In this document: positions 1-64,000 of the stretch, piece after piece | Layout of the letters: each line of letters starts with the position of its first letter | Numbering within the stretch: position 1 is the stretch's first letter | Source of the DNA: a virus | Taxonomy: Duplodnaviria; Heunggongvirae; Uroviricota; Caudoviricetes | DNA length: 64,000 nucleotides | Strand: one strand, 5' to 3' | IMG/VR virus record: IMGVR_UViG_3300044675_001501 | Coordinates: 1-64,000 of that record | Notes under the pieces: model-generated | Database searches by the model: none | What the model was told of the DNA's origin: nothing | Seen by the model: the letters and a program-made list of their open reading frames with translations, nothing else | Position numbers and translations under genes: made by a program

Positions 1-39
1 TTATTTCCCTGCATGTAAACATTAGTATAGAAATCCAAA

Positions 40-597
40 TTAAACTCCGTACATAAGCATCATAGCATCATAGGCGCAATCATGAATAGGATTGTGCTTG
101 ATTACATTGTGTCGTTTGAATGTTGGATGATCAACATCGCAGTAACCGTTCTTAGCTGTGGTAGATAAACAATCAACTGCTGTTCTGACATCACGCCAGT
201 TATTATACGGGAAAATAAGTTCTTCGTCAATCTTCTTACATAGCGAATCAATAATAACTTGATCGAAAGAACCTCGAGACCATACGGTATGATCACGACC
301 ATGCTTTGCGACATATTCTTTTAGAATGCGAATACCTTCTTGCGGTGTTAGATCTTGCGGAGTTGGGTCAAAAGAAGTAGCACGAATAGAAGGATGAATC
401 TTATCCCACCATTCTAATGTTTCTTTAGAGATTGATCTGTTATATTCTCTCGCTTGCAGTTTAGAATTAAACTTAACAAAACATGCATTGCTCAACATGG
501 TTTCATAATCGTCACCTTGTTGAACGAAGATTAAAGCAGCAGAAAGAACAACAGCAGTAGACTCAGCGTCTAGCGTCTCTATATCAAAAATGTACAT
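40..597 (-). CDS. DEDDh 3'-5' exonuclease (T4 DexA-like / Rv2179c-like)
   Basis: From the internal ATG at 597 the product starts MYIFDIETLDAES, which carries the Exo I DxE motif. An HNPIHDCAYD (H-x4-D, Exo III) motif lies near the C-terminus. GGAG sits 7 nt upstream of this ATG. The 20 extra N-terminal codons in the ORF track (598-657) overlap a promoter and are not used. Confidence 0.75.
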   Translation of the reverse strand: MYIFDIETLDAESTAVVLSAALIFVQQGDDYETMLSNACFVKFNSKLQAREYNRSISKETLEWWDKIHPSIRATSFDPTPQDLTPQEGIRILKEYVAKHGRDHTVWSRGSFDQVIIDSLCKKIDEELIFPYNNWRDVRTAVDCLSTTAKNGYCDVDHPTFKRHNVIKHNPIHDCAYDAMMLMYGV

Positions 598-628
598 GAT
601 AACTCCAATGAGAAATGCCTCAAGTATT

Positions 629-657
629 ATTATACCTGAGGCATTAATAAAAAGCAA
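629..657 (-). promoter_or_regulatory. sigma70-type early promoter (TTGCTT-17-TATAAT) embedded in a stem-loop
   Basis: The minus strand reads TTGCTT, a 17-nt spacer, then TATAAT. An 8-bp inverted repeat, ATGCCTCA (615-622) and TGAGGCAT (637-644), encloses the -10 element. Confidence 0.65.
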
Positions 658-662
658 ATGTA

Positions 663-995
663 TTATTGCACTTTTGCAGCACTTAGAATTTGAGCAGCTT
701 CTTCCTTTGTAAGAATTTCTAAACCACTACCAAAAAGTCTGCTGTATTCATTGATAAGTTTTTCAGCTGGCTCACACTCAGCAGCAATACTTGTCCAAAA
801 TACTTTGACTCTTCCATCTTTTGCAAAAGGCATATATGGTGCCATAACACCATCAGTCTTACCATCTGCTGTGCTCTTCAAGAAGATAATAGCAGGGTTG
901 ACTACTGAAAGATATTCAGGTGCTGTGCCTGCGGTATCATCTTCTTTTGCAATTAATACATCACCATTAATTAATCTAAATGTTCTTACGTTCAT
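663..995 (-). CDS. hypothetical protein (distant paralog of 14813-15286)
   Basis: The start is taken at ATG 995 (MNVRTFRLINGD), which has AGGAGA upstream and an ATGA overlap with the stop of the upstream ORF. It shares the pattern L.L..G..(I/V).A...P..I...G...APY..FA.D..(V/I).F with ORF 14813-15286. Confidence 0.6.
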   Translation of the reverse strand: MNVRTFRLINGDVLIAKEDDTAGTAPEYLSVVNPAIIFLKSTADGKTDGVMAPYMPFAKDGRVKVFWTSIAAECEPAEKLINEYSRLFGSGLEILTKEEAAQILSAAKVQ

Positions 996-1204
996 ATGTT
1001 CTCCTGTGCAATTAACCATTCGACCCATTCGCTCGCTTCTACATAATTAACGAACTGCTGGATCAATACCTTGTCAGCATCATAAACATGCTGAGCTACC
1101 ACCATGACAAACTTGTCATTGAATACGGATACCTTCAACAGCCAAGATGCTCTTCGCACAAGCTGATAAGATACTAGATGTTTGTAGATACGTGATTTCA
1201 TCAT
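992..1204 (-). CDS. hypothetical protein (70 aa)
   Basis: ORF on the gene-dense strand whose stop overlaps the next start (ATGA). No recognisable motif. Confidence 0.45.
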   Translation of the reverse strand: MMKSRIYKHLVSYQLVRRASWLLKVSVFNDKFVMVVAQHVYDADKVLIQQFVNYVEASEWVEWLIAQENI

Positions 1205-1225
1205 ACTTCTATTTAGTATGATGAA

Positions 1226-1245
1226 GTGGGGAGTTTCCTCCCCAC
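1226..1245. terminator. GC-rich hairpin downstream of hsp20 (8-bp stem GTGGGGAG/CTCCCCAC, 4-nt loop)
   Basis: Perfect inverted repeat. A T-rich run follows on the plus strand, and only a weak U tract follows on the minus strand. It may act as a transcript-end or stabilising hairpin. Confidence 0.45.
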
Positions 1246-1323
1246 CAGATTTATTTTTGATTTGGATTTGTTGGAGTCTTTCCGTTTACCCAATCCCAAT
1301 CATCATCTGTCATAGGAAGCCAA

Positions 1324-1848
1324 TTACAACCTTTCTGATAAATCATCTTTTTCCTTTTCTGTTAAAAGTTGTTTATCAGTTTTCTTCGCTTCACCTTTTT
1401 CTGCAATATCAATTTTCTGTGGCTTCTTATGCTCAGGAATAATACGCTCAAGAGCAATCTTCAACATACCATTAATTAATTCTGCACCTTTGATCTCTAC
1501 TTGATCATTCAGCGCAAAGGTATGTGTAAAGTTACGAGTAGCGATTCCCTTATGCAACCACTCTAGTGCTGTGTTATCTTCATTTGCCTTACCTTTAACA
1601 ATTAGTTTGTCATCAGCAAATTCGATTTCTAGTTCCTGTTTTGTGAAACCAGCAACAGCCATCTCAACAACATACTTATTTTCTGCTGTCTTCTTGATAT
1701 TGAATGGTGGATAGTTTGGAACATTTTTGGTCAGATCGTCATGCATTTTTGCTAGACGATTGAATTGATCATCGAAACCGACAAAGAACTTGTCGAAATC
1801 TTTGAACTGAGGGTGTAACATTGTATCTGGTAGCCATTTGTGTACCAT
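1324..1848 (-). CDS. hsp20: small heat-shock protein, Hsp20/alpha-crystallin family (IbpA-like)
   Basis: The alpha-crystallin domain pattern is present: PPFNI...YVVEMAVAGFTKQELEIEF.DDKLIVKGK...R.F...F.L...V.I.GA.L.NGML.I. AAGGAG lies 7 nt upstream of the ATG. Confidence 0.85.
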   Translation of the reverse strand: MVHKWLPDTMLHPQFKDFDKFFVGFDDQFNRLAKMHDDLTKNVPNYPPFNIKKTAENKYVVEMAVAGFTKQELEIEFADDKLIVKGKANEDNTALEWLHKGIATRNFTHTFALNDQVEIKGAELINGMLKIALERIIPEHKKPQKIDIAEKGEAKKTDKQLLTEKEKDDLSERL

Positions 1849-1870
1849 AATAGTCTCCTTATTAAGCGAG

Positions 1871-1898
1871 TTATAAAATTACTACCCCGAAGGCGTAG
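1871..1898 (-). terminator. UUCG-tetraloop hairpin followed by a U-rich tract (candidate partial terminator after pqqA)
   Basis: The minus strand reads CUAC-G-CC-UUCG-GG-G-GUAG followed by UAAUUUUAUAA. It lies between the pqqA stop and the hsp20 RBS. Confidence 0.45.
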
Positions 1899-1909
1899 CA
1901 GTTTAAATA

Positions 1910-1961
1910 GTCGGCTTTTAACGTAGTTACCGACCAACTACGTTCCCATCCCGATTGGGAT
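1910..1961 (-). other. structured RNA element downstream of pqqA: 5-bp hairpin, 9-bp hairpin and possible H-type pseudoknot
   Basis: On the minus strand, AUCCC-AAUC-GGGAU occupies 1948-1961 and AACGUAGUU-GGUCGGU-AACUACGUU occupies 1920-1944. Loop bases GUCGG are complementary to CCGAC (plus 1910-1914), which begins 5 nt 3' of the stem. Confidence 0.4.
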
Positions 1962-1970
1962 CAGATTTAT

Positions 1971-2042
1971 TTAGCGATTTGCGATATACATTGTAATCTC
2001 AAATCCAAAACGCATATCAGTAGCTACTGGTTTTGTCCACAT
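1971..2042 (-). CDS. pqqA: PqqA-like peptide (pyrroloquinoline quinone precursor), 23 aa
   Basis: The minus strand has AAGGAG, a 7-nt spacer (ATAATT A..), then ATG TGG ACA AAA CCA and onward, giving [23 protein letters not shown] followed by TAA. It has the M-W-x-K-P leader and the E-x-x-x-Y core (E15, Y19) typical of PqqA, and the length is typical (22-24 aa). It is too short to appear in the ORF track. Confidence 0.8.
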
Positions 2043-2060
2043 AATTATCTCCTTGGTTAA

Positions 2061-2106
2061 TTGTCCGAACTGGACAATAATACTTATCCCTACTGTGGCG
2101 ATAAGT
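2061..2106 (-). other. two hairpins in the regA-pqqA spacer
   Basis: The inverted repeats are TTGTCC/GGACAA (2061-2077) and ACTTATC/GATAAGT (2082-2106). Both lie upstream of the pqqA RBS on the minus strand. Confidence 0.4.
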
Positions 2107-2140
2107 CCCTAAGGATTTTCATTAAAAACTCATAAATTAT

Positions 2141-2557
2141 TTAGCGTTTTTTTCCGATATTATACTTAGGAACTAATTCCCATTCATCTTTTTCTTTATG
2201 CGTAACTACTTTAATCTGCGACAAAGATGCTTTCGGCTCTGACTTAGATGGTAGCATAATCTTTAACAAACCCCAATCTTGCAAAAGACCAGCAATAGTA
2301 TTGCGTCTCTCAACATCATTGGATGTAATGTTAGATTCTTTACCGTCTAGAGCGAACAGCTCTTTAAAGTGCACAATAAAGTACCTGCCCTGCTTATGTA
2401 AGATATGGCAAGACTGGTATAATTTTTTATCTTTACGGGAAGCGATACCAATACGAGTTAGAGTCTCTCTAACCTTCAGGAAATTGTCTGGTTCTGGTAG
2501 GGTCACTTCTAGCATGGACTCTGGAGTCCAATCGTAATAAACCATTTCAACACTCAT
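2141..2557 (-). CDS. regA: RegA translational repressor of early genes
   Basis: Strong resemblance to T4 RegA: PE(D/P)(F/N)FLKV(K/R)ETLTR(M/I)GIA..KDK.LYQSCHIL.K.G.Y.IVHFKE...DG, with a C-terminal E.W.LVPKY.IG. It sits in the canonical position after gp62. Confidence 0.9.
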   Translation of the reverse strand: MSVEMVYYDWTPESMLEVTLPEPDNFLKVRETLTRIGIASRKDKKLYQSCHILHKQGRYFIVHFKELFALDGKESNITSNDVERRNTIAGLLQDWGLLKIMLPSKSEPKASLSQIKVVTHKEKDEWELVPKYNIGKKR

Positions 2558-2943
2558 GATTTTCCACCCTTATATAATTTTTCTTCTATTTCTTTCAGTT
2601 GATCATCCGTAAGTATGCTCATAGCAACTTTCGCCTTTTCATCAGAATACTTAAAATATTCTTTAACTAAGGAGAAGTGTTTACCTAATTTTTCCTTTTC
2701 GTTCCATTTGGAAAAACGCTTCTTCTTAACTACACTATTTAGTAAAAACGAAAATTGCCATTCTGGTGGAATCTGTGAGTACTGGTTTACTACATTAGCA
2801 TATGCTACAGTGTCTACAAAGTAAGACAAGCCCCTGTTAATGATAAAGGCGCTCTTCTTGTAGTCCTTGGAAGCCAAAGAATCCTTCTTTAGCAAGTCCT
2901 CCTTTGTGTAGGAAATAGCGTTAATAAAGTCAAATGGATTCAT
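2554..2943 (-). CDS. gp62: clamp-loader small subunit gp62
   Basis: Located between gp44 and regA as in T4. It has the KDY.K..F..N..LS.F motif and an RFSKW/K(R)YGKW-like motif. The stop overlaps the regA start. Confidence 0.7.
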   Translation of the reverse strand: MNPFDFINAISYTKEDLLKKDSLASKDYKKSAFIINRGLSYFVDTVAYANVVNQYSQIPPEWQFSFLLNSVVKKKRFSKWNEKEKLGKHFSLVKEYFKYSDEKAKVAMSILTDDQLKEIEEKLYKGGKS

Positions 2944-3254
2944 GATAAGTTCTCTAGGACTTCTTTTTCTACAATAAATTTAGTATTGGGATAACGCTTA
3001 ACCATGGCTTCCAGCAAAGAATCTCTGGTGTTACCCTGAGCGATAAACTCATCGGTGTCATAGTTATATGCGAAAAGGAATCCCTGCTCTTTTTCGAAGT
3101 ATATACGGACTATCTCCTGGTCATCCTGGTGCTCTTCCATCTGATTGAGCATTTTCCTGACTTCATTCTTTGCAGTCAGTTCTCGTAATGCCCAACCAAG
3201 TTTATAGCACATCCAACCATAGAGTAGGATAAGTAATAGATCTAAGACGTTCAT
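2940..3254 (-). CDS. N-terminally membrane-anchored hypothetical protein inserted between gp44 and gp62
   Basis: The start is taken at ATG 3254 (MNVLDLLLILLYGWMCYKLGWAL), which forms an ATGA overlap with the gp44 stop. It has one predicted TM helix followed by a soluble domain. Confidence 0.55.
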   Translation of the reverse strand: MNVLDLLLILLYGWMCYKLGWALRELTAKNEVRKMLNQMEEHQDDQEIVRIYFEKEQGFLFAYNYDTDEFIAQGNTRDSLLEAMVKRYPNTKFIVEKEVLENLS

Positions 3255-4192
3255 TTGAATTTGCAATTTACCATTAGTTCAGTCAACGCTGCCATCATAT
3301 TTATTTCCTGATCAGCTACGAAAGCAGACTTGTACTGATAGTCTGCTAGGGTTACCACTAGCTGAGGGATAGATGATGGATCCATAATCTCAATTGCTTT
3401 GTCATAAAGATTACGGAAAATATGGGCAGTTCCCATATCAGCATTCTTACCAACCCAACGACGAATGTCTGTATACTTCTTCGTCTTTAGTAAATCTACA
3501 AGTTCTTTAAATGATTCATCACTAACATTCAGAAGAATACCAGAATCAATCTTACCTGAAACTGAATAACGCTGAAGTTCATTCAGAGTTCTACGGAAGT
3601 CTGGGAAATGTTTTGTGACGAGTTCAGCTACAACCTTAGAGTCAAACTCTACCTGTTCAGAAGATAGAATGTCAACAATACGCTTATAGAAAGCAGCTGC
3701 GATCTTTGGCTTCTCGCCATTGTCGATTTTAAAATCAACATTAATGCAGCGAGACTGAAGAGCATCAAGAAGACGATGCTTAAAATTACAAGTAAAGATG
3801 AAGCGGCAATTGCCAGCAAACTCTTCAATAAACGCACGCAATGCAGGTTGTACTGAGTCGGCATTCATATAATCAGCCTCATCAATAATAACAACCTTCT
3901 TTGCTTCTGTCAAAGAAACAGTTGAAGCAAAAGATTTAATAACAGTTCGGAGAGTGTCGATAGAACGACCTTCGTCCGAACCGTTAATCATCAAATATTC
4001 TGCGCCAACTTCATCACATAGTGCTTTTGCTACAGTAGTTTTACCAACACCAGCTGTTCCGCTGAAAATAAAATTAGGAAGTTCACCACTAGCGATGAAC
4101 TCCTTAAAAGTTTTCTTCAGAGATTCTGGTAAAATACAATCATCAATTTTCTGCGGACGATACTTCTCAACCCACAAATAGTGTTCACTCAT
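3251..4192 (-). CDS. gp44: clamp-loader large subunit gp44 (AAA+ ATPase)
   Basis: Contains the N-terminal WVEKYRP motif, Walker A GTAGVGKTT, Walker B IIDEAD and the SRC motif (LQSRC). Synteny with gp45 and gp62 supports the call. Confidence 0.92.
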   Translation of the reverse strand: MSEHYLWVEKYRPQKIDDCILPESLKKTFKEFIASGELPNFIFSGTAGVGKTTVAKALCDEVGAEYLMINGSDEGRSIDTLRTVIKSFASTVSLTEAKKVVIIDEADYMNADSVQPALRAFIEEFAGNCRFIFTCNFKHRLLDALQSRCINVDFKIDNGEKPKIAAAFYKRIVDILSSEQVEFDSKVVAELVTKHFPDFRRTLNELQRYSVSGKIDSGILLNVSDESFKELVDLLKTKKYTDIRRWVGKNADMGTAHIFRNLYDKAIEIMDPSSIPQLVVTLADYQYKSAFVADQEINMMAALTELMVNCKFK

Positions 4193-4209
4193 AATATATC
4201 CTCAATTGT

Positions 4210-4494
4210 TTACTTAGAATGTACTGCCTTTAAAGTGCGCTCAAAAATAAGTCGCATATTTTCGTCATAAACATCATCATCAAATTCATCTTGCGTCATA
4301 CATGGTTTAGTTTCAGCCTCAGTCATCCATTCTGGAGGGTTGCCGAAAAAACCAATTGGGGCAAGTGCCATACGGAATCTTATCATAGAGCCTGACATAC
4401 CTAGCTGAGTATCACCTGGAGCAGCATGCTCAGCGATCAGTTTGCCACGACGAACCAATTCCATAATCACTTCATCACGTTGTGTAGTAATCAT
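4210..4494 (-). CDS. hypothetical protein inserted between gp45 and gp44
   Basis: A 94-aa ORF on the coding strand with an acidic C-terminal half. No motif recognised. Confidence 0.45.
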   Translation of the reverse strand: MITTQRDEVIMELVRRGKLIAEHAAPGDTQLGMSGSMIRFRMALAPIGFFGNPPEWMTEAETKPCMTQDEFDDDVYDENMRLIFERTLKAVHSK

Positions 4495-4496
4495 AA

Positions 4497-5159
4497 TTAT
4501 TCAAATGTAGAGTCAGCTTCAACAGCAACGAAATAAACTAAATCTGAAGTAGAAGATTGGAAACGACTGATCTTCTTGTTAGAGATTGCGACAGAATAGT
4601 TTCCTGGGATCATCTTAAGATTATCTACCTTCAAGTTTACCTTGAACGATTTATCAGTGTCAGAAAGTGCAACTTCATAAGCATTAGCTGCTGCATTCTT
4701 TTTGTCAGCAACAACGATCTTCATTTTAGAACCATCACCAACTACGCTTACGTCAGCTGAGTGAAGAACAGAAGCAGTACGCTGAACCATAGCAAGAGTT
4801 GCTGCGGTTAAGTCAAAAGTAATATCTTCTGATGGCAGTTGAATCTGCTTTGCTGGAGGAATAGTCAAAGTGCCAGCATCAGCAGCATAGTAACGAATAG
4901 AGTTATTACCTTGCTTGATACGAACAGACTTCTCAGAGAACTCTAGATCGGGATCTTCAAACAAAGATAATGCGCCAAGGAATTCATTAAGATCATAGAT
5001 AGCAAACTCGCTATCGAAAGTCTCAGGAACTGTGATAGATGCCATCACGTTTTTCTGAGCAGAAATCGTTGCGAGTTTAGAACCTTCTTTGATCAAAAGG
5101 TTTCCATTAATGGATGCGAAATTCTTTAGAACTCCGACTGTTTCTTTAGATAACTTCAT
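4497..5159 (-). CDS. gp45: sliding clamp gp45
   Basis: The start is taken at ATG 5159 (MKLSKETVGVLKNFASIN), with AGGAG 8 nt upstream. The size of about 220 aa and the position upstream of gp44 are typical of T4-like clamps. Confidence 0.8.
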   Translation of the reverse strand: MKLSKETVGVLKNFASINGNLLIKEGSKLATISAQKNVMASITVPETFDSEFAIYDLNEFLGALSLFEDPDLEFSEKSVRIKQGNNSIRYYAADAGTLTIPPAKQIQLPSEDITFDLTAATLAMVQRTASVLHSADVSVVGDGSKMKIVVADKKNAAANAYEVALSDTDKSFKVNLKVDNLKMIPGNYSVAISNKKISRFQSSTSDLVYFVAVEADSTFE

Positions 5160-5198
5160 ATTTTCTCCTATCAATTAAACACATAACTATGTATATAC

Positions 5199-5227
5199 AT
5201 TATACCCCAGAAATGGGGTATAGTCAA
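5199..5227 (-). promoter_or_regulatory. sigma70-type early promoter (TTGACT-17-TATAAT) with stem-loop in the spacer
   Basis: The minus strand reads TTGACT, 17 nt, TATAAT. A 7-bp hairpin, TACCCCA-GAAA-TGGGGTA (5203-5220), fills the spacer. The promoter lies upstream of gp45. Confidence 0.65.
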
Positions 5228-5228
5228 A

Positions 5229-6026
5229 TTATTTTTGCATCATCAAAGCATTGAAGTTAGCAGGAACAACAATGGTCTGCACTCGACCATTCTTAATACC
5301 CTCAGAGATATTCAACGCAGCTTGAGCTTGCATAAAAGCAATAGAACTGGCAGAGTTATTGGCAAGAGCAGCCATACGCTCAGCTTCCTTCTTAGCAGTT
5401 TGAACCTCTACTTCTTTCTGCTTGTATTCATTCTTAGCACGAACCAAAGCATTAGCAGATTCAACAACACTGTCAGCTGGGACTACGTTACGAATTAAGA
5501 CTTGGCTAATTGTAATTGAACCATCAAGTTTTTCTTCAGCAAGATTCTTTTGAATCTCTTCTTGAATCATACGCTCCATATTCTCACGATTGTCTGCCAT
5601 ATCAAGTGCTTCATATTTACGAGCAGCTTTATAGATGGCATTACGAGCATTCTGAACAACGTAGTTATACATTACGTAGGTGTCACCCTTGAACTCAGCG
5701 TGGAATGCTTTGTTCTTAGTTGAGTAGAGTTCTGCTACAGTTTGTGGATTGATGTTGTAAACAACAACAGCATCTAGATCTTTCATAGTGCTATTATCTT
5801 TTGCTACTGGAGTCATATCCTGAAGGACTACGTTAACATCTTTCACTGGGAATGTCAAAACATCACCAATCATAGTTTGGTTAAAAGATCCAGGCAGCAA
5901 CTCTCCTGGTTTAACCTGCTTATCAAAGCCAACTCGAACACCAACCTCGCCTGTCTCAATACGAGTGCAGCCAGTAGCCAGAGCAACAGTAGCAACCAGA
6001 GCAGAGATTTTCAACATTTGTTTCAT
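5229..6026 (-). CDS. SPFH/band-7 (stomatin/prohibitin/HflK-C-like) lipoprotein
   Basis: The signal peptide carries a lipobox (ALVATVALATG-C). The body is SPFH-like (GEVGV...V.PG......V..D..V.V.Y.I), followed by a coiled-coil tail rich in A/E/K/Q. The start is probably ATG 6026, based on SD spacing. Confidence 0.8.
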   Translation of the reverse strand: MKQMLKISALVATVALATGCTRIETGEVGVRVGFDKQVKPGELLPGSFNQTMIGDVLTFPVKDVNVVLQDMTPVAKDNSTMKDLDAVVVYNINPQTVAELYSTKNKAFHAEFKGDTYVMYNYVVQNARNAIYKAARKYEALDMADNRENMERMIQEEIQKNLAEEKLDGSITISQVLIRNVVPADSVVESANALVRAKNEYKQKEVEVQTAKKEAERMAALANNSASSIAFMQAQAALNISEGIKNGRVQTIVVPANFNALMMQK

Positions 6027-6038
6027 GATCATTTTCCT

Positions 6039-6215
6039 TTAAAATAAAACAACAATACCAACCATAACAATTACAACCAAAGCAGAAATACCAAGAGAGT
6101 ATGCTGTAATTTTAGCAAGACTCAATTTTTCTTTGTTAGTCATTTTTCTAAACATGTCTATGCCAGTAAAGAAAATAATAAACAAAGAGATGAAAGCGAG
6201 AACTATCTTAATCAT
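6039..6215 (-). CDS. small two-TM membrane protein, translationally coupled upstream of the SPFH gene
   Basis: Not in the ORF track (58 aa). The product is MIKIVLAFISLFIIFFTGIDMFRKMTNKEKLSLAKITAYSLGISALVVIVMVGIVVLF. Its ATG overlaps the stop of ORF 6212-6550 (ATGA), and it ends 12 nt before the SPFH start. Confidence 0.6.
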   Translation of the reverse strand: MIKIVLAFISLFIIFFTGIDMFRKMTNKEKLSLAKITAYSLGISALVVIVMVGIVVLF

Positions 6216-6550
6216 TTTTCTTCCTTAGAATATTTTACATCATGCTCATATAGAAAGTAAAGGCAGCACATTGCATGCGCCAAATGATGAATACCAGATT
6301 CAGGATCTAATTGTTCACCTTCTTTCCACGCCCATAGATGTCTTTGCATAGCATCAAAGTATCTACGCTTAGAATCGGGAACAAATTTCCAGTTGTCTGG
6401 TTCATATTTTTCTGCTCCGAATGTAAGGACTTTAACCATTTCTTTCAGAGCGAGTGGTGGGACTAGCCCATATTGAAGTTTGCCACCATCAAACTTTCTA
6501 CCGCCAGTGGTAGAATTCTGAGATTGTTCAATTTCTTTTTTAGTTGCCAT
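6212..6550 (-). CDS. dATP/dGTP pyrophosphohydrolase-like protein (MazZ/DUF5664-type all-alpha NTP-PPase)
   Basis: Motif string: FD.GK..Y.L.P..AL..(V)..VL.FGA.KY...NW......R.Y..A..RH......GE..D.ESG..HL.H. Recognised from memory of the phage dNTP pyrophosphohydrolase N-terminal domain. Confidence 0.55.
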   Translation of the reverse strand: MATKKEIEQSQNSTTGGRKFDGGKLQYGLVPPLALKEMVKVLTFGAEKYEPDNWKFVPDSKRRYFDAMQRHLWAWKEGEQLDPESGIHHLAHAMCCLYFLYEHDVKYSKEEK

Positions 6551-6573
6551 AGATCCTCCAAGTGAGAATGACT

Positions 6574-6596
6574 ATGGGCACTCTAGGAATGCCCAT
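6574..6596. other. intergenic hairpin (7-bp stem ATGGGCA/TGCCCAT)
   Basis: Inverted repeat between ORFs 6608-6853 and 6212-6550. No U tract follows. Confidence 0.35.
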
Positions 6597-6607
6597 AAGC
6601 AGGTCAC

Positions 6608-6853
6608 TTACGCAAAGAGACCAAGGCGATACGCAGCTGCTACCATCGCACGAGTAGGCTTACCAATGCGATACTTTACAACTGGCTCACCCTTACTATC
6701 GCTTTTAGAGTTTGCGTAAACGCAATAACCCTGCTCGCGAAGATTGCGAATAGCAGATGCGGGATGGGCGATACCGAACTGACCACGGATTTGTGAAGCA
6801 GTTAGTTCTTTACCATTTTGTAGAACCTGCAAAAGTTTAGATTGACGACTCAT
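6608..6853 (-). CDS. small winged-helix/HTH DNA-binding protein
   Basis: The start is probably ATG 6853 (MSRQSKLLQVLQNGKELTASQIRGQFGIAHPASAIRNLREQGY), with GAGGA upstream. It follows the pattern of a helix-turn-helix followed by a beta wing. Confidence 0.55.
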   Translation of the reverse strand: MSRQSKLLQVLQNGKELTASQIRGQFGIAHPASAIRNLREQGYCVYANSKSDSKGEPVVKYRIGKPTRAMVAAAYRLGLFA

Positions 6854-6889
6854 AGATTTAATCCTCATTCAAGTCAATACCATCAAACG

Positions 6890-6929
6890 AAAAAAAGTCA
6901 AGAGTGGTGATGGCATTCCCACTCTTGAC
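6890..6929 (-). terminator. rho-independent terminator
   Basis: An 11-bp perfect stem, GTCAAGAGTGG/CCACTCTTGAC, is followed on the minus strand by TTTTTTT. It lies directly after the stop of ORF 6947-7324. Confidence 0.8.
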
Positions 6930-6946
6930 TGTCAAACCAAGTCAGC

Positions 6947-7324
6947 TTAGACTTGGATACCGTTAGCACGAAGTTCTGCGGTAAACTCATCTTCATCGAT
7001 AGACACTGGCTCAGCGTCCTCGATAATTTTCTCGAGCTTCTTCTTAGCAGCAGCAGTTTGCTTAGCTACTGCATCTTTGACTGAACCTGTAGACTTCGGT
7101 CCAGGAAACGCAAAAACTCCACGCGAAATTGTGTTGTTAGCAGACAACCAAAGCGGATAACCAATTTTTGGAGCACCGTCGGTGCGCTTCTCATGAAGAT
7201 CCCAAAAAAGTTTTTGAACTTCTTTGGTCGTAATAGTCTCAGCCGAAGCAAGTTTCGGATTGAGAGAAATAAAAGCATCGATACAACGCTTTTGACCCTT
7301 AGACAAATCAGCATATTTCAGCAT
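6947..7324 (-). CDS. hypothetical protein sharing an N-terminal motif with the CobS-like ATPase
   Basis: A 125-aa ORF. The segment GYPLWLSANNTISRGVFAFPGP resembles KFPSWLMTNKVGRGLYAIPGG in the N-terminus of the neighbouring AAA+ protein. The C-terminal half is lysine- and alanine-rich, then acidic. Confidence 0.5.
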   Translation of the reverse strand: MLKYADLSKGQKRCIDAFISLNPKLASAETITTKEVQKLFWDLHEKRTDGAPKIGYPLWLSANNTISRGVFAFPGPKSTGSVKDAVAKQTAAAKKKLEKIIEDAEPVSIDEDEFTAELRANGIQV

Positions 7325-7379
7325 AGTTTAACTCCTGTGTGTGTTAATAAAAAAGAAACTACTCAACTTTACAACTATA

Positions 7380-7408
7380 ATTATACCCCGACTGGGCATA
7401 AATGTCAA
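7380..7408 (-). promoter_or_regulatory. sigma70-type early promoter (TTGACA-17-TATAAT)
   Basis: Perfect -35 and -10 hexamers with a 17-nt spacer on the minus strand. A 6-bp hairpin, ATAACC/GGTTAT (7411-7435), lies just upstream. Confidence 0.75.
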
Positions 7409-7441
7409 GCATAACCCTACAGTTTGCAAGGTTATTTTCAG

Positions 7442-7464
7442 CCTTTAAAATCAAGGACTTACAG
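7442..7464. repeat. 23-bp direct repeat, copy A (cctttaaaatcaaggacttacag)
   Basis: Identical to 11004-11026. Copy A overlaps the last codons and the stop of the CobS-like gene. Confidence 0.9.
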
Positions 7465-8614
7465 CCTCCCCTTCGGCTACAGGGGTTTCCACAGCGGCAG
7501 CTGAGGACTCTTCAACGTAATCGCCTGTCGAAACCTTTTCGAACAAGTCAACAAAGGCAAGGCGAGTAGCGTCATCAAATCGATTCGTGCAAAGTTCAAT
7601 TGCTTTCTTCTGATTCTTGAAGATCGCATAAGCACGAACGATGTGAATTAAACGGCGAGTAGTAATTGTTTCGTCAACACCACCAGCATCAAAAGTACGG
7701 CGAATAGCATCAGCCCACTTGACCATGTTCTCAGCAAACTTCTCATCAAAGCAACCGTAAGAAGTCATGAGATTAGTAACGATCTTCATCTCAGTACGCT
7801 GCTCAGGGTATTCCTGGTTGAAGGTAACAGCGAATCGCTCAAGAAATGCTTCGTTAAGAACATTGGTACCAATGTAACGACCATCTTCGCTACCCTTACC
7901 TTTTGTGTTTGCGGTAGCAAAAATATTGAAACCACGAGCAGGATAGATAAGTTCGTTTTTCAGTTTGAAGTAGAATGGCTTACCTTCAAGAATTGGCTGC
8001 AAGCACATCAGAGTATTTGAGTTACCAGCATCAATCTCATCAAGAAGCAGAGGAATACCAAGACGCATAGCAATAACGATTGGACCTTCAACGATTTCGA
8101 CATTACCATCGATCAAAGTCTTAGTGCCAATCAACTGATCTTCATCAGTCATGCTGTTAAAGTTAATACGAATCAGCGGACGCTTACGCTTTGCGCAAAT
8201 CTGCTCAATGCTGGTAGACTTACCGTTACCAGTTGGACCGCTGATGTAAGAAGGATAAAAGATCTCAGACTTGATAATCTCATCAAGATCTTTATAGTTA
8301 CCGAAGGGGACATAGTTAGGATCAACCTTCGGAATCAAAGATGAAGTGTCGCTATAATTCACAATAACATTCTCATTTTTTTCGGGAGCCAAAGCTGTAT
8401 TGCCAACAACTGGTGCTGTAATATTACCACCAGGAATAGCATACAAACCACGACCAACCTTGTTAGTCATAAGCCAAGAAGGAAACTTGTCAGTTCCGAA
8501 TGAAGTCATAACCTCAATCAATTGAGAGCGAGAAACGACACCCTTAGAAGAAACATCAGGGAACATCTCAAAAAGTTTGGTTTCAAACTCATCACGATAA
8601 GCAGCAGTAGTCAT
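7451..8614 (-). CDS. cobS: AAA+ ATPase, CobS-like / MoxR-like
   Basis: Contains Walker A GPTGNGKST and Walker B LLLDEID, with MoxR/CobS-type spacing. The start is probably ATG 8614, with GGAG 7 nt upstream. An N-terminal extension of about 90 aa precedes the ATPase core. Confidence 0.8.
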   Translation of the reverse strand: MTTAAYRDEFETKLFEMFPDVSSKGVVSRSQLIEVMTSFGTDKFPSWLMTNKVGRGLYAIPGGNITAPVVGNTALAPEKNENVIVNYSDTSSLIPKVDPNYVPFGNYKDLDEIIKSEIFYPSYISGPTGNGKSTSIEQICAKRKRPLIRINFNSMTDEDQLIGTKTLIDGNVEIVEGPIVIAMRLGIPLLLDEIDAGNSNTLMCLQPILEGKPFYFKLKNELIYPARGFNIFATANTKGKGSEDGRYIGTNVLNEAFLERFAVTFNQEYPEQRTEMKIVTNLMTSYGCFDEKFAENMVKWADAIRRTFDAGGVDETITTRRLIHIVRAYAIFKNQKKAIELCTNRFDDATRLAFVDLFEKVSTGDYVEESSAAAVETPVAEGEAVSP

Positions 8615-8647
8615 CAAAATCTCCATAATAAAATTTACTACAATTAA

Positions 8648-8676
8648 ATTATACTAGCATTGGCAATTAATGTCAA
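8648..8676 (-). promoter_or_regulatory. sigma70-type early promoter (TTGACA-17-TATAAT)
   Basis: Perfect hexamers with a 17-nt spacer, between the CobT-like stop and the CobS-like start. Confidence 0.75.
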
Positions 8677-8690
8677 GCAAAATGCAAACT

Positions 8691-10928
8691 TTATGCAACC
8701 AGCCCAACAAAGCGATTCAGAAGGATCCGATTTGTCTTCTGAACATTCAGATACTTGTTGAACGCTTTTGCAATTTGCTTGCTATTCATCTTGTCAGAAA
8801 CTTCCAAGTCTTCATCTTTAATTGCAAGTTTAGACGAAGGGATAATATACAGTTCATCACGACCACAGTTTGTAAGCATAGCGAAGTCATTCTTACGAAT
8901 TTCTTTTTGCATTGCTTCAACCGTAGCCATATCCTCAATAGAACCACCCTTAGCAGAAGTAACATTGTTACGAACAAACCAAGTTAGATCACGGCGAGAA
9001 TTTCTACCGATGTAGAAACCAACAGTAGTAGCGTTATATCGATCTTTGATAATCTGCAGGAACACATTAGTTTGTGTGCTAGATTCCTGAGTGATACGAT
9101 ATTCTTTCTTAGTAATTGGATCAACCAAGTAGTTAAGAACTTTACAACGCTTGTACTCTGGCTCATATACGGTAACGTATTCACGAAGAGACTTGTGATG
9201 ATTACCGTGAAGAGTTCCACCCTCGCCATCAGTCAAAGTAATAAATGTCAGTTTCTCGACATTGTTCTTTGACTTAAACTCAGCAAGATGGTTAGTCATA
9301 AACAGCAACGCTTCATTAAGCGGAGTGCTATTAAGAGTCAATCTAGAACTATAATAATAGAAATTAGAAAGACACATCTGAACCATCTTAGTAAATTCAC
9401 TGTTAGTCATTTTATCAGTGAACAACTCAAGAAGGTAAACATCGGCATTGGTAAAACCGTTGAACGATACATCAGTCTCATCAGGAACTCTGGTATAAGG
9501 ATCTTCTGGGTACAGAATATCACCACGTTCGTTTCTAGGATAACGATCGAAACCATTGCTAAATGCGTAGACACGGAAAGGAATCTGTGCACGCTGGCAG
9601 AACATAACCAGAGTAATAGTTTGCTTCAGCGTATCATGAATGTTATCATACATTGAACCAGACCAGTCAAGCAACATAACCATACCGTGATTCTTTGTAT
9701 CTTTAGTAACAGAGATACGCTTAAAGATGTCATCGGTCAACTGATACATCGCCAGTTTGTTTACGTTCAAATTACCAGTCTTAGAAATTTTACTACGACG
9801 ATAAGCAGTAGCTGACTTACGCATTTCAAATTCTTTGACTAGATAATTGACGATACGGCTACTTTCAGACTTGAATTGTTGAGCAGCTGTGGTCATTCTA
9901 TTAGCAGCTTCTGCTCGCTCCTTATTTCTGTCTGCGTCTGTCAAATAACGATTTGCGAAGTGACGATCGAAGTCTTCATCAAAAACTTTGAAGATTTCTT
10001 TATAAGGTACAACCTGATTGACGTCACGCAAATTGGCAGTCTTAGGTTCCCAACGCTGAACAATAGTATTCGTATCTGCTAGGTCTTGAAGGCGAACACG
10101 CAGGGCACGTTCTGTTTGCGACTCCATTTCAGTGGTAGTCGGTAAGGTAGAAGTATTCTGTGTGTTATCACCAGCAACAAAACGCTTGTTAGAACTGTCA
10201 GACTGTTCTTCATGTTCTGTTTCAGTATAGGGATCATACTCGCCGTCAAAGAAGATTTCATCTTCATCTTCATCTTCATCAACATCACCGAACTCAATTT
10301 CGGTATCGTAATTCATTTGCTCTTCGATATCATCGAGATCTTCTTGAGTGAGTTCTTTGTTGGAGTTGAGTTCTTCCTTACGCTTTTTCAATTCCTCATA
10401 AGAAAAGTTGTAAACTTCAAGAGCAAGATTCTGCACGTCTTTGATAGTGTCGCACTTGTCAACTCGGCGAACAAGTTCCATTTCTTGCGGTGTAAACTTA
10501 ACACCAGAGTTGATGCCAACTTTGTAATAGATGTTGATGCGGTCAATCAGCAAAAGTTTGCTGAGGTCTTTGTCTTTAACTTCAAAGAAGTCTTTGTCGT
10601 TGAGGTATTTGTATCCAGCAATAAAGCATTTACGCAAGCCAGGATACTTGTTCTTCATCATTTTTTCAATGCGAACATCTTCAATCACATTAAGATAACT
10701 GTGCATCTTGTGGTAGTTTTCTGTTTGAAGGTATTCTTGAGAAGTGAACAAAGCATGCCCAACCTCATGGGAAATGAGCATGTCCTCCACATCTTCGTTC
10801 ATTTCTTTCCAAAGAGGGAGGACTAGTGTACGACTGGTGATATCAAATGAAGCAGTAGTCGTTCTTGCGCGAACCACGTTCAGGTTCTCGGCTGCAAGAA
10901 GGCGAGCAAGCATGTCCTTACTATTCAT
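8691..10928 (-). CDS. VWA-domain protein with N-terminal HExxH metallopeptidase-like domain (CobT-like / DUF2201-like)
   Basis: HEVGH lies at 10755-10769 and is followed by NVIEDVRIE. An acidic low-complexity linker is present (DVDEDEDEDE). The MIDAS-like motif D-W-S-G-S-M lies at 9651-9668. The start is probably ATG 10928, because the track start is a TTG inside the SD region. Confidence 0.75.
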   Translation of the reverse strand: MNSKDMLARLLAAENLNVVRARTTTASFDITSRTLVLPLWKEMNEDVEDMLISHEVGHALFTSQEYLQTENYHKMHSYLNVIEDVRIEKMMKNKYPGLRKCFIAGYKYLNDKDFFEVKDKDLSKLLLIDRINIYYKVGINSGVKFTPQEMELVRRVDKCDTIKDVQNLALEVYNFSYEELKKRKEELNSNKELTQEDLDDIEEQMNYDTEIEFGDVDEDEDEDEIFFDGEYDPYTETEHEEQSDSSNKRFVAGDNTQNTSTLPTTTEMESQTERALRVRLQDLADTNTIVQRWEPKTANLRDVNQVVPYKEIFKVFDEDFDRHFANRYLTDADRNKERAEAANRMTTAAQQFKSESSRIVNYLVKEFEMRKSATAYRRSKISKTGNLNVNKLAMYQLTDDIFKRISVTKDTKNHGMVMLLDWSGSMYDNIHDTLKQTITLVMFCQRAQIPFRVYAFSNGFDRYPRNERGDILYPEDPYTRVPDETDVSFNGFTNADVYLLELFTDKMTNSEFTKMVQMCLSNFYYYSSRLTLNSTPLNEALLFMTNHLAEFKSKNNVEKLTFITLTDGEGGTLHGNHHKSLREYVTVYEPEYKRCKVLNYLVDPITKKEYRITQESSTQTNVFLQIIKDRYNATTVGFYIGRNSRRDLTWFVRNNVTSAKGGSIEDMATVEAMQKEIRKNDFAMLTNCGRDELYIIPSSKLAIKDEDLEVSDKMNSKQIAKAFNKYLNVQKTNRILLNRFVGLVA

Positions 10929-10959
10929 AATGTAGGTCTCCAAGTTTATTACAGTTAGA

Positions 10960-10988
10960 ATTATGCCCTATTTATGAATTAAAAGCAA
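10960..10988 (-). promoter_or_regulatory. sigma70-type early promoter (TTGCTT-17-CATAAT)
   Basis: Located in the intergenic region upstream of the CobT-like gene, with a 17-nt spacer. The hexamers are weaker than in the other promoters. Confidence 0.5.
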
Positions 10989-11003
10989 GTCTTGCATATT
11001 TGT

Positions 11004-11026
11004 CCTTTAAAATCAAGGACTTACAG
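11004..11026. repeat. 23-bp direct repeat, copy B (cctttaaaatcaaggacttacag)
   Basis: Identical to 7442-7464. It lies 5 nt downstream of the gp46 stop. Here the flank extends it into a 6-bp hairpin, GTCCTT/AAGGAC. Confidence 0.9.
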
Positions 11027-11030
11027 AGGG

Positions 11031-12749
11031 TTATGGTGCTGACATGACTGAAAAATCGTTCTTCTTTTCGAACTTTACCACACTATGAAACTTGTCAAAT
11101 AGTTGGTCGCCCTTGTGAGAAATTACAAAAACATTAGTCTTTTCGCCCAACTGATTCATCACACTCAAGAAATAGTCAGTTCCTGCTGTGTCTAGAGATG
11201 AATCAAAGATCTCATCCAAGATAAGTAGGTTAGTGTTAACTGAGTTCTTCATCTTCGCAATCTGTCGCCAAGTAAACAAGATAGCCAAGTCAATACGCAT
11301 CTTCTCACCTTCTGAGAAACTCGCATAGGTAAACTCATCACGGAATCTAGACTTAATAGTTTCGTTGAATGATTCATCTAATTCAAAGTGAACATAGAAG
11401 TCCATAGCCTGTAGATACATGTTAATTAACTTGTTCATAGCAGGTAGATATTCTTTGATCACCGCAGTCTTAATTCCAGTGTCCTTTAGTAAGGTAGCTG
11501 AGATTTCTTGAATAGTTCTTTCTTCGCTTAGGACTGTCTTTCTGTCCAGGAACTGCATAGCAGCTTTCGCTAACTCCTTCAACTTAACTTTTTCAGCATC
11601 AATACTTTCAGTGTTAGACTTTGTGTTTTCTATTTCCTGAAGGAGTTTAGTGTTCTGAGAGTTTAGAGTTGAGATTGTGCTATTCATAGTTGAGATTTCA
11701 ATGTTTAACTCAGAGATCTCAGTAACTATGTCATCTATTTGCTTCAATCTAGTTCCTAGATCTTCTAGTCTAGTTTTGATACTATCTTTCTCTGTCTGAT
11801 TAATCTCAAGATCAGCAGTTAAAGTAGTCGCAATCTTTTCAGCATGGGAATGTGGGATGTTCTGATCGCAAGATGGGCACTGGTCGTTTGACGAAAAGAA
11901 TCTAACTCTTTCGTTTAGATCAGAAACTTTTTGATTAATCTTTACCAAAGTTTCTTTAAATGAGGCAATCCCCTCAGTAACAGCTTGCTTATCTGCTATA
12001 TCCTCTCGTAATTCCTTAACTCGATTAGATAGTTCCGTAAGAGTTGTTGTTGTGGTATGAATCTCAGCTTCGTTTGATTGAATTCTTGTTCTAATAGAAT
12101 CAAGGTGCTCTTTCTTTGAAGTAACGAGGCTAGAGATGATCTTCTGTTGAGACTCCACTGCTGACTTTGAAATTTGTAGCTGCGATTCGACATTAGCCAA
12201 TTCCTCTTTGGTTGCTTGTACTTTTTCTTTTAAGAGTTGATTCATCGTAGAGAAAATCTTAATGTCTAAGATATCTTCAATAACTTCTCTACGCTGACCA
12301 GAAGGTAACTGCATAAATGGAACAAATGATGCGCTACCCAGAATAACAACCTGAGTAAATGTCTTATAGTTTAGTTTTAAGATTTGTTGCTCTAGAATCT
12401 TTTGGTAATCCTTAGAGGCAGCATCTTGATTGATTAGATTGTCGTTGTGATAGATCTCAAACAAGTTTGGTTTGATACCACGCTTGATAACATAGTTGTT
12501 TGAGGCAATAGAAAATTCTACTACAACCAAACACTGCTTTTGATTGATGCTGTTGACTAGCTGCCCTTTGTTAATGTTTCTAAATGGTTTTCCGAATAGA
12601 GCAAAACAAAGAGCATCTAGAATAGTCGATTTACCGTCACCATTCTTACCAACAATCAATGTTGACTGCGAACGATTAAGTAAAACTTTATTTGGGGAAT
12701 TGCCTGTTGATAAAAAGTTTTTCCATTCTATAGATTTAAATACGATCAT
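11031..12749 (-). CDS. gp46: recombination endonuclease subunit gp46 (Rad50/SbcC-like)
   Basis: N-terminal Walker A GKNGDGKST, a long central coiled coil containing a CPSC zinc hook, and a C-terminal signature and Walker B (LILDEIFD). It is syntenic with gp47. Confidence 0.92.
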   Translation of the reverse strand: MIVFKSIEWKNFLSTGNSPNKVLLNRSQSTLIVGKNGDGKSTILDALCFALFGKPFRNINKGQLVNSINQKQCLVVVEFSIASNNYVIKRGIKPNLFEIYHNDNLINQDAASKDYQKILEQQILKLNYKTFTQVVILGSASFVPFMQLPSGQRREVIEDILDIKIFSTMNQLLKEKVQATKEELANVESQLQISKSAVESQQKIISSLVTSKKEHLDSIRTRIQSNEAEIHTTTTTLTELSNRVKELREDIADKQAVTEGIASFKETLVKINQKVSDLNERVRFFSSNDQCPSCDQNIPHSHAEKIATTLTADLEINQTEKDSIKTRLEDLGTRLKQIDDIVTEISELNIEISTMNSTISTLNSQNTKLLQEIENTKSNTESIDAEKVKLKELAKAAMQFLDRKTVLSEERTIQEISATLLKDTGIKTAVIKEYLPAMNKLINMYLQAMDFYVHFELDESFNETIKSRFRDEFTYASFSEGEKMRIDLAILFTWRQIAKMKNSVNTNLLILDEIFDSSLDTAGTDYFLSVMNQLGEKTNVFVISHKGDQLFDKFHSVVKFEKKNDFSVMSAP

Positions 12750-13069
12750 TTATCTTTCCATTTCCATCCAAGCATGAACTCAGTATATTTTCTATTAAGC
12801 CAACTTGGTTTCTCAGTTCTCCATATTTGGATACTTTCAGTAACCTGCCAATAACCAATAGAGTCAGGCGATGGTATAAACTGAAAAGAAGGAGAAGTGT
12901 TTATTGTTGTACTACCTGTTAAACCATTCGCAACCAAGTAACTAGAAACAGTGTTTAAAGAAACTAGATTAGATTTCTGTCTTTGATAATCTTCGCATGG
13001 TGAATAGTCAAGATTCAGCGGAATCTGCTCCGTCAGCGGAAAGAAATATCTTATTTCTAATTGTTGCAT
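12746..13069 (-). CDS. hypothetical protein between gp47 and gp46
   Basis: A 107-aa ORF that overlaps both neighbours by 1-4 nt. No motif recognised. Confidence 0.45.
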   Translation of the reverse strand: MQQLEIRYFFPLTEQIPLNLDYSPCEDYQRQKSNLVSLNTVSSYLVANGLTGSTTINTSPSFQFIPSPDSIGYWQVTESIQIWRTEKPSWLNRKYTEFMLGWKWKDK

Positions 13070-14133
13070 TAGACCACCTCAACATTAATTGCCTCAGTAT
13101 AAAGAGACTTCATATAAGTTTTGACTTTCTCTTTGTCAGTATCTGTTTGAACAGAGTCGATGTAATCATTTAGCAAATCAACAGTGTCCTCAAGATTTAT
13201 GTCTGACGAAACTGCGCCTTCATTGTATTCAGAGAAGTCTTCAATAATTTTGATCTCGGCGCATCCTTTATTATATAACTGTTGAAGGAATTGGTCAAAC
13301 TTGTAATAATCAGTCTTGTTAACAACTACAACTTTAACGAAACAATTTTTTAAGTCGAGTAGCGAAATGTCTTGGACTTCGCTGGTGTCGTCGTACTCGA
13401 ATCTTGTAAACATACTATAATCGTTTCTGATAAACTCGAGTTGTCTGGTCCCAAGGTCAAACAAGTGAAACCCTCTGGGATCGTTATAGTCCTGCCACGT
13501 GAGCTCATAAGGATTTCCGAGGTAAAAGATATGACCGTCGTTAGAGCGATGATGGTAATGACCACTGAATACCATATCAAATTTTTTGAATAGATCTTTT
13601 CCGAGTCCCTCATGAGATTCCATCCCTCTATACATTGCGAAGCCAGCAATCTCAAAGTGCCCCATACAAAGAGTTGCTGATGTGTTATTGATTTCATCCA
13701 TCGCTCTTTGATAGTTGTCTGCGCATATCCAAGGAATCATGCAAACATCGCAATCAATATCTTCATAGTTGAGATGAATTGTTTGTGGGGTGTCGATTAC
13801 GTTGATGTTGTCGTACTCTCTTAAGAGTAGATCTGGTGAGTTTACATCGTTGGTGTTTTTGTAATAAGTGTCGTGATTACCAGCAAGCATATGAACTTGA
13901 ATTTCTCGCTTGGCTAGTTCATCAAAGAACATTCTCTTTGCTCTGTCAAGAGCATAGAAATTTACATACTTACGTCGATCAAAAGTATCGCCAAGAATAA
14001 GAACAGTATTAATACCAGCTGCGTCAAGACTAGGAAAGAAAATATTGTCATAGAATTTTTGAAAAAAGTCTAGAAATAAAACACTGTCATTACGAGCACC
14101 AAAATGTTGGTCAGTTATAATAGCAACTTTCAT
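13069..14133 (-). CDS. gp47: recombination endonuclease subunit gp47 (Mre11/SbcD-like)
   Basis: Calcineurin-like phosphoesterase motifs are present: DQHFG, GD.FD, GNHD, GH and GH.H. Confidence 0.92.
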   Translation of the reverse strand: MKVAIITDQHFGARNDSVLFLDFFQKFYDNIFFPSLDAAGINTVLILGDTFDRRKYVNFYALDRAKRMFFDELAKREIQVHMLAGNHDTYYKNTNDVNSPDLLLREYDNINVIDTPQTIHLNYEDIDCDVCMIPWICADNYQRAMDEINNTSATLCMGHFEIAGFAMYRGMESHEGLGKDLFKKFDMVFSGHYHHRSNDGHIFYLGNPYELTWQDYNDPRGFHLFDLGTRQLEFIRNDYSMFTRFEYDDTSEVQDISLLDLKNCFVKVVVVNKTDYYKFDQFLQQLYNKGCAEIKIIEDFSEYNEGAVSSDINLEDTVDLLNDYIDSVQTDTDKEKVKTYMKSLYTEAINVEVV

Positions 14134-14681
14134 TCTTCACCTTTTATTAAATCCTCAAGACTATTCGACTTTGCTAACTTTTTCTGTTTTCTTTTTTGCT
14201 TCTTGCGTTCAATAAAGTCATCAAAGTCATTGTTCATCTGCATATATTCAAGATACGTATTATGGTGGTCATCGCCATCATCATGATCCTGAAGTTCAAA
14301 CGCTTCGAACGGCATCTGTTGGATAAGTTTCTGTTTGACGTAGCTTTGTTTCTTTTCCTTGGCTATCGTCCTTAAGAACGAATAATATATTACCTGCGTA
14401 AAATAAGCAAATGGGTTATTGGATTTAGAAGGATCAAAGTTTTTAACAATAGCAAGACAGTTTTCAACACCGTCAAGTATCATATCATTACGGTAGCTGT
14501 AGTTAATGAAGTTACCTTTATATGAGAGGTGAGTAGCAATTTTGTAAAAGCATTCCCCAATATAGTTTGTAACTTGCGGAGGATCATCTCCTGATTCTTC
14601 AGCTTCTTTTACCTTTGTCTTCCATTCAACAATTGCTTTTAAAAATTCTTCATTGTTTACATAATGTGCACCACCTGCCAT
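14130..14681 (-). CDS. gp55: late-transcription sigma factor gp55
   Basis: Close match to the T4 gp55 pattern: YVNN.E(L/F)L.AI..WK, NP(H/F)AY.TQ and KE(R/K)K. The start is probably ATG 14681, with GAGGAG upstream. Confidence 0.88.
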   Translation of the reverse strand: MAGGAHYVNNEEFLKAIVEWKTKVKEAEESGDDPPQVTNYIGECFYKIATHLSYKGNFINYSYRNDMILDGVENCLAIVKNFDPSKSNNPFAYFTQVIYYSFLRTIAKEKKQSYVKQKLIQQMPFEAFELQDHDDGDDHHNTYLEYMQMNNDFDDFIERKKQKRKQKKLAKSNSLEDLIKGEE

Positions 14682-14711
14682 AACCAACTCCTCTTGTTTT
14701 TAACTACTTAC

Positions 14712-14740
14712 ATTATACCTTAACATTATCAATAAGTAAA
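14712..14740 (-). promoter_or_regulatory. sigma70-type early promoter (TTTACT-17-TATAAT)
   Basis: Located in the intergenic region upstream of gp55. The -10 is perfect, the spacer is 17 nt, and the -35 matches 4 of 6 positions. Confidence 0.55.
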
Positions 14741-14812
14741 ATATTTTTCTTTGCAAACTTTGCTTTTCGCTTGACATAAGAACATAATTACGGTGTAGGG
14801 GTTGATAGATAC

Positions 14813-15286
14813 CTAGTGAAGTGTATTATTACCTCTTACCACTTGCTTCTCTTCTTCCTCCTGCTGCTCTTCCTGAGGATCTTCAGCAAGAGACTTCAAA
14901 TGATCCATAAGTCTGTTCACTCTATCAGATAACTCCTCCACCGAAGAAGGTGGTTCATCAGGAACTTCGATAGTAGCTTCATATTCATTCACCAAACGAA
15001 CATAAAACGGTATAGCATATTGGTGAACTCTCTTCTCAAATACAATATCTCTTTTCTTGAATTCAAAGATCTTGTCTTCTGCGAATTTGCAGTATGGTGC
15101 TGCTGTAACATGTTCTCCGATCTCTCCATCATTCATAAAGGGAAAGCTCTTAATCAACATTGGATATTCAATTGTTACAGAGGTTTGCGATTCATCTCTT
15201 TTTACTGCCATAATTTGTTCACCAGTAACTAATTTTAAAACAACATACTCATCTTTTGCAGTTAGGTTGAATTCGTTCTCGTTCAT
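14813..15286 (-). CDS. hypothetical protein (distant paralog of 663-995) with acidic C-terminal tail
   Basis: A 157-aa ORF whose start overlaps the uvsW stop. It shares the AAPY..FAED core pattern with ORF 663-995. The tail is EDPQEEQQEEEEKQ. Confidence 0.5.
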   Translation of the reverse strand: MNENEFNLTAKDEYVVLKLVTGEQIMAVKRDESQTSVTIEYPMLIKSFPFMNDGEIGEHVTAAPYCKFAEDKIFEFKKRDIVFEKRVHQYAIPFYVRLVNEYEATIEVPDEPPSSVEELSDRVNRLMDHLKSLAEDPQEEQQEEEEKQVVRGNNTLH

Positions 15287-16770
15287 ATTTCGACCTCTAC
15301 GATCTTATAATTAAATTGTTCTTCTGAGTATGTTTTAATTCTCTCAGCGAAGTGGTTTAGCGTATGATTTTTCCAAGATTTCCAGTGAAGATCATCTGCT
15401 ATATCGTAAAGATTACATTCTGTCTTGCCATCTTTTAATCTTAGACCACGCCCAATACTTTGTAAATTGCGTATCTTACTTTTAGAAGGGGACGCAAAAA
15501 TAACATTCTCAATCGAAGGTATATTGATGCCTGTCGAGAAGGTGCCAAACGACGCAATAATGATAGCATCTTCCTCTCCCTCGCAGATATGCCTAATTGC
15601 CTCTCGATCAGATGTTTCGGTGCCACCATAAACGAAAAATACTTTTCTATCTTCATCAGCTTTTTCTTTGATTAGATCGTAAAGAACTTTTCCATGTTTC
15701 TCAACAAACTGAAAAAGAACTAGAGTATTACCACTTGACTTTACGGCAAGATTACGAATAAATCTATTTCGTTTCTCATGAGTAACTATAAAGTCCATCT
15801 CGTCTTGATAGTTATTGTTCTTTCTACCTTGACGAGTTATGTCATCGTACTTTAGTAATATACAGGTAATATTTAGATTCGCTAAACGTGATGAGTCCAT
15901 CAACGCTTTCGTTGTAGTTACTCGGTGGACTGGTCCAAATATTCCTTCAAGTACAAGTCTATGGACTTTCTTATTATCCAGTGTCCCAGTAGTGCCAATG
16001 CGATAACGTACATCGGTAAGTTTCTCCATTACTGACGTCAATGACTTCGCTTTAAACTGGTGCGCTTCATCACCAAAGATGACGTCAAACTGATTAAACC
16101 ATTGTTTTGGTTGTTTATAAATCGACTGCCATGTTGTAATTAATACGTCTTTGGTAAAATCTTTAGGAAACCCAGCATATAGTTTTTGACAGTGTCTATC
16201 AACACGCCAACCATTTGCTGAAGAATAATCTTCAAAATCTGAATATAACTGCTCAACCAAAGAGGTTGTTGGTACTACAATAATACATTTTCTTCCTTGC
16301 TCTAAATGCCATCTTAGAGTAGTATAGATAATAAATGATTTACCAGAAGCAGTTGGTGATAGTAATAGGACACGCTCATCTGTTACAGCTTTGTGAACAG
16401 CTTCTAATTGATAGTCTCTAATCTCGATAGGTTTGCCGTGACCCATTGGTTTTAGCCAATCGGCATAACTTTTAATTTCTTCTATTGAAACTATTGATTT
16501 AGATTCAACAGGAGTAATATAATTTAATTCGTATTCGTTGTTCTTAGCAAACTCTTCTACGTAGCCGAGCAATCCATTGTATAAAGTTTTTCTAAACACA
16601 TCATATAGTCTTACTTTACCATCCCATAATCTAGCTCTATACTGCGGAGTGAACCTCGCTCCTGGATATTCATAAGTGAAGAATTGTGACAACTCCTGCT
16701 CAATACCAGGATCAGCATAACAACGAATAAAAACTTCATTAATTTTTTCTACATTAATAGTACTCATCAA
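15283..16770 (-). CDS. uvsW: UvsW-like SF2 DNA/RNA helicase
   Basis: Contains helicase motif I (SPTASGKS), motif II (FGDEAHQ), and SF2 C-terminal motifs (QSIGRGLR). It is adjacent to uvsY, as in marine T4-like phages. Confidence 0.88.
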   Translation of the reverse strand: MMSTINVEKINEVFIRCYADPGIEQELSQFFTYEYPGARFTPQYRARLWDGKVRLYDVFRKTLYNGLLGYVEEFAKNNEYELNYITPVESKSIVSIEEIKSYADWLKPMGHGKPIEIRDYQLEAVHKAVTDERVLLLSPTASGKSFIIYTTLRWHLEQGRKCIIVVPTTSLVEQLYSDFEDYSSANGWRVDRHCQKLYAGFPKDFTKDVLITTWQSIYKQPKQWFNQFDVIFGDEAHQFKAKSLTSVMEKLTDVRYRIGTTGTLDNKKVHRLVLEGIFGPVHRVTTTKALMDSSRLANLNITCILLKYDDITRQGRKNNNYQDEMDFIVTHEKRNRFIRNLAVKSSGNTLVLFQFVEKHGKVLYDLIKEKADEDRKVFFVYGGTETSDREAIRHICEGEEDAIIIASFGTFSTGINIPSIENVIFASPSKSKIRNLQSIGRGLRLKDGKTECNLYDIADDLHWKSWKNHTLNHFAERIKTYSEEQFNYKIVEVEI

Positions 16771-17204
16771 GCGCCACTAATAAATTTTTTCCATTCGATA
16801 CTATTACGAATCTGCCAATCTCTTTGCTTAATTTGATTCATAATGCTCTCAAGATAACTAATAATACTTTCTAGATACTCTTGTCTAAGTTGGGCTTCTG
16901 ATAATTCAAAGTCACCCTCTAGAAACTCTTCCATCTCATTCTTCAATGGTTTAACACCTTGCCATTGTTCCCAGCCATATTGTTCCAACTCACTCTTACT
17001 TAGTTCACCTCTATAATAGCGAAACTTTAGTTGACGTAGTGTGTTGTAATCTTTCTTCGCTTTAGCAAGTTTTAACTTGTAACCGATAAGAAAATTTAAA
17101 TACTTTGCGTGAAGGTTTGGTGTCCTAACTGACTCTCGATCTAGATGATCGTCATCTATGGCACAGTCAGTTTCCCACGCTTCTTGCAGTTGCTCTAAGT
17201 TCAT
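16767..17204 (-). CDS. uvsY: UvsY recombination mediator
   Basis: Size of 145 aa, an N-terminal L..L...W..D motif, an LHAKYL motif, and its position next to uvsW all fit UvsY. Confidence 0.75.
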   Translation of the reverse strand: MNLEQLQEAWETDCAIDDDHLDRESVRTPNLHAKYLNFLIGYKLKLAKAKKDYNTLRQLKFRYYRGELSKSELEQYGWEQWQGVKPLKNEMEEFLEGDFELSEAQLRQEYLESIISYLESIMNQIKQRDWQIRNSIEWKKFISGA

Positions 17205-17230
17205 AATAACTCCAAAAACAAATAATAAAA

Positions 17231-17259
17231 ATTATACTATAATTATTGTAAAATGTCAA
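17231..17259 (-). promoter_or_regulatory. sigma70-type early promoter (TTGACA-17-TATAAT)
   Basis: Perfect hexamers with a 17-nt spacer, in the intergenic region upstream of uvsY. Confidence 0.75.
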
Positions 17260-17260
17260 A

Positions 17261-17797
17261 TTACAAGAACTTATAGTAGGAGAATCTAAATGTTGCTCTA
17301 CCGATTAAATACTGAACATCTTGTTGAACTGAAGAAAATTGTAAAGAATCAATATTCGTTGGGAACAAGTCAATAAACTCAACAGTTTGTGATGGTCTGT
17401 TATTGTTAGTGAGGATAGTTAGCGTTGCGTCTGAGTAGTTGCTTGCTAGTTCATTAAGTTGACCACGTTGCTCTTCTGTTAGAAATGATGTATATTGAGT
17501 GTAAGATTCTGGGAATCCTAATGCAACAAGCCAATTATAAACAGACTTGTAGTTAGCCATATCTTCGTCAACCAAGAACTGAATAGTTAATTGATCATAA
17601 GTTAGTGTTTCACCTGGAATCGGAACTCTAGCAAATGGGTTAACGAATTCAGGATCACCTAGAGTTATTCCTGGTAAATTAACTTCTTGACAAAAGAATG
17701 ATAGTGCTGGTAATTTTTGAATAGAAAACTGAAACCCTACTGGCGACAGAGGGTTTATATTATCTGGTGTCGGGCAAGTAAAAATTCTGTTAGACAT
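17261..17797 (-). CDS. gp3: tail-tube-fold protein in the gp3 position (tail tube terminator / sheath stabiliser)
   Basis: 178 aa, compared with 176 aa for T4 gp3. The N-terminus, F.F.I.KLP...F.CQ.VNLPGI, is typical of the T4 gp19-like tube fold. It lies between gp23 and uvsY, as in marine T4-like phages. Confidence 0.55.
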   Translation of the reverse strand: MSNRIFTCPTPDNINPLSPVGFQFSIQKLPALSFFCQEVNLPGITLGDPEFVNPFARVPIPGETLTYDQLTIQFLVDEDMANYKSVYNWLVALGFPESYTQYTSFLTEEQRGQLNELASNYSDATLTILTNNNRPSQTVEFIDLFPTNIDSLQFSSVQQDVQYLIGRATFRFSYYKFL

Positions 17798-17823
17798 AAT
17801 TCACCTATTAATTGTAGTATCAC

Positions 17824-17831
17824 TATTTATA
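17824..17831 (-). promoter_or_regulatory. T4-type late promoter TATAAATA
   Basis: Exact TATAAATA on the minus strand, 27 nt upstream of the gp3-like ATG and immediately after the gp23 terminator. Confidence 0.6.
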
Positions 17832-17833
17832 AT

Positions 17834-17863
17834 GAAAAAAAGGAGGGACGAAAGTCCCTCCTT
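17834..17863 (-). terminator. rho-independent terminator after gp23
   Basis: A 10-bp stem, AAGGAGGGAC/GTCCCTCCTT, with a 4-nt loop, followed on the minus strand by TTTTTTT. Confidence 0.85.
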
Positions 17864-17903
17864 AAAACGCTACTCTTAGGTGGTAGCTTCGTAACCTTAA
17901 AAA

Positions 17904-19211
17904 TTACATTAGGTTAGAAACGAATACCTTACGGAAGTAGTAGTTACTTGCTGACTGTAGGTTTGAACCATTTCCGTCTAGTTGAACGAATGGGTTAGAA
18001 ACCATACCGTAGCGAGTCTTGAAGCCAATCTTAGGCTGGAAGCTCTCTGGATCAACTGCACGAACCAACTGTAGTGGAACGTATGGGCAGTAGAATAGAC
18101 CAGCGTCGAATGCGGAAGCACCCTTATAGCCAACCATGAAGAATTGGTTGTTACCACCGTTACCTGCATATGGATCAACATATACACGGAAACGACCGTT
18201 TAGAACACCTGCGAAGGTAGTTGATGCTTCATCGATTGCTAGACCTTTGTTTGCTTCTAGAGCTGGAGTGTAATCTAGTACACCTGCCATTGCTAGAGCA
18301 GAAGCAACATCAGAAGAACAAACGATAAAGTTACCCTTACCACGACGTGTTTGCTGAGCAATTACGTTAGCATCACGTTCGATTTGGAACATTAGTCCCT
18401 TGAACTTTTCAACGCTCCAACGACCATTAGCGTCAACGTCTAGGTCAAAAGTACCTGCTGATGCTGTACCAGCTTGTGCACCTGGCTTAGCAACTTTGTA
18501 AACAGTACGGATGACTTCACGGTTGATTTCAGCAAGAATCTCAGTTGAGAGAATGTTGCTTAGTTCGCCTTCAGCATCTAGACCATGAACGCTCTTTAGA
18601 TCTTGAGCAAGTTCAATAGTGTATTCTGCTTTTAGAGCACGGCTCTTAGCAGTAACACTGGTCTTTTCGATTGAGAAAGACATCTCGTTGAAAGTACCGT
18701 CACCAGTACCACCAGCGCCTAATGCTTCAGCAGCAGCGGTTGTTAGACCAGTACCGTTGGTAGCATTGTTAGCTGTTGGTTCACCAGTTGAGTGAGTACC
18801 TGTACCAGAGAAATCTGTATCTGCTTCGTTGAAGAGAGCTTCAGTACCATTTTGTGCACTGTAACGGCTCTTCATTGCGAAGATTAGACCTGTTGGTTGT
18901 GTCATTGGCTGAACACCGCAGATGTCATAAGCGATCATCTGTGGCATTGCGCGACGGACTAGGCTGATTAGAACTGGGTCGTAACCTGCCATTTGTGCAT
19001 TAGTACCAGCACCGCCAAGAGCGATACCAGAACCACCTGCGTTAACGTGAGTACCAGTTTCGAAAAGTGCTGACTTTTCTTCTTTAAGAGCCTTTTCTTG
19101 GTTCTCTAGAAGAACTGCAGTAACTTCCTTACGGTAGTTGTCTCTAATTCCTGGCAGAGAGTCATGCTCTAGGATTGGCTGCCATTTCTTTAATAGATCT
19201 TGACGATTCAT
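17904..19211 (-). CDS. gp23: major capsid protein gp23
   Basis: Size of 435 aa, typical of marine T4-likes, and HK97-fold T4 gp23-like motifs (LLENQ, DP.L..L.RR..P...A.D..GVQPM..P.G). The position after gp22 supports the call. Confidence 0.92.
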   Translation of the reverse strand: MNRQDLLKKWQPILEHDSLPGIRDNYRKEVTAVLLENQEKALKEEKSALFETGTHVNAGGSGIALGGAGTNAQMAGYDPVLISLVRRAMPQMIAYDICGVQPMTQPTGLIFAMKSRYSAQNGTEALFNEADTDFSGTGTHSTGEPTANNATNGTGLTTAAAEALGAGGTGDGTFNEMSFSIEKTSVTAKSRALKAEYTIELAQDLKSVHGLDAEGELSNILSTEILAEINREVIRTVYKVAKPGAQAGTASAGTFDLDVDANGRWSVEKFKGLMFQIERDANVIAQQTRRGKGNFIVCSSDVASALAMAGVLDYTPALEANKGLAIDEASTTFAGVLNGRFRVYVDPYAGNGGNNQFFMVGYKGASAFDAGLFYCPYVPLQLVRAVDPESFQPKIGFKTRYGMVSNPFVQLDGNGSNLQSASNYYFRKVFVSNLM

Positions 19212-19234
19212 TTTACTTAACTCCTTGGGTTGAT

Positions 19235-20251
19235 TTACTTCTTAATGGAATTCAAAACTTGCAAGTATGACTTAATAGATGGATCTACGATCTTATCTTC
19301 AGTCAAGGTAACAGCTTCGTCGCTAACGACAGAAGATACTACGCTACTTGTTGTCTTCTTATCACCGAAATAATTTTCGCGAATAGTCTGAAGTTTTGTT
19401 TTAAATGTTTCTTGATTTTCGTAAGATAGTTCTTCAGCTAGACCTTTGAACTTCTCAACTTCTGTGTCGGTTAGACCAGATGTTGCTTCTTCAATAGTCT
19501 TTTGACGAGCCATCTCATCAAGAGTTTTATTCAACGCAACATTCTTTTCAGTAGTTTCGTTTAGTTTATCCTCAAGAGTTGCAATATGCTGTTCCATTTC
19601 TCCTAGAACATCATACTTCTCTTCAGGAACGTCGATGTAGTGCTCTTCAAATAGACCTTTTAGACCACCAACAAAACTTTCAAGAATGTCAGACTTCATA
19701 CCAGATTCAAGGGCAATTTCATTTTGTTCCATCCACTGCTCGACAACGTAGTCGAGATATCCATCAACCTTTTCAACAAGACCCTCTTTTACTTGTTCAA
19801 CTTGTTCTGCAAGTTGAGTTTGGTATTCTTCTTCGATACGTGCTAGTTCTGACTTAACACGTGTCATAACTGCAGCTTCAAAGATTGTTTCTGCTTTCTG
19901 ACGGAATTCTTCTGAGAAGCCTTCTTCGCCATTAAATAAAGCATCTACGTCTTCTTTGACGCTCTTTAGATGAGATCCTTCTGGTGCGGATGCGCCAGCT
20001 GTAACTTTGTTAGCGGTCTTAGAAGTACCACCTTCAGCAGCTTTCTCATCAGTTACTGCGTTTTTCTTATTCTCTGGATTATCTCCAGCGACAGAGGTAA
20101 CGCCATCGGTCTTACCGTTAGCAGCCTCTTCATCTAATTCTTCTTCTACTACTGTAGTTTCGCTGTCTAACTCTTCGGCAACAGTCTCTTCAGCTAATTG
20201 AGCTTTTTTAGATTCTGCCAAGAGTTCAGCAATTTTTTGTTCGATAGACAT
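19235..20251 (-). CDS. gp22: prohead core scaffold protein gp22
   Basis: Highly acidic, coiled-coil-rich, 338 aa, and located between gp21 and gp23. Confidence 0.8.
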   Translation of the reverse strand: MSIEQKIAELLAESKKAQLAEETVAEELDSETTVVEEELDEEAANGKTDGVTSVAGDNPENKKNAVTDEKAAEGGTSKTANKVTAGASAPEGSHLKSVKEDVDALFNGEEGFSEEFRQKAETIFEAAVMTRVKSELARIEEEYQTQLAEQVEQVKEGLVEKVDGYLDYVVEQWMEQNEIALESGMKSDILESFVGGLKGLFEEHYIDVPEEKYDVLGEMEQHIATLEDKLNETTEKNVALNKTLDEMARQKTIEEATSGLTDTEVEKFKGLAEELSYENQETFKTKLQTIRENYFGDKKTTSSVVSSVVSDEAVTLTEDKIVDPSIKSYLQVLNSIKK

Positions 20252-20286
20252 CTGTAATCTCCTATTGGAATGATTCTCTAATAAAT

Positions 20287-20294
20287 TATTTATA
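20287..20294 (-). promoter_or_regulatory. T4-type late promoter TATAAATA
   Basis: Exact TATAAATA on the minus strand, 36 nt upstream of the gp22 ATG. Confidence 0.6.
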
Positions 20295-20296
20295 AG

Positions 20297-20950
20297 TTAT
20301 TTGATTTTACTTAAAAAGTATTCAAAAGCACGAATCTTCGCTTCCACCAATTGCTTAGAGGATGCTTGTTTAATTGAATGCTTTACAGCATCAATGTGCT
20401 TCTCCACAAAGTTTCCATCAACGTAAATCCATTCTTTACTTTCCATAACTCCACGGACGAAAGCCTCTGGAGCTGAAGGGTCGGCTACGATGTCAGCGGC
20501 AGTAGATAACATAAAGTCATCCTGTACTACTTGGACGCCTTCTTCGTTTTCTTTTAGAGAACCAAGTGCTCTACTAGAAACTCCAAGATTAGCGCCACCG
20601 TCTAACAATCCTTTAGCAATCTGACCCATTGGTGTGTCAAGAATTTTTGCCTTACCAACATAGTTGGTTCCCTCTTTTTTAAGAGAGGTGATTAAATGAG
20701 AAACTCGCTCTAAATTAATGGAAGGGTTTTCAGGATGTCCCAGCTCTCCATATGCACGATTTTTCTCAACGTATTCTTTAATGTAACGATCGACTTCTTT
20801 ATCCATAATGTCTTCTGAATACATACGACCATTACGGTTTACTAATTCTGATTGAAGGAAGATACCTTCAATAAAATATTGTTTACCCTTGCCGAGTTTT
20901 TCCTCAACAATAAGTTTTGGTGTCTCGATAAATTCTCTAATTAGTTTCAT
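20297..20950 (-). CDS. gp21: prohead core protease gp21
   Basis: Contains the N.RMY motif and GELGHP..P motifs of the T4 gp21 prohead protease family. Synteny supports the call. Confidence 0.88.
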   Translation of the reverse strand: MKLIREFIETPKLIVEEKLGKGKQYFIEGIFLQSELVNRNGRMYSEDIMDKEVDRYIKEYVEKNRAYGELGHPENPSINLERVSHLITSLKKEGTNYVGKAKILDTPMGQIAKGLLDGGANLGVSSRALGSLKENEEGVQVVQDDFMLSTAADIVADPSAPEAFVRGVMESKEWIYVDGNFVEKHIDAVKHSIKQASSKQLVEAKIRAFEYFLSKIK

Positions 20951-20951
20951 T

Positions 20952-21359
20952 TTAGCTTCCTACTGCGTTAGGATTATCATAAGAACCAAATCTAACTGGT
21001 TCGAAAGGAGTATTATATCCATCAACTTTCTTTAGATGCATAACAATACTTCCAGGTCCAGTAAAAGTGGCAATAATATCATGCGTTGATTGATCAGTTA
21101 TCGCCCATTCGGCTTCGACGAACTGATTATTTCCATATAGATCAGCAACAGTTACTGAGTTTCTTTGTAGTTTGATGTTATCATTAGTGCTAGTTAATAC
21201 AGCAGTAATGTAAACAGTTTGAGTTGCGCCAATTGTTTCATTGGTCATTTTTAAATCAGTCTGTAAATCAATAGTAGCTGCGTCTGCTGCAGTTGTTGCT
21301 ACGATTCTAACAATAGCATCAGTTGTAGTTAATTTTGTAACCGTTTTTGTAGCTGCCAT
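20952..21359 (-). CDS. hypothetical beta-rich protein in the head module
   Basis: A 135-aa ORF tightly packed between head genes. No motif recognised. Confidence 0.45.
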   Translation of the reverse strand: MAATKTVTKLTTTDAIVRIVATTAADAATIDLQTDLKMTNETIGATQTVYITAVLTSTNDNIKLQRNSVTVADLYGNNQFVEAEWAITDQSTHDIIATFTGPGSIVMHLKKVDGYNTPFEPVRFGSYDNPNAVGS

Positions 21360-21360
21360 T

Positions 21361-21921
21361 TTATTCCTCTGTTAACAAATCTATCACTTGTAGAAAATTC
21401 TCTTTATTTTCCCTCATATAATCCAACACTTCTTTTTGATCTTTCAATATATTATTTAGATATTCCTGTGTATGCAAATCGATAACTACTTTAGAGCCAT
21501 CAGCTAACACATAATCAATTTTATCTTCAAAAATGCAATCATGTTTGTTTAATTTTCTGATTGCTTGAACTGTTGAATCAACGGTAAAAACCTTAGAAGA
21601 GGCGAGATCAATATAATGTTCTAGTATATTATCTGTAACTTTTATATTGTGCTCTTCTTTTATTATTGACGCGATCTTATTTTCTAACACTTCTTCATAG
21701 ATATCTTTAGACACTTCTTGTTCGATATATTGTAACTTATTTTGTTGTCTAAGGTAAGATCTCGCCTCATCTAAGGTCTTGAACTCAGTTTCAACATTGC
21801 TAATAAAGACTTTACCTTCCTCTGTTAAATACAATGGAATGTTAAATGCAGAGCTCTGTTCTACAATTTTCTTCTGTAGAACAGAACCCTTTACTTTATT
21901 AGCGAATTGCTTAAAATACAT
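21361..21921 (-). CDS. hypothetical head-module protein (position of T4 gp68 prohead core protein)
   Basis: A 186-aa ORF. The assignment rests on position only. Confidence 0.35.
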   Translation of the reverse strand: MYFKQFANKVKGSVLQKKIVEQSSAFNIPLYLTEEGKVFISNVETEFKTLDEARSYLRQQNKLQYIEQEVSKDIYEEVLENKIASIIKEEHNIKVTDNILEHYIDLASSKVFTVDSTVQAIRKLNKHDCIFEDKIDYVLADGSKVVIDLHTQEYLNNILKDQKEVLDYMRENKENFLQVIDLLTEE

Positions 21922-21927
21922 ATTAGA

Positions 21928-22257
21928 TTATTTGGTTTTAGCTTTTTCAGCTGCTTGTTTTTCAGCACGCTTTTTAGCAGCCAAAGCCTCTAGACCAGGA
22001 TTAGTGAAAGCTCCTTCTTTCATGTCTTCCTTCTCGTCTTCATCTTCATCATCTTCTTTTTCATCTTCTTTCTCATCTTCGTCTTCTTCTTTGTCTTTAG
22101 CCTCAGCTACTTGAGAAGCGAACATATTTTTAGCAACTTCTTGTCTAAATGTATCAAGTTTAGTAGCAACTTTATCTGCCATAATACCCTCAAACGCTGC
22201 TTCAATCTCTAAGGTTTTCCCAGAGTCAATTGCATCAATTAGTTGTCTTGCGTTCAT
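21928..22257 (-). CDS. acidic prohead core protein (position of T4 gp67)
   Basis: 109 aa with a D/E/K low-complexity block (KDKEEDEDEKEDEKEDDEDEDEKED). It lies immediately after the portal gene. Confidence 0.4.
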   Translation of the reverse strand: MNARQLIDAIDSGKTLEIEAAFEGIMADKVATKLDTFRQEVAKNMFASQVAEAKDKEEDEDEKEDEKEDDEDEDEKEDMKEGAFTNPGLEALAAKKRAEKQAAEKAKTK

Positions 22258-23828
22258 TTCTGATCTCCTGTTTGTTGTTCCTCGTCTGGCATATACGCTT
22301 GTTGAGTTTGCGCAGCCATACCTTGTTGCATACCAGCCATCATACCCATACGTTCAGCATGGTCTAAGTGTTCTTCCTCTTCTTCTTCAATCTGACTTTC
22401 AATTTCTTCAATTTCTTTTTCAGATTGTCTAAGGATATTCTTTCTAACCCATTCTTTAGAATAGTATTTACCAACCATCTGATTTTGTTCTAACATCATT
22501 AGAAGGTTAATTCTATTTGTTAGAATTTCAGAATCTTTTAATTCAGCATAGTAGTTATCTTTATGGTAACTAAACTTGATAAGAGGAAGCATATCTGCCC
22601 ACTCATCATCACGAATAATACCTTTAGCTACTAACTGAATCTTTAATGCGTCAGTAAATAAACTTGTAAATCTCTTACGAATACGTTGGATGAATTTATT
22701 AAATTTAACTTCATCTCTAGTAATCTCGCTGCTCTTGCCAAGATTAAATCCATTATCGGATTGCATTCTAGTAGCAGGAACATTCAATGCTTGATATAGT
22801 TTACGTTGGAAATATTCAATATCTTGAATTTCTCCAAGATTGGTGCCTCCAGGTAGAGTAGTAATTTCAGTACCCTTACCACCTTCACGACGTGGCATCC
22901 AAAAATCTTCAAGCATCGACATATGTTTTCTGTCGTCACGAACTTCGCCAGTACTAGCATCATACTGTATCTTATTGCGAAACTTATTCATAATATCATT
23001 GACGTATTGCTCAGCTCTAATCTTAGGCAAGTTACCTACGTCAATGTAAAAAATTCTACGCTCAGGTGCTCTACTAATACGATAGATAACCAAAGCATCT
23101 TCCATAAACTTCAACTGGTTAGTTGGCTTAATTGCTTTATGCAAATAACTTAAAACCATACCAGTGTTAGAATCTAAGAATCCAGAATGAGCATATATTA
23201 CAGAATCTATAGAGAGTTTAACTCCCTGAACATTATTCTCTGTAATACCTTTATCATTATAGATATAGTATTCCTCAACTTCTTTAACAACCTCAACACC
23301 GTTAGGTTGTCTTTCCTTCTTAATATTCTTGACCTTGCGAATCTTTCTTGGGTCAATATAACGAAGTTCTACGATACCTTCTTTAACTTTATTTGGATCA
23401 ATCAGTATATGATAGAATAATCTTCCATCAACATACCAAGATCTAAAGATATCATGCGATCTAGTTTGAAAATCTAATAGCTGAAGAACAGTAGAGAACT
23501 CTTCTCTAATTTTAGACTTGATACCAGTTGATACTTTTAAGTCATCTAAGACAATATCAACTGGCATCTTGTTTTCATCTGCTACGATCGACTCATTAAC
23601 AATATCTTCAATAGCGCTGTCTACATCTGCATACTGTGCGATTTCACGGTAACGACGGATTAGATCATTTTCATTTTTAATGATCGAATCCATATCAAGC
23701 ACCATGCTATAATAAGCAGCAGCACTTGATATGGTCGTTGCGCCATCGTCTTGAGCTGGAGCAACTACACTAGGTACTTGCTTCTCAATACTCTTGCGCT
23801 TTATCTCAAAGCCAAAAAACTCAGCCAT
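22254..23828 (-). CDS. gp20: portal vertex protein gp20
   Basis: Size of 524 aa, T4 gp20-like motifs (Y.R.P.RR, F.MP) and synteny with gp19. Confidence 0.9.
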   Translation of the reverse strand: MAEFFGFEIKRKSIEKQVPSVVAPAQDDGATTISSAAAYYSMVLDMDSIIKNENDLIRRYREIAQYADVDSAIEDIVNESIVADENKMPVDIVLDDLKVSTGIKSKIREEFSTVLQLLDFQTRSHDIFRSWYVDGRLFYHILIDPNKVKEGIVELRYIDPRKIRKVKNIKKERQPNGVEVVKEVEEYYIYNDKGITENNVQGVKLSIDSVIYAHSGFLDSNTGMVLSYLHKAIKPTNQLKFMEDALVIYRISRAPERRIFYIDVGNLPKIRAEQYVNDIMNKFRNKIQYDASTGEVRDDRKHMSMLEDFWMPRREGGKGTEITTLPGGTNLGEIQDIEYFQRKLYQALNVPATRMQSDNGFNLGKSSEITRDEVKFNKFIQRIRKRFTSLFTDALKIQLVAKGIIRDDEWADMLPLIKFSYHKDNYYAELKDSEILTNRINLLMMLEQNQMVGKYYSKEWVRKNILRQSEKEIEEIESQIEEEEEEHLDHAERMGMMAGMQQGMAAQTQQAYMPDEEQQTGDQK

Positions 23829-23851
23829 ACTATAAAATCCTCAAGTTATAA

Positions 23852-24445
23852 TTAGATACGAATTGGTAGCGAACCAATAGGTGTGTCAACAGATACATTA
23901 ACTCCAATGCCACTGCTAGTAGCTGTATTAGATGTCCAGTAGTTGTATTGGAACTCTACTGTAAATTCTTCAACAGCGTTAGTTGTGTCGAAGTTCAATT
24001 CAATTGCGCCGATACTAATTGGATACGCATCAACAAACTTGTAAGTTTTAACGATAGCACCGCTACGATCTAACTGATGAACTGTTAGGTCGGTTTGGTA
24101 TTCACGTGGGTTAGTTCTACCGTTTGTTGTTGCTAAGTTTTGTACTCCATTTGACCATACTTCCATCGCATTGCGAATAGTAAATGTAGTGTCATTTAGA
24201 ATAGTTACTGACCATGGGGCGAAGGTACGCTCACCAGCTACGTTAACAACACGACCACGATAGTTTAGTGGGATGTTCTCAACGGTTGATGCTGGCAACT
24301 GAGCACCTTTACACATAAACTGCGCTTGTTGCCCTACTAAAACACCAGCGGTAACGTAAGATGGGAATGATAACTCAACTCTAAATTGGTTAGCACGTGC
24401 ACCACCTCCGATAAGCTGCGCTTTAAAATCTGAAATGTTTGCCAT
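23852..24445 (-). CDS. gp19: tail tube protein gp19
   Basis: The N-terminus (F......GGARAN.F.V...FP) is typical of gp19. It is 197 aa and lies downstream of gp18. Confidence 0.88.
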   Translation of the reverse strand: MANISDFKAQLIGGGARANQFRVELSFPSYVTAGVLVGQQAQFMCKGAQLPASTVENIPLNYRGRVVNVAGERTFAPWSVTILNDTTFTIRNAMEVWSNGVQNLATTNGRTNPREYQTDLTVHQLDRSGAIVKTYKFVDAYPISIGAIELNFDTTNAVEEFTVEFQYNYWTSNTATSSGIGVNVSVDTPIGSLPIRI

Positions 24446-24474
24446 TTAAATCTCCTGTTGTGACTTCTTTATAT

Positions 24475-24482
24475 TATTTATC
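24475..24482 (-). promoter_or_regulatory. candidate late promoter (GATAAATA, NATAAATA class)
   Basis: Matches the ATAAATA core 30 nt upstream of the gp19 ATG and overlaps the gp18 stop. Confidence 0.4.
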
Positions 24483-26670
24483 CACCAATTTCATCAAAGT
24501 TTACAGCTGAACGAGCAGCTACAAAGGTTAGAGTAATGAAGTTGATAGAACGGTTTGGTTTGATAAAGATTTCAGCAACAAACTCGTTACGGTCAACGAC
24601 CTCAGCTGTATTGTTGGAATCGTCACACTTAACACGGAAATCTATAATACCACGACGACCTTGAACGTCACGTAGGAATGGTTCAACTAGATTACGGAAC
24701 TGAGCACGTGTAAAACTGTCGTTGAATTCAAACAACTGGAACTTCGCTGCAGTTGAAATAGATTTCTCAAGAGTAATGAATAGGCGACGAACGTTGATGC
24801 GATCAAATGCGCTTGGCTTAGATAGCATTGTCTTATCACCGAACAGAACAGTACCTTGTCCTGGGAATGTAACAACTGGATTAATACCTGCTTTGTAAAG
24901 AGTGTCACGCTCAGTCTTGCTTGGTGTAACAGCCAATTTAATAACATTCTTAACCTGACCACGAGTAAATCCACCTGGAGAGAACCATGGGTCAGCAGTA
25001 AAGTCAGTTCTTGCGCAAATACCAGCGATGTCACCGTTTAGTGGAACATAACGATACTTGTCGTTATAACGGTCATACTGATACTTGTAACCAGAATCAC
25101 AAACTGCGTAGCTGCTACTTGGTAGAGCATTGCGATATGCGATTAATTCATCAACATAATCTGCAGTTTGTTGTGTGATTGGATCGCCGTTACCCATTTG
25201 TGGAGAAACGAATACGATACAATCTTTTCTAAATTCTGCAACGTTGTTGATAACCCAAGTTGCAACAGCAGTAGAAGCTGCGCCTACTGGAATTAATGAG
25301 ATGTCATATAGTTCATCATTTTTAAAGATCTCATATCCAGCTTGTAGAGCTGCGTCAGATACGCTAAAGTCATCAACACCACCAGATAGTGTAGAAGTTT
25401 GAGCTGCTGTTAGTGCCTTAAATGCAGAACTTGTCATGTTTTCGATACGAACACCCCAAGCATTTCCTGTGTTAGCGATAGCAGTTGGGTGATCCATCCA
25501 CCACACATACTTAGATGATTGATTCATAACATCTCTGTAGTATGCGTTAGAACCATCAACACGCTTTGCGCCATCAGCTTTAGAAACGTAAGAATACTTT
25601 TCTAGAGTAGAACCAGCAACACCAGTCCATAGACCTAGAGAGTCGATAACGATAATATGAACTTCGTCTAATGCTGCGTTCTTGCCGTTATTAGTAGCCC
25701 ATGGCGATGTTCCTGGAGCAGTATCAAATTCTGCTTTATATGTCCAAGTATCGAATGTTGCGCTGTCGGCGATAGAAACTGTAATTGAGTTTCCTAGAGC
25801 ACCTGGGAATTTCGCAGCCCAGCTACCAACTAGACCTTGACCAGTTGAGTATGCTGCTAGATATTCTTCAGTGTTTTTAATTTTAACACCAGCTGTTGTA
25901 ACTGTTGCTGTTGCTGTTGCGCCAGTACCGTTACCACCAGTTACGTTTACTGTTGGTGCAGTGCTATAACCAGTACCTGCTGTTCCAACAGAGATAGAAG
26001 CAACTGCGAAACCAAGAGTTGCTGTTGCTGTTGCGATAGAAGTGATAGTGTCGCCAGCATCTGGAGTAATAACTACTGTTGGTGCGCTGGTATAACCAGA
26101 ACCACCTGCTGTTACGTTAATTGCAGTAACTGCGCCACCAGAAACAGTTGCTGTTGCAGTAGCACCTGTACCACCACCGCCAGTAAAGGTAATAGTAGGA
26201 GCAGTAGTATATCCTGCGCCACCACCTGATACTGCTATTGTCTTAACAGCACCTGCTGTTGCTAGAGTAGCAGTAGCAACTGCTTGAACGCCACCAGAAA
26301 TATCTGGTGCTGCGATAGCAACCACTGGTGCGCTAGTATAACCTGTTCCACCTGCACTAAGCGCTACTCCAACAGAACCAGTCTTAACAGCAACTGCGTT
26401 TCTTAGGTTTGGCGAATCAATACGGACGGTCAAAAGGTTGTTTGCGTATGATAAAAAGTTGGCAGCTACTAAAAATGACTGCCAGTTTGCATCTGTTGGT
26501 TTTCCAAAACGATCTGCTAGACTGTTTTCTGAGGAAACTTGAACTGGGTCAAGAACTGGACCCCACTGGAATGATCCAGCAAACGCTCCTGCAGAAGTAG
26601 AAACCGCTGGAACAATTGAAGAGAAATCTTTCTCTACAACTGAAACTCCTGGACTAAGTTGGAAAGGCAT
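24478..26670 (-). CDS. gp18: contractile tail sheath protein gp18 with inserted repeat domain
   Basis: The N-terminus (LSPGV.V.E.D.S...........A.AG.FQWGPV) and the C-terminal gp18 motifs are present. Residues of about 100-255 carry four copies of the G-G-x-G-Y-T-x-A-P-x-V repeat. Confidence 0.9.
25905..26375 (-). repeat. four 37-40-aa GxGYTxAPxV repeats inserted in the sheath gene
   Basis: The repeat cores read [63 protein letters not shown] and [26 protein letters not shown]. This is the same family as the array in 56580-58935. Confidence 0.8.
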
Positions 26671-26736
26671 TGTAATTCTCCTTATTACATTTTACATGTT
26701 ATTCTTTTGCTTTGAAGAGCACAAACTTCATAAGAT

Positions 26737-26744
26737 TATTTATT
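26737..26744 (-). promoter_or_regulatory. candidate late promoter (AATAAATA, NATAAATA class)
   Basis: Lies in the 86-bp gap upstream of gp18. Confidence 0.35.
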
Positions 26745-26756
26745 AAAATCGGTATT

Positions 26757-28337
26757 TTAGAAGTTGTATATGGGTTTCTCCTCATCTGGAGTTCCGTCAT
26801 CGAAAAATCCAAATGGGGTTAGTTCATCTTCAATTGCCTTTAGTTGTTTCTCGTAAATTAATTTTCTCAAGTTTAGATTATTCAAGTCCTTAAAATAAGG
26901 GTTTGTTGATAACCAAGAAAAGAGAACCAGAGTCATAACTAAATCGTCATAGTACCCATCGTCAGCTGCAAAAGAATTCCTCTTTTCAATAAATGTAGAA
27001 AGTTCAGATATAATATCAGCGTCAGTAATAATGAGTTTTTTCTCCTCGATAAAACTCTTCAAAACTGAACAGCCGATTCGTTTGACTTTTTTGTCTGTTG
27101 TTACACCATATTTTGTTCTGCCGCCACCAAATCCACCGTTTACAGTTTGTCCTTGGTTGCCTCTATTAACGAACAACATATTCTCATACTCAAGTTCCCC
27201 ATACAGGATGTCAGCAACCTGTGGGTCTGAGTTAACCTCAATCAGAACATAAGCATTGTTGTATTGTTTCGCTATTTTCTCGATAATGTTTGGATACAAC
27301 AAGGGACTTACTTTGTTACTTCTATATTTAGCGTTTATGAAATACGGAGTTGTAGTAATGTCTATTACCGTAAATGCGCTGTAGTCGCCGTCAAGACCCT
27401 GTGAGGTGTCTGCTACAAGAACATAAGTGTGGTCTTTTTCTGGCTTATTAAAGATGTCAAGACCTTCGTTATTATAGATAGGTTTAATCGGCGACATCTG
27501 AGCGATGACATCAGCATTAATAAGAGTAAGAGAAGAACCAAGGAATTTACACAGAACCTCTTGGTTATATTTAAGGTCGCCAAGTTGACGACGCTGTTCT
27601 TCTGCCCATTTCGCATCTCTACCTGGAATTTCCCAATATGGAATAAACAATGGAACAAAGTCATTATACTTCTGTTCAGCATCGTTCCAGAATTTCCAGA
27701 AATGATTATATCCAAGTGGAGTTGATGTTATCAAAATCTTGGTTGACGTACCAGCAGAAATTGTAGGATATATAGAAGTGAAGAACTGTTCTGCAATTTG
27801 ATTAGGAATAATCGCAGCCTCGTCAATATACAACATGTTAACAGATTTAGAACGAATACCAGAAGCTGTAGTAGCTGCAGTAAAAACCTTTGAACCGTTC
27901 TCTAATTCAACGTCGCCCTTGTTCCATGTTTTAACACCTTGCTGCATCCACAGAGGTAAATTCTCGTACATTAATTGATAACGAGAAAGTATTTCTCTAG
28001 ATGTAGCAGCTTTGTTCGCTAGAATAGCGACATTCTTATTGTCATTAAAAATAGTATACCAAAGAATATAACCAGCAGCTGTAGTTGTTTTACCCTGCTG
28101 ACGACCTTCCATAATAATTACTTTACGATTGTCGTGAATCGTTCTTACTTTTTTCTTTTGACATTCGTATAATTTAAACTGTTGAAGACCATGATCGAGT
28201 GTAACAATATAACAGTAATTATCAATAAAGTAGACTGGGTCTTCTTTACATTTTAGATACTCTTTAATTGTTTCTTCTGTAAATTCTACAGGTACACCAA
28301 CAGCTTTTAAATTCGCATTAGCATTATAATTCTTCAT
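26757..28337 (-). CDS. gp17: terminase large subunit gp17
   Basis: Contains Walker A GRQQGKTT, Walker B (LYIDEAA) and a C-terminal RNase-H-like nuclease region. The size of 526 aa fits. Confidence 0.92.
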   Translation of the reverse strand: MKNYNANANLKAVGVPVEFTEETIKEYLKCKEDPVYFIDNYCYIVTLDHGLQQFKLYECQKKKVRTIHDNRKVIIMEGRQQGKTTTAAGYILWYTIFNDNKNVAILANKAATSREILSRYQLMYENLPLWMQQGVKTWNKGDVELENGSKVFTAATTASGIRSKSVNMLYIDEAAIIPNQIAEQFFTSIYPTISAGTSTKILITSTPLGYNHFWKFWNDAEQKYNDFVPLFIPYWEIPGRDAKWAEEQRRQLGDLKYNQEVLCKFLGSSLTLINADVIAQMSPIKPIYNNEGLDIFNKPEKDHTYVLVADTSQGLDGDYSAFTVIDITTTPYFINAKYRSNKVSPLLYPNIIEKIAKQYNNAYVLIEVNSDPQVADILYGELEYENMLFVNRGNQGQTVNGGFGGGRTKYGVTTDKKVKRIGCSVLKSFIEEKKLIITDADIISELSTFIEKRNSFAADDGYYDDLVMTLVLFSWLSTNPYFKDLNNLNLRKLIYEKQLKAIEDELTPFGFFDDGTPDEEKPIYNF

Positions 28338-29086
28338 TATTCCCAGCCTTCAATTATCGCTGATCCAGGTGTTTCTTGTGTTGCTGAATATGTTGATGTT
28401 TCAATATCAAACTGATTAGTTTGAGAAATGCTTGCATTGATAGTTCTAATAATACCGTTCTTAGAAACAGGTCCAAACAAATTAAGTTTAAGAGTAAATG
28501 TCATAGTATAAGTAACAAATCTTCTTGTCTGAAAATCACCATCATAATCATCTTGAATACTTACGCTATTTAGAATAATTGGAATGTCCTGAACTACATT
28601 CATTTCTGGAACAACATTAAGAGATAGTGTAAACTCTGGTGTAAAATATGGAAGGATCTGCTCTACTATTTGCAAACAGTCTTCTTGGGTTTTAGCGATA
28701 GCATAAAGGGATATGTCAATATTATATGGAACAGGCGAGAACATTTGATCTCTGCCACCATTATCTTTAACGCAAACCAATTTATTCATTCTATTTACTT
28801 TTCTTGTTGCGTCATACGCAATATTAGTAACTTCGAATGAAAGTCTTGGTAGAGTTGTATAAACTTGATTTTCTAAAGTTGGATCTGAGTCAACACGAAC
28901 AATCCACTTTTCTTTAGGTGCGTAAGCAATAGGAACATCAACAGTTTGAATTGTGTCCCCAGTGTTTCCGTATTCGGCGCTATTCTCTTTTAACTTTCTT
29001 TCAATTTTAATGTTACTAAAAAGGCTACCGAAGGCTACGATAGTCTTTCTAATTACACCATGATAGAATGTTTGACCTTTTAACAT
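28337..29086 (-). CDS. gp15: tail sheath stabiliser / tail completion protein gp15
   Basis: Matches T4 gp15 motifs: G.LFSNI.I.R, VPI.YA.KE and LPR(L/I)(S/N). Confidence 0.8.
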   Translation of the reverse strand: MLKGQTFYHGVIRKTIVAFGSLFSNIKIERKLKENSAEYGNTGDTIQTVDVPIAYAPKEKWIVRVDSDPTLENQVYTTLPRLSFEVTNIAYDATRKVNRMNKLVCVKDNGGRDQMFSPVPYNIDISLYAIAKTQEDCLQIVEQILPYFTPEFTLSLNVVPEMNVVQDIPIILNSVSIQDDYDGDFQTRRFVTYTMTFTLKLNLFGPVSKNGIIRTINASISQTNQFDIETSTYSATQETPGSAIIEGWE

Positions 29087-29799
29087 TATACGATATCCCC
29101 AAACGGATTATCTTCATTAAAGATAATATCTCTCATTTCTTTTCTAAACTTCTCATTGTCTCCGAATGAAGTAACTTCATCTGTTCCGTAACCACCACCA
29201 AGCTGTTGACCATTTTCTGCAAGCATTAGATCGCCAGTTTCTAGTAGTAAACCATATTCTCCGTAAGACTTTAGTTCTTCGAAAACATCAATATCAGGGA
29301 TACCAGTTTGGATTGTCTCAGAAGCATACTGGAACAATTCAACTTGTAGTTTGTAAATATAGAGTTTGCCTAATTGAAAGAATGGATCTAGATGATCAAC
29401 ATACTTAATTTCAAACAAACCTTTTGTTAGTGGGAAATATAATAGGTCGCCTTCTGCTGGTCTAGCTGGGATAATCGTTTGACCGAATCTACCAATAAGC
29501 TGATCCCATCTACGTCTTGCTACTGTGAAGGTTGCGCTTGATTCATTAAACAAACCGAACTTTTGAATAAAAGAACCTTGACCACCGTAGTCAGTAACAT
29601 TCTCAAAATACATCTCAATTGGGTATGCATCTAAGAACTGGCTTAAACGATCTTCGCCTAAGATCTCATCTTTACCTACAAGTTTTCTTGGAATGTAAAA
29701 CATATCCTGTCCATAGATGGACAGGGACTCAACTATTAGGTCTTCAATAAGATACTGTTCGTTCTTTGTGCCATGACTAAAGTAGACATTTCTTGTCAT
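29086..29799 (-). CDS. gp14: neck protein gp14
   Basis: The N-terminal motif G...EQ.LIEDLI.ES..IYGQD..YIPR, the size, and the position between gp13 and gp15 all fit gp14. Confidence 0.7.
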   Translation of the reverse strand: MTRNVYFSHGTKNEQYLIEDLIVESLSIYGQDMFYIPRKLVGKDEILGEDRLSQFLDAYPIEMYFENVTDYGGQGSFIQKFGLFNESSATFTVARRRWDQLIGRFGQTIIPARPAEGDLLYFPLTKGLFEIKYVDHLDPFFQLGKLYIYKLQVELFQYASETIQTGIPDIDVFEELKSYGEYGLLLETGDLMLAENGQQLGGGYGTDEVTSFGDNEKFRKEMRDIIFNEDNPFGDIV

Positions 29800-29801
29800 T
29801 T

Positions 29802-30548
29802 TTATCCCATAAAGAATTCTAGCGGAGCAGCCTTAGTAATTAAGTCTTCTTCTAATTCCTTTATTTCTTCGACTGCTTCTTGATATAATTTATCGCCATC
29901 AATTACAACACCACCTGGTAATTGTAATCCTTGGAATTTCTTTAGGTTAGTTCCCCACTGTTTCTTAAACAATGCAGTTGTAAACTTCTTTAGCCAAGTT
30001 TCGTTTAACATTCTTGGGAATGTTGCTGGATCTAAAGCACGATAACACTCAACTAGAACATACTCACCAACATTAATATCACTTTCCCAGTTAATATCTA
30101 GGTGTAATCTATTTTGAAATCTATTAAAACGATAAAGAGTATGTCCATTTAGAACCATGTCAAGCAAAGCAAGATGTCCTCTTACCATTTCATAATAGAT
30201 TATAGATGTGCTTGTTAAGTCGTAAAGATCGTGAAGACGTAGTTGGTATTGCATATCAAACATATTACGACTAGAGCCAGAAGCGCCAGAACCACCTGTT
30301 GGGAAAACTCTAGTAATACCATAAACAATATCAGGGATTGGAATATATCTATTTGTCTTATCTGTTTCGGTAATCTGATGTTTTAAATAAAACTTTTCAG
30401 TACCTTCATGGTGATATACTCTAAACTTCTCGATAGCATCATCAATTCTGTCCTCTAGTTGATCGTCGTCTACGTTGATCTCGAGAACTGGTGCGCCCAG
30501 TTCTCTTAAGCAGTACTCTTTTAATTGTTCTCTAGTAGCAACAGCCAT
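29802..30548 (-). CDS. gp13: neck protein gp13
   Basis: The N-terminal motif QLKEYCLR.LG.PV..I.V.D.Q..DR..DA...F..YH..G and the position upstream of gp14 fit gp13. Confidence 0.7.
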   Translation of the reverse strand: MAVATREQLKEYCLRELGAPVLEINVDDDQLEDRIDDAIEKFRVYHHEGTEKFYLKHQITETDKTNRYIPIPDIVYGITRVFPTGGSGASGSSRNMFDMQYQLRLHDLYDLTSTSIIYYEMVRGHLALLDMVLNGHTLYRFNRFQNRLHLDINWESDINVGEYVLVECYRALDPATFPRMLNETWLKKFTTALFKKQWGTNLKKFQGLQLPGGVVIDGDKLYQEAVEEIKELEEDLITKAAPLEFFMG

Positions 30549-30557
30549 TTTGTTTCC

Positions 30558-33500
30558 TTATGCTTGTGATTCAGTCCAAGACAGACGGCAAGAAGCAGCG
30601 AACGTAGCAGCAGCAGTAACGTCAGAAGCTAGACCAATGTATCTCATACGTAGAGTCAATACGTCTGGACCGTCAGGGAATACACCGTTACCGCCCATAA
30701 TAGAGTTACCAAGAGTTGCAATTTCACGTAGGTCAATAGAGGTCAATGCTTGAGCTCTGTTGTTTGGTGTTGTCAACTGGTTTCCAGGTGGAACACGGAA
30801 CGAGAAGATAACAGAACCTTGGTCAATTGTGTCAGAAATGTTATGGTAAACAACCTGACTCAATGAAGGAGCAGTAACACGCTTCCAATCCAAGTTATCC
30901 AAGTCAGCATTCAGAACCAGAGACAATTCAATCTCGTGGGTTGAAAGAACGTCAAGAGCTTTCAAGTTCAATTGCATGCGGTTAATAATTTCTCTTTCTC
31001 CAAGTAATCCTGGAATACCATTATCAACAGAAGGCGATAGACGTAAAGACAATAGAGGAATTGTTTTAGTCAAATCAACAGCCTGTGAAACTGTATATGT
31101 AGTATTTGTCGCTTGGATAGAAGAAGGTCTTGCGTTAACAACCAATAAGTTTTTAAGAATATTAGATGTTGGAGAAACTCTGACCTGACGCAAATATGGT
31201 TGACTACCGATAGATGAGTTGGTTGGGTTTGCAGTTAATGTACCAGCAACAATACCATTTCCTGATATACCAGAATTAGCATTAATAGAAAAATATGTAT
31301 CTGCATGAGTAGGAATTTCAATAGCAAAACCAATTTCACCAATCAGCTTACCGCCATTGTTATAAGCATACCATTTTCCTAGTTCGAATGCGTTACCAGC
31401 TGTAACTCCACCAGCTGCGGCAAGACTTGGTGCTACTGCGGTACAAACAAAACTTGTTCCAACGTTGTTGTTTGCTGCTCCATATGAAGTCCAAGTTGTT
31501 GATCCTGCCGTATTAATTGTATAAGAACGACCGATAACTAAATTGTTTGCTGTAAAGGTTTGAGATACTGATGCTTGTGTTCCACCAGTAACGCTAATTG
31601 TGCCAGAAGTACCAGTAGAAGTACGAATCTGGTTAGAAGTAGCGGAGAACAAGTATGCTTTATCGTCATCGAAACCACCGTCCATAATAACGGAAGTACC
31701 CCAGTGTGCAAGTTTAGGTATAAAGGAAGGAGAAACGCCAGTATCAACCTCATAGCGAGCTGGCAGGTTACCCGAACGTAGGTACGCTTCTGTTTCTAAG
31801 TTGTTGTGGACAATTTGGTGTACGTATCTAACAACACCATCAGTAGTTTTAAATCCAAAACGAACTTTACCAGCGCCATACCAAGAATAGTCCATGTAAG
31901 CCATCTGAATCTTACGAATATCTAAAGTATATCCTGTTGGACCACTTCCATTACATACATCTAAATTCCAGCTTGATTGTGGAACTCTAATCTCATTAGT
32001 CTTACTTACTACAACATTAGTTGATGTAGAACCTCTATATGATGGTTGAACATAGAACGTATTGTTGTTTGGAATTTCAATAACTTTATATGATTGTCCT
32101 TTAATTACAACATAATCTCCAGAGACTAATTCTGTTACGTATTGTGTTCCTGTTCCTACAATTTGATTGCTGTTAAAAATAACACTTGCAGTTCCACCTA
32201 GCTGAACTGTAGAATTTCTTCTGCATACGCTAAGAGTCGAACCATTATATTCAAAGAACATACCATTTTGATCATCAAATAAACCACAACGAACTGTTGC
32301 GTTATTCCAAGAATTTACGTAGAATTGTGGGCGACCGCTGGAAACGTTGCTATATGGGAAATTCAAACTAATTCTAAATGAATAATCATCTATAATGTCA
32401 TAAATTGTGAACGATCCATTATAGGTAGATCCAGTATCCCCAGAAATAGTAATGTCTAGACCAGCAGTACATCTGTGAGGAACACGAGTAGTTACTGTTG
32501 CATAGTAGTTACTATTACCTGTAACTGAGTTAATAGGTACTGAAGGGCTGAAGTTAATAGCAAACGAAACTTGAATGCCTTTACCTGACTGATAACGGAA
32601 ATACTTACGAGTCTGACGAACAACACGTGCGTTCGGAGAATCTGTTGAGATTAATTCAACACCACCGTCATATGGTCTATGTAACGCTGATGAGTCAGCA
32701 CGCAACAATAGACTAGAAGTAACATCATAGGTGTTTGTTGCTGGGAATCCGTGACAGTTTATTGCGTTTACAGTAGAAGCTGTTGTTGTTGCTGGGATAG
32801 TTGCAGTCGCAGCAGCATTAGTTTGCATAGTAACAACAATAGAAGTGCTATTGCTACCAGCATTAGTTTTGACAATTAATGGAATATTGTCAATCTGAGT
32901 TGTATTACCAGTTCCTGTTAAAACAATGACAGAGCCAGCAGGGAATGGGCAAGGCATTGGGAAAGCGACAGTAATATCTGGGCTGGCGCTTGTTAGTGAT
33001 ATAGAAGTTACTGGCAATTTATATTGTTCATTAATTGGGATAGTATCAACTAAGTTTAACACAGTGCGTGAGTTGACTGTGCTAATTAGAGAAACACCAG
33101 TATTTCCAGGAACAATTAAAGAAACAGTGTGAACACCTGAACCACCAGAAGCAACGATCAAGTTAGTCCCATTTACTGCATCATTATAGGTAGGAGCTAA
33201 GTTGAAGTCGGCAGCTGACGCCCATCTTACATAGTAGATACCACCGTTAATTAGACCAGTTGGTGCAGCAACAGTAGAGTTCCAGCGTACAGACATGCCT
33301 GTCAACATACCGTGCGCAGCACTAGTAAATGTTGAAGAAACGAAAGTTGTTGTTTTTGCAGTGTAAACTGCTGGGTAATTCCAATAGAAGTTATCGCCAG
33401 ATTTAAACGCAGTTGAGAAGTTTGTGTTATTACCAACTACCTTAGTTGTTCCTGCTGCTAGTGCAATAGTACCAGCACCAACAATAGAACCAACAACAGA

Positions 33501-36500
33501 AGCTGCTTCAAATTGATGCGTTCCAGAACCCAAGAAGTTTCCGCTGTTTAAGTTAATTGGAACAACAATAGGATTAACAGCATCTGCTACTGTCGCAGCA
33601 AGTCTGAACCAATCTTCTGTTATTTTAATAATGTAGTATGTTGTATTACTAATTAATGGACCGAATGGTGTTCCTGATGCTGTATATAATACAGGAGTTC
33701 CTGTAATCAATTTGTGTCCGACGCTATAAATCGCATTCCAGTTAAAGTCGACATTAATCTGAGGATTAATACCTAGAACACGTTTAGGAACAACAGCATT
33801 GTTAGGATTATTAAGGGTAAATTTATTTGTTGCGCCACCAGGAGCATTATTTGCGACAGTATACAACCCATCAATGGCTCCAGTAGTAACCCCAGTAGTC
33901 ATTGTGTGGGATGCGCCAGTTCCTTCTGCTGTTATATCAACAACAGTTGATTGACGTAAAGAACCAGTTCCAGAAGGAGTTCCAACAAACTTCACACGAT
34001 CATCTGCGGTATTGTTAATCGCACCAAGTTGAGTCCAGTACAATGTACATGTCGTAGTAGAATCTGCACGAACGTAGTAGAACGCACCATTGGTTAGTCC
34101 TGTAGCTGGTGTTGCTGACAAATATTGAACTAGACGACCAGTAGTAAACCCATGAGTTCCAGTTGTAATAACACCAGTCGCAGTCGCTAAGTTGGTAGTA
34201 TTCTGCGTAAATGAAATCGCAGCAGTATCCCAACCTGTTAACGTATCAGCTAACTGGAATCTATCGGTAGTAGAATTGAAAACGAATTTAGTTGATCCGC
34301 TTGTTAGTCCTCCAACTTCAGAGCCACCACCTGTTGCGTATGTTACAGAGGTTCCATTGTTTAATCCATGATTTTGTTTATAGATGGTGTCGCCAGCGGT
34401 ATTCGATGCTCTTCTTGTGAAGTAATGATTATTTCCAACAAAAGATAGTTTTGCGCCGAGGAAATAAATTCTACCAACATCTGTGCCATTATTATATGCA
34501 GCAAAAGCAGAAGTGTTTAGAGGCTCAGTAGCTTCAGCATCTTTGTAAATTTCTAGTGTTGTAGATGTTGCTGATTTAGCATAATATATCTTATGATCCC
34601 ATAGAGCATACCAAGGAGAAGCTGGTGCAGCAAAACCTTGGAAGTGAATAGGAACAACTGCGCCAACAGGGACGCTGTGCGCTGCAGTCGTAGCAACCGC
34701 AGTAGAGTTACTGGTGAATGCAGTAATCGCAAGGATCTGAGGGTTCAATGCTGGAATTAGCTGAGAAGCAGTACCGTTTGTTGACACTGCTCCATTGGTT
34801 CCACTATTAGCATATGTGAACGTATTAAATGTAGCTTGTAAAATTACTGCAGTTGCATTGTTAAAGGTTGTGTCAGTAACAGAAGCAATAGCAACTTGTG
34901 TTCCAATTTTGAAACCATGAGGAACAGCAGTAGTAACTGTAGCTACGTTATTATCTCTACGAATAGAAGCAATATTTACGCTGTTCGATGGGAATGTATA
35001 TGTTATTGAATTTGTCTCACCAACAGTAATCGCTGTAATAGATCCTCGTTTTAGTGTAGTAGAAGGAATCTTTGTGATTTCAAAGTAATCAGTAATTTGT
35101 GAGCCAACAAGAGGGAAATATGAGTTATCTTTAGGGTGAGCCCAAACACTCTGCAACCAGCTTGTTCCAATAGCAAGGTTATCTTCATCGCGAACTCCAT
35201 GTCCTGTATCAATAACAACCTTCGCAGTAGATATTGTAGAGAATGTTCCTGGAAGACCTCCTGGAGTCATAACATAAACAATAACACTTAGTGCTGGCGC
35301 AGTTCCTGATACGGCTCCAACTCTAATATCATAAGCATTGAAACGAGAATCTCCGATATATGTTAACTCCGCAGTGCCATCAGAAACCGCACCACTTGTG
35401 TGAGAAGGCGCTGATGTGCTGGTTGTTCCAGCAACAGAAACATTGTATAAATTATTATTCCAGAAAACTTTTTGGTTTAGTGTTAACGCAGTATTTGGAC
35501 CCCATGGTGTACCCATTTTTAGTGGTTGGTTATTTGCGTCAAAGAACTTGATTAAACCGCCATGGTGTGCAACGTTGGCTAAAGCGCTACCTCCTGCGAT
35601 ACGTGCTGCTGAAGTAAACGTGAATGTATTAGCACCAGCAGTAATAGTTGGAACTACAATGTTTGCTGTAGTTGACCATGCAGAAGATGGATACGAAATC
35701 GTCATCGATGTTCCACCAGAAGCCACAGCTGCAGTTTTCCAATTCCAATATGCGGTGTCAAATGTTGTGTTAACATTTGTTAGTGTCTTATCTGCAAATG
35801 CGTTAGCTGTATCTAAATGCGCACCAGCAGCGCTTGTTACTGCCAGAGCAGATCCAGCATCAGAAAGAAGTTTAAATCTATCTGTGGTTGCAGAGTCAAC
35901 AATAAAGTATGATCTATTTGTTAAACCAGTAGGAACAGAAGCTGCGGCTTGGGTTCCACCTGATGCCTCCCAGAAAACCAATTCTCCGTTTTGGAATCCG
36001 TGAGACTTAGAATACCAAGATCTACCAGTAGACCATGGTTGTGTATAGTTAATAGGAACAACATATCCATCAACAGAAGTGCCACTAAGAGTTAAATTAG
36101 ATCCACTAACAGTTGTTGACAAATTGAATGTTAGAATATCTGAACTTGCTGAACCATAGAGATCAAAACCAACATTATTGGTTTGAACTGCAAGAGAATT
36201 GTTTAATGGATTTTTAAGTTTAATTGTTAAAGTTCTAGTTGTTGTTCCTGTGTGGTTGGTTATCATACCAACTGGATTTACTGTAGAACCTGGGAATTCA
36301 CCAAAAGGGCTAACCTCATATGATTGATACAATCCAGTATTATTTCTTAAAACAATCTGGTGTCCTTTCGGAGTATTTCTTAGAGGAGTTCCTGTGAACA
36401 GTGCGCCAGCGTTTGATGCGGTAGCAAGAGTGAATGTTGCACCACCTTGCGTAGAGCTTAAAGTGATATCTGCGCTACTTTCGATAGTTTTAACATAATA

Positions 36501-39500
36501 CGTTGTGCCAGAAACAATATTACCGAAAGATGCACCTACAGTGAATGGTTGATTAACTGCAAGACCTTGAGTTGTATGTAGCGTTAGTCTATTAGTTCCA
36601 GCTGTGGTGTTTGTTGCAATAGTTGTTACGTTTGTAGCGCCAAGGAATCCTGACATGACGTCAGTCTTAACTACTGGTAATGGTCCATACGAATAGCAAG
36701 AAACACGCTGAGCTGAAGTAGTAGATAGAGTTGCTAAAGCCCCACCACGAGTAGTAGAAACTGTAAGTGTTGTTCCAGAAAGAACGCTTACAATGTAATA
36801 AAGTTGTCCAGAAGATAATCCACCAACGCTGGCATCAACTTCAAACATCTGACCAGCTTTCATACCAGTAGTGCTTGACACAGTAATTACGTTCGTTGTT
36901 ACAGCAGTGCCAGTAATTGTAGTAAATGCACCCTCATCAAAAGTTAATGATAATGTTGCAGCGTCTTGAGCCGCAAGAGCGATGGTGCCGATTGCGCCAT
37001 CAAGTTCTCCATTCGGACCACTATAACTAGAAAAATTTGCATTACCTGGAGCACTGTTAGATCCATTGGTTGCGCCGAAGGGTAAGGTTACTTGTGATTG
37101 GTGCGTGTCAGAATTTGGATTTCTGGCATACACAATGTTTGGCAATTGAGCTGGTGTCCAGTTATTAGTGAATGCTGTAGTTCCACCAATAGCAGTAGTC
37201 CATACAGCTAAAGGTTGGTTATCTAAAATCGCAGAATTGAGAGTATCTAAACACTGGACAAACATTGTTCCAGAAGCTGTTTGATAGTCATGAACTCTAG
37301 CTGCAGCCATAAAGGAATGTGGACCAAATCTATCTGTAGCAAGAGGGAATCTAGATGCAGCTGCTTGTACACCGAAGTTAACTGAAAGAGCAGTTCTTCT
37401 GTTTGCTTGTGTAACTAATACGCACTGTGTTGTCGAATCTGTAATAATAGTGCCGATTTGAGCAGTAAACGAAGCAGCAGTAGCAGTACCCATTGCTACT
37501 GGATTTGTAAACTGTTTAGGTGTAGCACTAGAATCGTTTACATCAGTAGTTGGTGTATCAGAAATTGTAATCTGAGTGCCAGACAAAACGTCTTTGACGT
37601 AGTATGTAGTATTTCCAAGAATACCAGCAAGGCTACCGTTAGCAGTACCAGTACCAGATGCTGCTCCATTAGTTGCGGCAGTGAATGTTGAACCAACAGC
37701 ATAAGTTACGCCAGATGTTCCAGCAATAGTATTCCACTGAGGTTGTGTAGTTGTTCCAAGAGCAGCAATAGTGTATTGCTGTCCTACAGTAAAATGACCT
37801 GCAGATACTGTTGGACCTTGAATGTGAGTGCTTAGATATGGGGTTACTGCAGTTCCTGGCACGAAACGAATTGCCATACCTGGAGTCATGTTTGCAGTAG
37901 CTGCTACAGTAACAATATTTCTCTCAGCGTTTAGGGAGTTACCGCTGATCACTGGAATGTTCAAGTAGCGATTAATTGTATAAGTACCAGCTGCTCCTGT
38001 ACCAGTGCCTCTTGCAGTAATGTAAGTTCCTGCTGGTACATGTCCATTAGTATCTGACAGATATGCTCCAAGGTCGAATGCAGTACCTGTTACAGTAGCG
38101 TTAACTGTCAATACGTTTCCTGAAATAGAGAACGAGGTTGTGCTACCTGTTTGGTTTAATGTTGCAGTGCCTGTTGTTGTGTTACCGTTATAGAATCCAG
38201 GTTTAGTTCTTACATAATAAACTGTAGGCGCAGTAATTTGCGATCCACCAATAGTAAGACCGCCATTTAGAGCACCCATGTTGTATAGGTATGGTCTATT
38301 ATCGATAAGACCATGAGAAGAAGCGAAAGTAATTACATTGGCTCTCGTTGAAGCGATGTAGTTTGTATCGTTTACACCTTTATGCTCAAGTAGATCTGCT
38401 GCGTTTTTACCCAATGTGAAAAATAAAGTTGGGCGAGATGCTCCAGCTGGGTTGAAGTTATACTTCTCAGCTGTCCATGTATATGGGTTAAATTTAGATG
38501 TGTTGTCTAGATCTAAAGAGTTTTCTGAGTAGCCGTTAGAAGATGATACGGTTTCGTTAGAAGAAGTTGTTCTGATAAACAACTGTCTCTTCCAGCTCTG
38601 CTGTGGATCTAAGAATACATCACCAGTGAATGTTGCATTAACAGCTTCGTTGTTTGGACCTCTAATACTAAAAGTTAAACTAGATAGAGAATAATTTACT
38701 AAATCTGCTTTTATTAATCTAGCATCAATTGTATCGTTTTCGCAGTCAAATGTTACTTCCCAGATTATTGTAGTATTAGTTGATCCGTCTTGAAACTCTT
38801 TACCTTCCCATCTAATTCTAAGGCTGGTAGTTGTTGTTGAAAAATAAAGTTTCTTAAGATTAAAGTCCCCAGTTAAGAAGTTAATCTTTGGAGAATATGT
38901 ATTGTTATTATCAACGCCATTCCAAGCAGCAACATCAACAGCAGGACCATTACCAATTACGCTTGTGCTATTTGTAAAGTGAATAGTCGAATTAGATGTT
39001 ACCCAAACACGGTCAAAGGTTTGGTCGAAAATTTTAAACGGCATTGATTCTGGGAATAGTACTCTGTAAACACCCTCATCAATACCAACGTTTGATGTTG
39101 TTGCATCACCATCAATAATTAATGTCATACCCAGAGTTCCTGGGTCTGTAATGCCAGAAGTTCCAAAGGTTACGTATGCTTTGTCTGTATAACCATTGTT
39201 ATCAGTAACTACAGCATCATCTGTTCTTAGTATTGCTTGGTTTTCAGTGTAAATTAAAGAAGTAACTAATGTTGAATCGAATGTAATCTGCTGCGATGTT
39301 AGGCTGTTTAGAAGAATAAATGTAGTGCCAATAGCAAATCCATGTGGACCATTGGTTGTAATTGTAATAGTAGATGGGCTTTCTCCATCTGTTGCGATCG
39401 CGCCAAGAGATTCTAACTTAAATTCAGTTCCTTGGTATAATGATGCAAGATAAATTTCTGTAGAGCTTTCTCTTACAGAACCTGTAATTGGTGATGTTCT

Positions 39501-39899
39501 TCTTGCTCTGTATGTAAACGATGTTGATGATGGAGTTGTTAAAACAACGTATGTACCGTCAGCAAACTGTAGATTAGCACCTTTAACAATAATTGAGTTA
39601 CCAACAACAAGACCATGATCCTCAGAAGTGGTAACTGTGATCGTGTTGCTTCCTGAGATTGCAGTCATTGTTAAAATGCTTAAACTCAAAGAACCATCTC
39701 GAGCAAAGAAAGTAGGAATATTATTGATGAGCTCTAAAGTTTCCCACTTTGAAGATTGCAAACCGTATTCGAAGTCAGTATCAATTAAGTTAGATGGCTC
39801 AGAGACACGCATCTTAGACACTGGGTCATAGATGGTCTCATTAGGTTCAATATAAACTGAACCAGCGATTCTGTTTGCTTTTAATACGTCAAGAGACAT
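30558..39899 (-). CDS. giant virion structural protein, paralog A (3113 aa; baseplate/tail-fibre associated)
   Basis: An uninterrupted 9.3-kb ORF. It has at least 10 HG(F/L)xxGxx(V/I) ... YYV ... F.LA modules. Its N-terminal motif (DPVSKMRVSEPSNLIDTDFEYGLQSSKWE) and its C-terminal 709 aa are homologous to ORF 45419-55813. Confidence 0.8.
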   Translation of the reverse strand: MSLDVLKANRIAGSVYIEPNETIYDPVSKMRVSEPSNLIDTDFEYGLQSSKWETLELINNIPTFFARDGSLSLSILTMTAISGSNTITVTTSEDHGLVVGNSIIVKGANLQFADGTYVVLTTPSSTSFTYRARRTSPITGSVRESSTEIYLASLYQGTEFKLESLGAIATDGESPSTITITTNGPHGFAIGTTFILLNSLTSQQITFDSTLVTSLIYTENQAILRTDDAVVTDNNGYTDKAYVTFGTSGITDPGTLGMTLIIDGDATTSNVGIDEGVYRVLFPESMPFKIFDQTFDRVWVTSNSTIHFTNSTSVIGNGPAVDVAAWNGVDNNNTYSPKINFLTGDFNLKKLYFSTTTTSLRIRWEGKEFQDGSTNTTIIWEVTFDCENDTIDARLIKADLVNYSLSSLTFSIRGPNNEAVNATFTGDVFLDPQQSWKRQLFIRTTSSNETVSSSNGYSENSLDLDNTSKFNPYTWTAEKYNFNPAGASRPTLFFTLGKNAADLLEHKGVNDTNYIASTRANVITFASSHGLIDNRPYLYNMGALNGGLTIGGSQITAPTVYYVRTKPGFYNGNTTTGTATLNQTGSTTSFSISGNVLTVNATVTGTAFDLGAYLSDTNGHVPAGTYITARGTGTGAAGTYTINRYLNIPVISGNSLNAERNIVTVAATANMTPGMAIRFVPGTAVTPYLSTHIQGPTVSAGHFTVGQQYTIAALGTTTQPQWNTIAGTSGVTYAVGSTFTAATNGAASGTGTANGSLAGILGNTTYYVKDVLSGTQITISDTPTTDVNDSSATPKQFTNPVAMGTATAASFTAQIGTIITDSTTQCVLVTQANRRTALSVNFGVQAAASRFPLATDRFGPHSFMAAARVHDYQTASGTMFVQCLDTLNSAILDNQPLAVWTTAIGGTTAFTNNWTPAQLPNIVYARNPNSDTHQSQVTLPFGATNGSNSAPGNANFSSYSGPNGELDGAIGTIALAAQDAATLSLTFDEGAFTTITGTAVTTNVITVSSTTGMKAGQMFEVDASVGGLSSGQLYYIVSVLSGTTLTVSTTRGGALATLSTTSAQRVSCYSYGPLPVVKTDVMSGFLGATNVTTIATNTTAGTNRLTLHTTQGLAVNQPFTVGASFGNIVSGTTYYVKTIESSADITLSSTQGGATFTLATASNAGALFTGTPLRNTPKGHQIVLRNNTGLYQSYEVSPFGEFPGSTVNPVGMITNHTGTTTRTLTIKLKNPLNNSLAVQTNNVGFDLYGSASSDILTFNLSTTVSGSNLTLSGTSVDGYVVPINYTQPWSTGRSWYSKSHGFQNGELVFWEASGGTQAAASVPTGLTNRSYFIVDSATTDRFKLLSDAGSALAVTSAAGAHLDTANAFADKTLTNVNTTFDTAYWNWKTAAVASGGTSMTISYPSSAWSTTANIVVPTITAGANTFTFTSAARIAGGSALANVAHHGGLIKFFDANNQPLKMGTPWGPNTALTLNQKVFWNNNLYNVSVAGTTSTSAPSHTSGAVSDGTAELTYIGDSRFNAYDIRVGAVSGTAPALSVIVYVMTPGGLPGTFSTISTAKVVIDTGHGVRDEDNLAIGTSWLQSVWAHPKDNSYFPLVGSQITDYFEITKIPSTTLKRGSITAITVGETNSITYTFPSNSVNIASIRRDNNVATVTTAVPHGFKIGTQVAIASVTDTTFNNATAVILQATFNTFTYANSGTNGAVSTNGTASQLIPALNPQILAITAFTSNSTAVATTAAHSVPVGAVVPIHFQGFAAPASPWYALWDHKIYYAKSATSTTLEIYKDAEATEPLNTSAFAAYNNGTDVGRIYFLGAKLSFVGNNHYFTRRASNTAGDTIYKQNHGLNNGTSVTYATGGGSEVGGLTSGSTKFVFNSTTDRFQLADTLTGWDTAAISFTQNTTNLATATGVITTGTHGFTTGRLVQYLSATPATGLTNGAFYYVRADSTTTCTLYWTQLGAINNTADDRVKFVGTPSGTGSLRQSTVVDITAEGTGASHTMTTGVTTGAIDGLYTVANNAPGGATNKFTLNNPNNAVVPKRVLGINPQINVDFNWNAIYSVGHKLITGTPVLYTASGTPFGPLISNTTYYIIKITEDWFRLAATVADAVNPIVVPINLNSGNFLGSGTHQFEAASVVGSIVGAGTIALAAGTTKVVGNNTNFSTAFKSGDNFYWNYPAVYTAKTTTFVSSTFTSAAHGMLTGMSVRWNSTVAAPTGLINGGIYYVRWASAADFNLAPTYNDAVNGTNLIVASGGSGVHTVSLIVPGNTGVSLISTVNSRTVLNLVDTIPINEQYKLPVTSISLTSASPDITVAFPMPCPFPAGSVIVLTGTGNTTQIDNIPLIVKTNAGSNSTSIVVTMQTNAAATATIPATTTASTVNAINCHGFPATNTYDVTSSLLLRADSSALHRPYDGGVELISTDSPNARVVRQTRKYFRYQSGKGIQVSFAINFSPSVPINSVTGNSNYYATVTTRVPHRCTAGLDITISGDTGSTYNGSFTIYDIIDDYSFRISLNFPYSNVSSGRPQFYVNSWNNATVRCGLFDDQNGMFFEYNGSTLSVCRRNSTVQLGGTASVIFNSNQIVGTGTQYVTELVSGDYVVIKGQSYKVIEIPNNNTFYVQPSYRGSTSTNVVVSKTNEIRVPQSSWNLDVCNGSGPTGYTLDIRKIQMAYMDYSWYGAGKVRFGFKTTDGVVRYVHQIVHNNLETEAYLRSGNLPARYEVDTGVSPSFIPKLAHWGTSVIMDGGFDDDKAYLFSATSNQIRTSTGTSGTISVTGGTQASVSQTFTANNLVIGRSYTINTAGSTTWTSYGAANNNVGTSFVCTAVAPSLAAAGGVTAGNAFELGKWYAYNNGGKLIGEIGFAIEIPTHADTYFSINANSGISGNGIVAGTLTANPTNSSIGSQPYLRQVRVSPTSNILKNLLVVNARPSSIQATNTTYTVSQAVDLTKTIPLLSLRLSPSVDNGIPGLLGEREIINRMQLNLKALDVLSTHEIELSLVLNADLDNLDWKRVTAPSLSQVVYHNISDTIDQGSVIFSFRVPPGNQLTTPNNRAQALTSIDLREIATLGNSIMGGNGVFPDGPDVLTLRMRYIGLASDVTAAATFAASCRLSWTESQA

Positions 39900-39926
39900 T
39901 TTTTCTCCAATTTTCCAATAGTTTTA

Positions 39927-39934
39927 TTATTTAT
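39927..39934 (-). promoter_or_regulatory. candidate late promoter (CATAAATA, NATAAATA class)
   Basis: Lies 27 nt upstream of the ATG of giant paralog A and overlaps the upstream stop codon. Confidence 0.35.
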
Positions 39935-41622
39935 GTTCCACCACGAACCTTAAACACATTATAGCGAATAACGATTCTATCATCTGGATTTGGCGCTTCT
40001 GTAAAAATTAAAGTGCTACCAGAAGTGTAGTACGAATAAGAAGATCCTGGTGTTTGAGGAACGCCACCAACAGTAACAAATATCTCGTCTTCAGCCATCG
40101 CAGCAGCTAATGCGTATGAGGTTGTAGTTCCGTCACCAGTGTATATAGTTCTACTATATTTAGGCGTAAATTCTAACGCAGAACCAGAAGAATTTAATAG
40201 TGGAGTTGCCGCACTTAATCTTAAAGATGTTGCGTTAATCGTTCCAACAACATCTAATGGAAAAACTGCTGTAGTGTTTAAAGTTCTTGGTGTGCTGGCT
40301 GTTCCACTAGAAGTACCATTTACTGGGCTTAGAGCAACTGACAGATAATAATAAAAACCAGAAACTTGTCCATACGCACCACCAGAGGCATTAGCTGTTG
40401 CTAGAGAGTTTGTTCTAGCGGTAGTAAATGTTGAGCTATGAGTTCTTGTGTTAGCTGAAGGTACAGTCTCAACCAGAAACCATGATGTGCTAAATGAAGT
40501 TTTTCTATAAACTTTATATGATGTTGCGCCAGTAACAGCACTCCATGTTACTGTTGCTGTGTGGCTAGTTGGTGATGCGCCAGCGGAATAAAAGCGAGAT
40601 GAGGTTGCGGTTCCTATGGTTTCTCCGTATGCATTAACTGCTGTAACTGCAAAGGAGACCAAAATTGCTCCAGTAGAATTAAGAGAAGAACCAGTTGCAT
40701 ATGTTATAGATGTTTCGCTTAATGATGTAACTGCGCTACTACCAGTAATATGTAAATTACCACCTCTAATACCACCTGCAACTTTTAATGCACCAGCAGA
40801 AGATGTTGAAGGTGTTGTGCTACCTAGAGTTATGTCTCCAGTTGGACCATCAATACTAAATTTTGTTGTTAAAATATCTACATCAACCAAAGTGCCAGTT
40901 GTTTCGCTAACAAGAAGAGGGTATAATGTTCCAGTTGCGTTTGTGGTGTCAGTAATAGCAATAGCATCTGAAGACTGAACCCACTGAACTCCTGTCCCTG
41001 TTGATTTAAGAACATAATTATTAGTTCCAGCGCTACCACCAGCAGTAATTGTTCCAGTTAGGATTAAATTGTTTATTGTTTTACCACTTAGACTTTGCGT
41101 GGAGTCAGTGTCTACAATTGTTTTTCTACCAGTAGCGGTGCCGATGGTTAGAATATTATCATCTGTATCCCAGAAGATAGAACCTTCCGCAGTTTGCGCA
41201 GCGGAAGCACCTTGAGGTAAAACAAGAGAACCTGCTGCTGCATCAATTGTTGGGTTGTTGATTGTTGGGGATGTTAAAGTTTTGTTTGTTAAAGTTTGTG
41301 TATGATCTTTAAAAACAAATTCATCGTTACCAGATAATATTGGTAACGTAATTGTTCTTGTTCCATCCAACTCTCCGACTGCAAACTGGTAAAAATGATC
41401 ACCAGTAGTATCCCCGATCTTAGGGAGAGTCAATACTTTGTTGGATAAAGTTTGCGATGTGTTTGTTCCGACTAAGGTAGTTGTTACCTGTGGAAGAGTA
41501 AGAATCTTGTCACTGTCAACAATAATCCCATTACCTGTTAGGTCTAGATTATCGCCAGAGGCAAGTTCTTCAATTGTGTTGGTTTGTCCAGATTTAACTA
41601 TTAGAGGAAAACGATTTGCCAT
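39931..41622 (-). CDS. tail-fibre-like protein (563 aa)
   Basis: T/S/G-rich and beta-rich. The C-terminus carries a GDG-TT-(F/Y)-L ... V.V.G(V).Q.PG..Y ... (I/L).F..AP domain, which is also seen at the N-termini of ORFs 44783-45409 and 56084-59635. Confidence 0.6.
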   Translation of the reverse strand: MANRFPLIVKSGQTNTIEELASGDNLDLTGNGIIVDSDKILTLPQVTTTLVGTNTSQTLSNKVLTLPKIGDTTGDHFYQFAVGELDGTRTITLPILSGNDEFVFKDHTQTLTNKTLTSPTINNPTIDAAAGSLVLPQGASAAQTAEGSIFWDTDDNILTIGTATGRKTIVDTDSTQSLSGKTINNLILTGTITAGGSAGTNNYVLKSTGTGVQWVQSSDAIAITDTTNATGTLYPLLVSETTGTLVDVDILTTKFSIDGPTGDITLGSTTPSTSSAGALKVAGGIRGGNLHITGSSAVTSLSETSITYATGSSLNSTGAILVSFAVTAVNAYGETIGTATSSRFYSAGASPTSHTATVTWSAVTGATSYKVYRKTSFSTSWFLVETVPSANTRTHSSTFTTARTNSLATANASGGAYGQVSGFYYYLSVALSPVNGTSSGTASTPRTLNTTAVFPLDVVGTINATSLRLSAATPLLNSSGSALEFTPKYSRTIYTGDGTTTSYALAAAMAEDEIFVTVGGVPQTPGSSYSYYTSGSTLIFTEAPNPDDRIVIRYNVFKVRGGT

Positions 41623-41924
41623 TATACTGCCACTCCTACGACTCCAGTTGGGCTAGTGGATGTCCTAACAATTATTCCTAGAACCCCAGAAGTCACAGAA
41701 ACTACTACAGCATCTTCTTGTAGTAAATCTCCCCTTTGATACACTCTTAATGACGAGGAGCCGCCACCAGCCCCACCGCCAATTAATCCAACCGTGTTAT
41801 TTTGATTTTTGTAATACAGTTTACCGTCAGCGTAGTTGAGAGCCAACTCACCGTATTCTAAGTCTGTATTTAGTGGTATCTTTCCAACTATACTAGACTT
41901 CTTAAGTATAATTCTGTTTGCCAT
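41622..41924 (-). CDS. small fibre-associated protein with the N-terminal tail-fibre motif
   Basis: The N-terminus reads MANRIILKKSSIVGKIPLNTDLEYGELALNYADGKLYYK. This is the R/K-S-x-x-x-G-x-x-P-x-x-x-x-L-x-x-GELA-x-N-x-x-D-x-x-LY motif found at the N-termini of many phage fibres. Confidence 0.55.
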   Translation of the reverse strand: MANRIILKKSSIVGKIPLNTDLEYGELALNYADGKLYYKNQNNTVGLIGGGAGGGSSSLRVYQRGDLLQEDAVVVSVTSGVLGIIVRTSTSPTGVVGVAV

Positions 41925-41986
41925 TATAATCCTTAAAAAAGGGTATCACTGAATGATGTGGAGTAAAAACTCCATAATGCTTTTAT

Positions 41987-44146
41987 TTAGTAAGTGCCAC
42001 CTTCAATATTAAATCCGTCAATGTCAGAAGTTGCAGCGCCAGCACCAATGATATCTGCAGCAGTTCTAATATTTTTTAGAATACCCAAACCACCAGCAAT
42101 AACAACAGAAGCAGCAGTAGTTGATGTAGCTTCAGTCGTATCAGCGATTGCCATTTTACCAAATCTAACATTACCATAAATTCCAGTTACGCGAGGGTCG
42201 AATGTTGATCCAGTTTCTGCAGCATCAGCAATAAAAACAAATTCAGATAGCGAATCATCATAACCGAAGAAACCATGTTTAGCCATTCCAGCGCCAGACG
42301 AATCATACCAGTGAAACTTAATACCACGATCTAAGTTGTCGTCAGATATAGCATCAAGTTCTCCACCTAAAGTGAAGATTGGGTCATCAATTGCAATCTG
42401 TGTAGAATTAATGGTAGTAGTTGTACCATCAACTTGCAAGTTACCTTTGATGATAACAGTACCACCGTTATCGTTTACTGGAGCTGGATCAAGATAGAGA
42501 GTGTTACTATTATCAGTAGTAGAAATTGTATTACCATCAATTCGAATGTTATCGATATTCGCTTGACCAGTAATTGTTACAGTAGAATCATTACCAGAAC
42601 CAGCAGTTCCTCTAATGGTTACTGTATTAGAATTTAGAATTGTTTCAGCAGTTGTAGCAATAATGCTATTGTTTGTGCCTGTGGCATCGATAGTTACATT
42701 AGTTGCATTAACGTCTAAGGTTGTTACATTAACTTCAACCTCGTCTGACGCTACAGTTGTCTTAACTGAAGAAGTTAATGATAAGTTATCTGTGCTAGAA
42801 GAACCAACTAAAATTTGAGCAGCACCAGTCCCAGAATTTATTGCATCAATTGTAAGAGTTTTAGTTGCTGCGCTGTTGGTTGTAATTGTTAAATTAGAAC
42901 TATCGGTTGCATCGATAGAAATAGAAGTAGCGTCTAATGTAAATAGATTCTTTACATTAACATCCATGTTGGCATCGCCAACAGAGTTATCAGATTTTAA
43001 CTCATAGGTGATTGCAGTGCCAGTAGCGGCATCAACACCCATAGTTGTTGTATTGCTACCAGTGATAGAAACTGTAGTGCCATAAATTGTTGTCGCTACT
43101 CTTGCGCCAGACGCACCGATTGTTGTTGCGCTATCAATCTGAACTGTACCGTCAACCTCAAGATTTCCAAGAACATGAGCATTATGGTTTATTGTTGTTG
43201 TACCAGTGTTAGCACCGATGCTAACAGTTGAGGCTCCCAAGAACGCATTAACGGTAGATGGACCATCATTAGTTAGTGATGCTTCTGTGTCTTTATTTAA
43301 TAAGTTGAATGTTGACTGATTAGAATATAAGTCACCACCATTAATAGCGAAGTCGCCAGAAATAATCTGCGCACCAGTTACAGCGAAGTCGCCTTGGACA
43401 TTCAAGTTACCTGCGATACCAACTCCACCATCAACAACCAAAGCACCATTATTATATGCTGTTGAAGCTGTTGTTGCGTTAATATTAACAGTAGCAATCT
43501 TAGATTCGATATCTAGACTGTTGGTGTCAACAGCCATCGCAAGAGTGCCATCAGTATAGAATCTTAATGTATCATCAGATCCTGCTGGTGTGCTTTCTGC
43601 AGTAATATATGTCAAACCATCTACTGAGCGAACACCACCAAGCGATGACCAGTTTGAACCAGAGTAACCTTCAAATTGAGAGATTTCACTATTATAGCGA
43701 ATAGCACCCTGAACTGCTGGACCTTGTTGCGCTGATGTTCCTACTGGAATTACAACACCATTAGTTCCGATAATATGAACGTAACCAGTGCCAGCTGGAT
43801 CTAATTCAATATTACCATTGGTATCAGTAGAAGAAATCTTATTACCATTGATAGTAATATTATCAACATTTAATTCATCAATTTTCTTATTAGCATCAAC
43901 AATAATTGCAGAGTTTGCAGTTAGAGTTCCGTGTACATGATCAAGTAGGTCAGTAAAATATTTACCACCGATAACATAAGTATTAGCAGCATTACCTGCA
44001 GTTTCTGGACCAAAACCTATGTATAATCTATCACCACCGTTTGCTTGCGTACCACCTGCAGCAGAGTATGCCAATTCACCATTGGCTAATGGTGTTGGCG
44101 CAGAAGCTGCTGTGCCAGAACGCTTGATACGAATAATTGATGCCAT
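41987..44146 (-). CDS. tail-fibre protein (719 aa)
   Basis: The N-terminus is IIRIKRSGTAASAPTPLANGELAY. The motif P.GT.AQ...P..G.IRYN.....FEGY.G..W is present. The body is long, T/S/N-rich and beta-helical-looking. Confidence 0.7.
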   Translation of the reverse strand: MASIIRIKRSGTAASAPTPLANGELAYSAAGGTQANGGDRLYIGFGPETAGNAANTYVIGGKYFTDLLDHVHGTLTANSAIIVDANKKIDELNVDNITINGNKISSTDTNGNIELDPAGTGYVHIIGTNGVVIPVGTSAQQGPAVQGAIRYNSEISQFEGYSGSNWSSLGGVRSVDGLTYITAESTPAGSDDTLRFYTDGTLAMAVDTNSLDIESKIATVNINATTASTAYNNGALVVDGGVGIAGNLNVQGDFAVTGAQIISGDFAINGGDLYSNQSTFNLLNKDTEASLTNDGPSTVNAFLGASTVSIGANTGTTTINHNAHVLGNLEVDGTVQIDSATTIGASGARVATTIYGTTVSITGSNTTTMGVDAATGTAITYELKSDNSVGDANMDVNVKNLFTLDATSISIDATDSSNLTITTNSAATKTLTIDAINSGTGAAQILVGSSSTDNLSLTSSVKTTVASDEVEVNVTTLDVNATNVTIDATGTNNSIIATTAETILNSNTVTIRGTAGSGNDSTVTITGQANIDNIRIDGNTISTTDNSNTLYLDPAPVNDNGGTVIIKGNLQVDGTTTTINSTQIAIDDPIFTLGGELDAISDDNLDRGIKFHWYDSSGAGMAKHGFFGYDDSLSEFVFIADAAETGSTFDPRVTGIYGNVRFGKMAIADTTEATSTTAASVVIAGGLGILKNIRTAADIIGAGAATSDIDGFNIEGGTY

Positions 44147-44160
44147 CTACTTATCTCCGA

Positions 44161-44421
44161 TTAAAAATTTCCGCCATCCATGTCTTGAGCCACGAGGTTT
44201 CTTGACGCAACCCACTTAGTCGCTGGGACATTGTATATTAATAAAGAACCTGTCTCTAAGTTTGAAGAGTCTACGTTAGCAGCCTGTTCTATGGTAAATT
44301 CTTGAAGTGCACCAGAAACACCCTGTATACCAACACTTGGAACTTGAACCTGAGCACCAATAGCGCTTATGGTGGCTGGTATATTCTGTGTTTGAGAAAC
44401 TTTTGCTTTTATGTTACTCAT
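44161..44421 (-). CDS. small structural-module protein (86 aa)
   Basis: The ORF overlaps its neighbour by 4 nt. It ends ..DMDGGNF, which resembles the ..NIEGGTY C-terminus of ORF 41987-44146. Confidence 0.45.
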   Translation of the reverse strand: MSNIKAKVSQTQNIPATISAIGAQVQVPSVGIQGVSGALQEFTIEQAANVDSSNLETGSLLIYNVPATKWVASRNLVAQDMDGGNF

Positions 44422-44756
44422 CTTGTTATCTCTGGCGATATTACTACTATACCTTCCAACACTCTATATTTATCTTGAGTTGTTGTATTTGTTATTTCTA
44501 TATCATAAAGGTATCTTCCTGCTCTCATAGCGGAAGATACCGATGGAGTTAACTGTAGTCTAATCTGACCATTTGTTGGCGTTCCATACACAGATGCTGT
44601 AAAATTAGTAAAGGTTGAAGATTGATATGACTTTCTTATTTGAGCCTGAATGGTAAACCCAGTTAGATTCATAGGACTTCCGTCCTGATTTGTCAAATCA
44701 ATAATCGTACTAAATGTTGTTCCCTGATCAATATACAGATTAGATATTGTTGCCAC
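44418..44756 (-). CDS. small Ig-like/beta-sandwich structural protein (112 aa, GTG start)
   Basis: The pattern G.T....I.L...DG.P..LTG......IR ... G.Y.YD.E ... R.L.G.V...P..T is typical of small phage beta-sandwich domains. GGAG lies upstream of the GTG. Confidence 0.45.
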   Translation of the reverse strand: MATISNLYIDQGTTFSTIIDLTNQDGSPMNLTGFTIQAQIRKSYQSSTFTNFTASVYGTPTNGQIRLQLTPSVSSAMRAGRYLYDIEITNTTTQDKYRVLEGIVVISPEITR

Positions 44757-44773
44757 TTAATTCTCCACTCTCT

Positions 44774-44781
44774 TATTTATT
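44774..44781 (-). promoter_or_regulatory. candidate late promoter (AATAAATA, NATAAATA class)
   Basis: Lies in the 26-bp gap upstream of ORF 44418-44756. Confidence 0.3.
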
Positions 44782-44782
44782 A

Positions 44783-45409
44783 TTATGCAAAGTTGTGGTT
44801 TTCACCGTAGACCCAACCTCTTGCCTCATTATAATAAACAAAAACTCTAGCCTCTCTGGAATCGTTTAGCACAGGATTATCTGTTGACCCAGCCAGCTTT
44901 TTACCATTTAGGTTGATTGTGCAGTTGTTTGTTGCAAAAGTTCCAGCGGCATCAACTATCTTAATAGTATCTCCCATTGAAGCTGTTGCTGGGAATGTAA
45001 CCACAATAGCACCAGCTGTGGTGTTAACGAAATAGTATCCACCAGCTACAGCTGTAAAGTTTGCAGTTTTCTCTTCCCACTGCCCGACGCTAGATCTAGA
45101 AATAGATTGCGCCAGTTTATCTCTTGTAATAGCTCCGTCTGCTACGCTCGGAACGAGGAATTGTTTACCAAGGAAGATGATAAAAACATTACCATTGTTT
45201 ACTGGGGGAGTCGTAAAAACAATTTGACTCCCACCAGATGTAATGTTAAAATCCCTGCCTGGTTTTTGGACTTGCCCATTTCTCACAACAAGCAAAGAAG
45301 CAGCGTTGGAAACCTTATAATCTAAATCAAAAGTCGTAGTTGAACCATCGACTGGAGGTGTTTGCACCTCAAAAATTCCATAACTTGGTTCTCTTCCTAG
45401 ATATGCCAT
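44783..45409 (-). CDS. tail-fibre/baseplate-associated protein (208 aa)
   Basis: The N-terminus, MAYLGREPS...DGSTTTFDL.Y.V.....L.V..NG..Q.PG.DF......I.F..PP, is shared with the N-terminus of ORF 56084-59635. Confidence 0.5.
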   Translation of the reverse strand: MAYLGREPSYGIFEVQTPPVDGSTTTFDLDYKVSNAASLLVVRNGQVQKPGRDFNITSGGSQIVFTTPPVNNGNVFIIFLGKQFLVPSVADGAITRDKLAQSISRSSVGQWEEKTANFTAVAGGYYFVNTTAGAIVVTFPATASMGDTIKIVDAAGTFATNNCTINLNGKKLAGSTDNPVLNDSREARVFVYYNEARGWVYGENHNFA

Positions 45410-45418
45410 TCTAACCTC

Positions 45419-48400
45419 TTATGCCTGTGATTCTGACCAAGTAATACGAGCGGATGCTTGGAACGGAGCAGAACCATTGATAGTTGATGTATCAATTGGT
45501 GTCGCTGTAATAGTCAAGATATCTGGACCGTTAGGGAATGTTTCGTCACCGCCCAAGATCGAGTTACCTAGCTGAGCAACTTCACCAAGCTCTGCTGTTG
45601 TCTGAACTAAACTACGCTGACCAGTTGTTGCGCTAATAATAGAACCACCAGAAGCACGGAACGAGAATAACTGAATACCGTTCTTAATGGTTTCTCCTGG
45701 TGAATGTCTATAGATTTGCGACAATGAAGGAGCAGTATTATTAACGAAGTTACTGTCTGACAAATCAGAGTTCAAGAATAGTTTAATCTCAGATTCATGT
45801 GTCAATAGAACACCGCAAGAGTTTAGAGTCAGTTGCATTCTGTTAATGACATCTCGGAAACCAAGACCTCCAGTTAATCCGTTATCTACAGAAGGGGCAA
45901 GACGGATAGAAACTAGAGGAACTGGAGCAAGAGCAGAAATTGACTGATTACTTGTTCCACCACCAACAATAAAGTTTTGACCACTAGCGCCAACTCCAGT
46001 GATATTGTTTCTAAATCTTTGTGTTAATATGACTCTACTATTTGTGGTTCCTGCAACAATAGAAACAGATTTAACTAAAGTGTTTGCTGGTAAATAGAAG
46101 TTATTAAAATCATTCTGAACAGAAACACTAGAACCAACAATAAACTTAGATGAGTTAGCGTTAGTTACAAGGATAAAATCGTCTCCTCTGTTGATATTAG
46201 TGCTTGCTAATGATGCAACAATCTGAGTACCACCATTCGTTAGCGTAATAACATTAGAGTCAGCAGTAAACAAGTATGCTTTATCGTCATCGAAACGACC
46301 ATCCATAATAACAGAAGTACCCCAGTGGAATAGTTGTGGAGAGAATGTTGGTTCGCCGAATGTTACAACTTCGTAACGTGCTGGGATATTACCAGAACGC
46401 ATATATGCTTCAACGAATTCATTGTTGTGGATAAACTCATGGAAGTAGCGAACTTCACCACGCTGGTCTTTAACACCAAAGCGAATCTTACCAGCACCAT
46501 ACCAAGAGTAGTCAATGTATACCATCTGAATCTTATTAAGGTCTAGGACATAACCGCTTCTTCCGTTTCCGTCTGCCTTATCAAGAGTCCATTGATTTTG
46601 CGGTACTTTTGTATCAATTGTTTTGGTTCCAATAATGTTGGTTAGAGTTGATCCGCGATATTCTGGTTGAATATACATTTGAGTATCACTATCAATTCCA
46701 ATAATTTTGTAAGACATACCACGAATAACAACATATTCTCCAACACTTAGTTGCGTTGTAAATTTAGTTTTTTCTCCAGTGATCAAAGAAGAACGATATG
46801 TTGCATTAATTCTTCCAGAAATCTGCTGGATAGAACTTCTTCTAACGCAATATAACTGCTGTCCATCATACTCAAAGAACATACCGTTTTGAGTGTCAAA
46901 TAAACCACAGCGAACCGCAGCGTCTTTCCAAGAAACTAAGTTAAACTTAGGGAATCCATAAGCAACCGAAGATCCATTCTGTCTGTAGATAGGTAGTCTA
47001 ATTTGTTTTATTACAGTTCCAGAATTCTCTGTTATGTTTACACCCGCTTGAGTATAAGTGAATGTTGTTGAATCAACAACTGTTACTGGAGCAGAGAATC
47101 CATTGAAGTTTGCGCCAACACCAGTGCCAGAGATAGAGATATAATTTCCTGTTACAAGACCGTGACTTGATGAAGTAACAACTGTTACAGTGTCATTTAA
47201 TCTTGAGATAGAAGAAATTCCAACTGTTGGTGAACTTCCTACAACAGTGTTAGACAATGTCAAAACTTTAGTATTTGTATTTACATCAGTAATGATTGTG
47301 TTTGCTGGAATTGTTATACCGCCATATGTTCCTGCTTTTATTGTTTTTCCAACTGCAACACCATTCAAATTCCAAACTGAACCGATAGTATTAGTTCCAT
47401 TTGTCACTGTTCCAAATAATGGTGTGTCTTCATAAACATATGTAAAGGTATACTCGTCAACAACTTCTAAAATATCAAATTGACCATTATAACCATTATG
47501 CCCAGAAGCAACTGTTGCTTCTGAAACTCTTATTCTATTAGTTGTTCCTGGTTTAAATCCATGAGGCGAGTCAACCTTAATCTTAGCAATATTCTCATTA
47601 GATGTAAGCTCTTCGCAATCTGTTGGTGGGTTAAAGTTAATAGCAATAGAAACTTGAATACCCTTACCAGATTGATAGCGGAAATACTTACGAGTCTGAC
47701 GAACTACGCTAGAGTCAGGAACTAGACCAGTAGTCATAGTAACTCCACCATCGAATGGACGATGAGCAGTAGTAGCATTAGACTTAACGTAAATGTTAGT
47801 GTTAATAAAGTATTCAAAAACTGGTTGAATAGAAATTGCATTACCAGCAGCAAAACTTGAATTTAAGTATTCACTAATTGTCAATATGTTACCATTAATT
47901 GCAGTAATTCTGGTATTTGCTTTAAATCTTCCGTTACTATCGAATAGGTAGTAACCAACAGCTAAATCAGCAGCATTGTTTACTGTTATAGTTTGAGATC
48001 CAGTTGTTACTGCTGCGCCAGCTGATACTGTTCTATCAATAATCAAATTAACCTTAACAATTGCGTCAGGAGTAATAGGAGATCTCAACTTAATTGAAGT
48101 ATCAGACTTAACAGAAGAAATGATATAGTTAAAGATTTTACCTGGATTAGCTGCAGTATAGAAACGTAGAACGTCACCACCCTTAAAGTTTGTTAAGAAC
48201 TTAGTTCCGATACCTGTAATAATGTCAGATTCTTCAGTAACAACTACTGTACCCAATCCTCTAGTTAAACCAACAATAGAGTAAGTATCAAAGCTCTGAG
48301 ATCCATTAGTTCCAGCAGTCAAATCGATTGTTGTTGGAGTTGGAGAAACAGCCTCATCGAATGTTGGCGCCAACTTAACAAAGTTAGGGTCAACAACAAC

Positions 48401-51400
48401 AGCATAATATGTCTGACCAGAAACAAGAGCAGTTTGTGTTACACCATCTTTGTCAACATAAGGAGCAGTTGCGATTGGTGTAGCTGATCCAGGTCTATAG
48501 ATTAGAGAAGTTCCATCTCTGAACTTATGGTTCTGAATTCTAATGTAGTCTTGTGTTGTGTTTACTTCAGTGTTTGTAAACGACTTAGTGTTGAATGGAA
48601 TGTTCGAACTTGTCGCAACAACAAAAGTTGTTGGATCAGGAATATCCTCAATAACATAAACACCATCAGCATCAGAAGCTCTAGTAAACACGTGAGTTCC
48701 ATAAGACTTAAATGCAACATTGTCGCCAAGATTCTTATTAGAACCAGTAAAGACTAGAGGTCTTGATTCAGCTGTATACGCAACAGGTAGAGGTGTAGTA
48801 AAATCAAGCCTCAATGCCCAATTGGTTGCGGCATATGGTGGAATAGAACCTAAGAATGTTCTTGGTGGTAGTCTATTAAAGTTAATGAATGTTCCACCGA
48901 ACATACCAGCATGCGTTTGGTTCAGAGTAACAGTAATGTTAGGTGCTGTTCCGCTAAACGCTGTAACATATGTGCCAACTGGGAACGGACTAAATGTAAC
49001 TCTCTGACCAGCAGTAACACCACCGTGGATATCGCTGATAGTAACTGTTGTTCCACTAACTGCAGTTACTGTTACATTTTCTGGGAAGTTAGCCTCTGGT
49101 GAACTTACATATAGACCAGGAATAACAGCACCAGCAATAGTGCCAGTAATAGAAGCATTAGATAGAGCAACAGTTGGTGATGCGCCAACAGTAAAGGTGT
49201 TAAGGATTGGATCAATATCAGTGATCAACAACCCTGTTGCTGCAAGAGTACCAGTACCAGCAGTAACTGCAACAGTCATACCAGTGTTCAAACCAACCGT
49301 TGAAGGAACACGAATAATTGAAGTTGTTGGTGTGCTAGAACCAATACCTGCTGCAATAACAGTACCAGCAAGTCTAGTTGCTGGAGTATTACCAGCAGTA
49401 ATTACACCAGTTGTTGCGTTCGCAGTACCAGTAATTAGAGTTGGTTTTAGTGGGTTAGTTGTTACGATAGACTGAATAACTGTTTGTGTTGCATAGTTTG
49501 TTGCAGTCGCGAACGCACCCTGTCCACCAGTAGCTGTTGAAATTAGAGTTAGTAATTGACCAACTTTAAATCCTGTTGCGCTTGGAACATAGATATCGTT
49601 AGTTAAGTTAGTTCCTGTTCCGCTTGAAACACCAGCGATGAATCTAGCGCCAGATAGTGCAGTAGTAGGAGCATCAGTTAATACAAATCTATTGCTGTCA
49701 ATAATAGCAGCAACTCGAGTATTATTAGCAAGAGCTCCAGCACTGCTAATACCACCTGTAGTAATAGCACCAGTAGCCGTAACTTCAACTGCCATACCCT
49801 GAACTAAACCAGCAGTGCTACTTGTGTAGACCATGTTGCTGTTTAATGTCATTGTACCAGTAGCAGTTGTTAATGTCTTAACAGTACCAGCTACACCACC
49901 AGAAATAGTTTCTGAAACAGTGAAGGTAGTTGCGCTTAGGATCTGCTTAACATAGTAAACAGTATTTGTTAGGATAGTACCGAATGTTGTTCCAGTAAAT
50001 ACTACTGGGGTGTTAACTTCAATATTTGCAGTATTGCCAGAAGTTGTAATAGCATTTGTTACTGAAGAAGTTGCAGTACATGCTAGAGTGACAACTACGC
50101 TACCAGCACCAGCGATAATTCTCTGTCCAAACAATGGTGTTGATGGCGTTTGGTTAACCGTGAATGATTTTCCATCAACTGCAATAGATGTAACATAGGT
50201 AGCTACTGGAGTTGTTACTAGAACGCCAGCTGATCCTGCTACGTTAGTTGCAAGAACTGGAACCATACCAACTTGAAGACCAGTTGTGCTATCGCAGAAA
50301 ATACGATTACCAACAGAACCGAAACCACCTCTAATGATTGAGGTGTTAATTACTGGTTCATCTCCAGTTGTCGAACCAATACTACCAACACGATATGTGT
50401 CTGATGCAAAAACAGTTTCATCTAGATTGTTGTTAGCATCTTTGTATCCAACAATAAATGCAACAGAGCGATATGCTGCTGGGCTATCAGGAACAGTTCT
50501 CTTAGAAACAACAACAGAGCCTTGTGGAAGCCCAGCTGTAAATCCAGCTGTTGTAGCATTAACGTGGTGACCTTCAGTTAGAGTACCGCCACCAGTAAAG
50601 CTGTTACCCCAGAAAATATTACCACGAATATATTGCTGAGAACCAGAACCGTATGTTGTTAATGGAATAGCTGTATTACTTTGGGCATTAACCAAAGATG
50701 ATGCTAGTTGAATGTAGTTTGCATTAACTTTAATGATATAGTACAAGTTACCATTCGTTAATCCACCAATATCATTACCACCGTTGCTGAAATAGCGAAC
50801 TGGGTCGCCTGTTAGATATGGGTGTTGTGGTAGACGAATAGAACTTAGAATAGCCGAAGGTCTTCCGTCAGTGCTTGTATAAACATCATTACCAGAGTCA
50901 GCCTTGAACCCTCTAATGTTAGAGAATCCGCTAGTTCCAGCAACTGCACCAGTAGCAAGGAATACTGCACTACTATTAAATGGAACTGCTGAAGTTACAG
51001 CTGCTGCAGTCTGAACTCTATTTTCTGTATAGATGTTAGCAGTTGAGCTAACTTCGAAAGTATTACCTTCACCAGCAGTAGCTGCAAAAGTTGTAGTTGA
51101 TCTATTACCATCAACATACATATTTACCGCTAGTCCAGTATTTGACTTAACAGTAAAAGTATTAGTGTTTGCAGTAGCAGTAGCTGCAGCAACAGTTGAT
51201 AGGTTAGGTGTTGCTTGTGTTACTTCTTGACCTGCTTGAATCTTAAAGAATGTATAAGATCCAGCAGTAGTAGTCGCAGTATGTGGGGCTGTCAACTCAA
51301 TTTGAGTTGGAGAAAGAATTCTCTGAATTCTAGCGTCTAGATTAATACCAGCGCCAACAACTGGCATACCTGGTTTCAATTCTAATGTGTCAGGAACAAT

Positions 51401-54400
51401 CAAAGTGTATTGATTGATTAAACCTGCATTAGCAGCTAGGGTCTTAGTAACATTAGTGATTTGGGTTGCAGTAGCAACTGTTGCCGTTGTCGATACAGCA
51501 CCAACTATTCCTGCCGCAACAGCTACGTTATTTGCTCCACTATTAGCATCATGCCCAACTGAAGATAGAAGATCAGCTTGAGCAGAGGTTAGAGCCATAA
51601 CAACAATAGAATCTACGTCTATTGTTGCAGACTCATCTGATCCAGTTTGAGCGAAAGTGAACGTATTAGTTCCAGTTGTTGTAATTGTAACAGGAGATGA
51701 AGTATTAAACGAAGTTGTTGGCAACCCCTGAATCATTACAGTTTGTGAATTATTGTAACCATGAGCTTCTTCTGTTGTAATTGTAACAATATTAGAAGCT
51801 CTTACTGCGCTCTGAATATCTCTTGGCTTGAACAAGATTCTTGCTGTTCTAATGTTACTTCCTGTTACTGCAGAAACTTTTGACTCGAATGGAAGAACGC
51901 TACTAGACTTAACTAGATGATTTGTAACAATACCACCACCATTAGCAGAAGGAGTCTTCTTGTCTAATAGTCCATCAATTGCTTTCAAGGTAGTAAATGT
52001 TTTACCAGCAGGAACTGGGGTAATAATTGCACGTCTAGCTGTTACGTTAGCAAAGTCAACATATTTGTAAGCAATACCATACGTTACACCAGTCGCAGCG
52101 TTTTGAGTTACTGCTGGAGCAGGATTAGTAAATACTGGAATGTTAACTGTAATTGTAGAAGGGGAAGCATTAATTACTGGAGTTGCTGGAACAGTAGCAA
52201 CAGTCCAGAATCCATTCATATAAGGAACTGGATTATCACGAATAATAATCGAATCACCAACAGCCAAACTGTGGTTGGTGTTAAAGGTAATCGTCATTGT
52301 TGACGCATTAGCAGTTTTACTTACAGCAGTTATTCCTAGTTCTTGAGTTGTTGTTGAAACTCTAAAGTTGTCAGTATTAACTGCTTTAACGAAGTATTCA
52401 AAGGTGTTTCTCAAACCGTCAACAATTGGAGCACCAGCTGAGTCATAAATGACTGTTTGGTTTGCTAAGAATCCATGATTTGGTTTATAAACAGTGTTAG
52501 CTGTTGCTGAATACTTAACACCAGTAAAGGTGTGAGATCCAGTGCCAAATCCTCTTAGATCAATTAAAGTTCCTGTTGCTCTGTCTTTTAGTTTAAAGCG
52601 GTCGTCAGAAACTTTTTCAACTAGATAACCATTAGAACCAGCAGCAGCCAAACTTGTTGCGCTTGGGCTCTGAATTGCAGTATCTGTTGCAGTATATAAA
52701 ATGTAATCGTTATTTAAGAATCCATGATTAGGGATATAGATAGAATCTGATTCTGCTAAAAGAACAATAGGTGTAATGAACACCTCACCATTAGTTCTAG
52801 CTCCAGGTGTAACTAGAGGATTTGCTGGTCCTGTTGAGAATGTTAAATCAAATCCAGAATTTGTTACAGTTCTAACAAAATAAATTGTGTGAGCAGTATT
52901 ATTAGTTGTTGCATCAGTAGCATTTGTTACTGTAGTATTGGCAAGAGCGCCATTAGCTGTATTATTTGTTACAATAAACGCATCACCAGCAGCAAGACCA
53001 TAAGGGACTCCGCTAACCGATGCATTTAATGTCATAACACTTCCAGCAGAACTTACGAATCTGAAGGATCTTGTTGCTACAAACTTTCTACCCTCAAGAA
53101 TAGTTCCAGTGTTTAGAACAACCCTAGCATTAGAGTTTGTCTGGCTGTATACTGTAGGTAGAGCTGTTGCTAATAAAGCAAAATTATCATCGTCGATTGG
53201 ATAAACGAAATAATTTCTAGATGCTGTTAAAGCAGCTGGGAATGTGTTTCCTGGTGGATTATAGAACCATAGAGCATCACCAAGAGCATATCCGTGACTT
53301 GGTACATTAAAGCAAGAAACTCTAATATTTGGCTGTAGGTTTGCTGCTGTTCCAGGATTGTCAGAGAATGTAATCTTCTGACCATGAGTAATGTTAGCGT
53401 TAATGTTAGCGCTAATTTGAACAGTAACAAAGTTATTTACATCTGGCGCACCAACTGTGTTAACTGTAGCATTGGTTGGGATACCAGTTCCGCTAACAAC
53501 CATTCCAGGATAAATCTGTTTATCGTATAGAGTAGCTTTAAATGTCAACTGGTTTGTCGAACCGCTTGCTCTTGTGCCGCCAGAAAAACCAGAAAGATCA
53601 AGAGCTCTTGTTTCCTGATAAGCGAGAGCACTAATAGATGAATTTCTATCATATGCCCAACCAGCATCAACAACAGAAATTGACGATACACTAGAACCTG
53701 TTACTGTTGTTGAGAACACTGCTGGAGCTGCTGAAAATCTTTGAGCAGTTCCGACGCCACCAGAGGTATATGTAATTACGTTGGTGTTATTTAATGCATC
53801 ATTTCTAGTTGGGTGTAACTGAATTGTTGTTGCTGATAGATTTCTAACATATAAACTTAAACTACTTGCGATGAATACATTTCCTGGCAAGAATCTACCA
53901 GTAGCGTTGTTAAAACAACCAGAACCAATATTAGTAAACTTGATGAAGTTTCCACGTAGAGCATCTGAGTATGTAGCAGCAAGTCTAAAATTATCCGCAT
54001 CAATTCTAATTACAAAATACGGAGTAGAATCAGTTAGACCACCAATAACTGCTAGTGCTGGAGAGTTAGCGTTAACTGTTCCAGAAGCAGTTACAACTCT
54101 TCTGTAATAAACTCTATCTCCAGTAACAAATCCGTGATCATCAGTTCTGATGATGCTTGTTTGAGAAGAGATAGAAGCTGCGTACCAAGCAGTAGTAGCA
54201 TTAAAACTAATACCTGTTGAAAGGTTATAAGGGAACTCAATAACAATTGTTAAGATATTGTTTTGAATTTCATAAGAAGAAATTCTAGTTCCTTCTGGTG
54301 TTAATAATGTAGGAGCTGTTGTAGTCGTAGCGCTAATAGACCAAAGTCTTAATTCCTGACCAATTTCAATCTTACCATAATAAGATAATGGATCACAAGT

Positions 54401-55813
54401 AATTAAAGCTGTCTTTGCGCCGACGCTTGCGCCACCGAAACTAGCGCCAGTACCAAATGCAGCTGGAGAATATCCAACTTGACCATCAACAACACTTGCT
54501 TCGCCCATAAAACGACCATTAGATGCCCAGCTGTATGGATCTCTAATTACAGGTGTGCTACCGATAACTGGGTTAATATTCGCGCCTTCCATGTGATACT
54601 CGACACGATCACCAGTATTAAATGTATGAGTAGATGTAGTAATTCTACCAGCATTAGCACCAGTTCCAAGAGTAACACCACCTGCAGTAAATGTAATAGA
54701 GTTTACGTTTGCTGTTGTGCTTCCACTAAAGAATGGGACAGCAACAGGAGCACTAACATAACCTGCGCCACCATTGACAATTCTTGCTGAAGAAATTGGA
54801 GCATTTAATGTAGTGTTGATATTGCTGTTGTCGAAATATAACGTACCCTTACCAACAAATCTGTATGGGGTTACTGATGTAATTCTGTAGTCTAATACAG
54901 ATTCACCAATAGAAGTTGATGTTGTTGTTTTCTCAGTTGTTATTGTATCATCAGAATTAAAGTTTTCAATAGGGATATCTTGACGATAGATAGCAACAGT
55001 ATTGAGGAAATAGAACGGTGTATTTAAAGAGAAACCGTGTGGGAATTTAGTTTTAACAATTAGATGTGATGGGTTTAAACCATTTGTTTCAATATCAGCA
55101 ACAGTAATCTGCGAACCAAAATAGAATGCGCCTGGAATAACTGCAGTATAAACAGTAGATAGTTCTAATGTTGTTTGTGGGGAGAATGTTAACTGATATG
55201 TAAACTGACTTGTGCTGATGACAGCAGTAACAATATAACCACCCTCGAATTGAGAGTTAGCCAAACCAGTAATTTCAAATGGGGAGCCAGCAGTTAATCC
55301 ATGACTTGGAGCTGTAACTAGAACAGTTGAGGAACCTTGTGTTGACTGAACAGATGTTACTGAGATTGCATTCGCACCGTTTCTTGAATAGAATGATGGT
55401 ACATTATTAACAAGTTTCAGAGTTTCCCATTTTGTGGTTTGTAAACCATATTCAAAGTCAGTATCGATAAGATTCTCTGGCTGAGAAATACGTATCTTAG
55501 AAACTGGATCGATGAATGGATCTTCAGGGCGAATTTCTGTTGATTCATTTTCAACTAGAACCTGAAGTGTATCGGTATTTAAAACATTAAGCGCAGCTAG
55601 AGACTGTCTAAAGACAAATTTAGTTTCATGTGTATCTAAATCGTATTCTCTAGTAAGAACACCAGATCCTTCATCCGCGAAGTTATAGATAATTCTGTTT
55701 GTAGTTACATCAGTAATAAGCAATAATCTTTGCAAGAGAATATTGCCATTGATGAAAATAGCATTATTATCTCTATCAATTCTATATCCTGTTGCTAATA
55801 GTTTCTTAGCCAT
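45419..55813 (-). CDS. giant virion structural protein, paralog B (3464 aa)
   Basis: An uninterrupted 10.4-kb ORF with at least 13 HG(F/Y/L)xxGD modules. Its N-terminal motif (DPVSKIRISQPENLIDTDFEYGLQTTKWE) and its C-terminal 782 aa are homologous to paralog A. Both proteins end in W(S/T)ESQA. Confidence 0.8.
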   Translation of the reverse strand: MAKKLLATGYRIDRDNNAIFINGNILLQRLLLITDVTTNRIIYNFADEGSGVLTREYDLDTHETKFVFRQSLAALNVLNTDTLQVLVENESTEIRPEDPFIDPVSKIRISQPENLIDTDFEYGLQTTKWETLKLVNNVPSFYSRNGANAISVTSVQSTQGSSTVLVTAPSHGLTAGSPFEITGLANSQFEGGYIVTAVISTSQFTYQLTFSPQTTLELSTVYTAVIPGAFYFGSQITVADIETNGLNPSHLIVKTKFPHGFSLNTPFYFLNTVAIYRQDIPIENFNSDDTITTEKTTTSTSIGESVLDYRITSVTPYRFVGKGTLYFDNSNINTTLNAPISSARIVNGGAGYVSAPVAVPFFSGSTTANVNSITFTAGGVTLGTGANAGRITTSTHTFNTGDRVEYHMEGANINPVIGSTPVIRDPYSWASNGRFMGEASVVDGQVGYSPAAFGTGASFGGASVGAKTALITCDPLSYYGKIEIGQELRLWSISATTTTAPTLLTPEGTRISSYEIQNNILTIVIEFPYNLSTGISFNATTAWYAASISSQTSIIRTDDHGFVTGDRVYYRRVVTASGTVNANSPALAVIGGLTDSTPYFVIRIDADNFRLAATYSDALRGNFIKFTNIGSGCFNNATGRFLPGNVFIASSLSLYVRNLSATTIQLHPTRNDALNNTNVITYTSGGVGTAQRFSAAPAVFSTTVTGSSVSSISVVDAGWAYDRNSSISALAYQETRALDLSGFSGGTRASGSTNQLTFKATLYDKQIYPGMVVSGTGIPTNATVNTVGAPDVNNFVTVQISANINANITHGQKITFSDNPGTAANLQPNIRVSCFNVPSHGYALGDALWFYNPPGNTFPAALTASRNYFVYPIDDDNFALLATALPTVYSQTNSNARVVLNTGTILEGRKFVATRSFRFVSSAGSVMTLNASVSGVPYGLAAGDAFIVTNNTANGALANTTVTNATDATTNNTAHTIYFVRTVTNSGFDLTFSTGPANPLVTPGARTNGEVFITPIVLLAESDSIYIPNHGFLNNDYILYTATDTAIQSPSATSLAAAGSNGYLVEKVSDDRFKLKDRATGTLIDLRGFGTGSHTFTGVKYSATANTVYKPNHGFLANQTVIYDSAGAPIVDGLRNTFEYFVKAVNTDNFRVSTTTQELGITAVSKTANASTMTITFNTNHSLAVGDSIIIRDNPVPYMNGFWTVATVPATPVINASPSTITVNIPVFTNPAPAVTQNAATGVTYGIAYKYVDFANVTARRAIITPVPAGKTFTTLKAIDGLLDKKTPSANGGGIVTNHLVKSSSVLPFESKVSAVTGSNIRTARILFKPRDIQSAVRASNIVTITTEEAHGYNNSQTVMIQGLPTTSFNTSSPVTITTTGTNTFTFAQTGSDESATIDVDSIVVMALTSAQADLLSSVGHDANSGANNVAVAAGIVGAVSTTATVATATQITNVTKTLAANAGLINQYTLIVPDTLELKPGMPVVGAGINLDARIQRILSPTQIELTAPHTATTTAGSYTFFKIQAGQEVTQATPNLSTVAAATATANTNTFTVKSNTGLAVNMYVDGNRSTTTFAATAGEGNTFEVSSTANIYTENRVQTAAAVTSAVPFNSSAVFLATGAVAGTSGFSNIRGFKADSGNDVYTSTDGRPSAILSSIRLPQHPYLTGDPVRYFSNGGNDIGGLTNGNLYYIIKVNANYIQLASSLVNAQSNTAIPLTTYGSGSQQYIRGNIFWGNSFTGGGTLTEGHHVNATTAGFTAGLPQGSVVVSKRTVPDSPAAYRSVAFIVGYKDANNNLDETVFASDTYRVGSIGSTTGDEPVINTSIIRGGFGSVGNRIFCDSTTGLQVGMVPVLATNVAGSAGVLVTTPVATYVTSIAVDGKSFTVNQTPSTPLFGQRIIAGAGSVVVTLACTATSSVTNAITTSGNTANIEVNTPVVFTGTTFGTILTNTVYYVKQILSATTFTVSETISGGVAGTVKTLTTATGTMTLNSNMVYTSSTAGLVQGMAVEVTATGAITTGGISSAGALANNTRVAAIIDSNRFVLTDAPTTALSGARFIAGVSSGTGTNLTNDIYVPSATGFKVGQLLTLISTATGGQGAFATATNYATQTVIQSIVTTNPLKPTLITGTANATTGVITAGNTPATRLAGTVIAAGIGSSTPTTSIIRVPSTVGLNTGMTVAVTAGTGTLAATGLLITDIDPILNTFTVGASPTVALSNASITGTIAGAVIPGLYVSSPEANFPENVTVTAVSGTTVTISDIHGGVTAGQRVTFSPFPVGTYVTAFSGTAPNITVTLNQTHAGMFGGTFINFNRLPPRTFLGSIPPYAATNWALRLDFTTPLPVAYTAESRPLVFTGSNKNLGDNVAFKSYGTHVFTRASDADGVYVIEDIPDPTTFVVATSSNIPFNTKSFTNTEVNTTQDYIRIQNHKFRDGTSLIYRPGSATPIATAPYVDKDGVTQTALVSGQTYYAVVVDPNFVKLAPTFDEAVSPTPTTIDLTAGTNGSQSFDTYSIVGLTRGLGTVVVTEESDIITGIGTKFLTNFKGGDVLRFYTAANPGKIFNYIISSVKSDTSIKLRSPITPDAIVKVNLIIDRTVSAGAAVTTGSQTITVNNAADLAVGYYLFDSNGRFKANTRITAINGNILTISEYLNSSFAAGNAISIQPVFEYFINTNIYVKSNATTAHRPFDGGVTMTTGLVPDSSVVRQTRKYFRYQSGKGIQVSIAINFNPPTDCEELTSNENIAKIKVDSPHGFKPGTTNRIRVSEATVASGHNGYNGQFDILEVVDEYTFTYVYEDTPLFGTVTNGTNTIGSVWNLNGVAVGKTIKAGTYGGITIPANTIITDVNTNTKVLTLSNTVVGSSPTVGISSISRLNDTVTVVTSSSHGLVTGNYISISGTGVGANFNGFSAPVTVVDSTTFTYTQAGVNITENSGTVIKQIRLPIYRQNGSSVAYGFPKFNLVSWKDAAVRCGLFDTQNGMFFEYDGQQLYCVRRSSIQQISGRINATYRSSLITGEKTKFTTQLSVGEYVVIRGMSYKIIGIDSDTQMYIQPEYRGSTLTNIIGTKTIDTKVPQNQWTLDKADGNGRSGYVLDLNKIQMVYIDYSWYGAGKIRFGVKDQRGEVRYFHEFIHNNEFVEAYMRSGNIPARYEVVTFGEPTFSPQLFHWGTSVIMDGRFDDDKAYLFTADSNVITLTNGGTQIVASLASTNINRGDDFILVTNANSSKFIVGSSVSVQNDFNNFYLPANTLVKSVSIVAGTTNSRVILTQRFRNNITGVGASGQNFIVGGGTSNQSISALAPVPLVSIRLAPSVDNGLTGGLGFRDVINRMQLTLNSCGVLLTHESEIKLFLNSDLSDSNFVNNTAPSLSQIYRHSPGETIKNGIQLFSFRASGGSIISATTGQRSLVQTTAELGEVAQLGNSILGGDETFPNGPDILTITATPIDTSTINGSAPFQASARITWSESQA

Positions 55814-55835
55814 TTAGTTCCTCTGTTCCAAAAAG

Positions 55836-56063
55836 TTATGCTAGTGCAACTGCAAGCGCAATTTGTAATGATTGTGGGTTAACTGAATCCCATCCCGATC
55901 CATTGTATACTTCTAATTTTCTTACAGTTTCATTATAGCGAACCTGACCAGCTTCTGGGCTCCCAGTTCTTTGTGCTGTAGTTCCTCCTGGCATATCAAC
56001 AACATCGCCTTGTAGTTTGATGTTTGATTGCAGAGAACCTGATTTGATTTTACTGATCGCCAT
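55836..56063 (-). CDS. small fibre-motif protein (75 aa)
   Basis: Contains the P.GTTAQR.G.P..G..RYN.....LE.Y.G.GW motif and a hydrophobic C-terminal tail, LQIALAVALA. Confidence 0.5.
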   Translation of the reverse strand: MAISKIKSGSLQSNIKLQGDVVDMPGGTTAQRTGSPEAGQVRYNETVRKLEVYNGSGWDSVNPQSLQIALAVALA

Positions 56064-56083
56064 GTTTTCCCCTGAAGATAGTA

Positions 56084-59000
56084 TTATTTAGCGGACATAT
56101 AAGTGAAACTTAGATTCATAAACGCTGAATTTGTAAGAGAAGTGTGAGTTAGTGGAATCCATCTTCCTGTTAACAAGTTGGTATATCCAAGTCTTACGAT
56201 GTTTGAAGATTGTGGAATAACAGCCATTGCTGGTCCAAATTGTTCTGTTGATTCATCAAAGTTAAATCCAAAAGATTGCTGAGTAACACCATATGATTGA
56301 TACGGTAGACCAATAATAGTCAACTCACCAAGAGAAGTTCCAAATTGAATTAAACGAATTTGGATATTTACTGTAACAATTCTTCCAGTTTTAACATATT
56401 GACCAATATTATTTAGGTAGATTAACCCAACAGAATTTCCACCAATTCTTAATTGTGGAGTAAACGAACCAACTTCTTCATTTACGTTTCTACTTACTGT
56501 ACTAAAACCAAGATGTTGAATAGTAACTTTTTCCCCAGTAGATCTTGGTGTAACAAACTCGATAGAATCCGAGCTACCAAGAACAGCAACAGCTGTCGCT
56601 GCGACTAGAGGAACATCTCCAGACTGCGGTGTTACCACGACAGTTGGGGTATTTTCGTAACCTGAACCCTGATTCGTTACTGCTATACTTGCAACCCCAT
56701 ATCCCAGTCTTGCAGTAGCAGTTGCTCCGCTACCGCCACCACCAGAGAATGATACTGATGGAATGCTTGTGTAGGAAGATCCAGGACTAATAACTGTAAC
56801 AGCAACAACCGATCTAGCAAGTGTTACTGTTGCAGTTGCTGTTGTTGTATTAGTGTCGCCAACTTGTGGTGTAATTGTAACTTGAGTGCTTAAATTATAT
56901 CCAGAACCTGCGGTGTTAACTCCAATGCTTGCGATTCCATACCCAAGAACAGCAGTAGCAGCAGCGCCAGAACCATCACCAGTAAATGAAACTGTTGGGG
57001 CAGAAGTATATCCTGAACCTCCAGAAAGAACAGTTAGATTCTTAATAGAACCTGTTGATACTAGGTTTGCTGTAGCAGTTACGCCAGTTCCTGACCCACC
57101 TGAGAAAGAAATAGTAGGAGCAACAGTATATCCAGATCCACCAGCAGTAATTGTGATAGAAGCAACAGCAAAACCTAGTGTAGCAGTAGCTGCTGCACCA
57201 GATCCACTTCCAGTAAATGAAATCGTTGGCGCTGATGTATAACCAGAACCATTATTGGTAATTGTTAATGATGCTACCGCGAAACCTAGTGTAGCAGTAG
57301 CTGCTGCACCAGATCCACTTCCAGTAAATAAAATCGTTGGCGCTGATGTATAACCAGATCCACCAGCAGTAATTGTAATAGAAGCAACAGCAAAACCTAA
57401 AGTTGATGTAGCGACTGCGCTGGTTGTTGCTGCCTGAGCGCCAGTATCAGTAATAACAACTGTTGGCGCTGAAGTGTAACCTGAACCGCCAGCAGTAATA
57501 TTTAAACTAGCAATTGTGTAACCAAGAACTGCTGTAGCAGAAGCTCCATTACCGTCACCAGTAATTGTAATTGTTGGTGCTGAAGTATAACCAGTACCAT
57601 TATTTGAAAGCGTAATAGAAGCAACAGCATAGCCAATTACTGCAGATGCGGTAGCTGGGTTTGTAATTGTATCGCCTGGATCAGCAGTAATAACAACAGT
57701 TGCTGTGGTATAACCAGAACCAGCATTAGTGATGGTAATTCCTGTAATTGTTCCACCAGAAACTGTTGCAGTAGCAGTAGCGCCAGAACCATCTCCACCA
57801 AATGTAATTGTTGGAGCAACAGTATATCCAGCACCACCGTTAGTGATATTTACTTGTTTAATTCCACCTGTTGATGATAAGGTTGCAGTAGCAACTGCGC
57901 CAGAACCACCACCTCCAGAGAAAGAAACAGTAGGAGCATTTTGATAGTTAGACCCACCGTTGTTTAACGCAATTCTTTTTACGTTAGCAGTAGCAGATAA
58001 TGTTGCGGTAGCAGTAGCGCCAATACCAGAACCACCACTGAAAGAAATAGTAGGCGTAGCTTCGTAACCTGCTCCAACATTACTAAGAGTTAATGATTTA
58101 ATTACACCACTAGAAGCAAGAACAGCATCTGCTGTTGCGCCACTACCATTACCGCCAGTAAATGTTACAGCAGGTGCTTCTTCGTACAATGTCCCACCTG
58201 AAGTAACAGAAGCAGAAACAACGCTACCTGATGTTGCTAAAGTTGCAGTAGCAGCAGCATTGCTTCCATCACCAGTGAATGAAACTGTTGGTGCTGTTGT
58301 ATAACCAGAACCACCGTTGCTTAGTGTTAATGTTTTAAGAGCGCCAGCAGTAGCTAATGTTGATGTTGCTGTTGCTCCAGTTCCGTTGCCACCAGTAAGA
58401 GTAACAGTTGGCGCTGATGTGTAACCAGAACCACCACTGTCAACTGTTGCGGTGTTAACCGCAAATCCTAAAACTGCAACTGCGGCAGCGCCAGTTCCAC
58501 TACCACCTGTAAAGTCTACGGTAGGAGCGCTGCTATAACCAGAACCAGCATTATCTAATGTTAGAGATTTTAAAGAACCAGTTGTTGTTAGAGTTGCTGT
58601 TGCTGTTGCGCTTGATCCACCACCACCTGTAAAGGTAATAGATGGTGCTGAAGTGTAGTTTGCTCCTGGATTTGTTACAGCAACAGAAGCAATTTTACCA
58701 GTAGATGCTAGAGAAGCCTCAGCTACTGCGCCCTCACCAGCGCCACCTGAGAAAGAAACTGATGGTGGTGTTGTATAGTCATCTCCACCGTTATTTACCG
58801 TTACACCTTTAACAATACCAGTTGTTCCTAGTGTTGCTACTGCTGTTGCTCCAGAACCATCACCAGTGAAGGAAATTGATGGAGTCTGCTCGTAACCTGT
58901 TCCGTTATTTGTTATAGAAACAAGTTTTACAGATCCAGTAGTTGCTAGAGTAAAATCCTCAACAGGAGTTTGAACTTGACCATCAACCGAAACCAAAAGT

Positions 59001-59635
59001 GTGTTAATATAATTTTCTGGTTGTGACAGCGAGAAAGAAATTTGATTGTTTGTTGCGGTATGCTTATCAATAACAAAGTTTCTTAAATTCTCTGAAAGAG
59101 TTTCTGGTGTAACAGATCCAGCTGCAGGAACTAGATTATAAGTTGCTCCACCATTGTTTATTGCATAAATTACTGCACCAATATCTGGGATACTAGTAAA
59201 TTGCAAACCACAATCATATAGCTCTTGAATCTCTGTAACCAAACCAGAAGCAAGGAGAATAGCATTTTGTGATTCTACTCTAATGCTACTTGCTTGGAAA
59301 TCAGCAGAAGATGTTTGAAGAATATCAACATAACCACTGTTCTGAACGTAGTTGATAACAATACCAGAAGCAGCAGTTGCTGGTTGGTTGATTGTTCTGT
59401 TAATTTCAAAATCGTTAATCTGACCAGTCAGTCTCAAACGCTTTAATGTTACAACCTTGTACGCATCATCAGGTTGCTGTGGTACGTTCTCTACAAAAAC
59501 TGTTAGATTTCCTGGGTATCCACCTGGAACTGGAGTAGAAAGCAAAAATGTTCTCTGAACACCATCGCCCCTAAACTCATCTTTAGGTCTTGCGCCAGAA
59601 GAAACATCAGCTACTGTATTTCCGATATATGCCAT
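56084..59635 (-). CDS. repeat-rich fibre-like structural protein (1183 aa, about 20 tandem 37-aa repeats)
   Basis: It has an N-terminal MAY.G domain, a central array of GxGY(T/E)xxPxVxFxGGxGxGAxAxAxL repeats, and a distinct C-terminal domain of 163 aa. Confidence 0.75.
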   Translation of the reverse strand: MAYIGNTVADVSSGARPKDEFRGDGVQRTFLLSTPVPGGYPGNLTVFVENVPQQPDDAYKVVTLKRLRLTGQINDFEINRTINQPATAASGIVINYVQNSGYVDILQTSSADFQASSIRVESQNAILLASGLVTEIQELYDCGLQFTSIPDIGAVIYAINNGGATYNLVPAAGSVTPETLSENLRNFVIDKHTATNNQISFSLSQPENYINTLLVSVDGQVQTPVEDFTLATTGSVKLVSITNNGTGYEQTPSISFTGDGSGATAVATLGTTGIVKGVTVNNGGDDYTTPPSVSFSGGAGEGAVAEASLASTGKIASVAVTNPGANYTSAPSITFTGGGGSSATATATLTTTGSLKSLTLDNAGSGYSSAPTVDFTGGSGTGAAAVAVLGFAVNTATVDSGGSGYTSAPTVTLTGGNGTGATATSTLATAGALKTLTLSNGGSGYTTAPTVSFTGDGSNAAATATLATSGSVVSASVTSGGTLYEEAPAVTFTGGNGSGATADAVLASSGVIKSLTLSNVGAGYEATPTISFSGGSGIGATATATLSATANVKRIALNNGGSNYQNAPTVSFSGGGGSGAVATATLSSTGGIKQVNITNGGAGYTVAPTITFGGDGSGATATATVSGGTITGITITNAGSGYTTATVVITADPGDTITNPATASAVIGYAVASITLSNNGTGYTSAPTITITGDGNGASATAVLGYTIASLNITAGGSGYTSAPTVVITDTGAQAATTSAVATSTLGFAVASITITAGGSGYTSAPTILFTGSGSGAAATATLGFAVASLTITNNGSGYTSAPTISFTGSGSGAAATATLGFAVASITITAGGSGYTVAPTISFSGGSGTGVTATANLVSTGSIKNLTVLSGGSGYTSAPTVSFTGDGSGAAATAVLGYGIASIGVNTAGSGYNLSTQVTITPQVGDTNTTTATATVTLARSVVAVTVISPGSSYTSIPSVSFSGGGGSGATATARLGYGVASIAVTNQGSGYENTPTVVVTPQSGDVPLVAATAVAVLGSSDSIEFVTPRSTGEKVTIQHLGFSTVSRNVNEEVGSFTPQLRIGGNSVGLIYLNNIGQYVKTGRIVTVNIQIRLIQFGTSLGELTIIGLPYQSYGVTQQSFGFNFDESTEQFGPAMAVIPQSSNIVRLGYTNLLTGRWIPLTHTSLTNSAFMNLSFTYMSAK
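56580..58935 (-). repeat. tandem coding repeat array, about 20 units of about 111 bp (37 aa)
   Basis: The periodicity is seen directly in the translation. Some adjacent units are nearly identical at the DNA level, for example 57171-57247 versus 57282-57358 (77 bp with 1 mismatch). Confidence 0.85.
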
Positions 59636-59958
59636 TATACATCCTCTAGGATTGATGCGATCGCGTCGATAGAAGATGCTACACTAGATTTAATTTTTAA
59701 AGCATCCCCAGCTTGAAGAACGATCTTTTGCCCTGAAATAACTTGTAATGATCCGCCAACTGGAACTGGAGCAGCCTTAACAACATAATAATCCAAAGCA
59801 GATTTTGTGATATAAACATCACAAGTCACTGCGCCATTTGTTGTATTGCAAATGTCAAGTTCAATAATGATAGACTTTAACCCAGTAGGAACAGTGTAAA
59901 CTGTTTCAGCTGATGATCCTACATTTCTTCTTAGTTCGTTTTTAAATACGTTTGCCAT
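59635..59958 (-). CDS. small beta-rich structural-module protein (107 aa)
   Basis: The ORF is tightly coupled to the 1183-aa gene, sharing nucleotide 59635. No motif recognised. Confidence 0.45.
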   Translation of the reverse strand: MANVFKNELRRNVGSSAETVYTVPTGLKSIIIELDICNTTNGAVTCDVYITKSALDYYVVKAAPVPVGGSLQVISGQKIVLQAGDALKIKSSVASSIDAIASILEDV

Positions 59959-59964
59959 GTTTAA

Positions 59965-60183
59965 TTATCCTAGAGCAAGTGTGATTGCGATTGAAAACTG
60001 ACGACCAGAATTAACAGCAGCTACTAGATTATCTTGAGGGTCAAGAAGAGTGTTAAGATCACCGATCTTCACTTCTTGATTATTAGTTCTCTCAATCGTT
60101 TGATTTGTTTTTACACGCCACTGATCAAAATTGTCAGTTTGCGGAACAGTAGGGATTGGAGTAGACTGATATGGTAGAGCCAT
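59965..60183 (-). CDS. small protein (72 aa) with hydrophobic C-terminal tail
   Basis: It ends FSIAITLALG, which is similar to the C-terminus of ORF 55836-56063. Confidence 0.4.
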   Translation of the reverse strand: MALPYQSTPIPTVPQTDNFDQWRVKTNQTIERTNNQEVKIGDLNTLLDPQDNLVAAVNSGRQFSIAITLALG

Positions 60184-60434
60184 TATTCTTTCCTATCTAT
60201 TAGAATTTGTAACATTTGTTTGATACTATCAACATCATTCTTAAGATTATTTATTTCACAATTTAAAGAAGAAATTGAAGTAGACATAGCTTGTTTTTCT
60301 AACTCATTTCTTCTAGAGATAGACATCATTTTCTTATGTTCAAGATACCTTTTCGTATCAATGTTGACGACCGACCCAGTTCTTAAATCTTTAACTAGGT
60401 CGGGTCTTTTGTCAATCTTAGCAAGTTTTTCCAT
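60183..60434 (-). CDS. small coiled-coil protein (83 aa)
   Basis: Heptad-like charged and hydrophobic pattern (ELEKQAMSTSISSLNCEINNLKNDVDSIKQMLQILI). It is coupled to both neighbours. Confidence 0.4.
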   Translation of the reverse strand: MEKLAKIDKRPDLVKDLRTGSVVNIDTKRYLEHKKMMSISRRNELEKQAMSTSISSLNCEINNLKNDVDSIKQMLQILIDRKE

Positions 60435-63400
60435 TATGAGTGAGCGATTAATCTTAGTTTCTTAATACGAGGAACTTTACTTGGATCAGTTGACTTCATA
60501 ACAATCTTAATGATTGCATTAGTAAACGGAGTAATGTCAATAACATCAATTGTTTGTTCACTAAACACATCTAATGCGTCATTAGATGCAGTAGTAAAAC
60601 CTGTATCAACATAATTTAGGGTGTTTGGATCCACACCAGTTGTCCAAGTCTTATAGTAAATTCTCAGATCAGTAAACTGCGGAATGTTACTGTCAAACAA
60701 GATCTTCAACGAATCTGCTGGGTTAGAAATAACCAGAGGACGTGTAATATAGTTTGCATAGTTTGATGTTCCAGTAGGAGCCCAATCTTCAACAAACTTA
60801 TCTAGCTGATCAATCTTCCAACTTGGGGTATTCTTTCTGATATAATATTCAGTTGAAGAAGTAATAGAAGATGTTGGGTTTGCTGTTAGAGTAATAGATG
60901 TATCACTATTAACAATAGAGACTGTTCCGATAGTAATACCTGTCTCACCATCTGTTCTTCCGTTTCCACCAAAACTTTGTTCAGTCAGAACATCACCAAC
61001 TGCAACTTCTGTTAGGAATGCGCTACCAGATCCAGTAACTGCAGTTGCTGCGCTACTTGTTGCTGTAATAAATCCTGCACCTTTGAAGTATAGATAATCA
61101 TTCACCATATCAATTGTTGCAGATGTTACGCCTGATGGGAAAGTAAACGCTGGAGAAACTGTAATTGTAATAACATCGTCTTCAGCGTTACCAACATTAA
61201 CAGTAGTATCGCTTGATGTTACAACAGTTTCAACTAGATACTTTCCGTTAATACCAGCGATCATACCAGACAAGTAGATATACTTACCTTGTTTAGCAAG
61301 AGATAACAGGTTATCAGCAGTATCAATATTAGTAGAAATAATACCCTTACCACCAGAGTTAGAGAATGTTAGTTTAGCTTCTGGAGTACCAATAGTAAAT
61401 GTTGTAGCTGGGTCAGTTGAAACAGTAACAGTAGATGCTGTTGCTAATGACTCTAATTCAAGCAAAGTATTGCCAAGAGTATAACCATTATCAGTTCCAG
61501 AAACTTGAGCTACCTTACCAATTAGTTGATTCTGTGTATTATACAATAATGTTCCAACTGGAGTTTCAGTAGTAAACTGGGTTCCGATACCAAACACATA
61601 TTTACTTCTAACAACAAATTGGTCTCCAGCATTAGTAGTTGGAGATGTTGTGTTAATTTTTATAGATCCTGGATTAACTTCCGTAATAGCTCCAATTAAA
61701 ACTGGAGTTGCAGCAGTTGTATAAATCTCATCACCAACTCTTAGTCGTTTCCATGGTGCACCAGTTTGTGAAGTTCCAGAACCATCAAACAAGTAAGTAG
61801 TTCCAGTAATAGTATATGTTCTAGTTCCTCCTGATGTAGTTGCAGCAGGTAGTGTTAGATTTGCGCCAAACAAATTGGTATAGTGGAACGCACCAATTGT
61901 TCCTGTCGCTGGTTCTGCATCAATATCAGCAGCTGTTACATCGTTCGCTTTTAGTAGAGGTCTGTTGTCAACACCAATAACATTAATGTCTGCTTCAGTT
62001 GGGCTATTAATCAGATTTCTAATAGCGAACACTGATAATCTACCCATATCGATAATAGGTGAGACGTTGGCATTAGATGAAGACAACTTAGCTCTTATTG
62101 AAACAGATGGACGTACCAATCCTGTTGCTGCAGAGAGAACGTCTTCGTTCTCATACGATCTAATAATCTTTCTTGAATTAAATGTAAAGTTTGTATTTTC
62201 AGTTAAAGACTGGTATCCACTAGGAGTTCCGTCAGTATCGATAGCTTGAACTTCAAATTTTAATTCAGTATCTGTAGGAACAACGTTGTCGCCCTTTAAG
62301 AATAGGTAATCAACAATTAGTTGTCTTGAGCACTTAATTCCTGTGCCACCATAATCACCTTTGACGAATTGATCTAGAATTTGCTGAACAGTTGTTTCTG
62401 TTCCAGCTTCCCCAGTGATTAGAATGTTTGGCTCAGACTCACCTGTTTGTGGATTAATATATTCATCTTCAGTTTGTAATCTAAAGCAGAATGAATCTTG
62501 ATCAACACCTTCTTGAAGTACAATCTGACCACCGTTTAGTAAACTTGCTGGAATACCAAAAGACTGCGACTTAGTTCCGTAATATCTTGTTTCTTCGAGA
62601 GTGTCAGCAATAAATTCTGCAACTCCCTCAATCATTACAACGTCGCCAGCACTAAATCCGTGGCGTGGTGCTCTAACTCTAATAATATCTGATCCTGGAG
62701 TAACCTCAAATGGATTAGCAGGAAGATTCATTAGTTTAGGTGGTAATGCTTTTAACTCAACCTGAGCTGTTTGACCAATATCAAACTCTGCCTGATACAT
62801 TCTAAACTTCATATCGAACAGAGGATTAATCTCAAACTCTTTACTGTTTTGCGACAAGTATAGAGATCCAGTTAGAGGTTGGTTTGTAACTACGTTACCT
62901 GTTAAAATGTCGCTCTTACCAAGCTCTGAAATGAAAACTTGACATCCTGGCTCGTCAGTCTTAACGATTAGAGCATAGTTCTCATTATCGACCAAGTAGA
63001 TTGGAGATCTAAACTTAAAGTTTGTTGCAACGCTACCATCATCGGAAACTGCTATCTCTGCTGGATTCTTAGTTACTTCAGAGAATGGCAGAATCTTAGA
63101 AGATGGGACGCCATTATCGGTGGTTCTAATCTCAACTGTAACAGGACGATTACCTGCTTCAGAGAAATATAGATCAACAGAAGTGATAAACATTCCACCA
63201 AAAGATTGAACAACGAATGTTTGTGCTAATGGATCGTGACCACGTCTTGGTCGAATAACCTGCAGGACACGTTGAGATGTTGAAACTCGGCGAACTGGAA
63301 TTGATTCGAATACACGATCTCGTACAAAGTTTGCTTGACGACTATTGACAATAGTTCGTTCGCGAGAAAGCGTAACTCCCACAGAGGAATAAGTAGCCTC

Positions 63401-64000
63401 ACCTATAGAATCAAAGTCAGCGCTGCTATTTGAAATATTATCTGTTATCTTAAATGAACGCTCACCAGTTCTAAATCTAATTGTATCGCTACTTGGGAGA
63501 TTAAAGACTCCAGCGCAAGATCCAGTAGTATCGGTTCTAATAGCATCACCAATTTTCTTCATTACTGGCAATGTTCCAGCAGTCGAGTTTCCATTGATTG
63601 CTGTTACAGTTACTTGGTTTCTAGCAGAGTTTGCGAATACAAGAGTACCAGTTAAGTTCTCGCCAATAGAGAAACCATTTTTAATGTTAGTTACATAAAT
63701 TTCTTGTGTTACTGGTCCAAGAGCATCAGTAGCAGAAGCGACACCAGCAAATACTACAACACCAGTAGCTTGTAATCTTCTAATGTAACCACCATCAGCG
63801 CCAGCGTAAGCAGCAGCTCTATCGTATGTGCTGAACTGTCTAATTCTTGAACCGTCTAATGACGTTAGAGTAATTGTTGTTCCGCTAATCGCTGCAATTT
63901 TAAATACTCTATTATTGATTTCTCTAGAAGTTCCAACATTATAAGTTCTAATTGTTGTCTGATTATTGATACGCTCAGTAACAGTTCTTGTAATGTTTAG
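60434..64000 (-). CDS. large virion structural protein, N-terminus beyond the right window edge
   Basis: The track start at 63571 is a TTG. My hand translation shows the same frame stays open, with no stop, from 63572 to 64000 (..VFANSARNQVTVTAINGNSTAGT-L-PVMKK..). It contains a DPLAQTF...GG.F.TSVDL.F...RPVTVEIR...NG.PS motif block. Confidence 0.7.
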   Translation of the reverse strand, partial: LNITRTVTERINNQTTIRTYNVGTSREINNRVFKIAAISGTTITLTSLDGSRIRQFSTYDRAAAYAGADGGYIRRLQATGVVVFAGVASATDALGPVTQEIYVTNIKNGFSIGENLTGTLVFANSARNQVTVTAINGNSTAGTLPVMKKIGDAIRTDTTGSCAGVFNLPSSDTIRFRTGERSFKITDNISNSSADFDSIGEATYSSVGVTLSRERTIVNSRQANFVRDRVFESIPVRRVSTSQRVLQVIRPRRGHDPLAQTFVVQSFGGMFITSVDLYFSEAGNRPVTVEIRTTDNGVPSSKILPFSEVTKNPAEIAVSDDGSVATNFKFRSPIYLVDNENYALIVKTDEPGCQVFISELGKSDILTGNVVTNQPLTGSLYLSQNSKEFEINPLFDMKFRMYQAEFDIGQTAQVELKALPPKLMNLPANPFEVTPGSDIIRVRAPRHGFSAGDVVMIEGVAEFIADTLEETRYYGTKSQSFGIPASLLNGGQIVLQEGVDQDSFCFRLQTEDEYINPQTGESEPNILITGEAGTETTVQQILDQFVKGDYGGTGIKCSRQLIVDYLFLKGDNVVPTDTELKFEVQAIDTDGTPSGYQSLTENTNFTFNSRKIIRSYENEDVLSAATGLVRPSVSIRAKLSSSNANVSPIIDMGRLSVFAIRNLINSPTEADINVIGVDNRPLLKANDVTAADIDAEPATGTIGAFHYTNLFGANLTLPAATTSGGTRTYTITGTTYLFDGSGTSQTGAPWKRLRVGDEIYTTAATPVLIGAITEVNPGSIKINTTSPTTNAGDQFVVRSKYVFGIGTQFTTETPVGTLLYNTQNQLIGKVAQVSGTDNGYTLGNTLLELESLATASTVTVSTDPATTFTIGTPEAKLTFSNSGGKGIISTNIDTADNLLSLAKQGKYIYLSGMIAGINGKYLVETVVTSSDTTVNVGNAEDDVITITVSPAFTFPSGVTSATIDMVNDYLYFKGAGFITATSSAATAVTGSGSAFLTEVAVGDVLTEQSFGGNGRTDGETGITIGTVSIVNSDTSITLTANPTSSITSSTEYYIRKNTPSWKIDQLDKFVEDWAPTGTSNYANYITRPLVISNPADSLKILFDSNIPQFTDLRIYYKTWTTGVDPNTLNYVDTGFTTASNDALDVFSEQTIDVIDITPFTNAIIKIVMKSTDPSKVPRIKKLRLIAHS

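Follow-up and report, generated by a model that had tools for sequence, protein, structure and literature searches.

Among the accessory genes of T4-like cyanophages and of their relatives from fresh water, hsp20 is one of the most widely distributed, and we know of no explanation so far for how it is regulated. At the locus studied here, in a 64-kb stretch of caudovirus DNA (the window), a spacer of 292 nt (window positions 1849 to 2140) separates the regA stop (2141) from the hsp20 start (1848) on the minus strand, and pqqA sits inside it. The identities of the three genes are backed by Pfam and NCBIfam (Table 1); for hsp20 the top NCBIfam models were IbpA and IbpB, each below its equivalog cutoff. 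A preliminary description had presented the spacer as one block of RNA hairpins wrapped around pqqA. Instead, it appears as a composite, given that one relative (L004) has the hsp20 leader without pqqA. We consider it probable that the spacer consists of two independent units, a mobile pqqA mini-cassette and an hsp20 leader with a ROSE-like RNA thermometer.

The regA-hsp20 spacer is structured

Every hairpin in the preliminary list is present in the minus-strand sequence between 1849 and 2140, and most are conserved structures. Folded as RNA, the spacer reached −77.4 kcal/mol, whereas 200 dinucleotide-shuffled versions gave −61.8 ± 5.1 (z = −3.06) and a single one of them did equally well. At 37°C the individual hairpins, folded alone, had energies between −6.3 and −10.1 kcal/mol. 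What could be said for functionless chance repeats in an AT-rich spacer is that short inverted repeats in two copies are commonplace and that neither HP-A nor hairpin II shows covariation. That reading is nevertheless extremely improbable, given the z-score, the strong covariation of hairpin I, the excess of hairpin 2 and of the pseudoknot over shuffled sequences, and the retention of the leader element across uncultured phages, cultured cyanophages, and E. coli ibpB; the comparative data already contradict it.

No tRNA or tmRNA was found in the window, in agreement with the earlier statement that the spacer is not a tRNA, and no Rfam riboswitch family matched the spacer, where the earlier description had likewise recognized none. 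In searches of the window and 31 phage loci at gathering thresholds, the spacer matched no Rfam family, whether ROSE, riboswitch, or any other. The gathering matches returned by those searches were tRNAs, GOLLD, and tmRNA, all outside it.

Table 1. Features of the regA-hsp20 region (window coordinates)
Feature	Position	Strand	Description
regA, translational repressor, upstream neighbor	2141..2557	-	CDS, listed ORF; Pfam PF01818, 160.6 bits
pqqA-specific palindromic DNA motif	2108..2125	-	UUAAUGAAAAUCCUUAGG; family consensus TTAATGATTTTCAYTAK; core AATGA-N3-TCATT
Hairpin 1	2082..2106	-	ACUUAUC-N11-GAUAAGU; −8.4 kcal/mol; 3' arm overlaps TAAGTA box at 2081-2086
Hairpin 2, conserved 5'-UTR stem-loop of pqqA cassette	2061..2077	-	UUGUCC-AGUUC-GGACAA
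pqqA Shine-Dalgarno (SD) region	2047..2056	-	CCAAGGAGAU; AAGGAG kept 6 to 8 nt before ATG in pqqA contexts
pqqA, PQQ precursor peptide	1971..2042	-	23 codons; PF08042, 37.9 bits (cutoff 21.1); TIGR02107, 38.5 bits (cutoff 20)
HP-A	1948..1961	-	AUCCC-AAUC-GGGAU; −6.7 kcal/mol; overlaps conserved GGGAUGGGAA box (1943-1952)
9-bp hairpin	1920-1944	-	AACGUAGUU-GGUCGGU-AACUACGUU; loop GUCGG complementary to CCGAC(U), 1909-1914, past linker AAAAG
H-type pseudoknot	1909..1944	-	S1 AACGUAG(UU)/(AA)CUACGUU, 1936-1944 with 1920-1928
Pseudoknot S2	GGUCGG 1930-1935 with CCGACU 1909-1914	-	L3 = AAAAG, 1915-1919
ROSE-like hairpin I	1881..1899	-	GCUAC-G-CC-UUCG-GG-GUAGU; 7 bp, bulged G, UUCG tetraloop; −7.7 kcal/mol at 37°C
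A/U-rich single-stranded linker	1871..1880	-	AAUUUUAUAA
ROSE-like hairpin II	1855..1870	-	CUC-G-CUU-AAU-AAGGAG; anti-SD UCGCU (1865-1869) pairs SD AAGGAG (1855-1860) around bulged G
hsp20, IbpA-type small heat-shock protein	1324..1848	-	PF00011, 63.3 bits

A probable mobile pqqA cassette

As the preliminary description had it, pqqA is a genuine gene. Its product scores above the Pfam and TIGRFAM cutoffs and carries the conserved Glu-X3-Tyr within FEITMY, and substitutions are concentrated in third codon positions (105/105/410 at the first, second, and third). A pattern search matched more than 120 viral contigs, and 98 distinct phage pqqA contexts were compared. The palindromic motif, which occurs once in the 64-kb window in a search allowing two mismatches (no more than expected by chance), precedes the ATG by 75 to 125 nt in 63 of these contexts, its center at about −43 relative to a −10-like box. 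In the window the equivalent of that box is TAAGTA, invariant in 11 T4-like pqqA contexts and found at the modal offset (37) where other pqqA cassettes carry TATAAT; the promoter is assigned by position only, since TAAGTA is a poor match to TATAAT.

Hairpin 1 retains its pairing in about seven relatives with few changes (C:G, U.G, U:A; AUC/GAU versus AG/CU), as judged by eye. RNAalifold gave no consensus pairing at this position, nor any consensus structure, in 11 T4-like pqqA leaders, because MAFFT misaligned hairpin 2, and pqqA contexts were instead folded sequence by sequence and compared with shuffles. Since the 3' arm of hairpin 1 falls on the invariant TAAGTA, at the position of TATAAT, this hairpin may lie in promoter DNA rather than in the pqqA mRNA. 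As for hairpin 2, 75% of the 98 distinct contexts, versus 4% of shuffles, had a hairpin at least as stable as −5 kcal/mol within the 40 nt preceding the pqqA SD, the stems being mutually unrelated in sequence. An anti-SD role for UCCUUAGG upstream of pqqA, suggested by the minimum-free-energy fold, was rejected because these letters belong to the palindromic motif and are conserved alongside different SD flanks.

The first unit (about 2125 to 1971) would then be a mobile mini-cassette, found in many unrelated phage contexts and ordered as palindrome near −43 of the −10-like box, stem-loop near the predicted mRNA 5' end, SD, and PqqA. Hairpin 2 would stabilize the pqqA mRNA, while hairpin 1 would span the promoter-like spacer and take RNA form only in transcripts reading through from regA. 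Host enzymes (PqqE/PqqD) would presumably act on the phage PqqA.

The structures downstream of pqqA probably belong to hsp20

The preliminary description had tied the three elements downstream of pqqA to that gene, as a 3' terminator or stabilizer yielding an abundant short pqqA mRNA uncoupled from hsp20. For other phages a hairpin after pqqA is indeed the rule, with a canonical intrinsic terminator about 10 to 40 nt downstream in at least 56 of the 98 contexts, which fits a short pqqA transcript. In the window, the downstream elements go with hsp20. In L004, AUCCC/GGGAU (HP-A), the pseudoknot, and both ROSE hairpins stand directly after the regA stop without any pqqA, which makes them part of the hsp20 leader, and many hsp20 loci lacking pqqA also have this type of pseudoknot 5' of hairpin I. 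Moreover, HP-A and the pseudoknot are followed in the window by GGGAAC and UAUUUAAAC, with no U tract, so the GC-rich stem-loop plus U run of a rho-independent terminator is absent after this pqqA, and a terminator scan returned no minus-strand site in the spacer (1849-1970). Some observations do point toward pqqA, namely, a similar pseudoknot after pqqA in one non-hsp20 context (L169) and the position of 17 of 23 strict pseudoknot-scanner matches 16 to 26 nt after a pqqA stop, and a processed pqqA RNA could still gain protection from stable 3' structures. Taken together, we regard a pqqA 3' structure as an unlikely explanation and assign these elements to the hsp20 leader.

A putative ROSE-like thermometer in the hsp20 leader

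The C(UUCG)G hairpin noted earlier before the hsp20 SD does exist, but together with UAAUUUUAU it is best read as hairpin I of a thermometer and its linker (in the window, hairpin I is followed by AAUUUUAUA). The earlier list was also incomplete: it lacked the bulged 6-bp hairpin containing the hsp20 SD (1855-1870), and therefore the thermometer. The hsp20 AUG lies 6 nt past hairpin II and is unpaired in it. By nearest-neighbor calculation, hairpin II weakens from −5.8 kcal/mol at 10°C through −4.4 at 20°C to −2.2 at 37°C while hairpin I stays closed, and the window sequence folds alone into the same two hairpins from 4 to 42°C. In the same nearest-neighbor framework, the predicted pairing of the SD is 0.98 at 4°C and still 0.72 at 42°C, which is not proof of a switch in the relevant range.

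RNAalifold applied to 30 distinct leaders returned exactly hairpins I and II, with the SD inside hairpin II, and 96.7% of the alignment cells were paired, versus 42 to 52% with slid partners; already in this set, five of the seven pairs of hairpin I varied on both sides. A covariance model (CM R1) built from these 30 leaders was searched over 99 sources and gave 93 matches, 68 of them distinct, located 5' of hsp20 or of a small open reading frame preceding hsp20 wherever coordinates were compared. Compensatory changes, the test suggested for the relatives, were found in hairpin I: among the 68 distinct sequences five of seven pairs changed on both sides, with 78 double-change cells versus 11.8 in shuffles (0 of 500 as high). 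The proportion of paired cells in the 68-sequence alignment (A5), 99.9%, is inflated because that alignment was fitted to the model. In both the 30 and the 68 leaders the anti-SD CTCGCT is invariant; the pairing of hairpin II is therefore argued from sequence conservation and analogy, not from covariation.

Beyond the uncultured relatives, the model matched phages C48C1 (24.6 bits), S-RIM8 (41), S-CAM9 (36), and P-SSM2 (52), bacterial ibpA-like leaders (24 to 36 bits), and the leader of E. coli K-12 ibpB (22.1 bits, E = 0.003 in 72 kb). By blastn, the P-SSM2 element was found in at least 131 cultured cyanophage records, where the feature annotated beneath it, among the matches listed, was either hsp20 or nothing. 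The regA regions of HTVC008M and Melnitz had no hsp20 and no match to the model.

The proposed Rfam scan gave no family at gathering in the spacer and only subthreshold ROSE_3 matches at the same place (window, 16.1 bits; C48C1, 26.8; S-CAM9, 20; gathering, 43), with none of the ROSE models reaching gathering in the window or its relatives. This is weak evidence, because Rfam at gathering also found nothing in 20 bacterial ibpA-like loci, yet the ROSE signature is present in most of 80 bacterial loci.

ROSE elements are defined by U(U/C)GCU imperfectly pairing the SD in a 3' hairpin, with two to four hairpins and a bulged G, upstream of small heat-shock protein genes (PMC3669281, PMC11182007). 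The window has CUC-G-CUU/AAGGAG with the bulged G, the consensus of the 30 leaders has the two-hairpin architecture with the SD in hairpin II, phage C48C1 and bacterial leaders have UUGCU variants of the anti-SD, and the element (1855-1899) ends 6 nt before the ATG of an IbpA-type hsp20. E. coli ibpA and ibpB are listed as having ROSE-like thermometers (PMC6096418), and the phage model's match to ibpB relates it to a studied member. On these grounds the hsp20 leader is a putative ROSE-like RNA thermometer, with thermosensing as its predicted function. The backing for this reading of the leader is its sequences, their conservation and covariation, and homology to bacterial leaders including E. 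coli ibpB; the temperature response, the transcript ends, and the role of the pseudoknot are what we infer.

C(UUCG)G hairpins are classic T4 intercistronic elements, and the UUCG hairpin with its U-rich tract could instead (or in addition) be a leaky intrinsic terminator or attenuator of regA/pqqA transcripts that limits read-through into hsp20. The GC-rich 7-bp stem with a stable tetraloop suits such a role (UUCG occurs in 32 of 68 distinct leaders), as does the linker, which in the same leaders is 54% U, 40% A, and 1% G, has UUUU in 71% and at least five U in its first 9 nt in 66%, so that hairpin I plus linker looks terminator-like in about two-thirds of the uncultured relatives. Cyanophages S-RIM8, S-CAM9, and P-SSM2, however, have a CA-rich linker after the same hairpin, and in E. 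coli ibpB and the bacterial leaders the hairpin lacks a U tract. In S-RIM8, hairpin I is closely preceded by a TTGACA-N18-TATTAA promoter and therefore begins the transcript there. In addition, the gap between hairpin I and the SD hairpin is only 8 to 12 nt, which leaves no room for a promoter, so that efficient termination would silence a conserved gene. We consider termination at hairpin I improbable, and keep hairpin I as part of the putative thermometer.

A pseudoknot module upstream of the putative thermometer

HP-A overlaps a conserved box, and 42 of 63 distinct leaders have GGGATGGGA no more than 220 nt 5' of hairpin I; the HP-A stem is nearly invariant and so shows no covariation. A pattern scan for the GGGAUGGGAAC box gave mostly chance matches in coding DNA, with only about 12 true relatives.

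The 9-bp hairpin that follows has the H-type geometry recognized in the preliminary description, which recurs in relatives with the same topology and different stem sequences. The loop of stem 1 is complementary to sequence 3' of that stem, across a 5-nt L3, with stabilities of −10.1 kcal/mol for S1 and −7.8 for the S2 duplex; both helices would be sterically feasible if the two top U:A pairs of the 9-bp stem open, leaving L1 = UU. Compensatory changes were seen in both helices, with S2 as GGUAG/CUACC, GGCAG/CUGCC, GGAGG/CCUUC, UGACGG/CCGUCA, GCAGU/ACUGC, and CUUGG/CCAAG, and S1 as AACAAGG/CCUUGUU versus AACGAGG/CCUCGUU. These come from by-eye registers and a custom scanner with shuffle controls, the MAFFT alignment being out of structural register. 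A pseudoknot ending just 5' of hairpin I was found in 47% of 59 distinct leaders versus 3.5% of shuffles. About half of the leaders carry another 5' module in its place, and some relatives have as many as three pseudoknots in tandem. The conserved letters are UUGG at the start of the loop, GUAA at its end, and GGGAUGGGA in the 5' flank.

Two other candidates were discarded. A switch in which the 3' strand of the pseudoknot pairs with the hsp20 anti-SD was rejected because other variants do not conserve the pairing, and what looked like a second pseudoknot family near pqqA was in fact the 3' pseudoknot belonging to a neighboring beta-type tmRNA.

Sequence conservation of GGGATGGGA, the tandem pseudoknots, and the lack of a matching Rfam family could indicate that hsp20 has a second input through a new ligand- or protein-binding regulatory RNA made up of HP-A, the GGGAUGGGAA box, and the pseudoknot. 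This could be an aptamer like that of a riboswitch, a protein site of the S1 or RegA type, or a signal for RNase processing. The short L1, A-rich L3, and loop-end GUAA add to this through their resemblance to small pseudoknot aptamers such as preQ1-I. Yet the loops are variable outside UUGG and GUAA, about half of the leaders do without the module, cyanophage and bacterial versions have hairpins I and II alone, and the loci share no ligand-related gene neighborhood. No PreQ1 or other pseudoknot riboswitch was matched even at E = 10 in window positions 1500 to 2500, nor at gathering in the window or its relatives. We therefore judge such a second input to be unlikely.

A bolder proposal, also unlikely, is that the module (with its UCCC..GGGA hairpin, its invariant GGGAUGGGA box, and between one and three A-rich-loop pseudoknots in tandem) represents a new class of structured regulatory RNA and, separately, that the pqqA palindrome is a site for a host Fur-type or class II activator. 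If so, the upstream module would add a second signal to temperature for the chaperone, either by binding a protein or small molecule or by determining where the RNA is processed, and the palindrome would make phage pqqA responsive to host physiology.

Proposed function of the hsp20 leader

In the reading that we prefer, the second unit (1961 to 1849) would be a structured hsp20 leader older than the pqqA insertion, running from the GGGAUGGGAA-box hairpin through the pseudoknot with its A-rich L3, the stable hairpin I, and the A/U linker to the weak hairpin II. At low temperature hairpin II would block 30S binding; warming would melt it, so that Hsp20 would be translated from any phage transcript carrying the leader, without host sigma-32. 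The pseudoknot and hairpin I may act as a nonmelting scaffold that insulates the weak sensor hairpin from upstream polycistronic sequence, and this scaffold may also protect RNA ends.

A thermometer of the ROSE type would let a lytic phage make its chaperone in proportion to temperature, from any transcript and independently of the heat-shock sigma factor of the host. As the leader occurs in no fewer than 131 records of cultured cyanophages and in dozens of uncultured contigs, temperature sensing by abundant aquatic viruses is directly testable in P-SSM2, Syn9, and S-RIM8 with their hosts. AT-rich members from phages, SAR11, and other marine bacteria also fall below the Rfam ROSE thresholds.

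Comparison with known systems

Phage pqqA alone has already been reported, in Methylophilaceae phages from Lake Baikal (Coutinho et al. 2020, PMC7678222); for the phage cassette, no description of the conserved palindrome upstream or of the 5' stem-loop was found in the literature searched. With bacterial pqq operons and other phage PqqA auxiliary genes, the window shares a genuine PqqA precursor with the E-X3-Y core, scoring above the Pfam/TIGRFAM cutoffs. Most phage copies are followed by a terminator hairpin, like bacterial pqqA with its downstream hairpin, whereas the copy in the window has no terminator and the structures downstream of it are those of hsp20.

The pseudoknot shares the S1-L1-S2-L2-S1'-L3-S2' topology, short L1, A-rich L3, and stems of 5 to 9 bp with preQ1-I aptamers, tmRNA pseudoknots, and viral frameshift pseudoknots. 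Unlike these small H-type RNAs, it overlaps neither an SD nor a slippery site, and it has no Rfam match.

Known phage RNA thermometers are lambda cIII, the SPbeta blyA fourU, and a gut-phage sigma-70 fourU (PMC11182007). In the literature searched these were the only three, none of the ROSE type, and there was no paper connecting cyanophage hsp20 to a thermometer and no annotation of its leader. They likewise consist of an RNA structure in a phage mRNA leader with temperature-dependent access to the SD, as predicted for the hsp20 leader. They are a two-state switch (cIII) or fourU elements of temperate or gut phages, whereas the hsp20 leader would be of the ROSE type, serving a chaperone gene in aquatic T4-like lytic phages. 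The kind of element would thus be a known one, ROSE-like thermometers, and what appears new is its occurrence in phages, for which we found no prior report in the literature searched.

The closest counterparts are the ROSE-like thermometers of small heat-shock genes in proteobacteria, above all the short two-hairpin elements of Pseudomonas ibpA and those of E. coli ibpA and ibpB (Rfam ROSE, ROSE_2, and ROSE_3), which occupy the same place immediately 5' of an IbpA-type small heat-shock protein gene. Shared features are the stable GC-rich hairpin I, the weak 3' hairpin, the U(U/C)GCU-SD pairing with its bulged G, and the AUG outside it. The phage CUCGCU is identical to the anti-SD of E. coli ibpA (CUCGCUG..CAGGAG) and ibpB, and the phage covariance model also matches low-GC bacterial ibpA-like leaders, although against the ROSE_3 model the phage elements score only 16 to 27 bits (gathering, 43). 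Hairpin II is weaker than in E. coli (−2.2 versus −4.6 and −5.1 kcal/mol at 37°C), and these calculated energies therefore suggest a lower set-point for the phage thermometer. Unlike the bacterial ROSE elements, those described here are carried by T4-like lytic phages, Kyanoviridae as well as uncultured relatives, and, in the lineage of the window, lie within a polycistronic region with no adjacent promoter and are preceded by a pseudoknot module.

Structure of the hsp20 leader

All the hairpins listed in the preliminary description are present in the minus-strand sequence of the regA-hsp20 spacer, and its three gene calls were upheld by profile matches (PqqA, HSP20/IbpA-type small heat-shock protein [sHSP], and RegA). 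The observation was confirmed, and its interpretation was supported in part. The spacer folds at -77.4 kcal/mol, whereas dinucleotide-shuffled versions give -61.8 ± 5.1 (z = -3.06). The cultured phages closest in regA belong to the Kyanoviridae (pelagimyophage HTVC008M, Melnitz, and cyanomyophages), at an identity of only ca. 68%.

Features of the regA-hsp20 region and other sites in the window
Feature	Position	Strand	Remarks
hsp20	1324-1848	minus	downstream gene, HSP20/IbpA-type sHSP
Hairpin enclosing hsp20 AUG	1831-1852	minus	CUAUU.AU..AU.GGCUA region
ROSE_3 match	1843-1902		16 bits (gathering score, 43)
regA-hsp20 spacer	1849-2140	minus	292 nt
Hairpin II	1855-1870	minus	CUC-G-CUU-AAU-AAGGAG
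Hairpin I	1881-1899	minus	UUCG loop
Pseudoknot	1909-1944	minus	stems S1 and S2, third loop L3
Box GGGAUGGGA(A)	1943-1952		just 5' of pseudoknot
HP-A	1948-1961	minus	AUCCC-AAUC-GGGAU
Terminator call	1948-1961	plus	HP-A + CAGATTTATT
Direct repeat CGCTAAATA	1968-1976; 2138-2146		9 bp; ends of pqqA and regA
pqqA	1971-2042	minus	23-codon ORF; PF08042 37.9 bits, TIGR02107 38.5 bits, both above cut-offs
Hairpin 2	2061-2077	minus	UUGUCC/GGACAA
Hairpin 1	2082-2106	minus	ACUUAUC/GAUAAGU
Palindromic motif TTAATGAAAATCCTTAGG	2108-2125	minus	family consensus TTAATGATTTTCAYTAK
regA	2141-2557	minus	upstream neighbor
Weak R1 match	20656-20716	minus	12.4 bits, E = 0.84

The list of hairpins was incomplete, since right after the UUCG hairpin (hairpin I) and an A/U linker it overlooked hairpin II, a 6-bp stem with a bulged G that includes UCGCU and holds the hsp20 Shine-Dalgarno sequence (SD). 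ROSE-like elements are defined by two to four hairpins upstream of sHSP genes, the 3' one having U(U/C)GCU imperfectly paired with the SD, typically with a bulged G (PMC3669281; PMC11182007). ROSE_3 was the one suggestive Rfam match in the E-value scan of this region, and in Phage C48C1 (26.8 bits) and S-CAM9 (20 bits) it again gave sub-threshold matches at the expected position. At gathering scores, Rfam found nothing in 20 bacterial ibpA-like loci either, so its failure to recognize the phage element is weak evidence against membership. RNAfold also predicted a further small hairpin enclosing the hsp20 AUG at all temperatures tested.

Distribution among phages

The sample comprised 80 viral contigs encoding Hsp20 relatives (58 to 100% identity). 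From 30 distinct aligned leaders, RNAalifold independently predicted the same two hairpins, with 96.7% of cells paired versus 42 to 52% when partners were slid, and changes on both sides in five of the seven hairpin I pairs; the sequence of hairpin II was invariant among the phage leaders compared. R1, a covariance model from 30 phage hsp20 leaders, gave 93 matches (68 distinct) across 99 sources, located, in the loci compared by coordinates, directly 5' of hsp20 or of an ORF of ca. 70 to 110 codons preceding it. In the model-fitted alignment, which is biased towards structure, 99.9% of cells were paired and double-change cells numbered 78, compared to 11.8 in shuffles. The intervening ORF is conserved (L004, a contig with an Hsp20 81% identical, 1430-1651; equivalents in L009, L018-L024, L034-L036, L039-L045, L048, and others) and had no Pfam or NCBIfam match; in these loci the predicted thermometer heads a two-gene unit. 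Elsewhere in the window, the weak R1 match, with CCUCUCUU-AAAAAA-GAGGG before an AUG, may be another SD-sequestering hairpin or a chance similarity.

Cultured phages were matched as well: R1 scored 24.6 bits in Phage C48C1, on the leader of its annotated hsp20, and 41 bits in S-RIM8, 36 bits in S-CAM9, and 52 bits in P-SSM2. The linker is CA-rich in all three cyanophages, and S-RIM8 carries a TTGACA-N18-TATTAA box immediately 5' to hairpin I. Used as a blastn query, the P-SSM2 element had hits in 131 records of cultured cyanophages (Syn9, S-RIM2, S-RIM8, and S-SM1 among them), and among the matches listed nothing except hsp20 was annotated under it. Taken together, these data point to a ROSE-like thermometer of phage hsp20, predicted to sense temperature and widespread in Kyanoviridae-like phages. 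As phage thermometers, the literature lists lambda cIII, SPbeta blyA, and a gut-phage sigma-70 fourU element (PMC11182007); our literature search found no report tying phage hsp20 to one. In a related phage contig (L054, 4804-5191), a GOLLD RNA (RF02032, 179 bits) lies beside tRNA genes ca. 2.6 kb downstream of hsp20.

The pseudoknot module

The downstream elements had been described as wrapped around pqqA. L004 lacks pqqA, yet its regA stop is followed directly by AUCCC-AAUC-GGGAU, the same pseudoknot hairpin with CCGAC, both ROSE hairpins, the small ORF, and hsp20; HP-A and the pseudoknot are thus parts of the hsp20 leader. The proposed H-type pseudoknot itself was supported by variant stems in relatives, for S2 GGUAG/CUACC, GGCAG/CUGCC (with one G.U variant), GGAGG/CCUUC, UGACGG/CCGUCA, GCAGU/ACUGC, UGGGGU/ACCCCA, CUUGG/CCAAG, and GAGGAA/UUCCUC, and for S1 AACUGG/CCAGUU and AACAAGG/CCUUGUU versus AACGAGG/CCUCGUU, and by enrichment over shuffles: a strict scanner found 23 matches in 2.9 Mb (1 to 5 in shuffles), and 47% of 59 distinct leaders, versus 3.5% of shuffles, had an H-type pseudoknot with A-rich L3 that ended immediately before hairpin I. 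About half of the leaders had other content there, e.g., a hairpin with a ..GUAA loop, and 7 of 59 had a late-promoter-like TATAAATA. The ROSE hairpin pair is the constant part, which in the lineage of the window is preceded by the conserved pseudoknot module. As a working model, this module would insulate folding or protect RNA ends for the thermometer within a polycistronic RNA.

Six contigs (L283, L291, L293, L313, L334, and L354) carry up to three tandem H-type pseudoknots ca. 130 nt before hairpin I, each with an A-rich third loop and two of them preceded by a UCCC..GGGA hairpin. In 42 of 63 related leaders the box GGGAUGGGA(A) is retained at the sequence level, and none of the explanations proposed so far accounts for it. 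As the plus strand has no gene at this site, the terminator called on it is most likely HP-A in mirror image.

The pqqA cassette

Phage PqqA was known from Methylophilaceae phages of Lake Baikal (PMC7678222), and the pqqA pattern appeared in >120 viral contigs (ca. 98 distinct contexts). The repeat CGCTAAATA at both borders of the pqqA segment is single copy in L004 (1300-1320), which points to a cassette inserted or lost at a 9-bp microhomology.

The palindrome occurs once in the 64-kb window, and TTAATGATTTTCAYTAK lies 75 to 125 nt before the ATG in 63 of 98 pqqA contexts. The most common spacing of AATGA and a -10-like hexamer, 37 nt, places the palindrome center near -43; -35 matches are poor. 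The core, AATGA-N3-TCATT, is also that of the E. coli Fur-box consensus, and the palindrome could be a host operator or class II activator site. At the modal -10 offset in the window, the 3' arm of hairpin 1 falls on an invariant TAAGTA; for the transcript of pqqA itself, this hairpin, whose pairing is retained in ca. seven relatives, is therefore likely to be promoter DNA. Between the -10-like box and the SD, 75% of contexts (4% of shuffles) have a stem-loop of ≤-5 kcal/mol, with unrelated stem sequences; hairpin 2 is that of the window. By analogy with bacterial pqq operons, a hairpin after pqqA had been proposed to uncouple it from hsp20. A canonical terminator does follow the pqqA stop in at least 56 of 98 phage contexts, but the terminator scan found none after the window pqqA.

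In seven contigs a betaproteobacterial-type tmRNA gene adjoins pqqA (L088, 2793-3114; L110, 3781-4148; L158, 1-295; L169, 5797-6175; L172, 316-669; L182, 2263-2607; L187, 3012-3368), and downstream of pqqA in L099, L172, and L088 there are also copies of the sequence of the tmRNA's 3' pseudoknot; this hints at beta-type hosts (e.g., a methylotroph) for those phages.

Comparison with bacterial thermometers

The closest cellular relatives of the window Hsp20 (IbpA-like, 40 to 49% identical) belong mostly to Alphaproteobacteria, with some Gammaproteobacteria MAGs and one Pelagibacter. Two bacterial MAG contigs, L201 (Chitinophagia) and L202 (Aquiluna), carry a phage-type hsp20 (66% and 57% identity) and leader (R1, 63 and 72 bits) and are probably wrongly binned phage DNA.

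Predicted hairpin energies (kcal/mol)
Hairpin	10°C	20°C	37°C
Window hairpin I	-13.0	-11.1	-7.7
Window hairpin II	-5.8	-4.4	-2.2
E. coli ibpA SD hairpin	-8.5	-7.1	-4.6
E. coli ibpB SD hairpin	-9.8	-8.1	-5.1

Most leaders of the cellular relatives share the phage plan, a hairpin with a GCC-loop-GGG top and then U(U/C)GCU opposite the SD, and low-GC ones were matched by R1 at 24 to 36 bits. The phage model also matched the E. coli K-12 ibpB leader (22 bits, E = 0.003; GCGAAUCUUCGGAUUUGC..ACUCGCUUCUUAGAAGGAG), and the E. coli ibpA leader has CUCGCUG-AUUU-CAGGAG; both are named as ROSE-like thermometers in a review (PMC6096418). Hairpin I is predicted to stay closed throughout the temperatures tested, and the energetics would fit a stable scaffold followed by a labile sensor, hairpin II, whose set-point would be lower than those of the enteric ibpA and ibpB hairpins.

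What the first reader, a model, noticed from the sequence alone, without database searches (positions are those of the whole stretch)
1971..2042. Unannotated 23-codon ORF encoding a textbook PqqA (PQQ precursor peptide) in a lytic T4-like phage
The ORF is below the ORF-track cutoff. On the minus strand it reads AAGGAG, a 7-nt spacer, then ATG, and translates to [23 protein letters not shown] followed by a stop.

The peptide has every PqqA hallmark. It is 23 aa long. It has the M-W-x-K-P leader that PqqD recognises. It has the E-x-x-x-Y core (E15 and Y19), whose Glu and Tyr are cross-linked by the radical-SAM enzyme PqqE to build pyrroloquinoline quinone. From memory it is about 16/23 identical to Pseudomonas-type PqqA ([23 protein letters not shown]).

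No pqqB, pqqC, pqqD or pqqE is present in these 64 kb, so the phage carries only the ribosomal precursor. There are two readings. One is an auxiliary metabolic gene that feeds the host PqqBCDE machinery, keeping PQQ-dependent periplasmic dehydrogenases (XoxF/MxaF methanol, alcohol or glucose dehydrogenases) supplied during infection. The other is a decoy substrate that titrates host PqqD/PqqE.

I am not aware of a described phage-borne pqqA, but I cannot search to confirm novelty.
Basis: partly seen in the sequence, partly recalled or inferred. Interest (0 to 1): 0.9.

Follow-up and report, generated by a model that had tools for sequence, protein, structure and literature searches.

The report
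Phage copy of PQQ precursor gene
A T4-like phage carries a real, strongly conserved 23-codon gene for PqqA, the small peptide bacteria use up to make the cofactor PQQ; a phage pqqA was already reported in 2020, but it is far commoner in phages, and far less often annotated, than the literature suggests.

Summary
Window 1971-2042 (-) encodes [23 protein letters not shown] behind a strong Shine-Dalgarno site. It scores 38 bits on both PqqA models, about twice their cut-offs. The window is a T4-like myovirus with no pqqB-E.

The ORF is a real gene:
- In the same phage clade it lies in the regA-hsp20 spacer in 14 of 80 related loci, always intact.
- dN/dS is about 0.08. The CDS is 78% identical between copies; its flanks are 36% and 22%.
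- In an unbiased leader-anchored scan of viral contigs, 118 of 118 copies keep Glu15-x3-Tyr19 and the stop codon.

The novelty claim fails. Coutinho et al. 2020 described PqqA in a T4-like Lake Baikal virus of Methylophilaceae.

I found more than that paper reports. Solitary pqqA is present but unannotated in every cultured Methylophilales phage lineage. It is also on several hundred viral contigs, never next to pqqB-E.

Best explanation (inferred, untested): the phage supplies the one stoichiometrically consumed component of PQQ synthesis. The host's catalytic PqqBCDE can then keep PQQ-dependent dehydrogenases supplied during infection. A decoy role is unlikely because several phage copies are identical to host PqqA.

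Verdict: new member of a known kind, moderate interest.

The parts
1971..2042 (-). pqqA: 23-codon ORF plus stop, [23 protein letters not shown]. Glu15 and Tyr19 are the residues that become PQQ.
   Evidence: sequence. (PF08042 37.9 bits, TIGR02107 38.5 bits). (synonymous-codon variation, dN/dS about 0.08). (118 of 118 viral copies keep E-x3-Y and the stop).
2049..2054 (-). Shine-Dalgarno AAGGAG, 6 nt upstream of the ATG.
   Evidence: An AGGAG-type SD is present in all T4-like copies and in 228 of 235 viral copies.
2061..2077 (-). 5'-leader hairpin TTGTCC-AGTTC-GGACAA between the GATAAGTA box and the SD.
   Evidence: present in MFE and centroid folds. The stem changes in a compensatory way between copies: GTCC/GGAC, CTACC/GGTAG, GTAG/CTAC (sequences). 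Not tested formally.
2081..2088 (-). GATAAGTA box, 38-45 nt upstream of the ATG. It differs by one base from the T4-type late box (T)ATAAATA and is conserved as nnTAAGTA in many T4-like pqqA cassettes, including Melnitz. In the window it is also the 3' arm of a hairpin (ACTTATC 2106-2100 / GATAAGT 2088-2082).
   Evidence: conservation. (not enriched in the window: 10 versus 15 expected). (ATAAATA boxes sit at the same distance upstream of other ORFs). (hairpin). Its function as a promoter is unproven.
2043..2140 (-). 98-nt regA-pqqA spacer. It holds the box, two hairpins and the SD. The predicted fold pairs CCUUAGG with the SD region.
   Evidence: MFE -23.8 kcal/mol, z = -1.76, a weak result. 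(no sigma-70-type promoter found here).
2141..2557 (-). regA (translational repressor), the upstream neighbour and anchor of the insertion site.
   Evidence: PF01818, 160.6 bits. (synteny in relatives).
1324..1848 (-). hsp20 (small heat-shock protein), the downstream neighbour.
   Evidence: PF00011, 63.3 bits. (same order regA-pqqA-hsp20 on five metagenome contigs).
1849..1970 (-). Separate conserved structured RNA, not part of pqqA. A CTAAATA box (1968-1974) overlaps the pqqA stop. Elements: H1 1948-1961; H2 1921-1943, whose loop pairs with 1910-1914 to form a pseudoknot; H3 1882-1898 followed by a T-run; then AACTCGCTTAA-AAGGAG and hsp20.
   Evidence: present in about 27 related loci with or without pqqA. 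(z = -3.13). (pseudoknot complementarity 64 versus shuffle mean 41 and maximum 53, 0 of 2000 shuffles reach it; 12 distinct helices). (no Rfam family).

Best explanation
What is shown:
- The ORF is a functional phage copy of pqqA, the ribosomal precursor of pyrroloquinoline quinone.
- It is a host-derived, solitary mini-gene with a strong ribosome-binding site, inserted in the variable regA-hsp20 spacer of a T4-like myovirus.
- It is kept under strong purifying selection.

Proposed mechanism (inferred, not shown):
- In PQQ biosynthesis PqqA is the only component consumed one-for-one; its Glu15 and Tyr19 become the cofactor. PqqB, C, D, E and the protease act catalytically.
- During infection host transcription and host DNA are lost, so the short-lived precursor should be the first component to run out.
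- The phage-made peptide would be bound by host PqqD, cross-linked by host PqqE and matured by host PqqB/C and protease. PQQ would keep being made for periplasmic PQQ-dependent dehydrogenases (XoxF/MxaF methanol dehydrogenase in methylotrophs), sustaining energy supply until lysis.
- The host is most likely a PQQ-producing betaproteobacterial methylotroph of the Methylophilaceae kind. Host identity is not settled for this phage's '...IANR' variant.
For: Identity: both PqqA HMMs are passed at about twice their cut-offs.

Real gene under selection:
- The regA-pqqA-hsp20 locus is identical on five independent metagenome contigs.
- 14 of 80 related T4-like loci carry it in the regA-downstream spacer. 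All copies are intact and there are no decayed remnants.
- The invariant residues W2, T3, P5, R11, G13, F14, E15, T17 and Y19 are written with 2-4 synonymous codons.
- NG86 gives pS 0.69, pN 0.13 and dN/dS about 0.08. CDS identity is 0.78, against 0.36 and 0.22 for the flanks.
- In a scan anchored only on the leader half, 118 of 118 distinct viral copies keep E15-x3-Y19 and the stop after residue 23.

It is substrate, not mimic: phage copies such as L042 and MW202481 are identical to the commonest Methylophilaceae PqqA, [23 protein letters not shown].

Recurrent, independent acquisition:
- Solitary pqqA is in all cultured Methylophilales phage lineages: Melnitz (myovirus), Venkman, MEP301, MEP401/402 and P19250A.
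None has pqqB-E in its flanks.

Host logic:
- Methylophilaceae carry 3-12 pqqA copies but one pqqBCDEFG set (PMC4109929). In my genome sample only 16 of 120 pqqA loci have pqqB nearby.
- Ca. Methylopumilus universalis has pqqA next to pqqBCDE.

Feasibility of precursor feeding:
- Purified PqqA is converted to PQQ by cell extract at 70-80%, and solitary pqqA copies are among the most expressed (PMC9851590).
- pqqA overexpression alone raises PQQ in G. oxydans (PMC7936290 citing Wang 2016).

Precedent: a Baikal T4-like virus carries PqqA together with methanol dehydrogenase (PMC7678222).
Against: - There is no expression, translation or biochemical data for any phage PqqA.
- Why new PQQ would be needed within one infection cycle is an assumption. 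PQQ is a stable, reusable cofactor.
- Host identity is unresolved. The window's variant (D9, I16...IANR) was not among the 141 Methylophilaceae copies sampled. In metagenomes the same C-terminal half lies next to pqqB only in high-GC (51-70%) bacteria.
- No methanol dehydrogenase gene is in these 64 kb, though the rest of the genome was not seen.
- The promoter is unassigned: no sigma-70-type promoter and no canonical terminator around the ORF.
Confidence: 0.65

Rival explanations
1. Decoy or takeover peptide. The phage floods the cell with a PqqA look-alike that ties up PqqD/PqqE (or drains SAM), or has some other PQQ-independent role, so PQQ synthesis is blocked or redirected rather than sustained.
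For: - The phage carries only the peptide and none of the enzymes.
- The leader that PqqD recognises is conserved.
- The window's variant differs from the sampled Methylophilaceae PqqA at 5-6 positions.
- The host of the '...IANR' type is unknown.
Against: - Several phage copies are identical to host PqqA, so they are ordinary substrate.
- A blocker would be expected to alter the reactive Glu or Tyr, yet both are invariant in 118 of 118 unbiased copies.
- The residues after Tyr19 are also conserved, with only I/V, A/M/C and R/K exchanges.
- Host genomes themselves multiply solitary pqqA copies to raise supply.
- A radical-SAM gene is near pqqA in only 5 of 437 loci.
Confidence: 0.07
2. The product is PQQ, but the purpose is not methanol or alcohol oxidation for energy. 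For example, PQQ-glucose-dehydrogenase-driven phosphate solubilisation as part of a phosphate-acquisition AMG set, or lysogenic conversion in temperate carriers.
For: - In 11-13 viral loci pqqA lies beside pstS and a phosphate-selective porin.
- pqq genes are counted as P-solubilisation AMGs in PMC13188868.
- In MW202481 pqqA has its own sigma-70-like promoter and hairpin, and lies near a cro-like gene.
Against: - In this window there is no pstS or porin next to pqqA, and the phage is T4-like, so not temperate.
- All cultured carriers infect obligate methylotrophs.
- AMGs often cluster in variable regions without a functional link.
Confidence: 0.15
3. Neutral passenger. A recently captured host fragment with no role in infection, or a chance ORF.
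For: - Presence is patchy: 14 of 80 related loci.
- It lies in a fast-evolving spacer.
Against: - dN/dS is about 0.08 with saturated synonymous change.
- There are no degraded copies.
- The SD is conserved in 228 of 235 copies.
- It was acquired independently in myo-, sipho- and podovirus lineages.
- The HMM E-value is about 1e-9.
Confidence: 0.03
4. Recombination or integration target. The phage carries pqqA because multi-copy host pqqA genes serve as attachment or homologous-recombination sites.
For: - Hosts have many solitary copies.
- In small methylophages pqqA lies near recombinase genes.
- In Melnitz it abuts a tRNA gene.
Against: - T4-like phages do not integrate.
- Nucleotide-level divergence is high (pS 0.69) while the peptide is conserved, which is the opposite of what a DNA-level target needs.
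- No integrase is adjacent in the loci inspected.
Confidence: 0.02

Closest known systems
Bacterial PqqA (TIGR02107 / PF08042), especially the solitary extra copies of Methylophilaceae
   Same: - 23 aa, a W-x-x-P leader, and an R-F-G-F-E-x-T-M-Y core with the Glu and Tyr that form PQQ.
- 17-19 of 23 residues identical to Methylophilaceae copies.
- Like most Methylophilaceae copies, it is unlinked to pqqB-E.
   Different: - It is encoded by a lytic-type T4-like phage.
- It carries D9, I16 and the tail IANR. These were not seen in the 141 sampled Methylophilaceae copies but are common in high-GC betaproteobacteria-like contigs and in many low-GC viral contigs.
PqqA of Lake Baikal viral population VP_266 (Coutinho et al. 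2020, PMC7678222)
   Same: T4-like virus, low GC (about 35% versus 38% here), solitary PqqA, and interpreted as an AMG supporting methanol dehydrogenase.
   Different: - That virus also encodes methanol dehydrogenase; none is in this 64-kb window.
- The sequences could not be compared, because the contig was not available to me.
Unannotated pqqA ORFs of cultured methylophages (Melnitz, Venkman, MEP301, MEP401/402, P19250A) and MW202481
   Same: - 70-77% identical 23-24-aa ORFs, all solitary.
- Melnitz shares the TATAAGTA box upstream.
   Different: - They sit in different genome positions and in different phage families.
- They are the '...VMNK'-like type rather than '...IANR'.
- In MW202481 and P19250A the ORF looks like a stand-alone unit with a terminator, and in MW202481 also a sigma-70-like promoter.
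- They are not annotated, or an antisense ORF is annotated instead.
Cyanophage psbA (D1 protein), a functional analogy only
   Same: The phage supplies the rapidly consumed component of a host energy-harvesting system while relying on the host for everything else.
   Different: - The protein and pathway are unrelated.
- D1 is a structural subunit, whereas PqqA is a substrate destroyed to make a cofactor.
- psbA function is shown experimentally; phage pqqA function is not.

Membership tests
PqqA (PQQ precursor peptide; TIGR02107 / PF08042) | Score above the curated cut-off of the family HMMs | tested here: met
   PF08042: 37.9 bits versus 21.1. TIGR02107 (equivalog): 38.5 bits versus 20. Both are full-length matches.
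PqqA (PQQ precursor peptide; TIGR02107 / PF08042) | Short peptide (about 20-40 aa) with the E-x-x-x-Y motif whose Glu and Tyr are cross-linked | tested here: met
   23 aa with E15 and Y19. Both residues are invariant in 118 of 118 leader-anchored viral copies.
PqqA (PQQ precursor peptide; TIGR02107 / PF08042) | N-terminal leader of the type bound by PqqD (W-x-x-P...) | tested here: inconclusive
   The W2-T-K-P5 motif is present and conserved. Binding itself cannot be tested here.
PqqA (PQQ precursor peptide; TIGR02107 / PF08042) | Genomic linkage to pqqBCDE | tested here: not met
   There is no PqqB-E homologue in the 64-kb window. This feature is not strict for the family: 104 of 120 sampled Methylophilaceae pqqA loci also lack pqqB nearby, and these genomes hold 3-12 copies per single operon (PMC4109929).
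PqqA (PQQ precursor peptide; TIGR02107 / PF08042) | Cross-linked by PqqE/PqqD and converted to PQQ | not testable with these tools
   This needs in-vitro PqqD/PqqE assays or complementation of a pqqA-null strain.
Phage auxiliary metabolic gene (host-derived metabolic gene kept by a virus) | Lies inside a bona fide viral genome, not in a bacterial flank | tested here: met
   It is flanked on both sides by T4-like core genes on the same strand. The same holds for relatives. None of 240 viral loci has pqqB-E nearby. Only 4 large ORFs from the bacterial pqqA loci have homologues in the viral loci.
Phage auxiliary metabolic gene (host-derived metabolic gene kept by a virus) | Close cellular homologue in the host lineage | tested here: inconclusive
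   For relatives of this phage the peptide is identical to Methylophilaceae PqqA. For the window's own variant the bacterial source lineage was not pinned down.
Phage auxiliary metabolic gene (host-derived metabolic gene kept by a virus) | Maintained by purifying selection within phages | tested here: met
   dN/dS is about 0.08. The CDS is far more conserved than its flanks, and there are no pseudogenes.
Phage auxiliary metabolic gene (host-derived metabolic gene kept by a virus) | Expressed during infection and alters host metabolism | not testable with these tools
   This needs RNA-seq or Ribo-seq and PQQ quantification in infected cells.
T4-like (Kyanoviridae-like) myovirus | T4 core replication and virion gene set | tested here: met
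   RegA, gp62, gp44, gp45, gp46/47-like, helicase, UvsY, gp23, gp22, gp20, gp18 and gp17 homologues are present. The best capsid matches are HTVC008M, Melnitz and cyanomyoviruses at about 61%.
Moron (autonomous promoter-gene-terminator insert) | Own promoter and terminator flanking the gene | tested here: inconclusive
   Window: no sigma-70-type promoter and no canonical terminator on the coding strand, only a conserved GATAAGTA box and hairpins. MW202481: a TTGACT-16-TACTAT promoter-like site and a 12-bp hairpin flank pqqA. P19250A: a terminator follows it.

The most novel reading that the evidence does not exclude
The '...IANR'-type solitary pqqA copies include the window's own copy and those on 136-367-kb low-GC viral contigs of unknown host. 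They may reside in phages whose hosts are not methylotrophs, or do not make PQQ at all. The peptide would then have a PQQ-independent role: for example, titrating PqqD/PqqE-like RiPP machinery, or being processed into another product. It would not simply top up the host's precursor pool.
Probability: 0.07. Interest if true: 0.85.

Novelty: new member of a known kind. Interest (0 to 1): 0.45.

Why it matters
The gene is an unusually clean example of a phage carrying only the consumable part of a cofactor pathway. At 23 codons it is among the smallest auxiliary metabolic genes.

It falls below normal ORF cut-offs, so it is missing from the GenBank annotation of every cultured methylophage I checked. 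In Melnitz and MW202481 an antisense ORF is annotated in its place.

My scans suggest it is common: several hundred viral contigs, all intact and all solitary.

If the precursor-supply idea is right:
- Phages of abundant marine (OM43) and freshwater (LD28-like) methylotrophs would actively maintain methanol oxidation in infected cells, which matters for C1 carbon flux.
- pqqA could serve as a simple marker for predicting PQQ-dependent hosts.

The idea is directly testable, because several carrier phages and their hosts are in culture.

Tried and rejected
Calls that failed or were wasted:
- Megablast of the first 8 kb against the phage collection found no match.
I used back-translated IUPAC patterns instead.
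- One viral scan was wasted on a miscounted run of N and returned 0 hits.
- Script errors occurred. My early regexes missed W-T-T-P and W-T-S-P leaders; this was corrected.

Records excluded: 'Acinetobacter phage MD-2021a' hits were rejected as phage evidence. The record is bacterial chromosome with fur, ppk and pqqBCDE.

RNA and regulatory checks:
- Rfam found no family at gathering threshold in the window. In 1700-2300 it found only sub-threshold SAM-II, ROSE_3 and IRES noise.
- ATAAGTA is not a general promoter motif of this phage: 10 sites versus 15 expected.
- No sigma-70 promoter or canonical terminator lies around pqqA.

Host of the '...IANR' type remained unresolved:
- Intermediate-GC solo loci turned out phage-like or ambiguous rather than clearly bacterial.
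- Literature searches for the peptide strings and for the sample accessions returned nothing.

Phage-side processing was rejected: a radical-SAM gene is near pqqA in only 5 of 437 loci.

I looked for methanol dehydrogenase or other methylotrophy genes shared between the Methylophilaceae loci and the viral pqqA loci. Only AhpF-like, SHMT, SoxYZ and sigma-70 homologues were shared.

Full report
**1. The observation**

On the minus strand, window 2042-1971 reads ATG...TAA and translates to [23 protein letters not shown]. AAGGAG lies at 2054-2049 and is separated from the ATG by ATAATT, which is 6 nt and not the 7 nt stated.

The peptide matches Pfam PF08042 (37.9 bits, gathering 21.1, E 1.6e-9) and NCBIfam TIGR02107 (38.5 bits, cut-off 20, E 7e-10). 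Both matches run over the full models. That is far beyond chance for a 23-residue ORF.

**2. The setting**

All large ORFs are on the minus strand and form a T4-like gene set.
- Immediately around pqqA are RegA, the gp62/gp44 clamp loader, the gp45 clamp and Hsp20.
- Further along are a CobS/MoxR-like ATPase, gp46/47-like nuclease, helicase, UvsY, major head, scaffold, portal, sheath and terminase.

The major capsid protein is about 61% identical to Pelagibacter phage HTVC008M, Methylophilales phage Melnitz and cyanomyoviruses. So this is a distinct member of the aquatic T4-like (Kyanoviridae-like) group. GC is about 38%.

tblastn with PqqB, C, D, E and the M19 dipeptidase finds nothing below E = 1 in the window. 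No radical-SAM or PQQ-enzyme domain appeared in the ORFs scanned. The phage, at least in these 64 kb, carries only the precursor.

**3. Is it a real gene?**

The identical regA-pqqA-hsp20 arrangement is on five independent metagenome contigs.

Among 80 IMG/VR loci holding a RegA relative, an nhmmer profile of the CDS finds 14 copies. All are intact and all lie in the spacer downstream of regA. The next best hit is noise (E 1.8). So there are no decayed remnants, and presence is all-or-none.

Across copies the residues W2, T3, P5, R11, G13, F14, E15, T17 and Y19 never change, yet each is written with two to four synonymous codons.

For 21 non-redundant copies of this clade:
- pS is 0.69 (saturated), pN is 0.13, and dN/dS is about 0.08.
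- The CDS is 78% identical at nucleotide level. The 96 nt upstream are 36% identical and the 130 nt downstream 22%.

My first viral scans required the Glu and Tyr codons, which biases the estimate. I therefore repeated the scan with the leader half only (M-W-T-K-P-x-A-T-[DE]-M-R-F-G-F). All 118 distinct copies retrieved continue with E-x3-Y and stop after residue 23.

**4. Prior knowledge**

- Coutinho et al. 2020 (PMC7678222) described PqqA, with methanol dehydrogenase, in T4-like, roughly 35% GC Lake Baikal viruses predicted to infect Methylophilaceae. They interpreted it as an AMG.
- A 2026 survey lists viral pqqA among phosphorus-cycling AMGs.
- I found no other description.

**5. How widespread it is**

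tblastn of the peptide against 50,697 phage records hits only two kinds of record:
- cultured Methylophilales/Methylophilaceae phages and one uncultured podovirus: Melnitz x4, Venkman, MEP301, MEP401/402, P19250A and MW202481;
- two 'Acinetobacter phage MD-2021a' contigs, which are in fact bacterial chromosome with pqqBCDE.

In the real phages the ORF is solitary. It is either unannotated or covered by an antisense 'hypothetical protein'. The isolate papers do not mention it.

For the 240 loci:
- None has pqqB-E in its flanks.
- Median GC is 37%.
- 78 distinct peptides occur.
- 228 of 235 copies have an SD.

There is never more than one copy per locus. Only four large ORFs from 120 Methylophilaceae pqqA loci have any homologue in the viral loci (AhpF-like, SHMT, SoxYZ, sigma-70). 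So pqqA moved alone, and the viral loci are not bacterial contamination.

**6. Source and host**

Almost all are Methylophilaceae: Methylophilus, Methylotenera, Methylopumilus, Methylovorus and OM43.

These loci hold 141 ORFs of only nine sequences, dominated by ...VMNK and ...VCNR. Several phage copies are identical to the commonest of these.

Only 16 of the 120 loci have pqqB nearby. That agrees with the published 3-12 pqqA copies per single pqqBCDEFG set in this family (PMC4109929). Ca. Methylopumilus universalis has pqqA next to pqqBCDE.

The window's own variant (D9, I16...IANR) was not among these. In metagenomes its C-terminal half occurs in three contexts:
- next to pqqB in high-GC (51-70%) bacterial contigs;
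- solo in many low-GC (33-47%) contigs, some of 136-145 kb or 297-367 kb, whose flanks are phage-like or orphan;
- in this T4-like clade.

Within the clade both peptide types occupy the same regA-hsp20 site. I conclude that the host is a PQQ-producing betaproteobacterium, most likely Methylophilaceae-like, but this is not settled.

**7. Mechanism**

Established biochemistry (named pathway knowledge): PqqD binds the PqqA leader and the radical-SAM enzyme PqqE cross-links Glu and Tyr. A protease, PqqB and PqqC then complete PQQ. One peptide is consumed per cofactor, while the enzymes turn over.

Literature support for precursor feeding:
- Purified PqqA is converted to PQQ by cell extract at 70-80%.
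- Solitary pqqA copies are among the most expressed in a methylotroph (PMC9851590).
- pqqA overexpression alone raises PQQ in G. oxydans (PMC7936290).

Inference: after T4-type host shut-off, the precursor is the first component to run out. A phage-encoded copy with a strong SD keeps PQQ synthesis going for periplasmic PQQ dehydrogenases.

The decoy alternative is disfavoured. Some phage peptides are identical to host PqqA, and the reactive residues are invariant.

In some other phage lineages pqqA sits beside pstS and a phosphate porin. A phosphate-related use of PQQ is therefore possible there.

**8. Expression signals**

The 98-nt regA-pqqA spacer contains three elements:
- a GATAAGTA box at -45 to -38;
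- a hairpin whose stem changes compensatorily between copies;
- the SD.

The box is one base off the ATAAATA late-type box, which in this phage sits 24-73 nt upstream of eight other ORFs.

No sigma-70-type promoter or canonical terminator was found, so the timing of expression is open. In MW202481 and P19250A the gene looks like a stand-alone unit.

**9. Verdict**

This is a genuine, selected, solitary phage pqqA. It is a new member of a kind first reported in 2020.

The added value here is threefold: formal evidence of selection, the finding that all cultured methylophages carry it unannotated, and its high frequency in viral contigs. Its function remains inferred.

Noticed in passing
window 1849-1970 (-); also L007, L008, L011, L014-L018, L022, L024, L029, L035, L036, L039-L041, L043, L047, L048, L061 and others: A conserved structured RNA lies between pqqA and hsp20. 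The order is: CTAAATA box; hairpin ATCCC..GGGAT; GGGAA(C); a second hairpin whose loop pairs with a stretch after an A-rich linker (an H-type pseudoknot); a GC hairpin with a T-run; then AACTCGCTTAA-AGGAG and the next gene. It occurs in relatives with or without pqqA. Pseudoknot complementarity is 64 against a shuffle maximum of 53 (0 of 2000 shuffles reach it), with 12 different helix sequences. There is no Rfam match. It may be an undescribed leader, riboswitch-like element or small RNA of aquatic T4-like phages.
   Followed up: partly
window 1843-1902 (-): There is a sub-threshold match to the ROSE_3 RNA thermometer (16 bits versus 43 gathering, E about 1). It covers the last hairpin and the SD just upstream of the phage hsp20. 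This is suggestive given the gene it precedes, but far below threshold.
   Followed up: no
L001 (Melnitz MZ577097.1 76100-76195), L091 (MW202481.1 2067-2195): The GenBank annotation places a 'hypothetical protein' on the strand opposite the pqqA ORF (MelnitzEXVC044M_152, UOF77531.1). In Venkman, MEP301, MEP402 and P19250A nothing is annotated there. The pqqA gene is missed in all of them.
   Followed up: yes
L092 (CAKLQF020000010.1) and CAKLQH020000055.1: Records named 'Acinetobacter phage MD-2021a' are bacterial chromosome: entB, fur, ppk and pqqBCDE. They are mislabelled entries in the phage collection.
   Followed up: yes
L238, L246, L304, L310, L476, L530, L534, L542, L550 and others: In about 11-13 viral or metagenome loci the solitary pqqA lies next to pstS and a phosphate-selective porin (Porin_O_P). 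This could link phage PQQ supply to phosphate acquisition, or it may simply be an AMG island.
   Followed up: partly
L311 7003-8457; also L454, L456, L471, L488: A B12-binding radical-SAM protein lies about 1.3 kb from a solo pqqA in L311. Homologues are in only 5 of 437 loci, so there is no consistent association. An AAA (MoxR-like) plus DUF2201 pair recurs near pqqA in 8-9 loci.
   Followed up: partly
IMG/VR loci L333-L572; L088 (P19250A), L089 (MEP301): Many phage copies have Thr or Ser instead of Lys at position 4 (W-T-T-P, W-T-S-P). [23 protein letters not shown] is the commonest viral peptide in one scan. My bacterial scan forced Lys at that position, so I could not tell whether this is a phage-specific change in the PqqD-binding leader.
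   Followed up: no
window 30558-39899 (-) and 45419-55813 (-): Two giant ORFs of 3113 and 3464 aa lie in the virion-gene region with no significant Pfam domain; there is one sub-threshold E1_FCCH hit. ORFs of 1183 and 1045 aa also have no hits. They are presumably fibre or baseplate proteins.
   Followed up: no
window 6212-6550 (-): This ORF carries the N-terminal domain of dATP/dGTP diphosphohydrolase (PF18909, 119.7 bits). From memory, this is the MazZ-type enzyme linked to diaminopurine genomes. I did not look for PurZ or DatZ.
   Followed up: no
L109 (CAJWVO010000013.1, 'uncultured Nitrosomonadales' MAG) and L361: L109 is a 33.5% GC contig binned in a bacterial MAG. It carries pqqA and a SoxYZ fusion whose only homologue in my data is on a 72-kb viral contig (L361). 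The MAG contig may be viral.
   Followed up: no
window 2043-2140 (-): In the predicted fold of the pqqA leader, CCUUAGG pairs with the SD region and encloses two hairpins. Anti-SD-like stretches (such as TTCTCC in L032 and TCTCTTA in L034/L392) occur in other copies. This hints at translational control, but the z-score is only -1.76.
   Followed up: no

Follow-up and report, generated by a model that had tools for sequence, protein, structure and literature searches.

Marine viromics as a matter of routine treats phage cobS as an auxiliary metabolic gene for vitamin B12; the gene also serves as an ocean-survey marker and is one of the core genes of cyanomyoviruses. The locus described here raises the question of whether a CobS-like ATPase and the large protein encoded beside it form a cobaltochelatase or a machine of another kind. 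The DNA analysed, called the window below, is a stretch of 64,000 nucleotides from a tailed virus (Caudoviricetes; positions 1 to 64,000 of IMG/VR record IMGVR_UViG_3300044675_001501). It is considered, with modest confidence, that the VWA protein and the CobS-like ATPase make up an ATP-driven remodelling and cleaving machine, not a cobaltochelatase, in which the zincin domain would be of active type. If the pair is such a protease-bearing machine, the B12-related metabolic inferences drawn from phage cobS are wrong, and a viral gene pair that is among the most abundant in the ocean, and has relatives on phage-plasmids and on IncC plasmids of clinical importance, would have a role other than B12, probably an essential one. 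The family is already labelled 'peptidase' in GenBank, in PHROGs (PHROG 459) and as T4-GC146, and Iyer, Anantharaman, Krishnan, Burroughs and Aravind (2021; PMC7824862) have described a MoxR AAA+/vWA pair with an N-terminal metallopeptidase from jumbo phages of the T4-like group 2.2. Because the core idea and the label are both published, the finding is confirmatory and not a discovery. No experimental study of a CobS/CobT-like pair from a phage or plasmid turned up in searches of the literature. The two genes and the parts of the VWA protein are the following.

8691..10928, minus strand: zincin-linker-VWA gene, assigned to the CobT superfamily and to PHROG 459 'peptidase'; 745 aa; ATG start with a GGAG Shine-Dalgarno sequence
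10359..10928, minus strand: zincin domain (minigluzincin/M48-like), residues 1-190; a helix, a three-stranded sheet, then helices
10755..10769, minus strand: HEVGH, putative zinc-binding and catalytic motif, residues 54-58
10665..10691, minus strand: NVIEDVRIE 'glutamate-helix' motif, residues 80-88, picked out by its conservation and holding a candidate third metal ligand
10149..10358, minus strand: acidic, disordered, poorly conserved linker, residues ~191-260, delimited by D/E content, pLDDT and column conservation
9696..9803, minus strand: conserved segment before the MIDAS, disordered in the monomer model, residues 376-411; putative equivalent of the CobT 'shaft'
8829..9689, minus strand: VWA domain with insertions, residues ~414-700, from Foldseek and hhalign
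9654..9668, minus strand: MIDAS motif D-x-S-x-S (DWSGS, residues 421-425; DWSGSM, 421-426)
7451..8626, minus strand: CobS-like MoxR-class AAA+ ATPase, 391 aa, with an N-terminal extension of ~85 aa; AAA_5, CbbQ_C and phrog_249 matches

The reading frame of the VWA gene is intact and yields 745 aa from the ATG that follows GGAG; an alternative TTG start upstream extends it to 8691-10943 and 750 aa. The numbering H59/E60/H63 used in a preliminary description of this DNA fits the longer version and not the 745-aa protein that it named, a minor discrepancy. The protein matches phrog_459 over the full length of the profile (E=5.4e-186; residues 7-750 against positions 5-736 of 736). Its homologues number 6793 and fall into 3825 clusters at 50% identity, and a tblastn search with it matched 464 phage records, 411 of them at a coverage of at least 80%, that are mostly labelled 'peptidase'. 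Identity to the proteins of S-SSM5, P-SSM2 and HTVC008M is 30-35%, no isolate phage comes closer than 35%, and no nucleotide-level match of the gene to isolate phages was found. The gene is a marine T4-like phage member of a known family, a new member and not a new family. With T4-GC146/PHROG 459 and the phage 'cobS' (T4-GC150/PHROG 249) it shares family, full-length profile match and the synteny gp47-gp46-peptidase-cobS-gp45, and it differs from the isolates only in sequence divergence. A Pfam scan of the window protein gave no family at E<=1, CobT and CobT_C included, and the same holds for its homologues in S-SSM5 and Ochrobactrum phage OC. PADLOC models of anti-phage defence matched neither the VWA protein nor the ATPase at E<=0.01, and no sequence link from the VWA protein to solved structures was obtained when the PDB was searched by phmmer and by profile.

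The N-terminal motif HEVGH...NVIEDVRIE had been pointed out in the preliminary description, and it is essentially invariant. In an alignment of 268 full-length homologues, with identity down to ~32%, H54 and E55 are kept in 268/268 and H58 in 267/268; in the second half of the motif N80, E83, D84 and R86 are kept in all 268 and E88 in 261. G97 and the MIDAS residues D421, S423 and S425 are invariant as well, T535 and D567 occur in 267, and the HExxH, N..ED.RIE and MIDAS residues are the most conserved positions of the whole protein. By chance, a protein of such composition would be expected to contain 0.016 HExxH and 0.18 DxSxS motifs. The predicted structure of the N-domain (pLDDT 91.3) matches zincin proteases, with HEVGH in a helix spanning residues 45-61 and E83, D84 and E88 in the helix 72-94, so that HExxH lies on the putative active-site helix and an acidic candidate ligand on the next, as is typical of gluzincins. 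The fold is that of minigluzincins, of M48 (Ste24, HtpX, BepA) and M56 (BlaR1) peptidases and of the ArdC-Spartan-Wss1 protease domains, in which the long helix that first follows the three-stranded sheet likewise bears HExxH, and the helix after it acidic residues. DUF2201_N and DUF2201 combine a putative metallopeptidase or zincin with a VWA-like domain, often beside a MoxR ATPase. The resemblance to this family that had been suggested was not upheld beyond analogy, as neither PF13203 nor PF09967, nor any other Pfam family, matched at E<=1, and the curated profiles for peptidase M48 and DUF2201_N gave no match at E<=1 for the window, S-SSM5 and OC proteins alike. On motif and predicted fold, the N-terminal zincin domain is probably an active-type metallopeptidase.

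The poly-acidic linker is also borne out: its richest 40-aa stretch, from residue 185, consists of D/E at 52.5%, residues 203-259 have a pLDDT below 50 in the AlphaFold model, and column conservation is 0.22-0.32. An equivalent acidic linker is present in true CobT. A second segment, residues 376-378 and 380-411, has a pLDDT below 50 as well, yet its conservation is 0.62-0.72, and G385, K391, D400 and F402 are invariant in homologue alignment A1. CobT-related proteins and true CobT have a G-x-L-[DN]-x-x-[KR/S]-L segment with which residues 376-411 align, and in true CobT a shaft formed by Q373-D414 precedes MIDAS residue D422 and enters the CobS ring (bioRxiv 10.64898/2026.07.21.739949). By position and alignment, the phage segment may act as a shaft too. 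The C-terminal VWA domain carries DWSGSM, as described earlier, and T535 and D567 complete the DxSxS...T...D pattern of VWA/MIDAS domains. In Foldseek searches of the PDB, its nearest matches were the MIDAS domain of MDN1 (8ql1, E=1.3e-4) and NorD of NorQD (9qhe, E=1.4e-4), followed by many VWA domains, including those of CMG2 and integrins. By hhalign it also matches a CobT_C-positive plasmid protein (93%, E=2e-7).

The partner had been described as a MoxR-class AAA+ protein, and in all of the related loci that were inspected its gene adjoins that of the VWA protein. Its product matches AAA_5 (E=8e-16, 58.8 bits) and CbbQ_C (E=4e-5, 24.3 bits), both over their cutoffs, as well as phrog_249 (E=5e-102), and its translation contains a Walker A (GPTGNGKST) and a Walker B (LLLDEID) motif. 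It is 51% identical to the 'CobS' of HTVC008M, and the ATPase of IncC plasmids is 26.5% identical to it (E=1.6e-28). CobS is its best NCBIfam match (E=1.7e-30), which speaks for a cobalamin function; against this, it reaches 106.3 bits where the CobS equivalog TIGR01650 has a cutoff of 558.55, and the CobS_N domain (PF12556), present in true CobS, was not found in it.

How the VWA protein relates to CobT is central to the question. Authentic CobT is laid out as an M48C-like N-domain, a disordered linker of ~90 aa, the shaft and a VWA domain with MIDAS residues D422/S424/S426 (bioRxiv 10.64898/2026.07.21.739949). With the CobSTN cobaltochelatase the phage pair has in common an M48-like N-domain of helix, three-stranded sheet and helices, an acidic disordered linker, a pre-VWA shaft at similar residue numbers (MIDAS D422 in CobT, D421 in the phage protein) and a CobS-type AAA+ partner. 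Between the phage protein and plasmid 'CobT-related' proteins, hhalign gave 99.1% (E=4e-19) over 405 columns from the N-domain through the MIDAS, and between CobT-related proteins and true CobT 99.9% (E=3e-31). Direct comparison of phage and true CobT profiles is colinear but weak (E=0.0018-0.02), in part because the true-CobT profile was built from near-identical Sphingomonas sequences, and homology to CobT therefore rests on the transitive link through the CobT-related proteins. The pattern E-x-x-R-[IV]-E...[YF]-x-G is common to the phage protein, true CobT (AVETARIEALGARGYAG) and CobT-related proteins, and HEVGH aligns with HEVAH of the plasmid CobT-related proteins and with FADxF of true CobT. 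As judged from these comparisons, the phage protein truly belongs to the CobT superfamily, though as a divergent member.

This homology, with colinearity in N-domain, acidic linker, shaft position and MIDAS, is a ground for linking the phage gene to cobalamin. It had been argued that the HExxH domain speaks against CobT. As far as the fold is concerned this does not hold, because authentic CobT shares the layout; the intact motif is another matter, since HExxH is found in 267/268 phage proteins and 100/120 CobT-related proteins but in none (0/121) of the true CobT sequences, where RGFADxFA takes its place. A chelatase role would leave this constraint in the phage clade unexplained. In these alignments, what sets the phage protein apart from true CobT is the state of the motif, intact in phage and mobile-element proteins and degenerate in CobT; the contrast provides a clean, testable handle and an evolutionary reading of the M48-like domain in the CobT structure, whose preprint nowhere mentions zinc (bioRxiv 10.64898/2026.07.21.739949). 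The 'CobT' of an Acinetobacter phage-plasmid, with QEVAK, had suggested that HExxH is phage-specific, but its presence in 100 of the 120 relatives makes this a minority loss. Curated models agree in setting the phage pair apart: genuine CobT scores 287 and 349 bits with CobT (PF06213) and CobT_C (PF11775) and a plasmid CobT-related protein 36.7 and 150 bits, and the window protein stays below both gathering thresholds.

In the favoured reading, the VWA protein and the adjacent MoxR-class ATPase would act as a two-component, ATP-driven machine that remodels and cleaves proteins. The ATPase would form a hexameric ring, by analogy with the solved CobS-CobT complex, with residues ~376-411 entering the ring pore and the zincin domain docked onto the ATPase lid domain, a geometry that extrapolates from the complex of a distant homologue, known from a preprint. 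The MIDAS of the VWA domain would capture an acidic residue of a client protein, as in the general MoxR-vWA mechanism, where a MIDAS-captured client is remodelled by a MoxR-class ring (PMC7159879). ATP hydrolysis, acting via shaft and acidic linker, would then reshape the client, which would sit with the VWA domain on one side and the zincin domain on the other, within reach of cleavage at the HExxH site; that this site is proteolytic is suggested by its motif. MIDAS client capture by a MoxR-class ring system would be shared with NorQ-NorD, MDN1 (midasin) MIDAS, RavA-ViaA, CoxD-CoxE and ATV p618-p892, among which MDN1-MIDAS and NorD are the best VWA matches; in all of these, by contrast, the VWA subunit has no zincin, and identity is ~10%. 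The jumbo-phage pair of Iyer et al. (examples ASV44729.1 / ASV44728.2) is by its description the same in architecture and in the idea of a chaperone-cochaperone system joined to peptidolysis (PMC7824862).

A MoxR-VWA remodelling or assembly system that does not cut at all would need the zincin domain only for docking on the ATPase lid, with a structural or regulatory metal at HExxH. Such a role agrees with that documented for the CobT N-domain in CobST, which binds the CobS small domain and CobN (bioRxiv 10.64898/2026.07.21.739949), with the many MoxR-VWA systems that operate without a protease (PMC7159879), and with the persistence of some CobT-related proteins, a minority such as the Acinetobacter QEVAK protein, after loss of the histidines. 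It is nevertheless thought unlikely, because the putative general base E55 is invariant along with the histidines and the E83/D84 helix, a pattern typical of catalysis rather than of metal binding alone, and because true CobT, the lineage with a known non-proteolytic function, let the motif decay.

The cleaving machine proposed above is further informed by the company that its genes keep. The VWA gene is flanked by gp46 and the cobS-like gene within a replication module of T4-like type, the position of PHROG 459/T4-GC146, and the order gp47-gp46-[VWA]-[ATPase]-...-gp45 is kept in all loci examined (the window, S-SSM5, HTVC008M, Ochrobactrum phage OC and three metagenomic relatives). IncC plasmids of enterobacteria and SSU5-like phage-plasmids carry the pair too; on an IncC plasmid the CobT-related module lies on either side of ssb-bet-exo, and on an Acinetobacter phage-plasmid it is next to dnaE. 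Because of this gene company in three unrelated kinds of mobile element, the client is guessed to be a protein, of host or phage origin, that functions in replication or recombination of DNA or in host takeover during early or mid infection. The neighbourhood argument is one of guilt by association. Two promoter-like elements lie upstream of the genes.

8648..8676, minus strand: perfect sigma-70 consensus TTGACA-17-TATAAT (12/12 match), ahead of the ATPase gene, within the 64 bp that separate it from the VWA gene
10960..10988, minus strand: TTGCTT-17-CATAAT, a weaker element of sigma-70-like type that precedes the VWA gene and is kept in relatives

By consensus match, both genes are preceded by a predicted early-type (sigma-70) promoter. 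TTGAC(A/T)-17-(T/A)ATAAT occurs at the equivalent place before the ATPase gene in loci L006, L007 and L008, and before the VWA gene the window and its two closest relatives, L006 and L007, share the conserved block CTTGCyTTTAATTCA-N8-GGCATAATT. The window also contains 10 copies of ATAAATA, a late-promoter-like core, all on the coding strand (10:0) and nearly all intergenic, upstream of other genes and, in one case, 41 bp upstream of the VWA start codon. This copy (10969-10975) falls inside the spacer of TTGCTT-17-CATAAT and is specific to the window, being absent at the equivalent place in L001-L003 and L006-L008; late, morphogenesis-linked expression from it was rejected, since the motif is not conserved and the sigma-70-like element is (L006, L007).

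These data bear on a proposed role in head or tail morphogenesis, in which the pair would serve structural proteins as both chaperone and processing protease. Iyer et al. (2021; PMC7824862) put this forward for the jumbo-phage pair by analogy with Acidianus two-tailed virus, which requires a MoxR-VWA pair to develop its tails. The ATAAATA core upstream of the VWA gene would fit it, but that core is not conserved, the element before the ATPase gene matches the early-type promoter consensus perfectly, the pair always stands in the replication/recombination module, and IncC conjugative plasmids, which make no virions, carry it as well. Virion assembly is therefore regarded as improbable, and context and promoters in the window point to early or middle infection.

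According to Liu et al. (2021; PMC8651126), who deemed the 'peptidase' label a mistake, phage CobS-CobT could join host CobN and boost cobalt insertion and B12-dependent nucleotide synthesis. The pair does belong to the cyanophage core gene set, cyanophage hosts make pseudocobalamin, and, per work cited in PMC8651126, cyanobacterial hosts have CobN without CobST; a chelatase-type role is conceivable in these hosts on this account and that of the homology to true CobT. The pair is, however, conserved in the Pelagibacter phage HTVC008M, and SAR11 is genomically a B12 auxotroph (PMC9296465). It is also kept on enterobacterial IncC plasmids and SSU5-like phage-plasmids, and PMC9983427 itself states the function of phage cobS as unknown. 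The absence of a CobN-like subunit, claimed in the preliminary description, is consistent with the lack of any match to CobN/Mg-chelatase H models in the window's four ORFs of at least 1000 aa, all other ORFs being below 750 aa. With the CobT, CobT_C and CobS models failed by both proteins, a SAR11 phage host that cannot make B12, early-type promoters, and neighbours that are replication/recombination and not metabolic genes, the doubt first voiced about cobalamin is supported, the ATP-driven machine is probably the better account, and a B12 auxiliary metabolic gene is the least probable of the alternatives.

A wider view, which goes well beyond the remodelling and cleaving machine itself and is thought rather unlikely to hold as a whole, would see the pair as an ancient two-gene module of mobile elements (T4-like phages, phage-plasmids, IncC and possibly SXT-type elements). 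It would supply a MIDAS-targeted, ATP-driven protease at establishment or replication, for example to remove a host replication/recombination block or a defence factor; cellular CobT would be a domesticated descendant with a dead protease, and phage cobS would be unrelated to cobalamin. The CobT-related proteins and MoxR ATPases of phage-plasmids and IncC plasmids resemble the phage pair in HExxH, NxLEDxRIE and MIDAS, in the ATPase partner and in their replication/recombination neighbours. They differ in passing the Pfam CobT and CobT_C thresholds, which the phage clade fails, in the loss of the histidines in some members (QEVAK) and, on IncC plasmids, in having ssb-bet-exo between the two genes.

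The VWA protein, a CobT-like product of 745 aa, is encoded by an uninterrupted ORF whose ATG start has GGAG ahead of it, and the gene of its CobS-like partner, an AAA+ ATPase, lies directly downstream after a gap of 64 bp (residue numbers refer to the 745-aa product):

8691-10928, minus strand: VWA protein gene
residues 54-58: HEVGH
residues 80-88: NVIEDVRIE
between these and the next motif: acidic linker, its peak 40-residue window (from residue 185) being 52.5% Asp/Glu
residues 421-426: DWSGSM
7451-8626, minus strand: AAA+ ATPase gene, 391 aa

The preliminary description had recognized the HExxH motif, the acidic linker and the MIDAS motif, but its numbering of the first as H59, E60 and H63 fits a 750-aa version starting at an alternative upstream TTG (10943) and not the 8691-10928 gene that it described. 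The ATPase matches AAA_5, the CbbQ/NorQ C-terminal lid and PHROG 249 ('porphyrin biosynthesis'). Because a T4-type sliding clamp (gp45), SbcCD-like gp46/gp47 and the late sigma factor gp55 surround the pair, the window is attributed to a T4-like phage. No nucleotide-level relative was found among 50,697 phage records, and the closest isolate proteins are those of cyanophages and pelagiphages (30-35% identity for the VWA protein, ~51% for the ATPase).

At the composition of the VWA protein, HExxH would be expected 0.016 times by chance and DxSxS 0.18 times. The family is very large, comprising 6793 matches among 8000 candidates scored, with 3825 clusters at 50% identity. When 268 full-length members were aligned, down to ~32% identity and including cyanophage S-SSM5, Pelagibacter phage HTVC008M and Ochrobactrum phage OC, residues H54, E55, N80, E83, D84, R86, G97, D421, S423 and S425 were found in all 268, and H58, T535 and D567 in 267. 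No position of the protein is better conserved than these HExxH, helix and MIDAS residues, which bears out the earlier observation of an HExxH motif with a downstream Glu and a MIDAS site.

In the full-length AlphaFold model (pLDDT 76.5), residues 1-190 form a helix, then a sheet of three strands and a bundle of helices. The chain next passes through a disordered acidic stretch (~192-259), a strand with long helices (271-384) and a second low-confidence segment (376-411) before it reaches the VWA domain. The N-domain resembles zincin folds, with the following structural comparison scores:

ArdC protease domain: 8.4
proabylysin: 7.4
projannalysin: 7.2
selecase: 7.2
ZMPSTE24: 6.9
BlaR1: 6.9
CapP: 6.1
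BepA: 6.1
Spartan: 5.9
M48 peptidase (3c37): 5.8

HExxH lies on the first long helix past the sheet and E83/D84/E88 on the following helix, in the model a gluzincin arrangement. Among solved structures, the VWA domain is matched best by the MDN1 MIDAS domain and by NorD from the NorQ-NorD complex, both of which partner MoxR-class rings. Both ends of the protein had thus been read rightly, as a peptidase-like domain and a MIDAS VWA domain, whereas the proposed likeness to the DUF2201 family was not recovered by sequence: the Pfam M48 and DUF2201 models did not match the VWA protein, nor did PDB sequence searches with it return a match. A PADLOC search found nothing. Full-length fold relatives in BFVD occur in Gordonia phages GMA3 and GMA7, Haloarcula tailed viruses, Thermus phage P74-26 and many uncultured Caudoviricetes, whose annotations vary between CobT-like, VWFA and cobalamin biosynthesis protein.

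In authentic CobT, a 2026 preprint on the CobSTN cobaltochelatase describes an N-domain of M48-like fold, a disordered linker ~90 residues long, a 'shaft' (Q373-D414) entering the CobS ring and a VWA domain with MIDAS residues D422/S424/S426 (10.64898/2026.07.21.739949). The phage protein is colinear with it nearly residue by residue, its conserved yet disordered segment 376-411 corresponding to the shaft and D421/S423/S425 to the MIDAS. Because true CobT shares this architecture as its normal one, a metallopeptidase-like domain alone is no argument against a cobaltochelatase role, contrary to what had been claimed. At E<=1, no Pfam model was matched by the VWA protein of the window, the S-SSM5 homologue or the Ochrobactrum-phage homologue, the last annotated CobT. 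As references, the CobT of a genuine cobS-cobT pair on a Sphingomonas plasmid scores 287 bits against Pfam CobT and 349 bits against CobT_C, and a CobT-related protein of an Acinetobacter phage-plasmid passes both thresholds with 36.7 and 150 bits. Profile comparison links the phage family to the CobT-related family (99.1% probability, E=4e-19, over 405 aligned columns that reach from the N-terminus up to and including the MIDAS) and the latter to true CobT (99.9%, E=3e-31); the direct comparison of phage family and true CobT is colinear but weak (E=0.0018), partly because the true-CobT profile is of low diversity. Since these matches chain, the phage protein is placed, on profile evidence, as a divergent member of the CobT superfamily outside the curated CobT families.

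What sets the three groups apart is the state of the catalytic motif: phage HEVGH aligns with HEVAH in CobT-related proteins and with FADxF (within RGFADxFALRL) in true CobT, while the next-helix motif is common to all (NVIEDVRIEKMMKNKYPG in phages, NiLEDaRIEK...G in CobT-related proteins, AVETARIEALGARGYAG in true CobT).

HExxH state by group
phage proteins: 267/268
CobT-related proteins: 100/120
IncC plasmid homologue: present, HEAAH
true CobT: 0/121

Together with the fact that zinc is not mentioned in the CobT preprint (10.64898/2026.07.21.739949), these counts suggest that the lineage with a known non-proteolytic job let the motif decay, and that mobile-element lineages have kept it invariant, general-base Glu included. 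Of the earlier case for a non-chelatase, peptidase-type pair, the intact HExxH is the part that stands, as an argument from conservation; the fold does not discriminate.

Every related locus examined retains the order gp47-gp46-[VWA protein]-[ATPase]-...-gp45. This pair of genes recurs on an IncC conjugative plasmid (L009, E. coli pECO17386, 738-8731), flanking ssb-bet-exo and a DUF3150 gene; the VWA protein there carries HEAAH, NVLEDCRIE and DMSSS, and the ATPase is 26.5% identical to that of the window (E=1.6e-28). The module also adjoins dnaE on Acinetobacter phage-plasmids (L005, 2496-10735), and homologues occur in ~1,900 plasmid records, including SSU5-like phage-plasmids. Those on Yersinia pestis plasmids of ~100 kb are annotated 'porphyrin biosynthesis protein'. 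By consensus match, a sigma-70-type promoter conserved in relatives precedes both the VWA and ATPase genes, and the window holds two perfect matches (TTGACA-17-TATAAT):

8648-8676, minus strand: perfect, ahead of the ATPase gene
7380-7408, minus strand: perfect, ahead of the 125-aa ORF 6947-7324
13270-13298: 11/12 match
5199-5227: 11/12 match

The core sequence of T4-type late promoters, ATAAATA, is present in ten copies on the coding (minus) strand and in none on the plus strand:

3298-3304, 10969-10975, 17824-17830, 20287-20293, 24475-24481, minus strand
26737-26743, 39928-39934, 44467-44473, 44774-44780, 60248-60254, minus strand

All but one of the copies are intergenic, and six are found 27-67 bp ahead of an ORF start; the motif is rarer than in shuffled sequence (19.5 expected) and is apparently avoided outside probable gp55-dependent promoters. 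The copy ahead of the VWA gene (10969-10975) was rejected as evidence for a late promoter, as the motif is not conserved there in relatives.

Combining the general MoxR-vWA mechanism (PMC7159879) with CobST geometry (10.64898/2026.07.21.739949) suggests how the complex, its client and proteolysis might be arranged. The ATPase would form a hexamer, segment 376-411 would enter its pore and the zincin domain would dock on a lid domain; the MIDAS site would capture an acidic residue of the client, which ATP hydrolysis would remodel and which would sit where CobN does in the chelatase, between the VWA and N-domains and within reach of HExxH. The analysis itself demonstrates architecture, fold, homology, conservation and pairing; the geometry of the complex, the proteolysis and the nature of the client are extrapolated. 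We lean, with moderate confidence, towards such a remodelling-plus-proteolysis machine; a chaperone without proteolysis is unlikely. A role specific to assembly, put forward by Iyer et al. 2021 for the corresponding pair of T4-like jumbo phages (PMC7824862), is rather improbable: judging by the neighbouring genes and the type of promoter, the pair is somewhat more likely to act at an early or middle stage, in replication, recombination or host takeover. A genuine cobaltochelatase is the least probable reading: Liu et al. 2021 argued for a takeover of host CobN by viral CobST and took the 'peptidase' annotation to be wrong (PMC8651126), and homology to CobT keeps this alive for cyanobacterial hosts, but the ATPase's best NCBIfam match, CobS, reaches 106 bits against a cutoff of 558, the CobS_N domain found in a true CobS is absent from it, the CobN model matched none of the window's four ORFs of at least 1000 aa (in line with the earlier statement on CobN), both the fixed placement beside replication and recombination genes and the sigma-70-type promoters speak against it, and the pair is conserved in HTVC008M, for which no corrin substrate is expected because SAR11 bacteria are genomically B12 auxotrophs (PMC9296465).

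The 'peptidase' label has been present in cyanophage genomes since ~2010 (T4-GC146) and in PHROGs, and the MoxR-vWA-metallopeptidase pairing was given a chaperone/protease interpretation in 2021 (PMC7824862), the same year as the CobST interpretation. The locus is a divergent addition to this known family, on no member of which did literature searches find an experimental study; the present analysis contributes an explicit comparison of the motif across the three groups, statistics for the transitive homology, and the observation that the module recurs next to replication/recombination genes in three kinds of mobile element.

Elsewhere in the window, giant minus-strand ORFs at 30558-39899 and 45419-55813 (3113 and 3464 aa) gave one sub-threshold Pfam match (E1_FCCH) and none significant, and ORFs of 1183 and 1045 aa gave none; all four are presumably structural or fibre proteins. 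The product of ORF 5229-6032 (minus strand) is an SPFH/Band_7 protein whose N-terminus resembles that of a lipoprotein (PF01145, E=2e-19; phrog_200 'lipoprotein'); the ORF lies between a dGTP_diPhyd_N gene and gp45 and is found at the same place in the metagenomic relative L007. A small ORF follows the ATPase gene in the metagenomic relatives as well (125 aa in L006 and L007, 163 aa in L008), and is succeeded in all three by a winged-HTH-sized gene of 84-87 aa (HTH_39 in the window and L006) and then dGTP_diPhyd_N. The ATPase's N-terminal extension and the window's 125-aa ORF have in common a 27-residue motif, P-x-W-L-x-x-N...R-G-x-[YF]-A-x-P-G (BLASTP E=4e-5):

8408-8485, minus strand: ATPase residues 48-73
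7079-7159, minus strand: residues 56-82 of ORF 6947-7324

The small ORF might encode a third partner.
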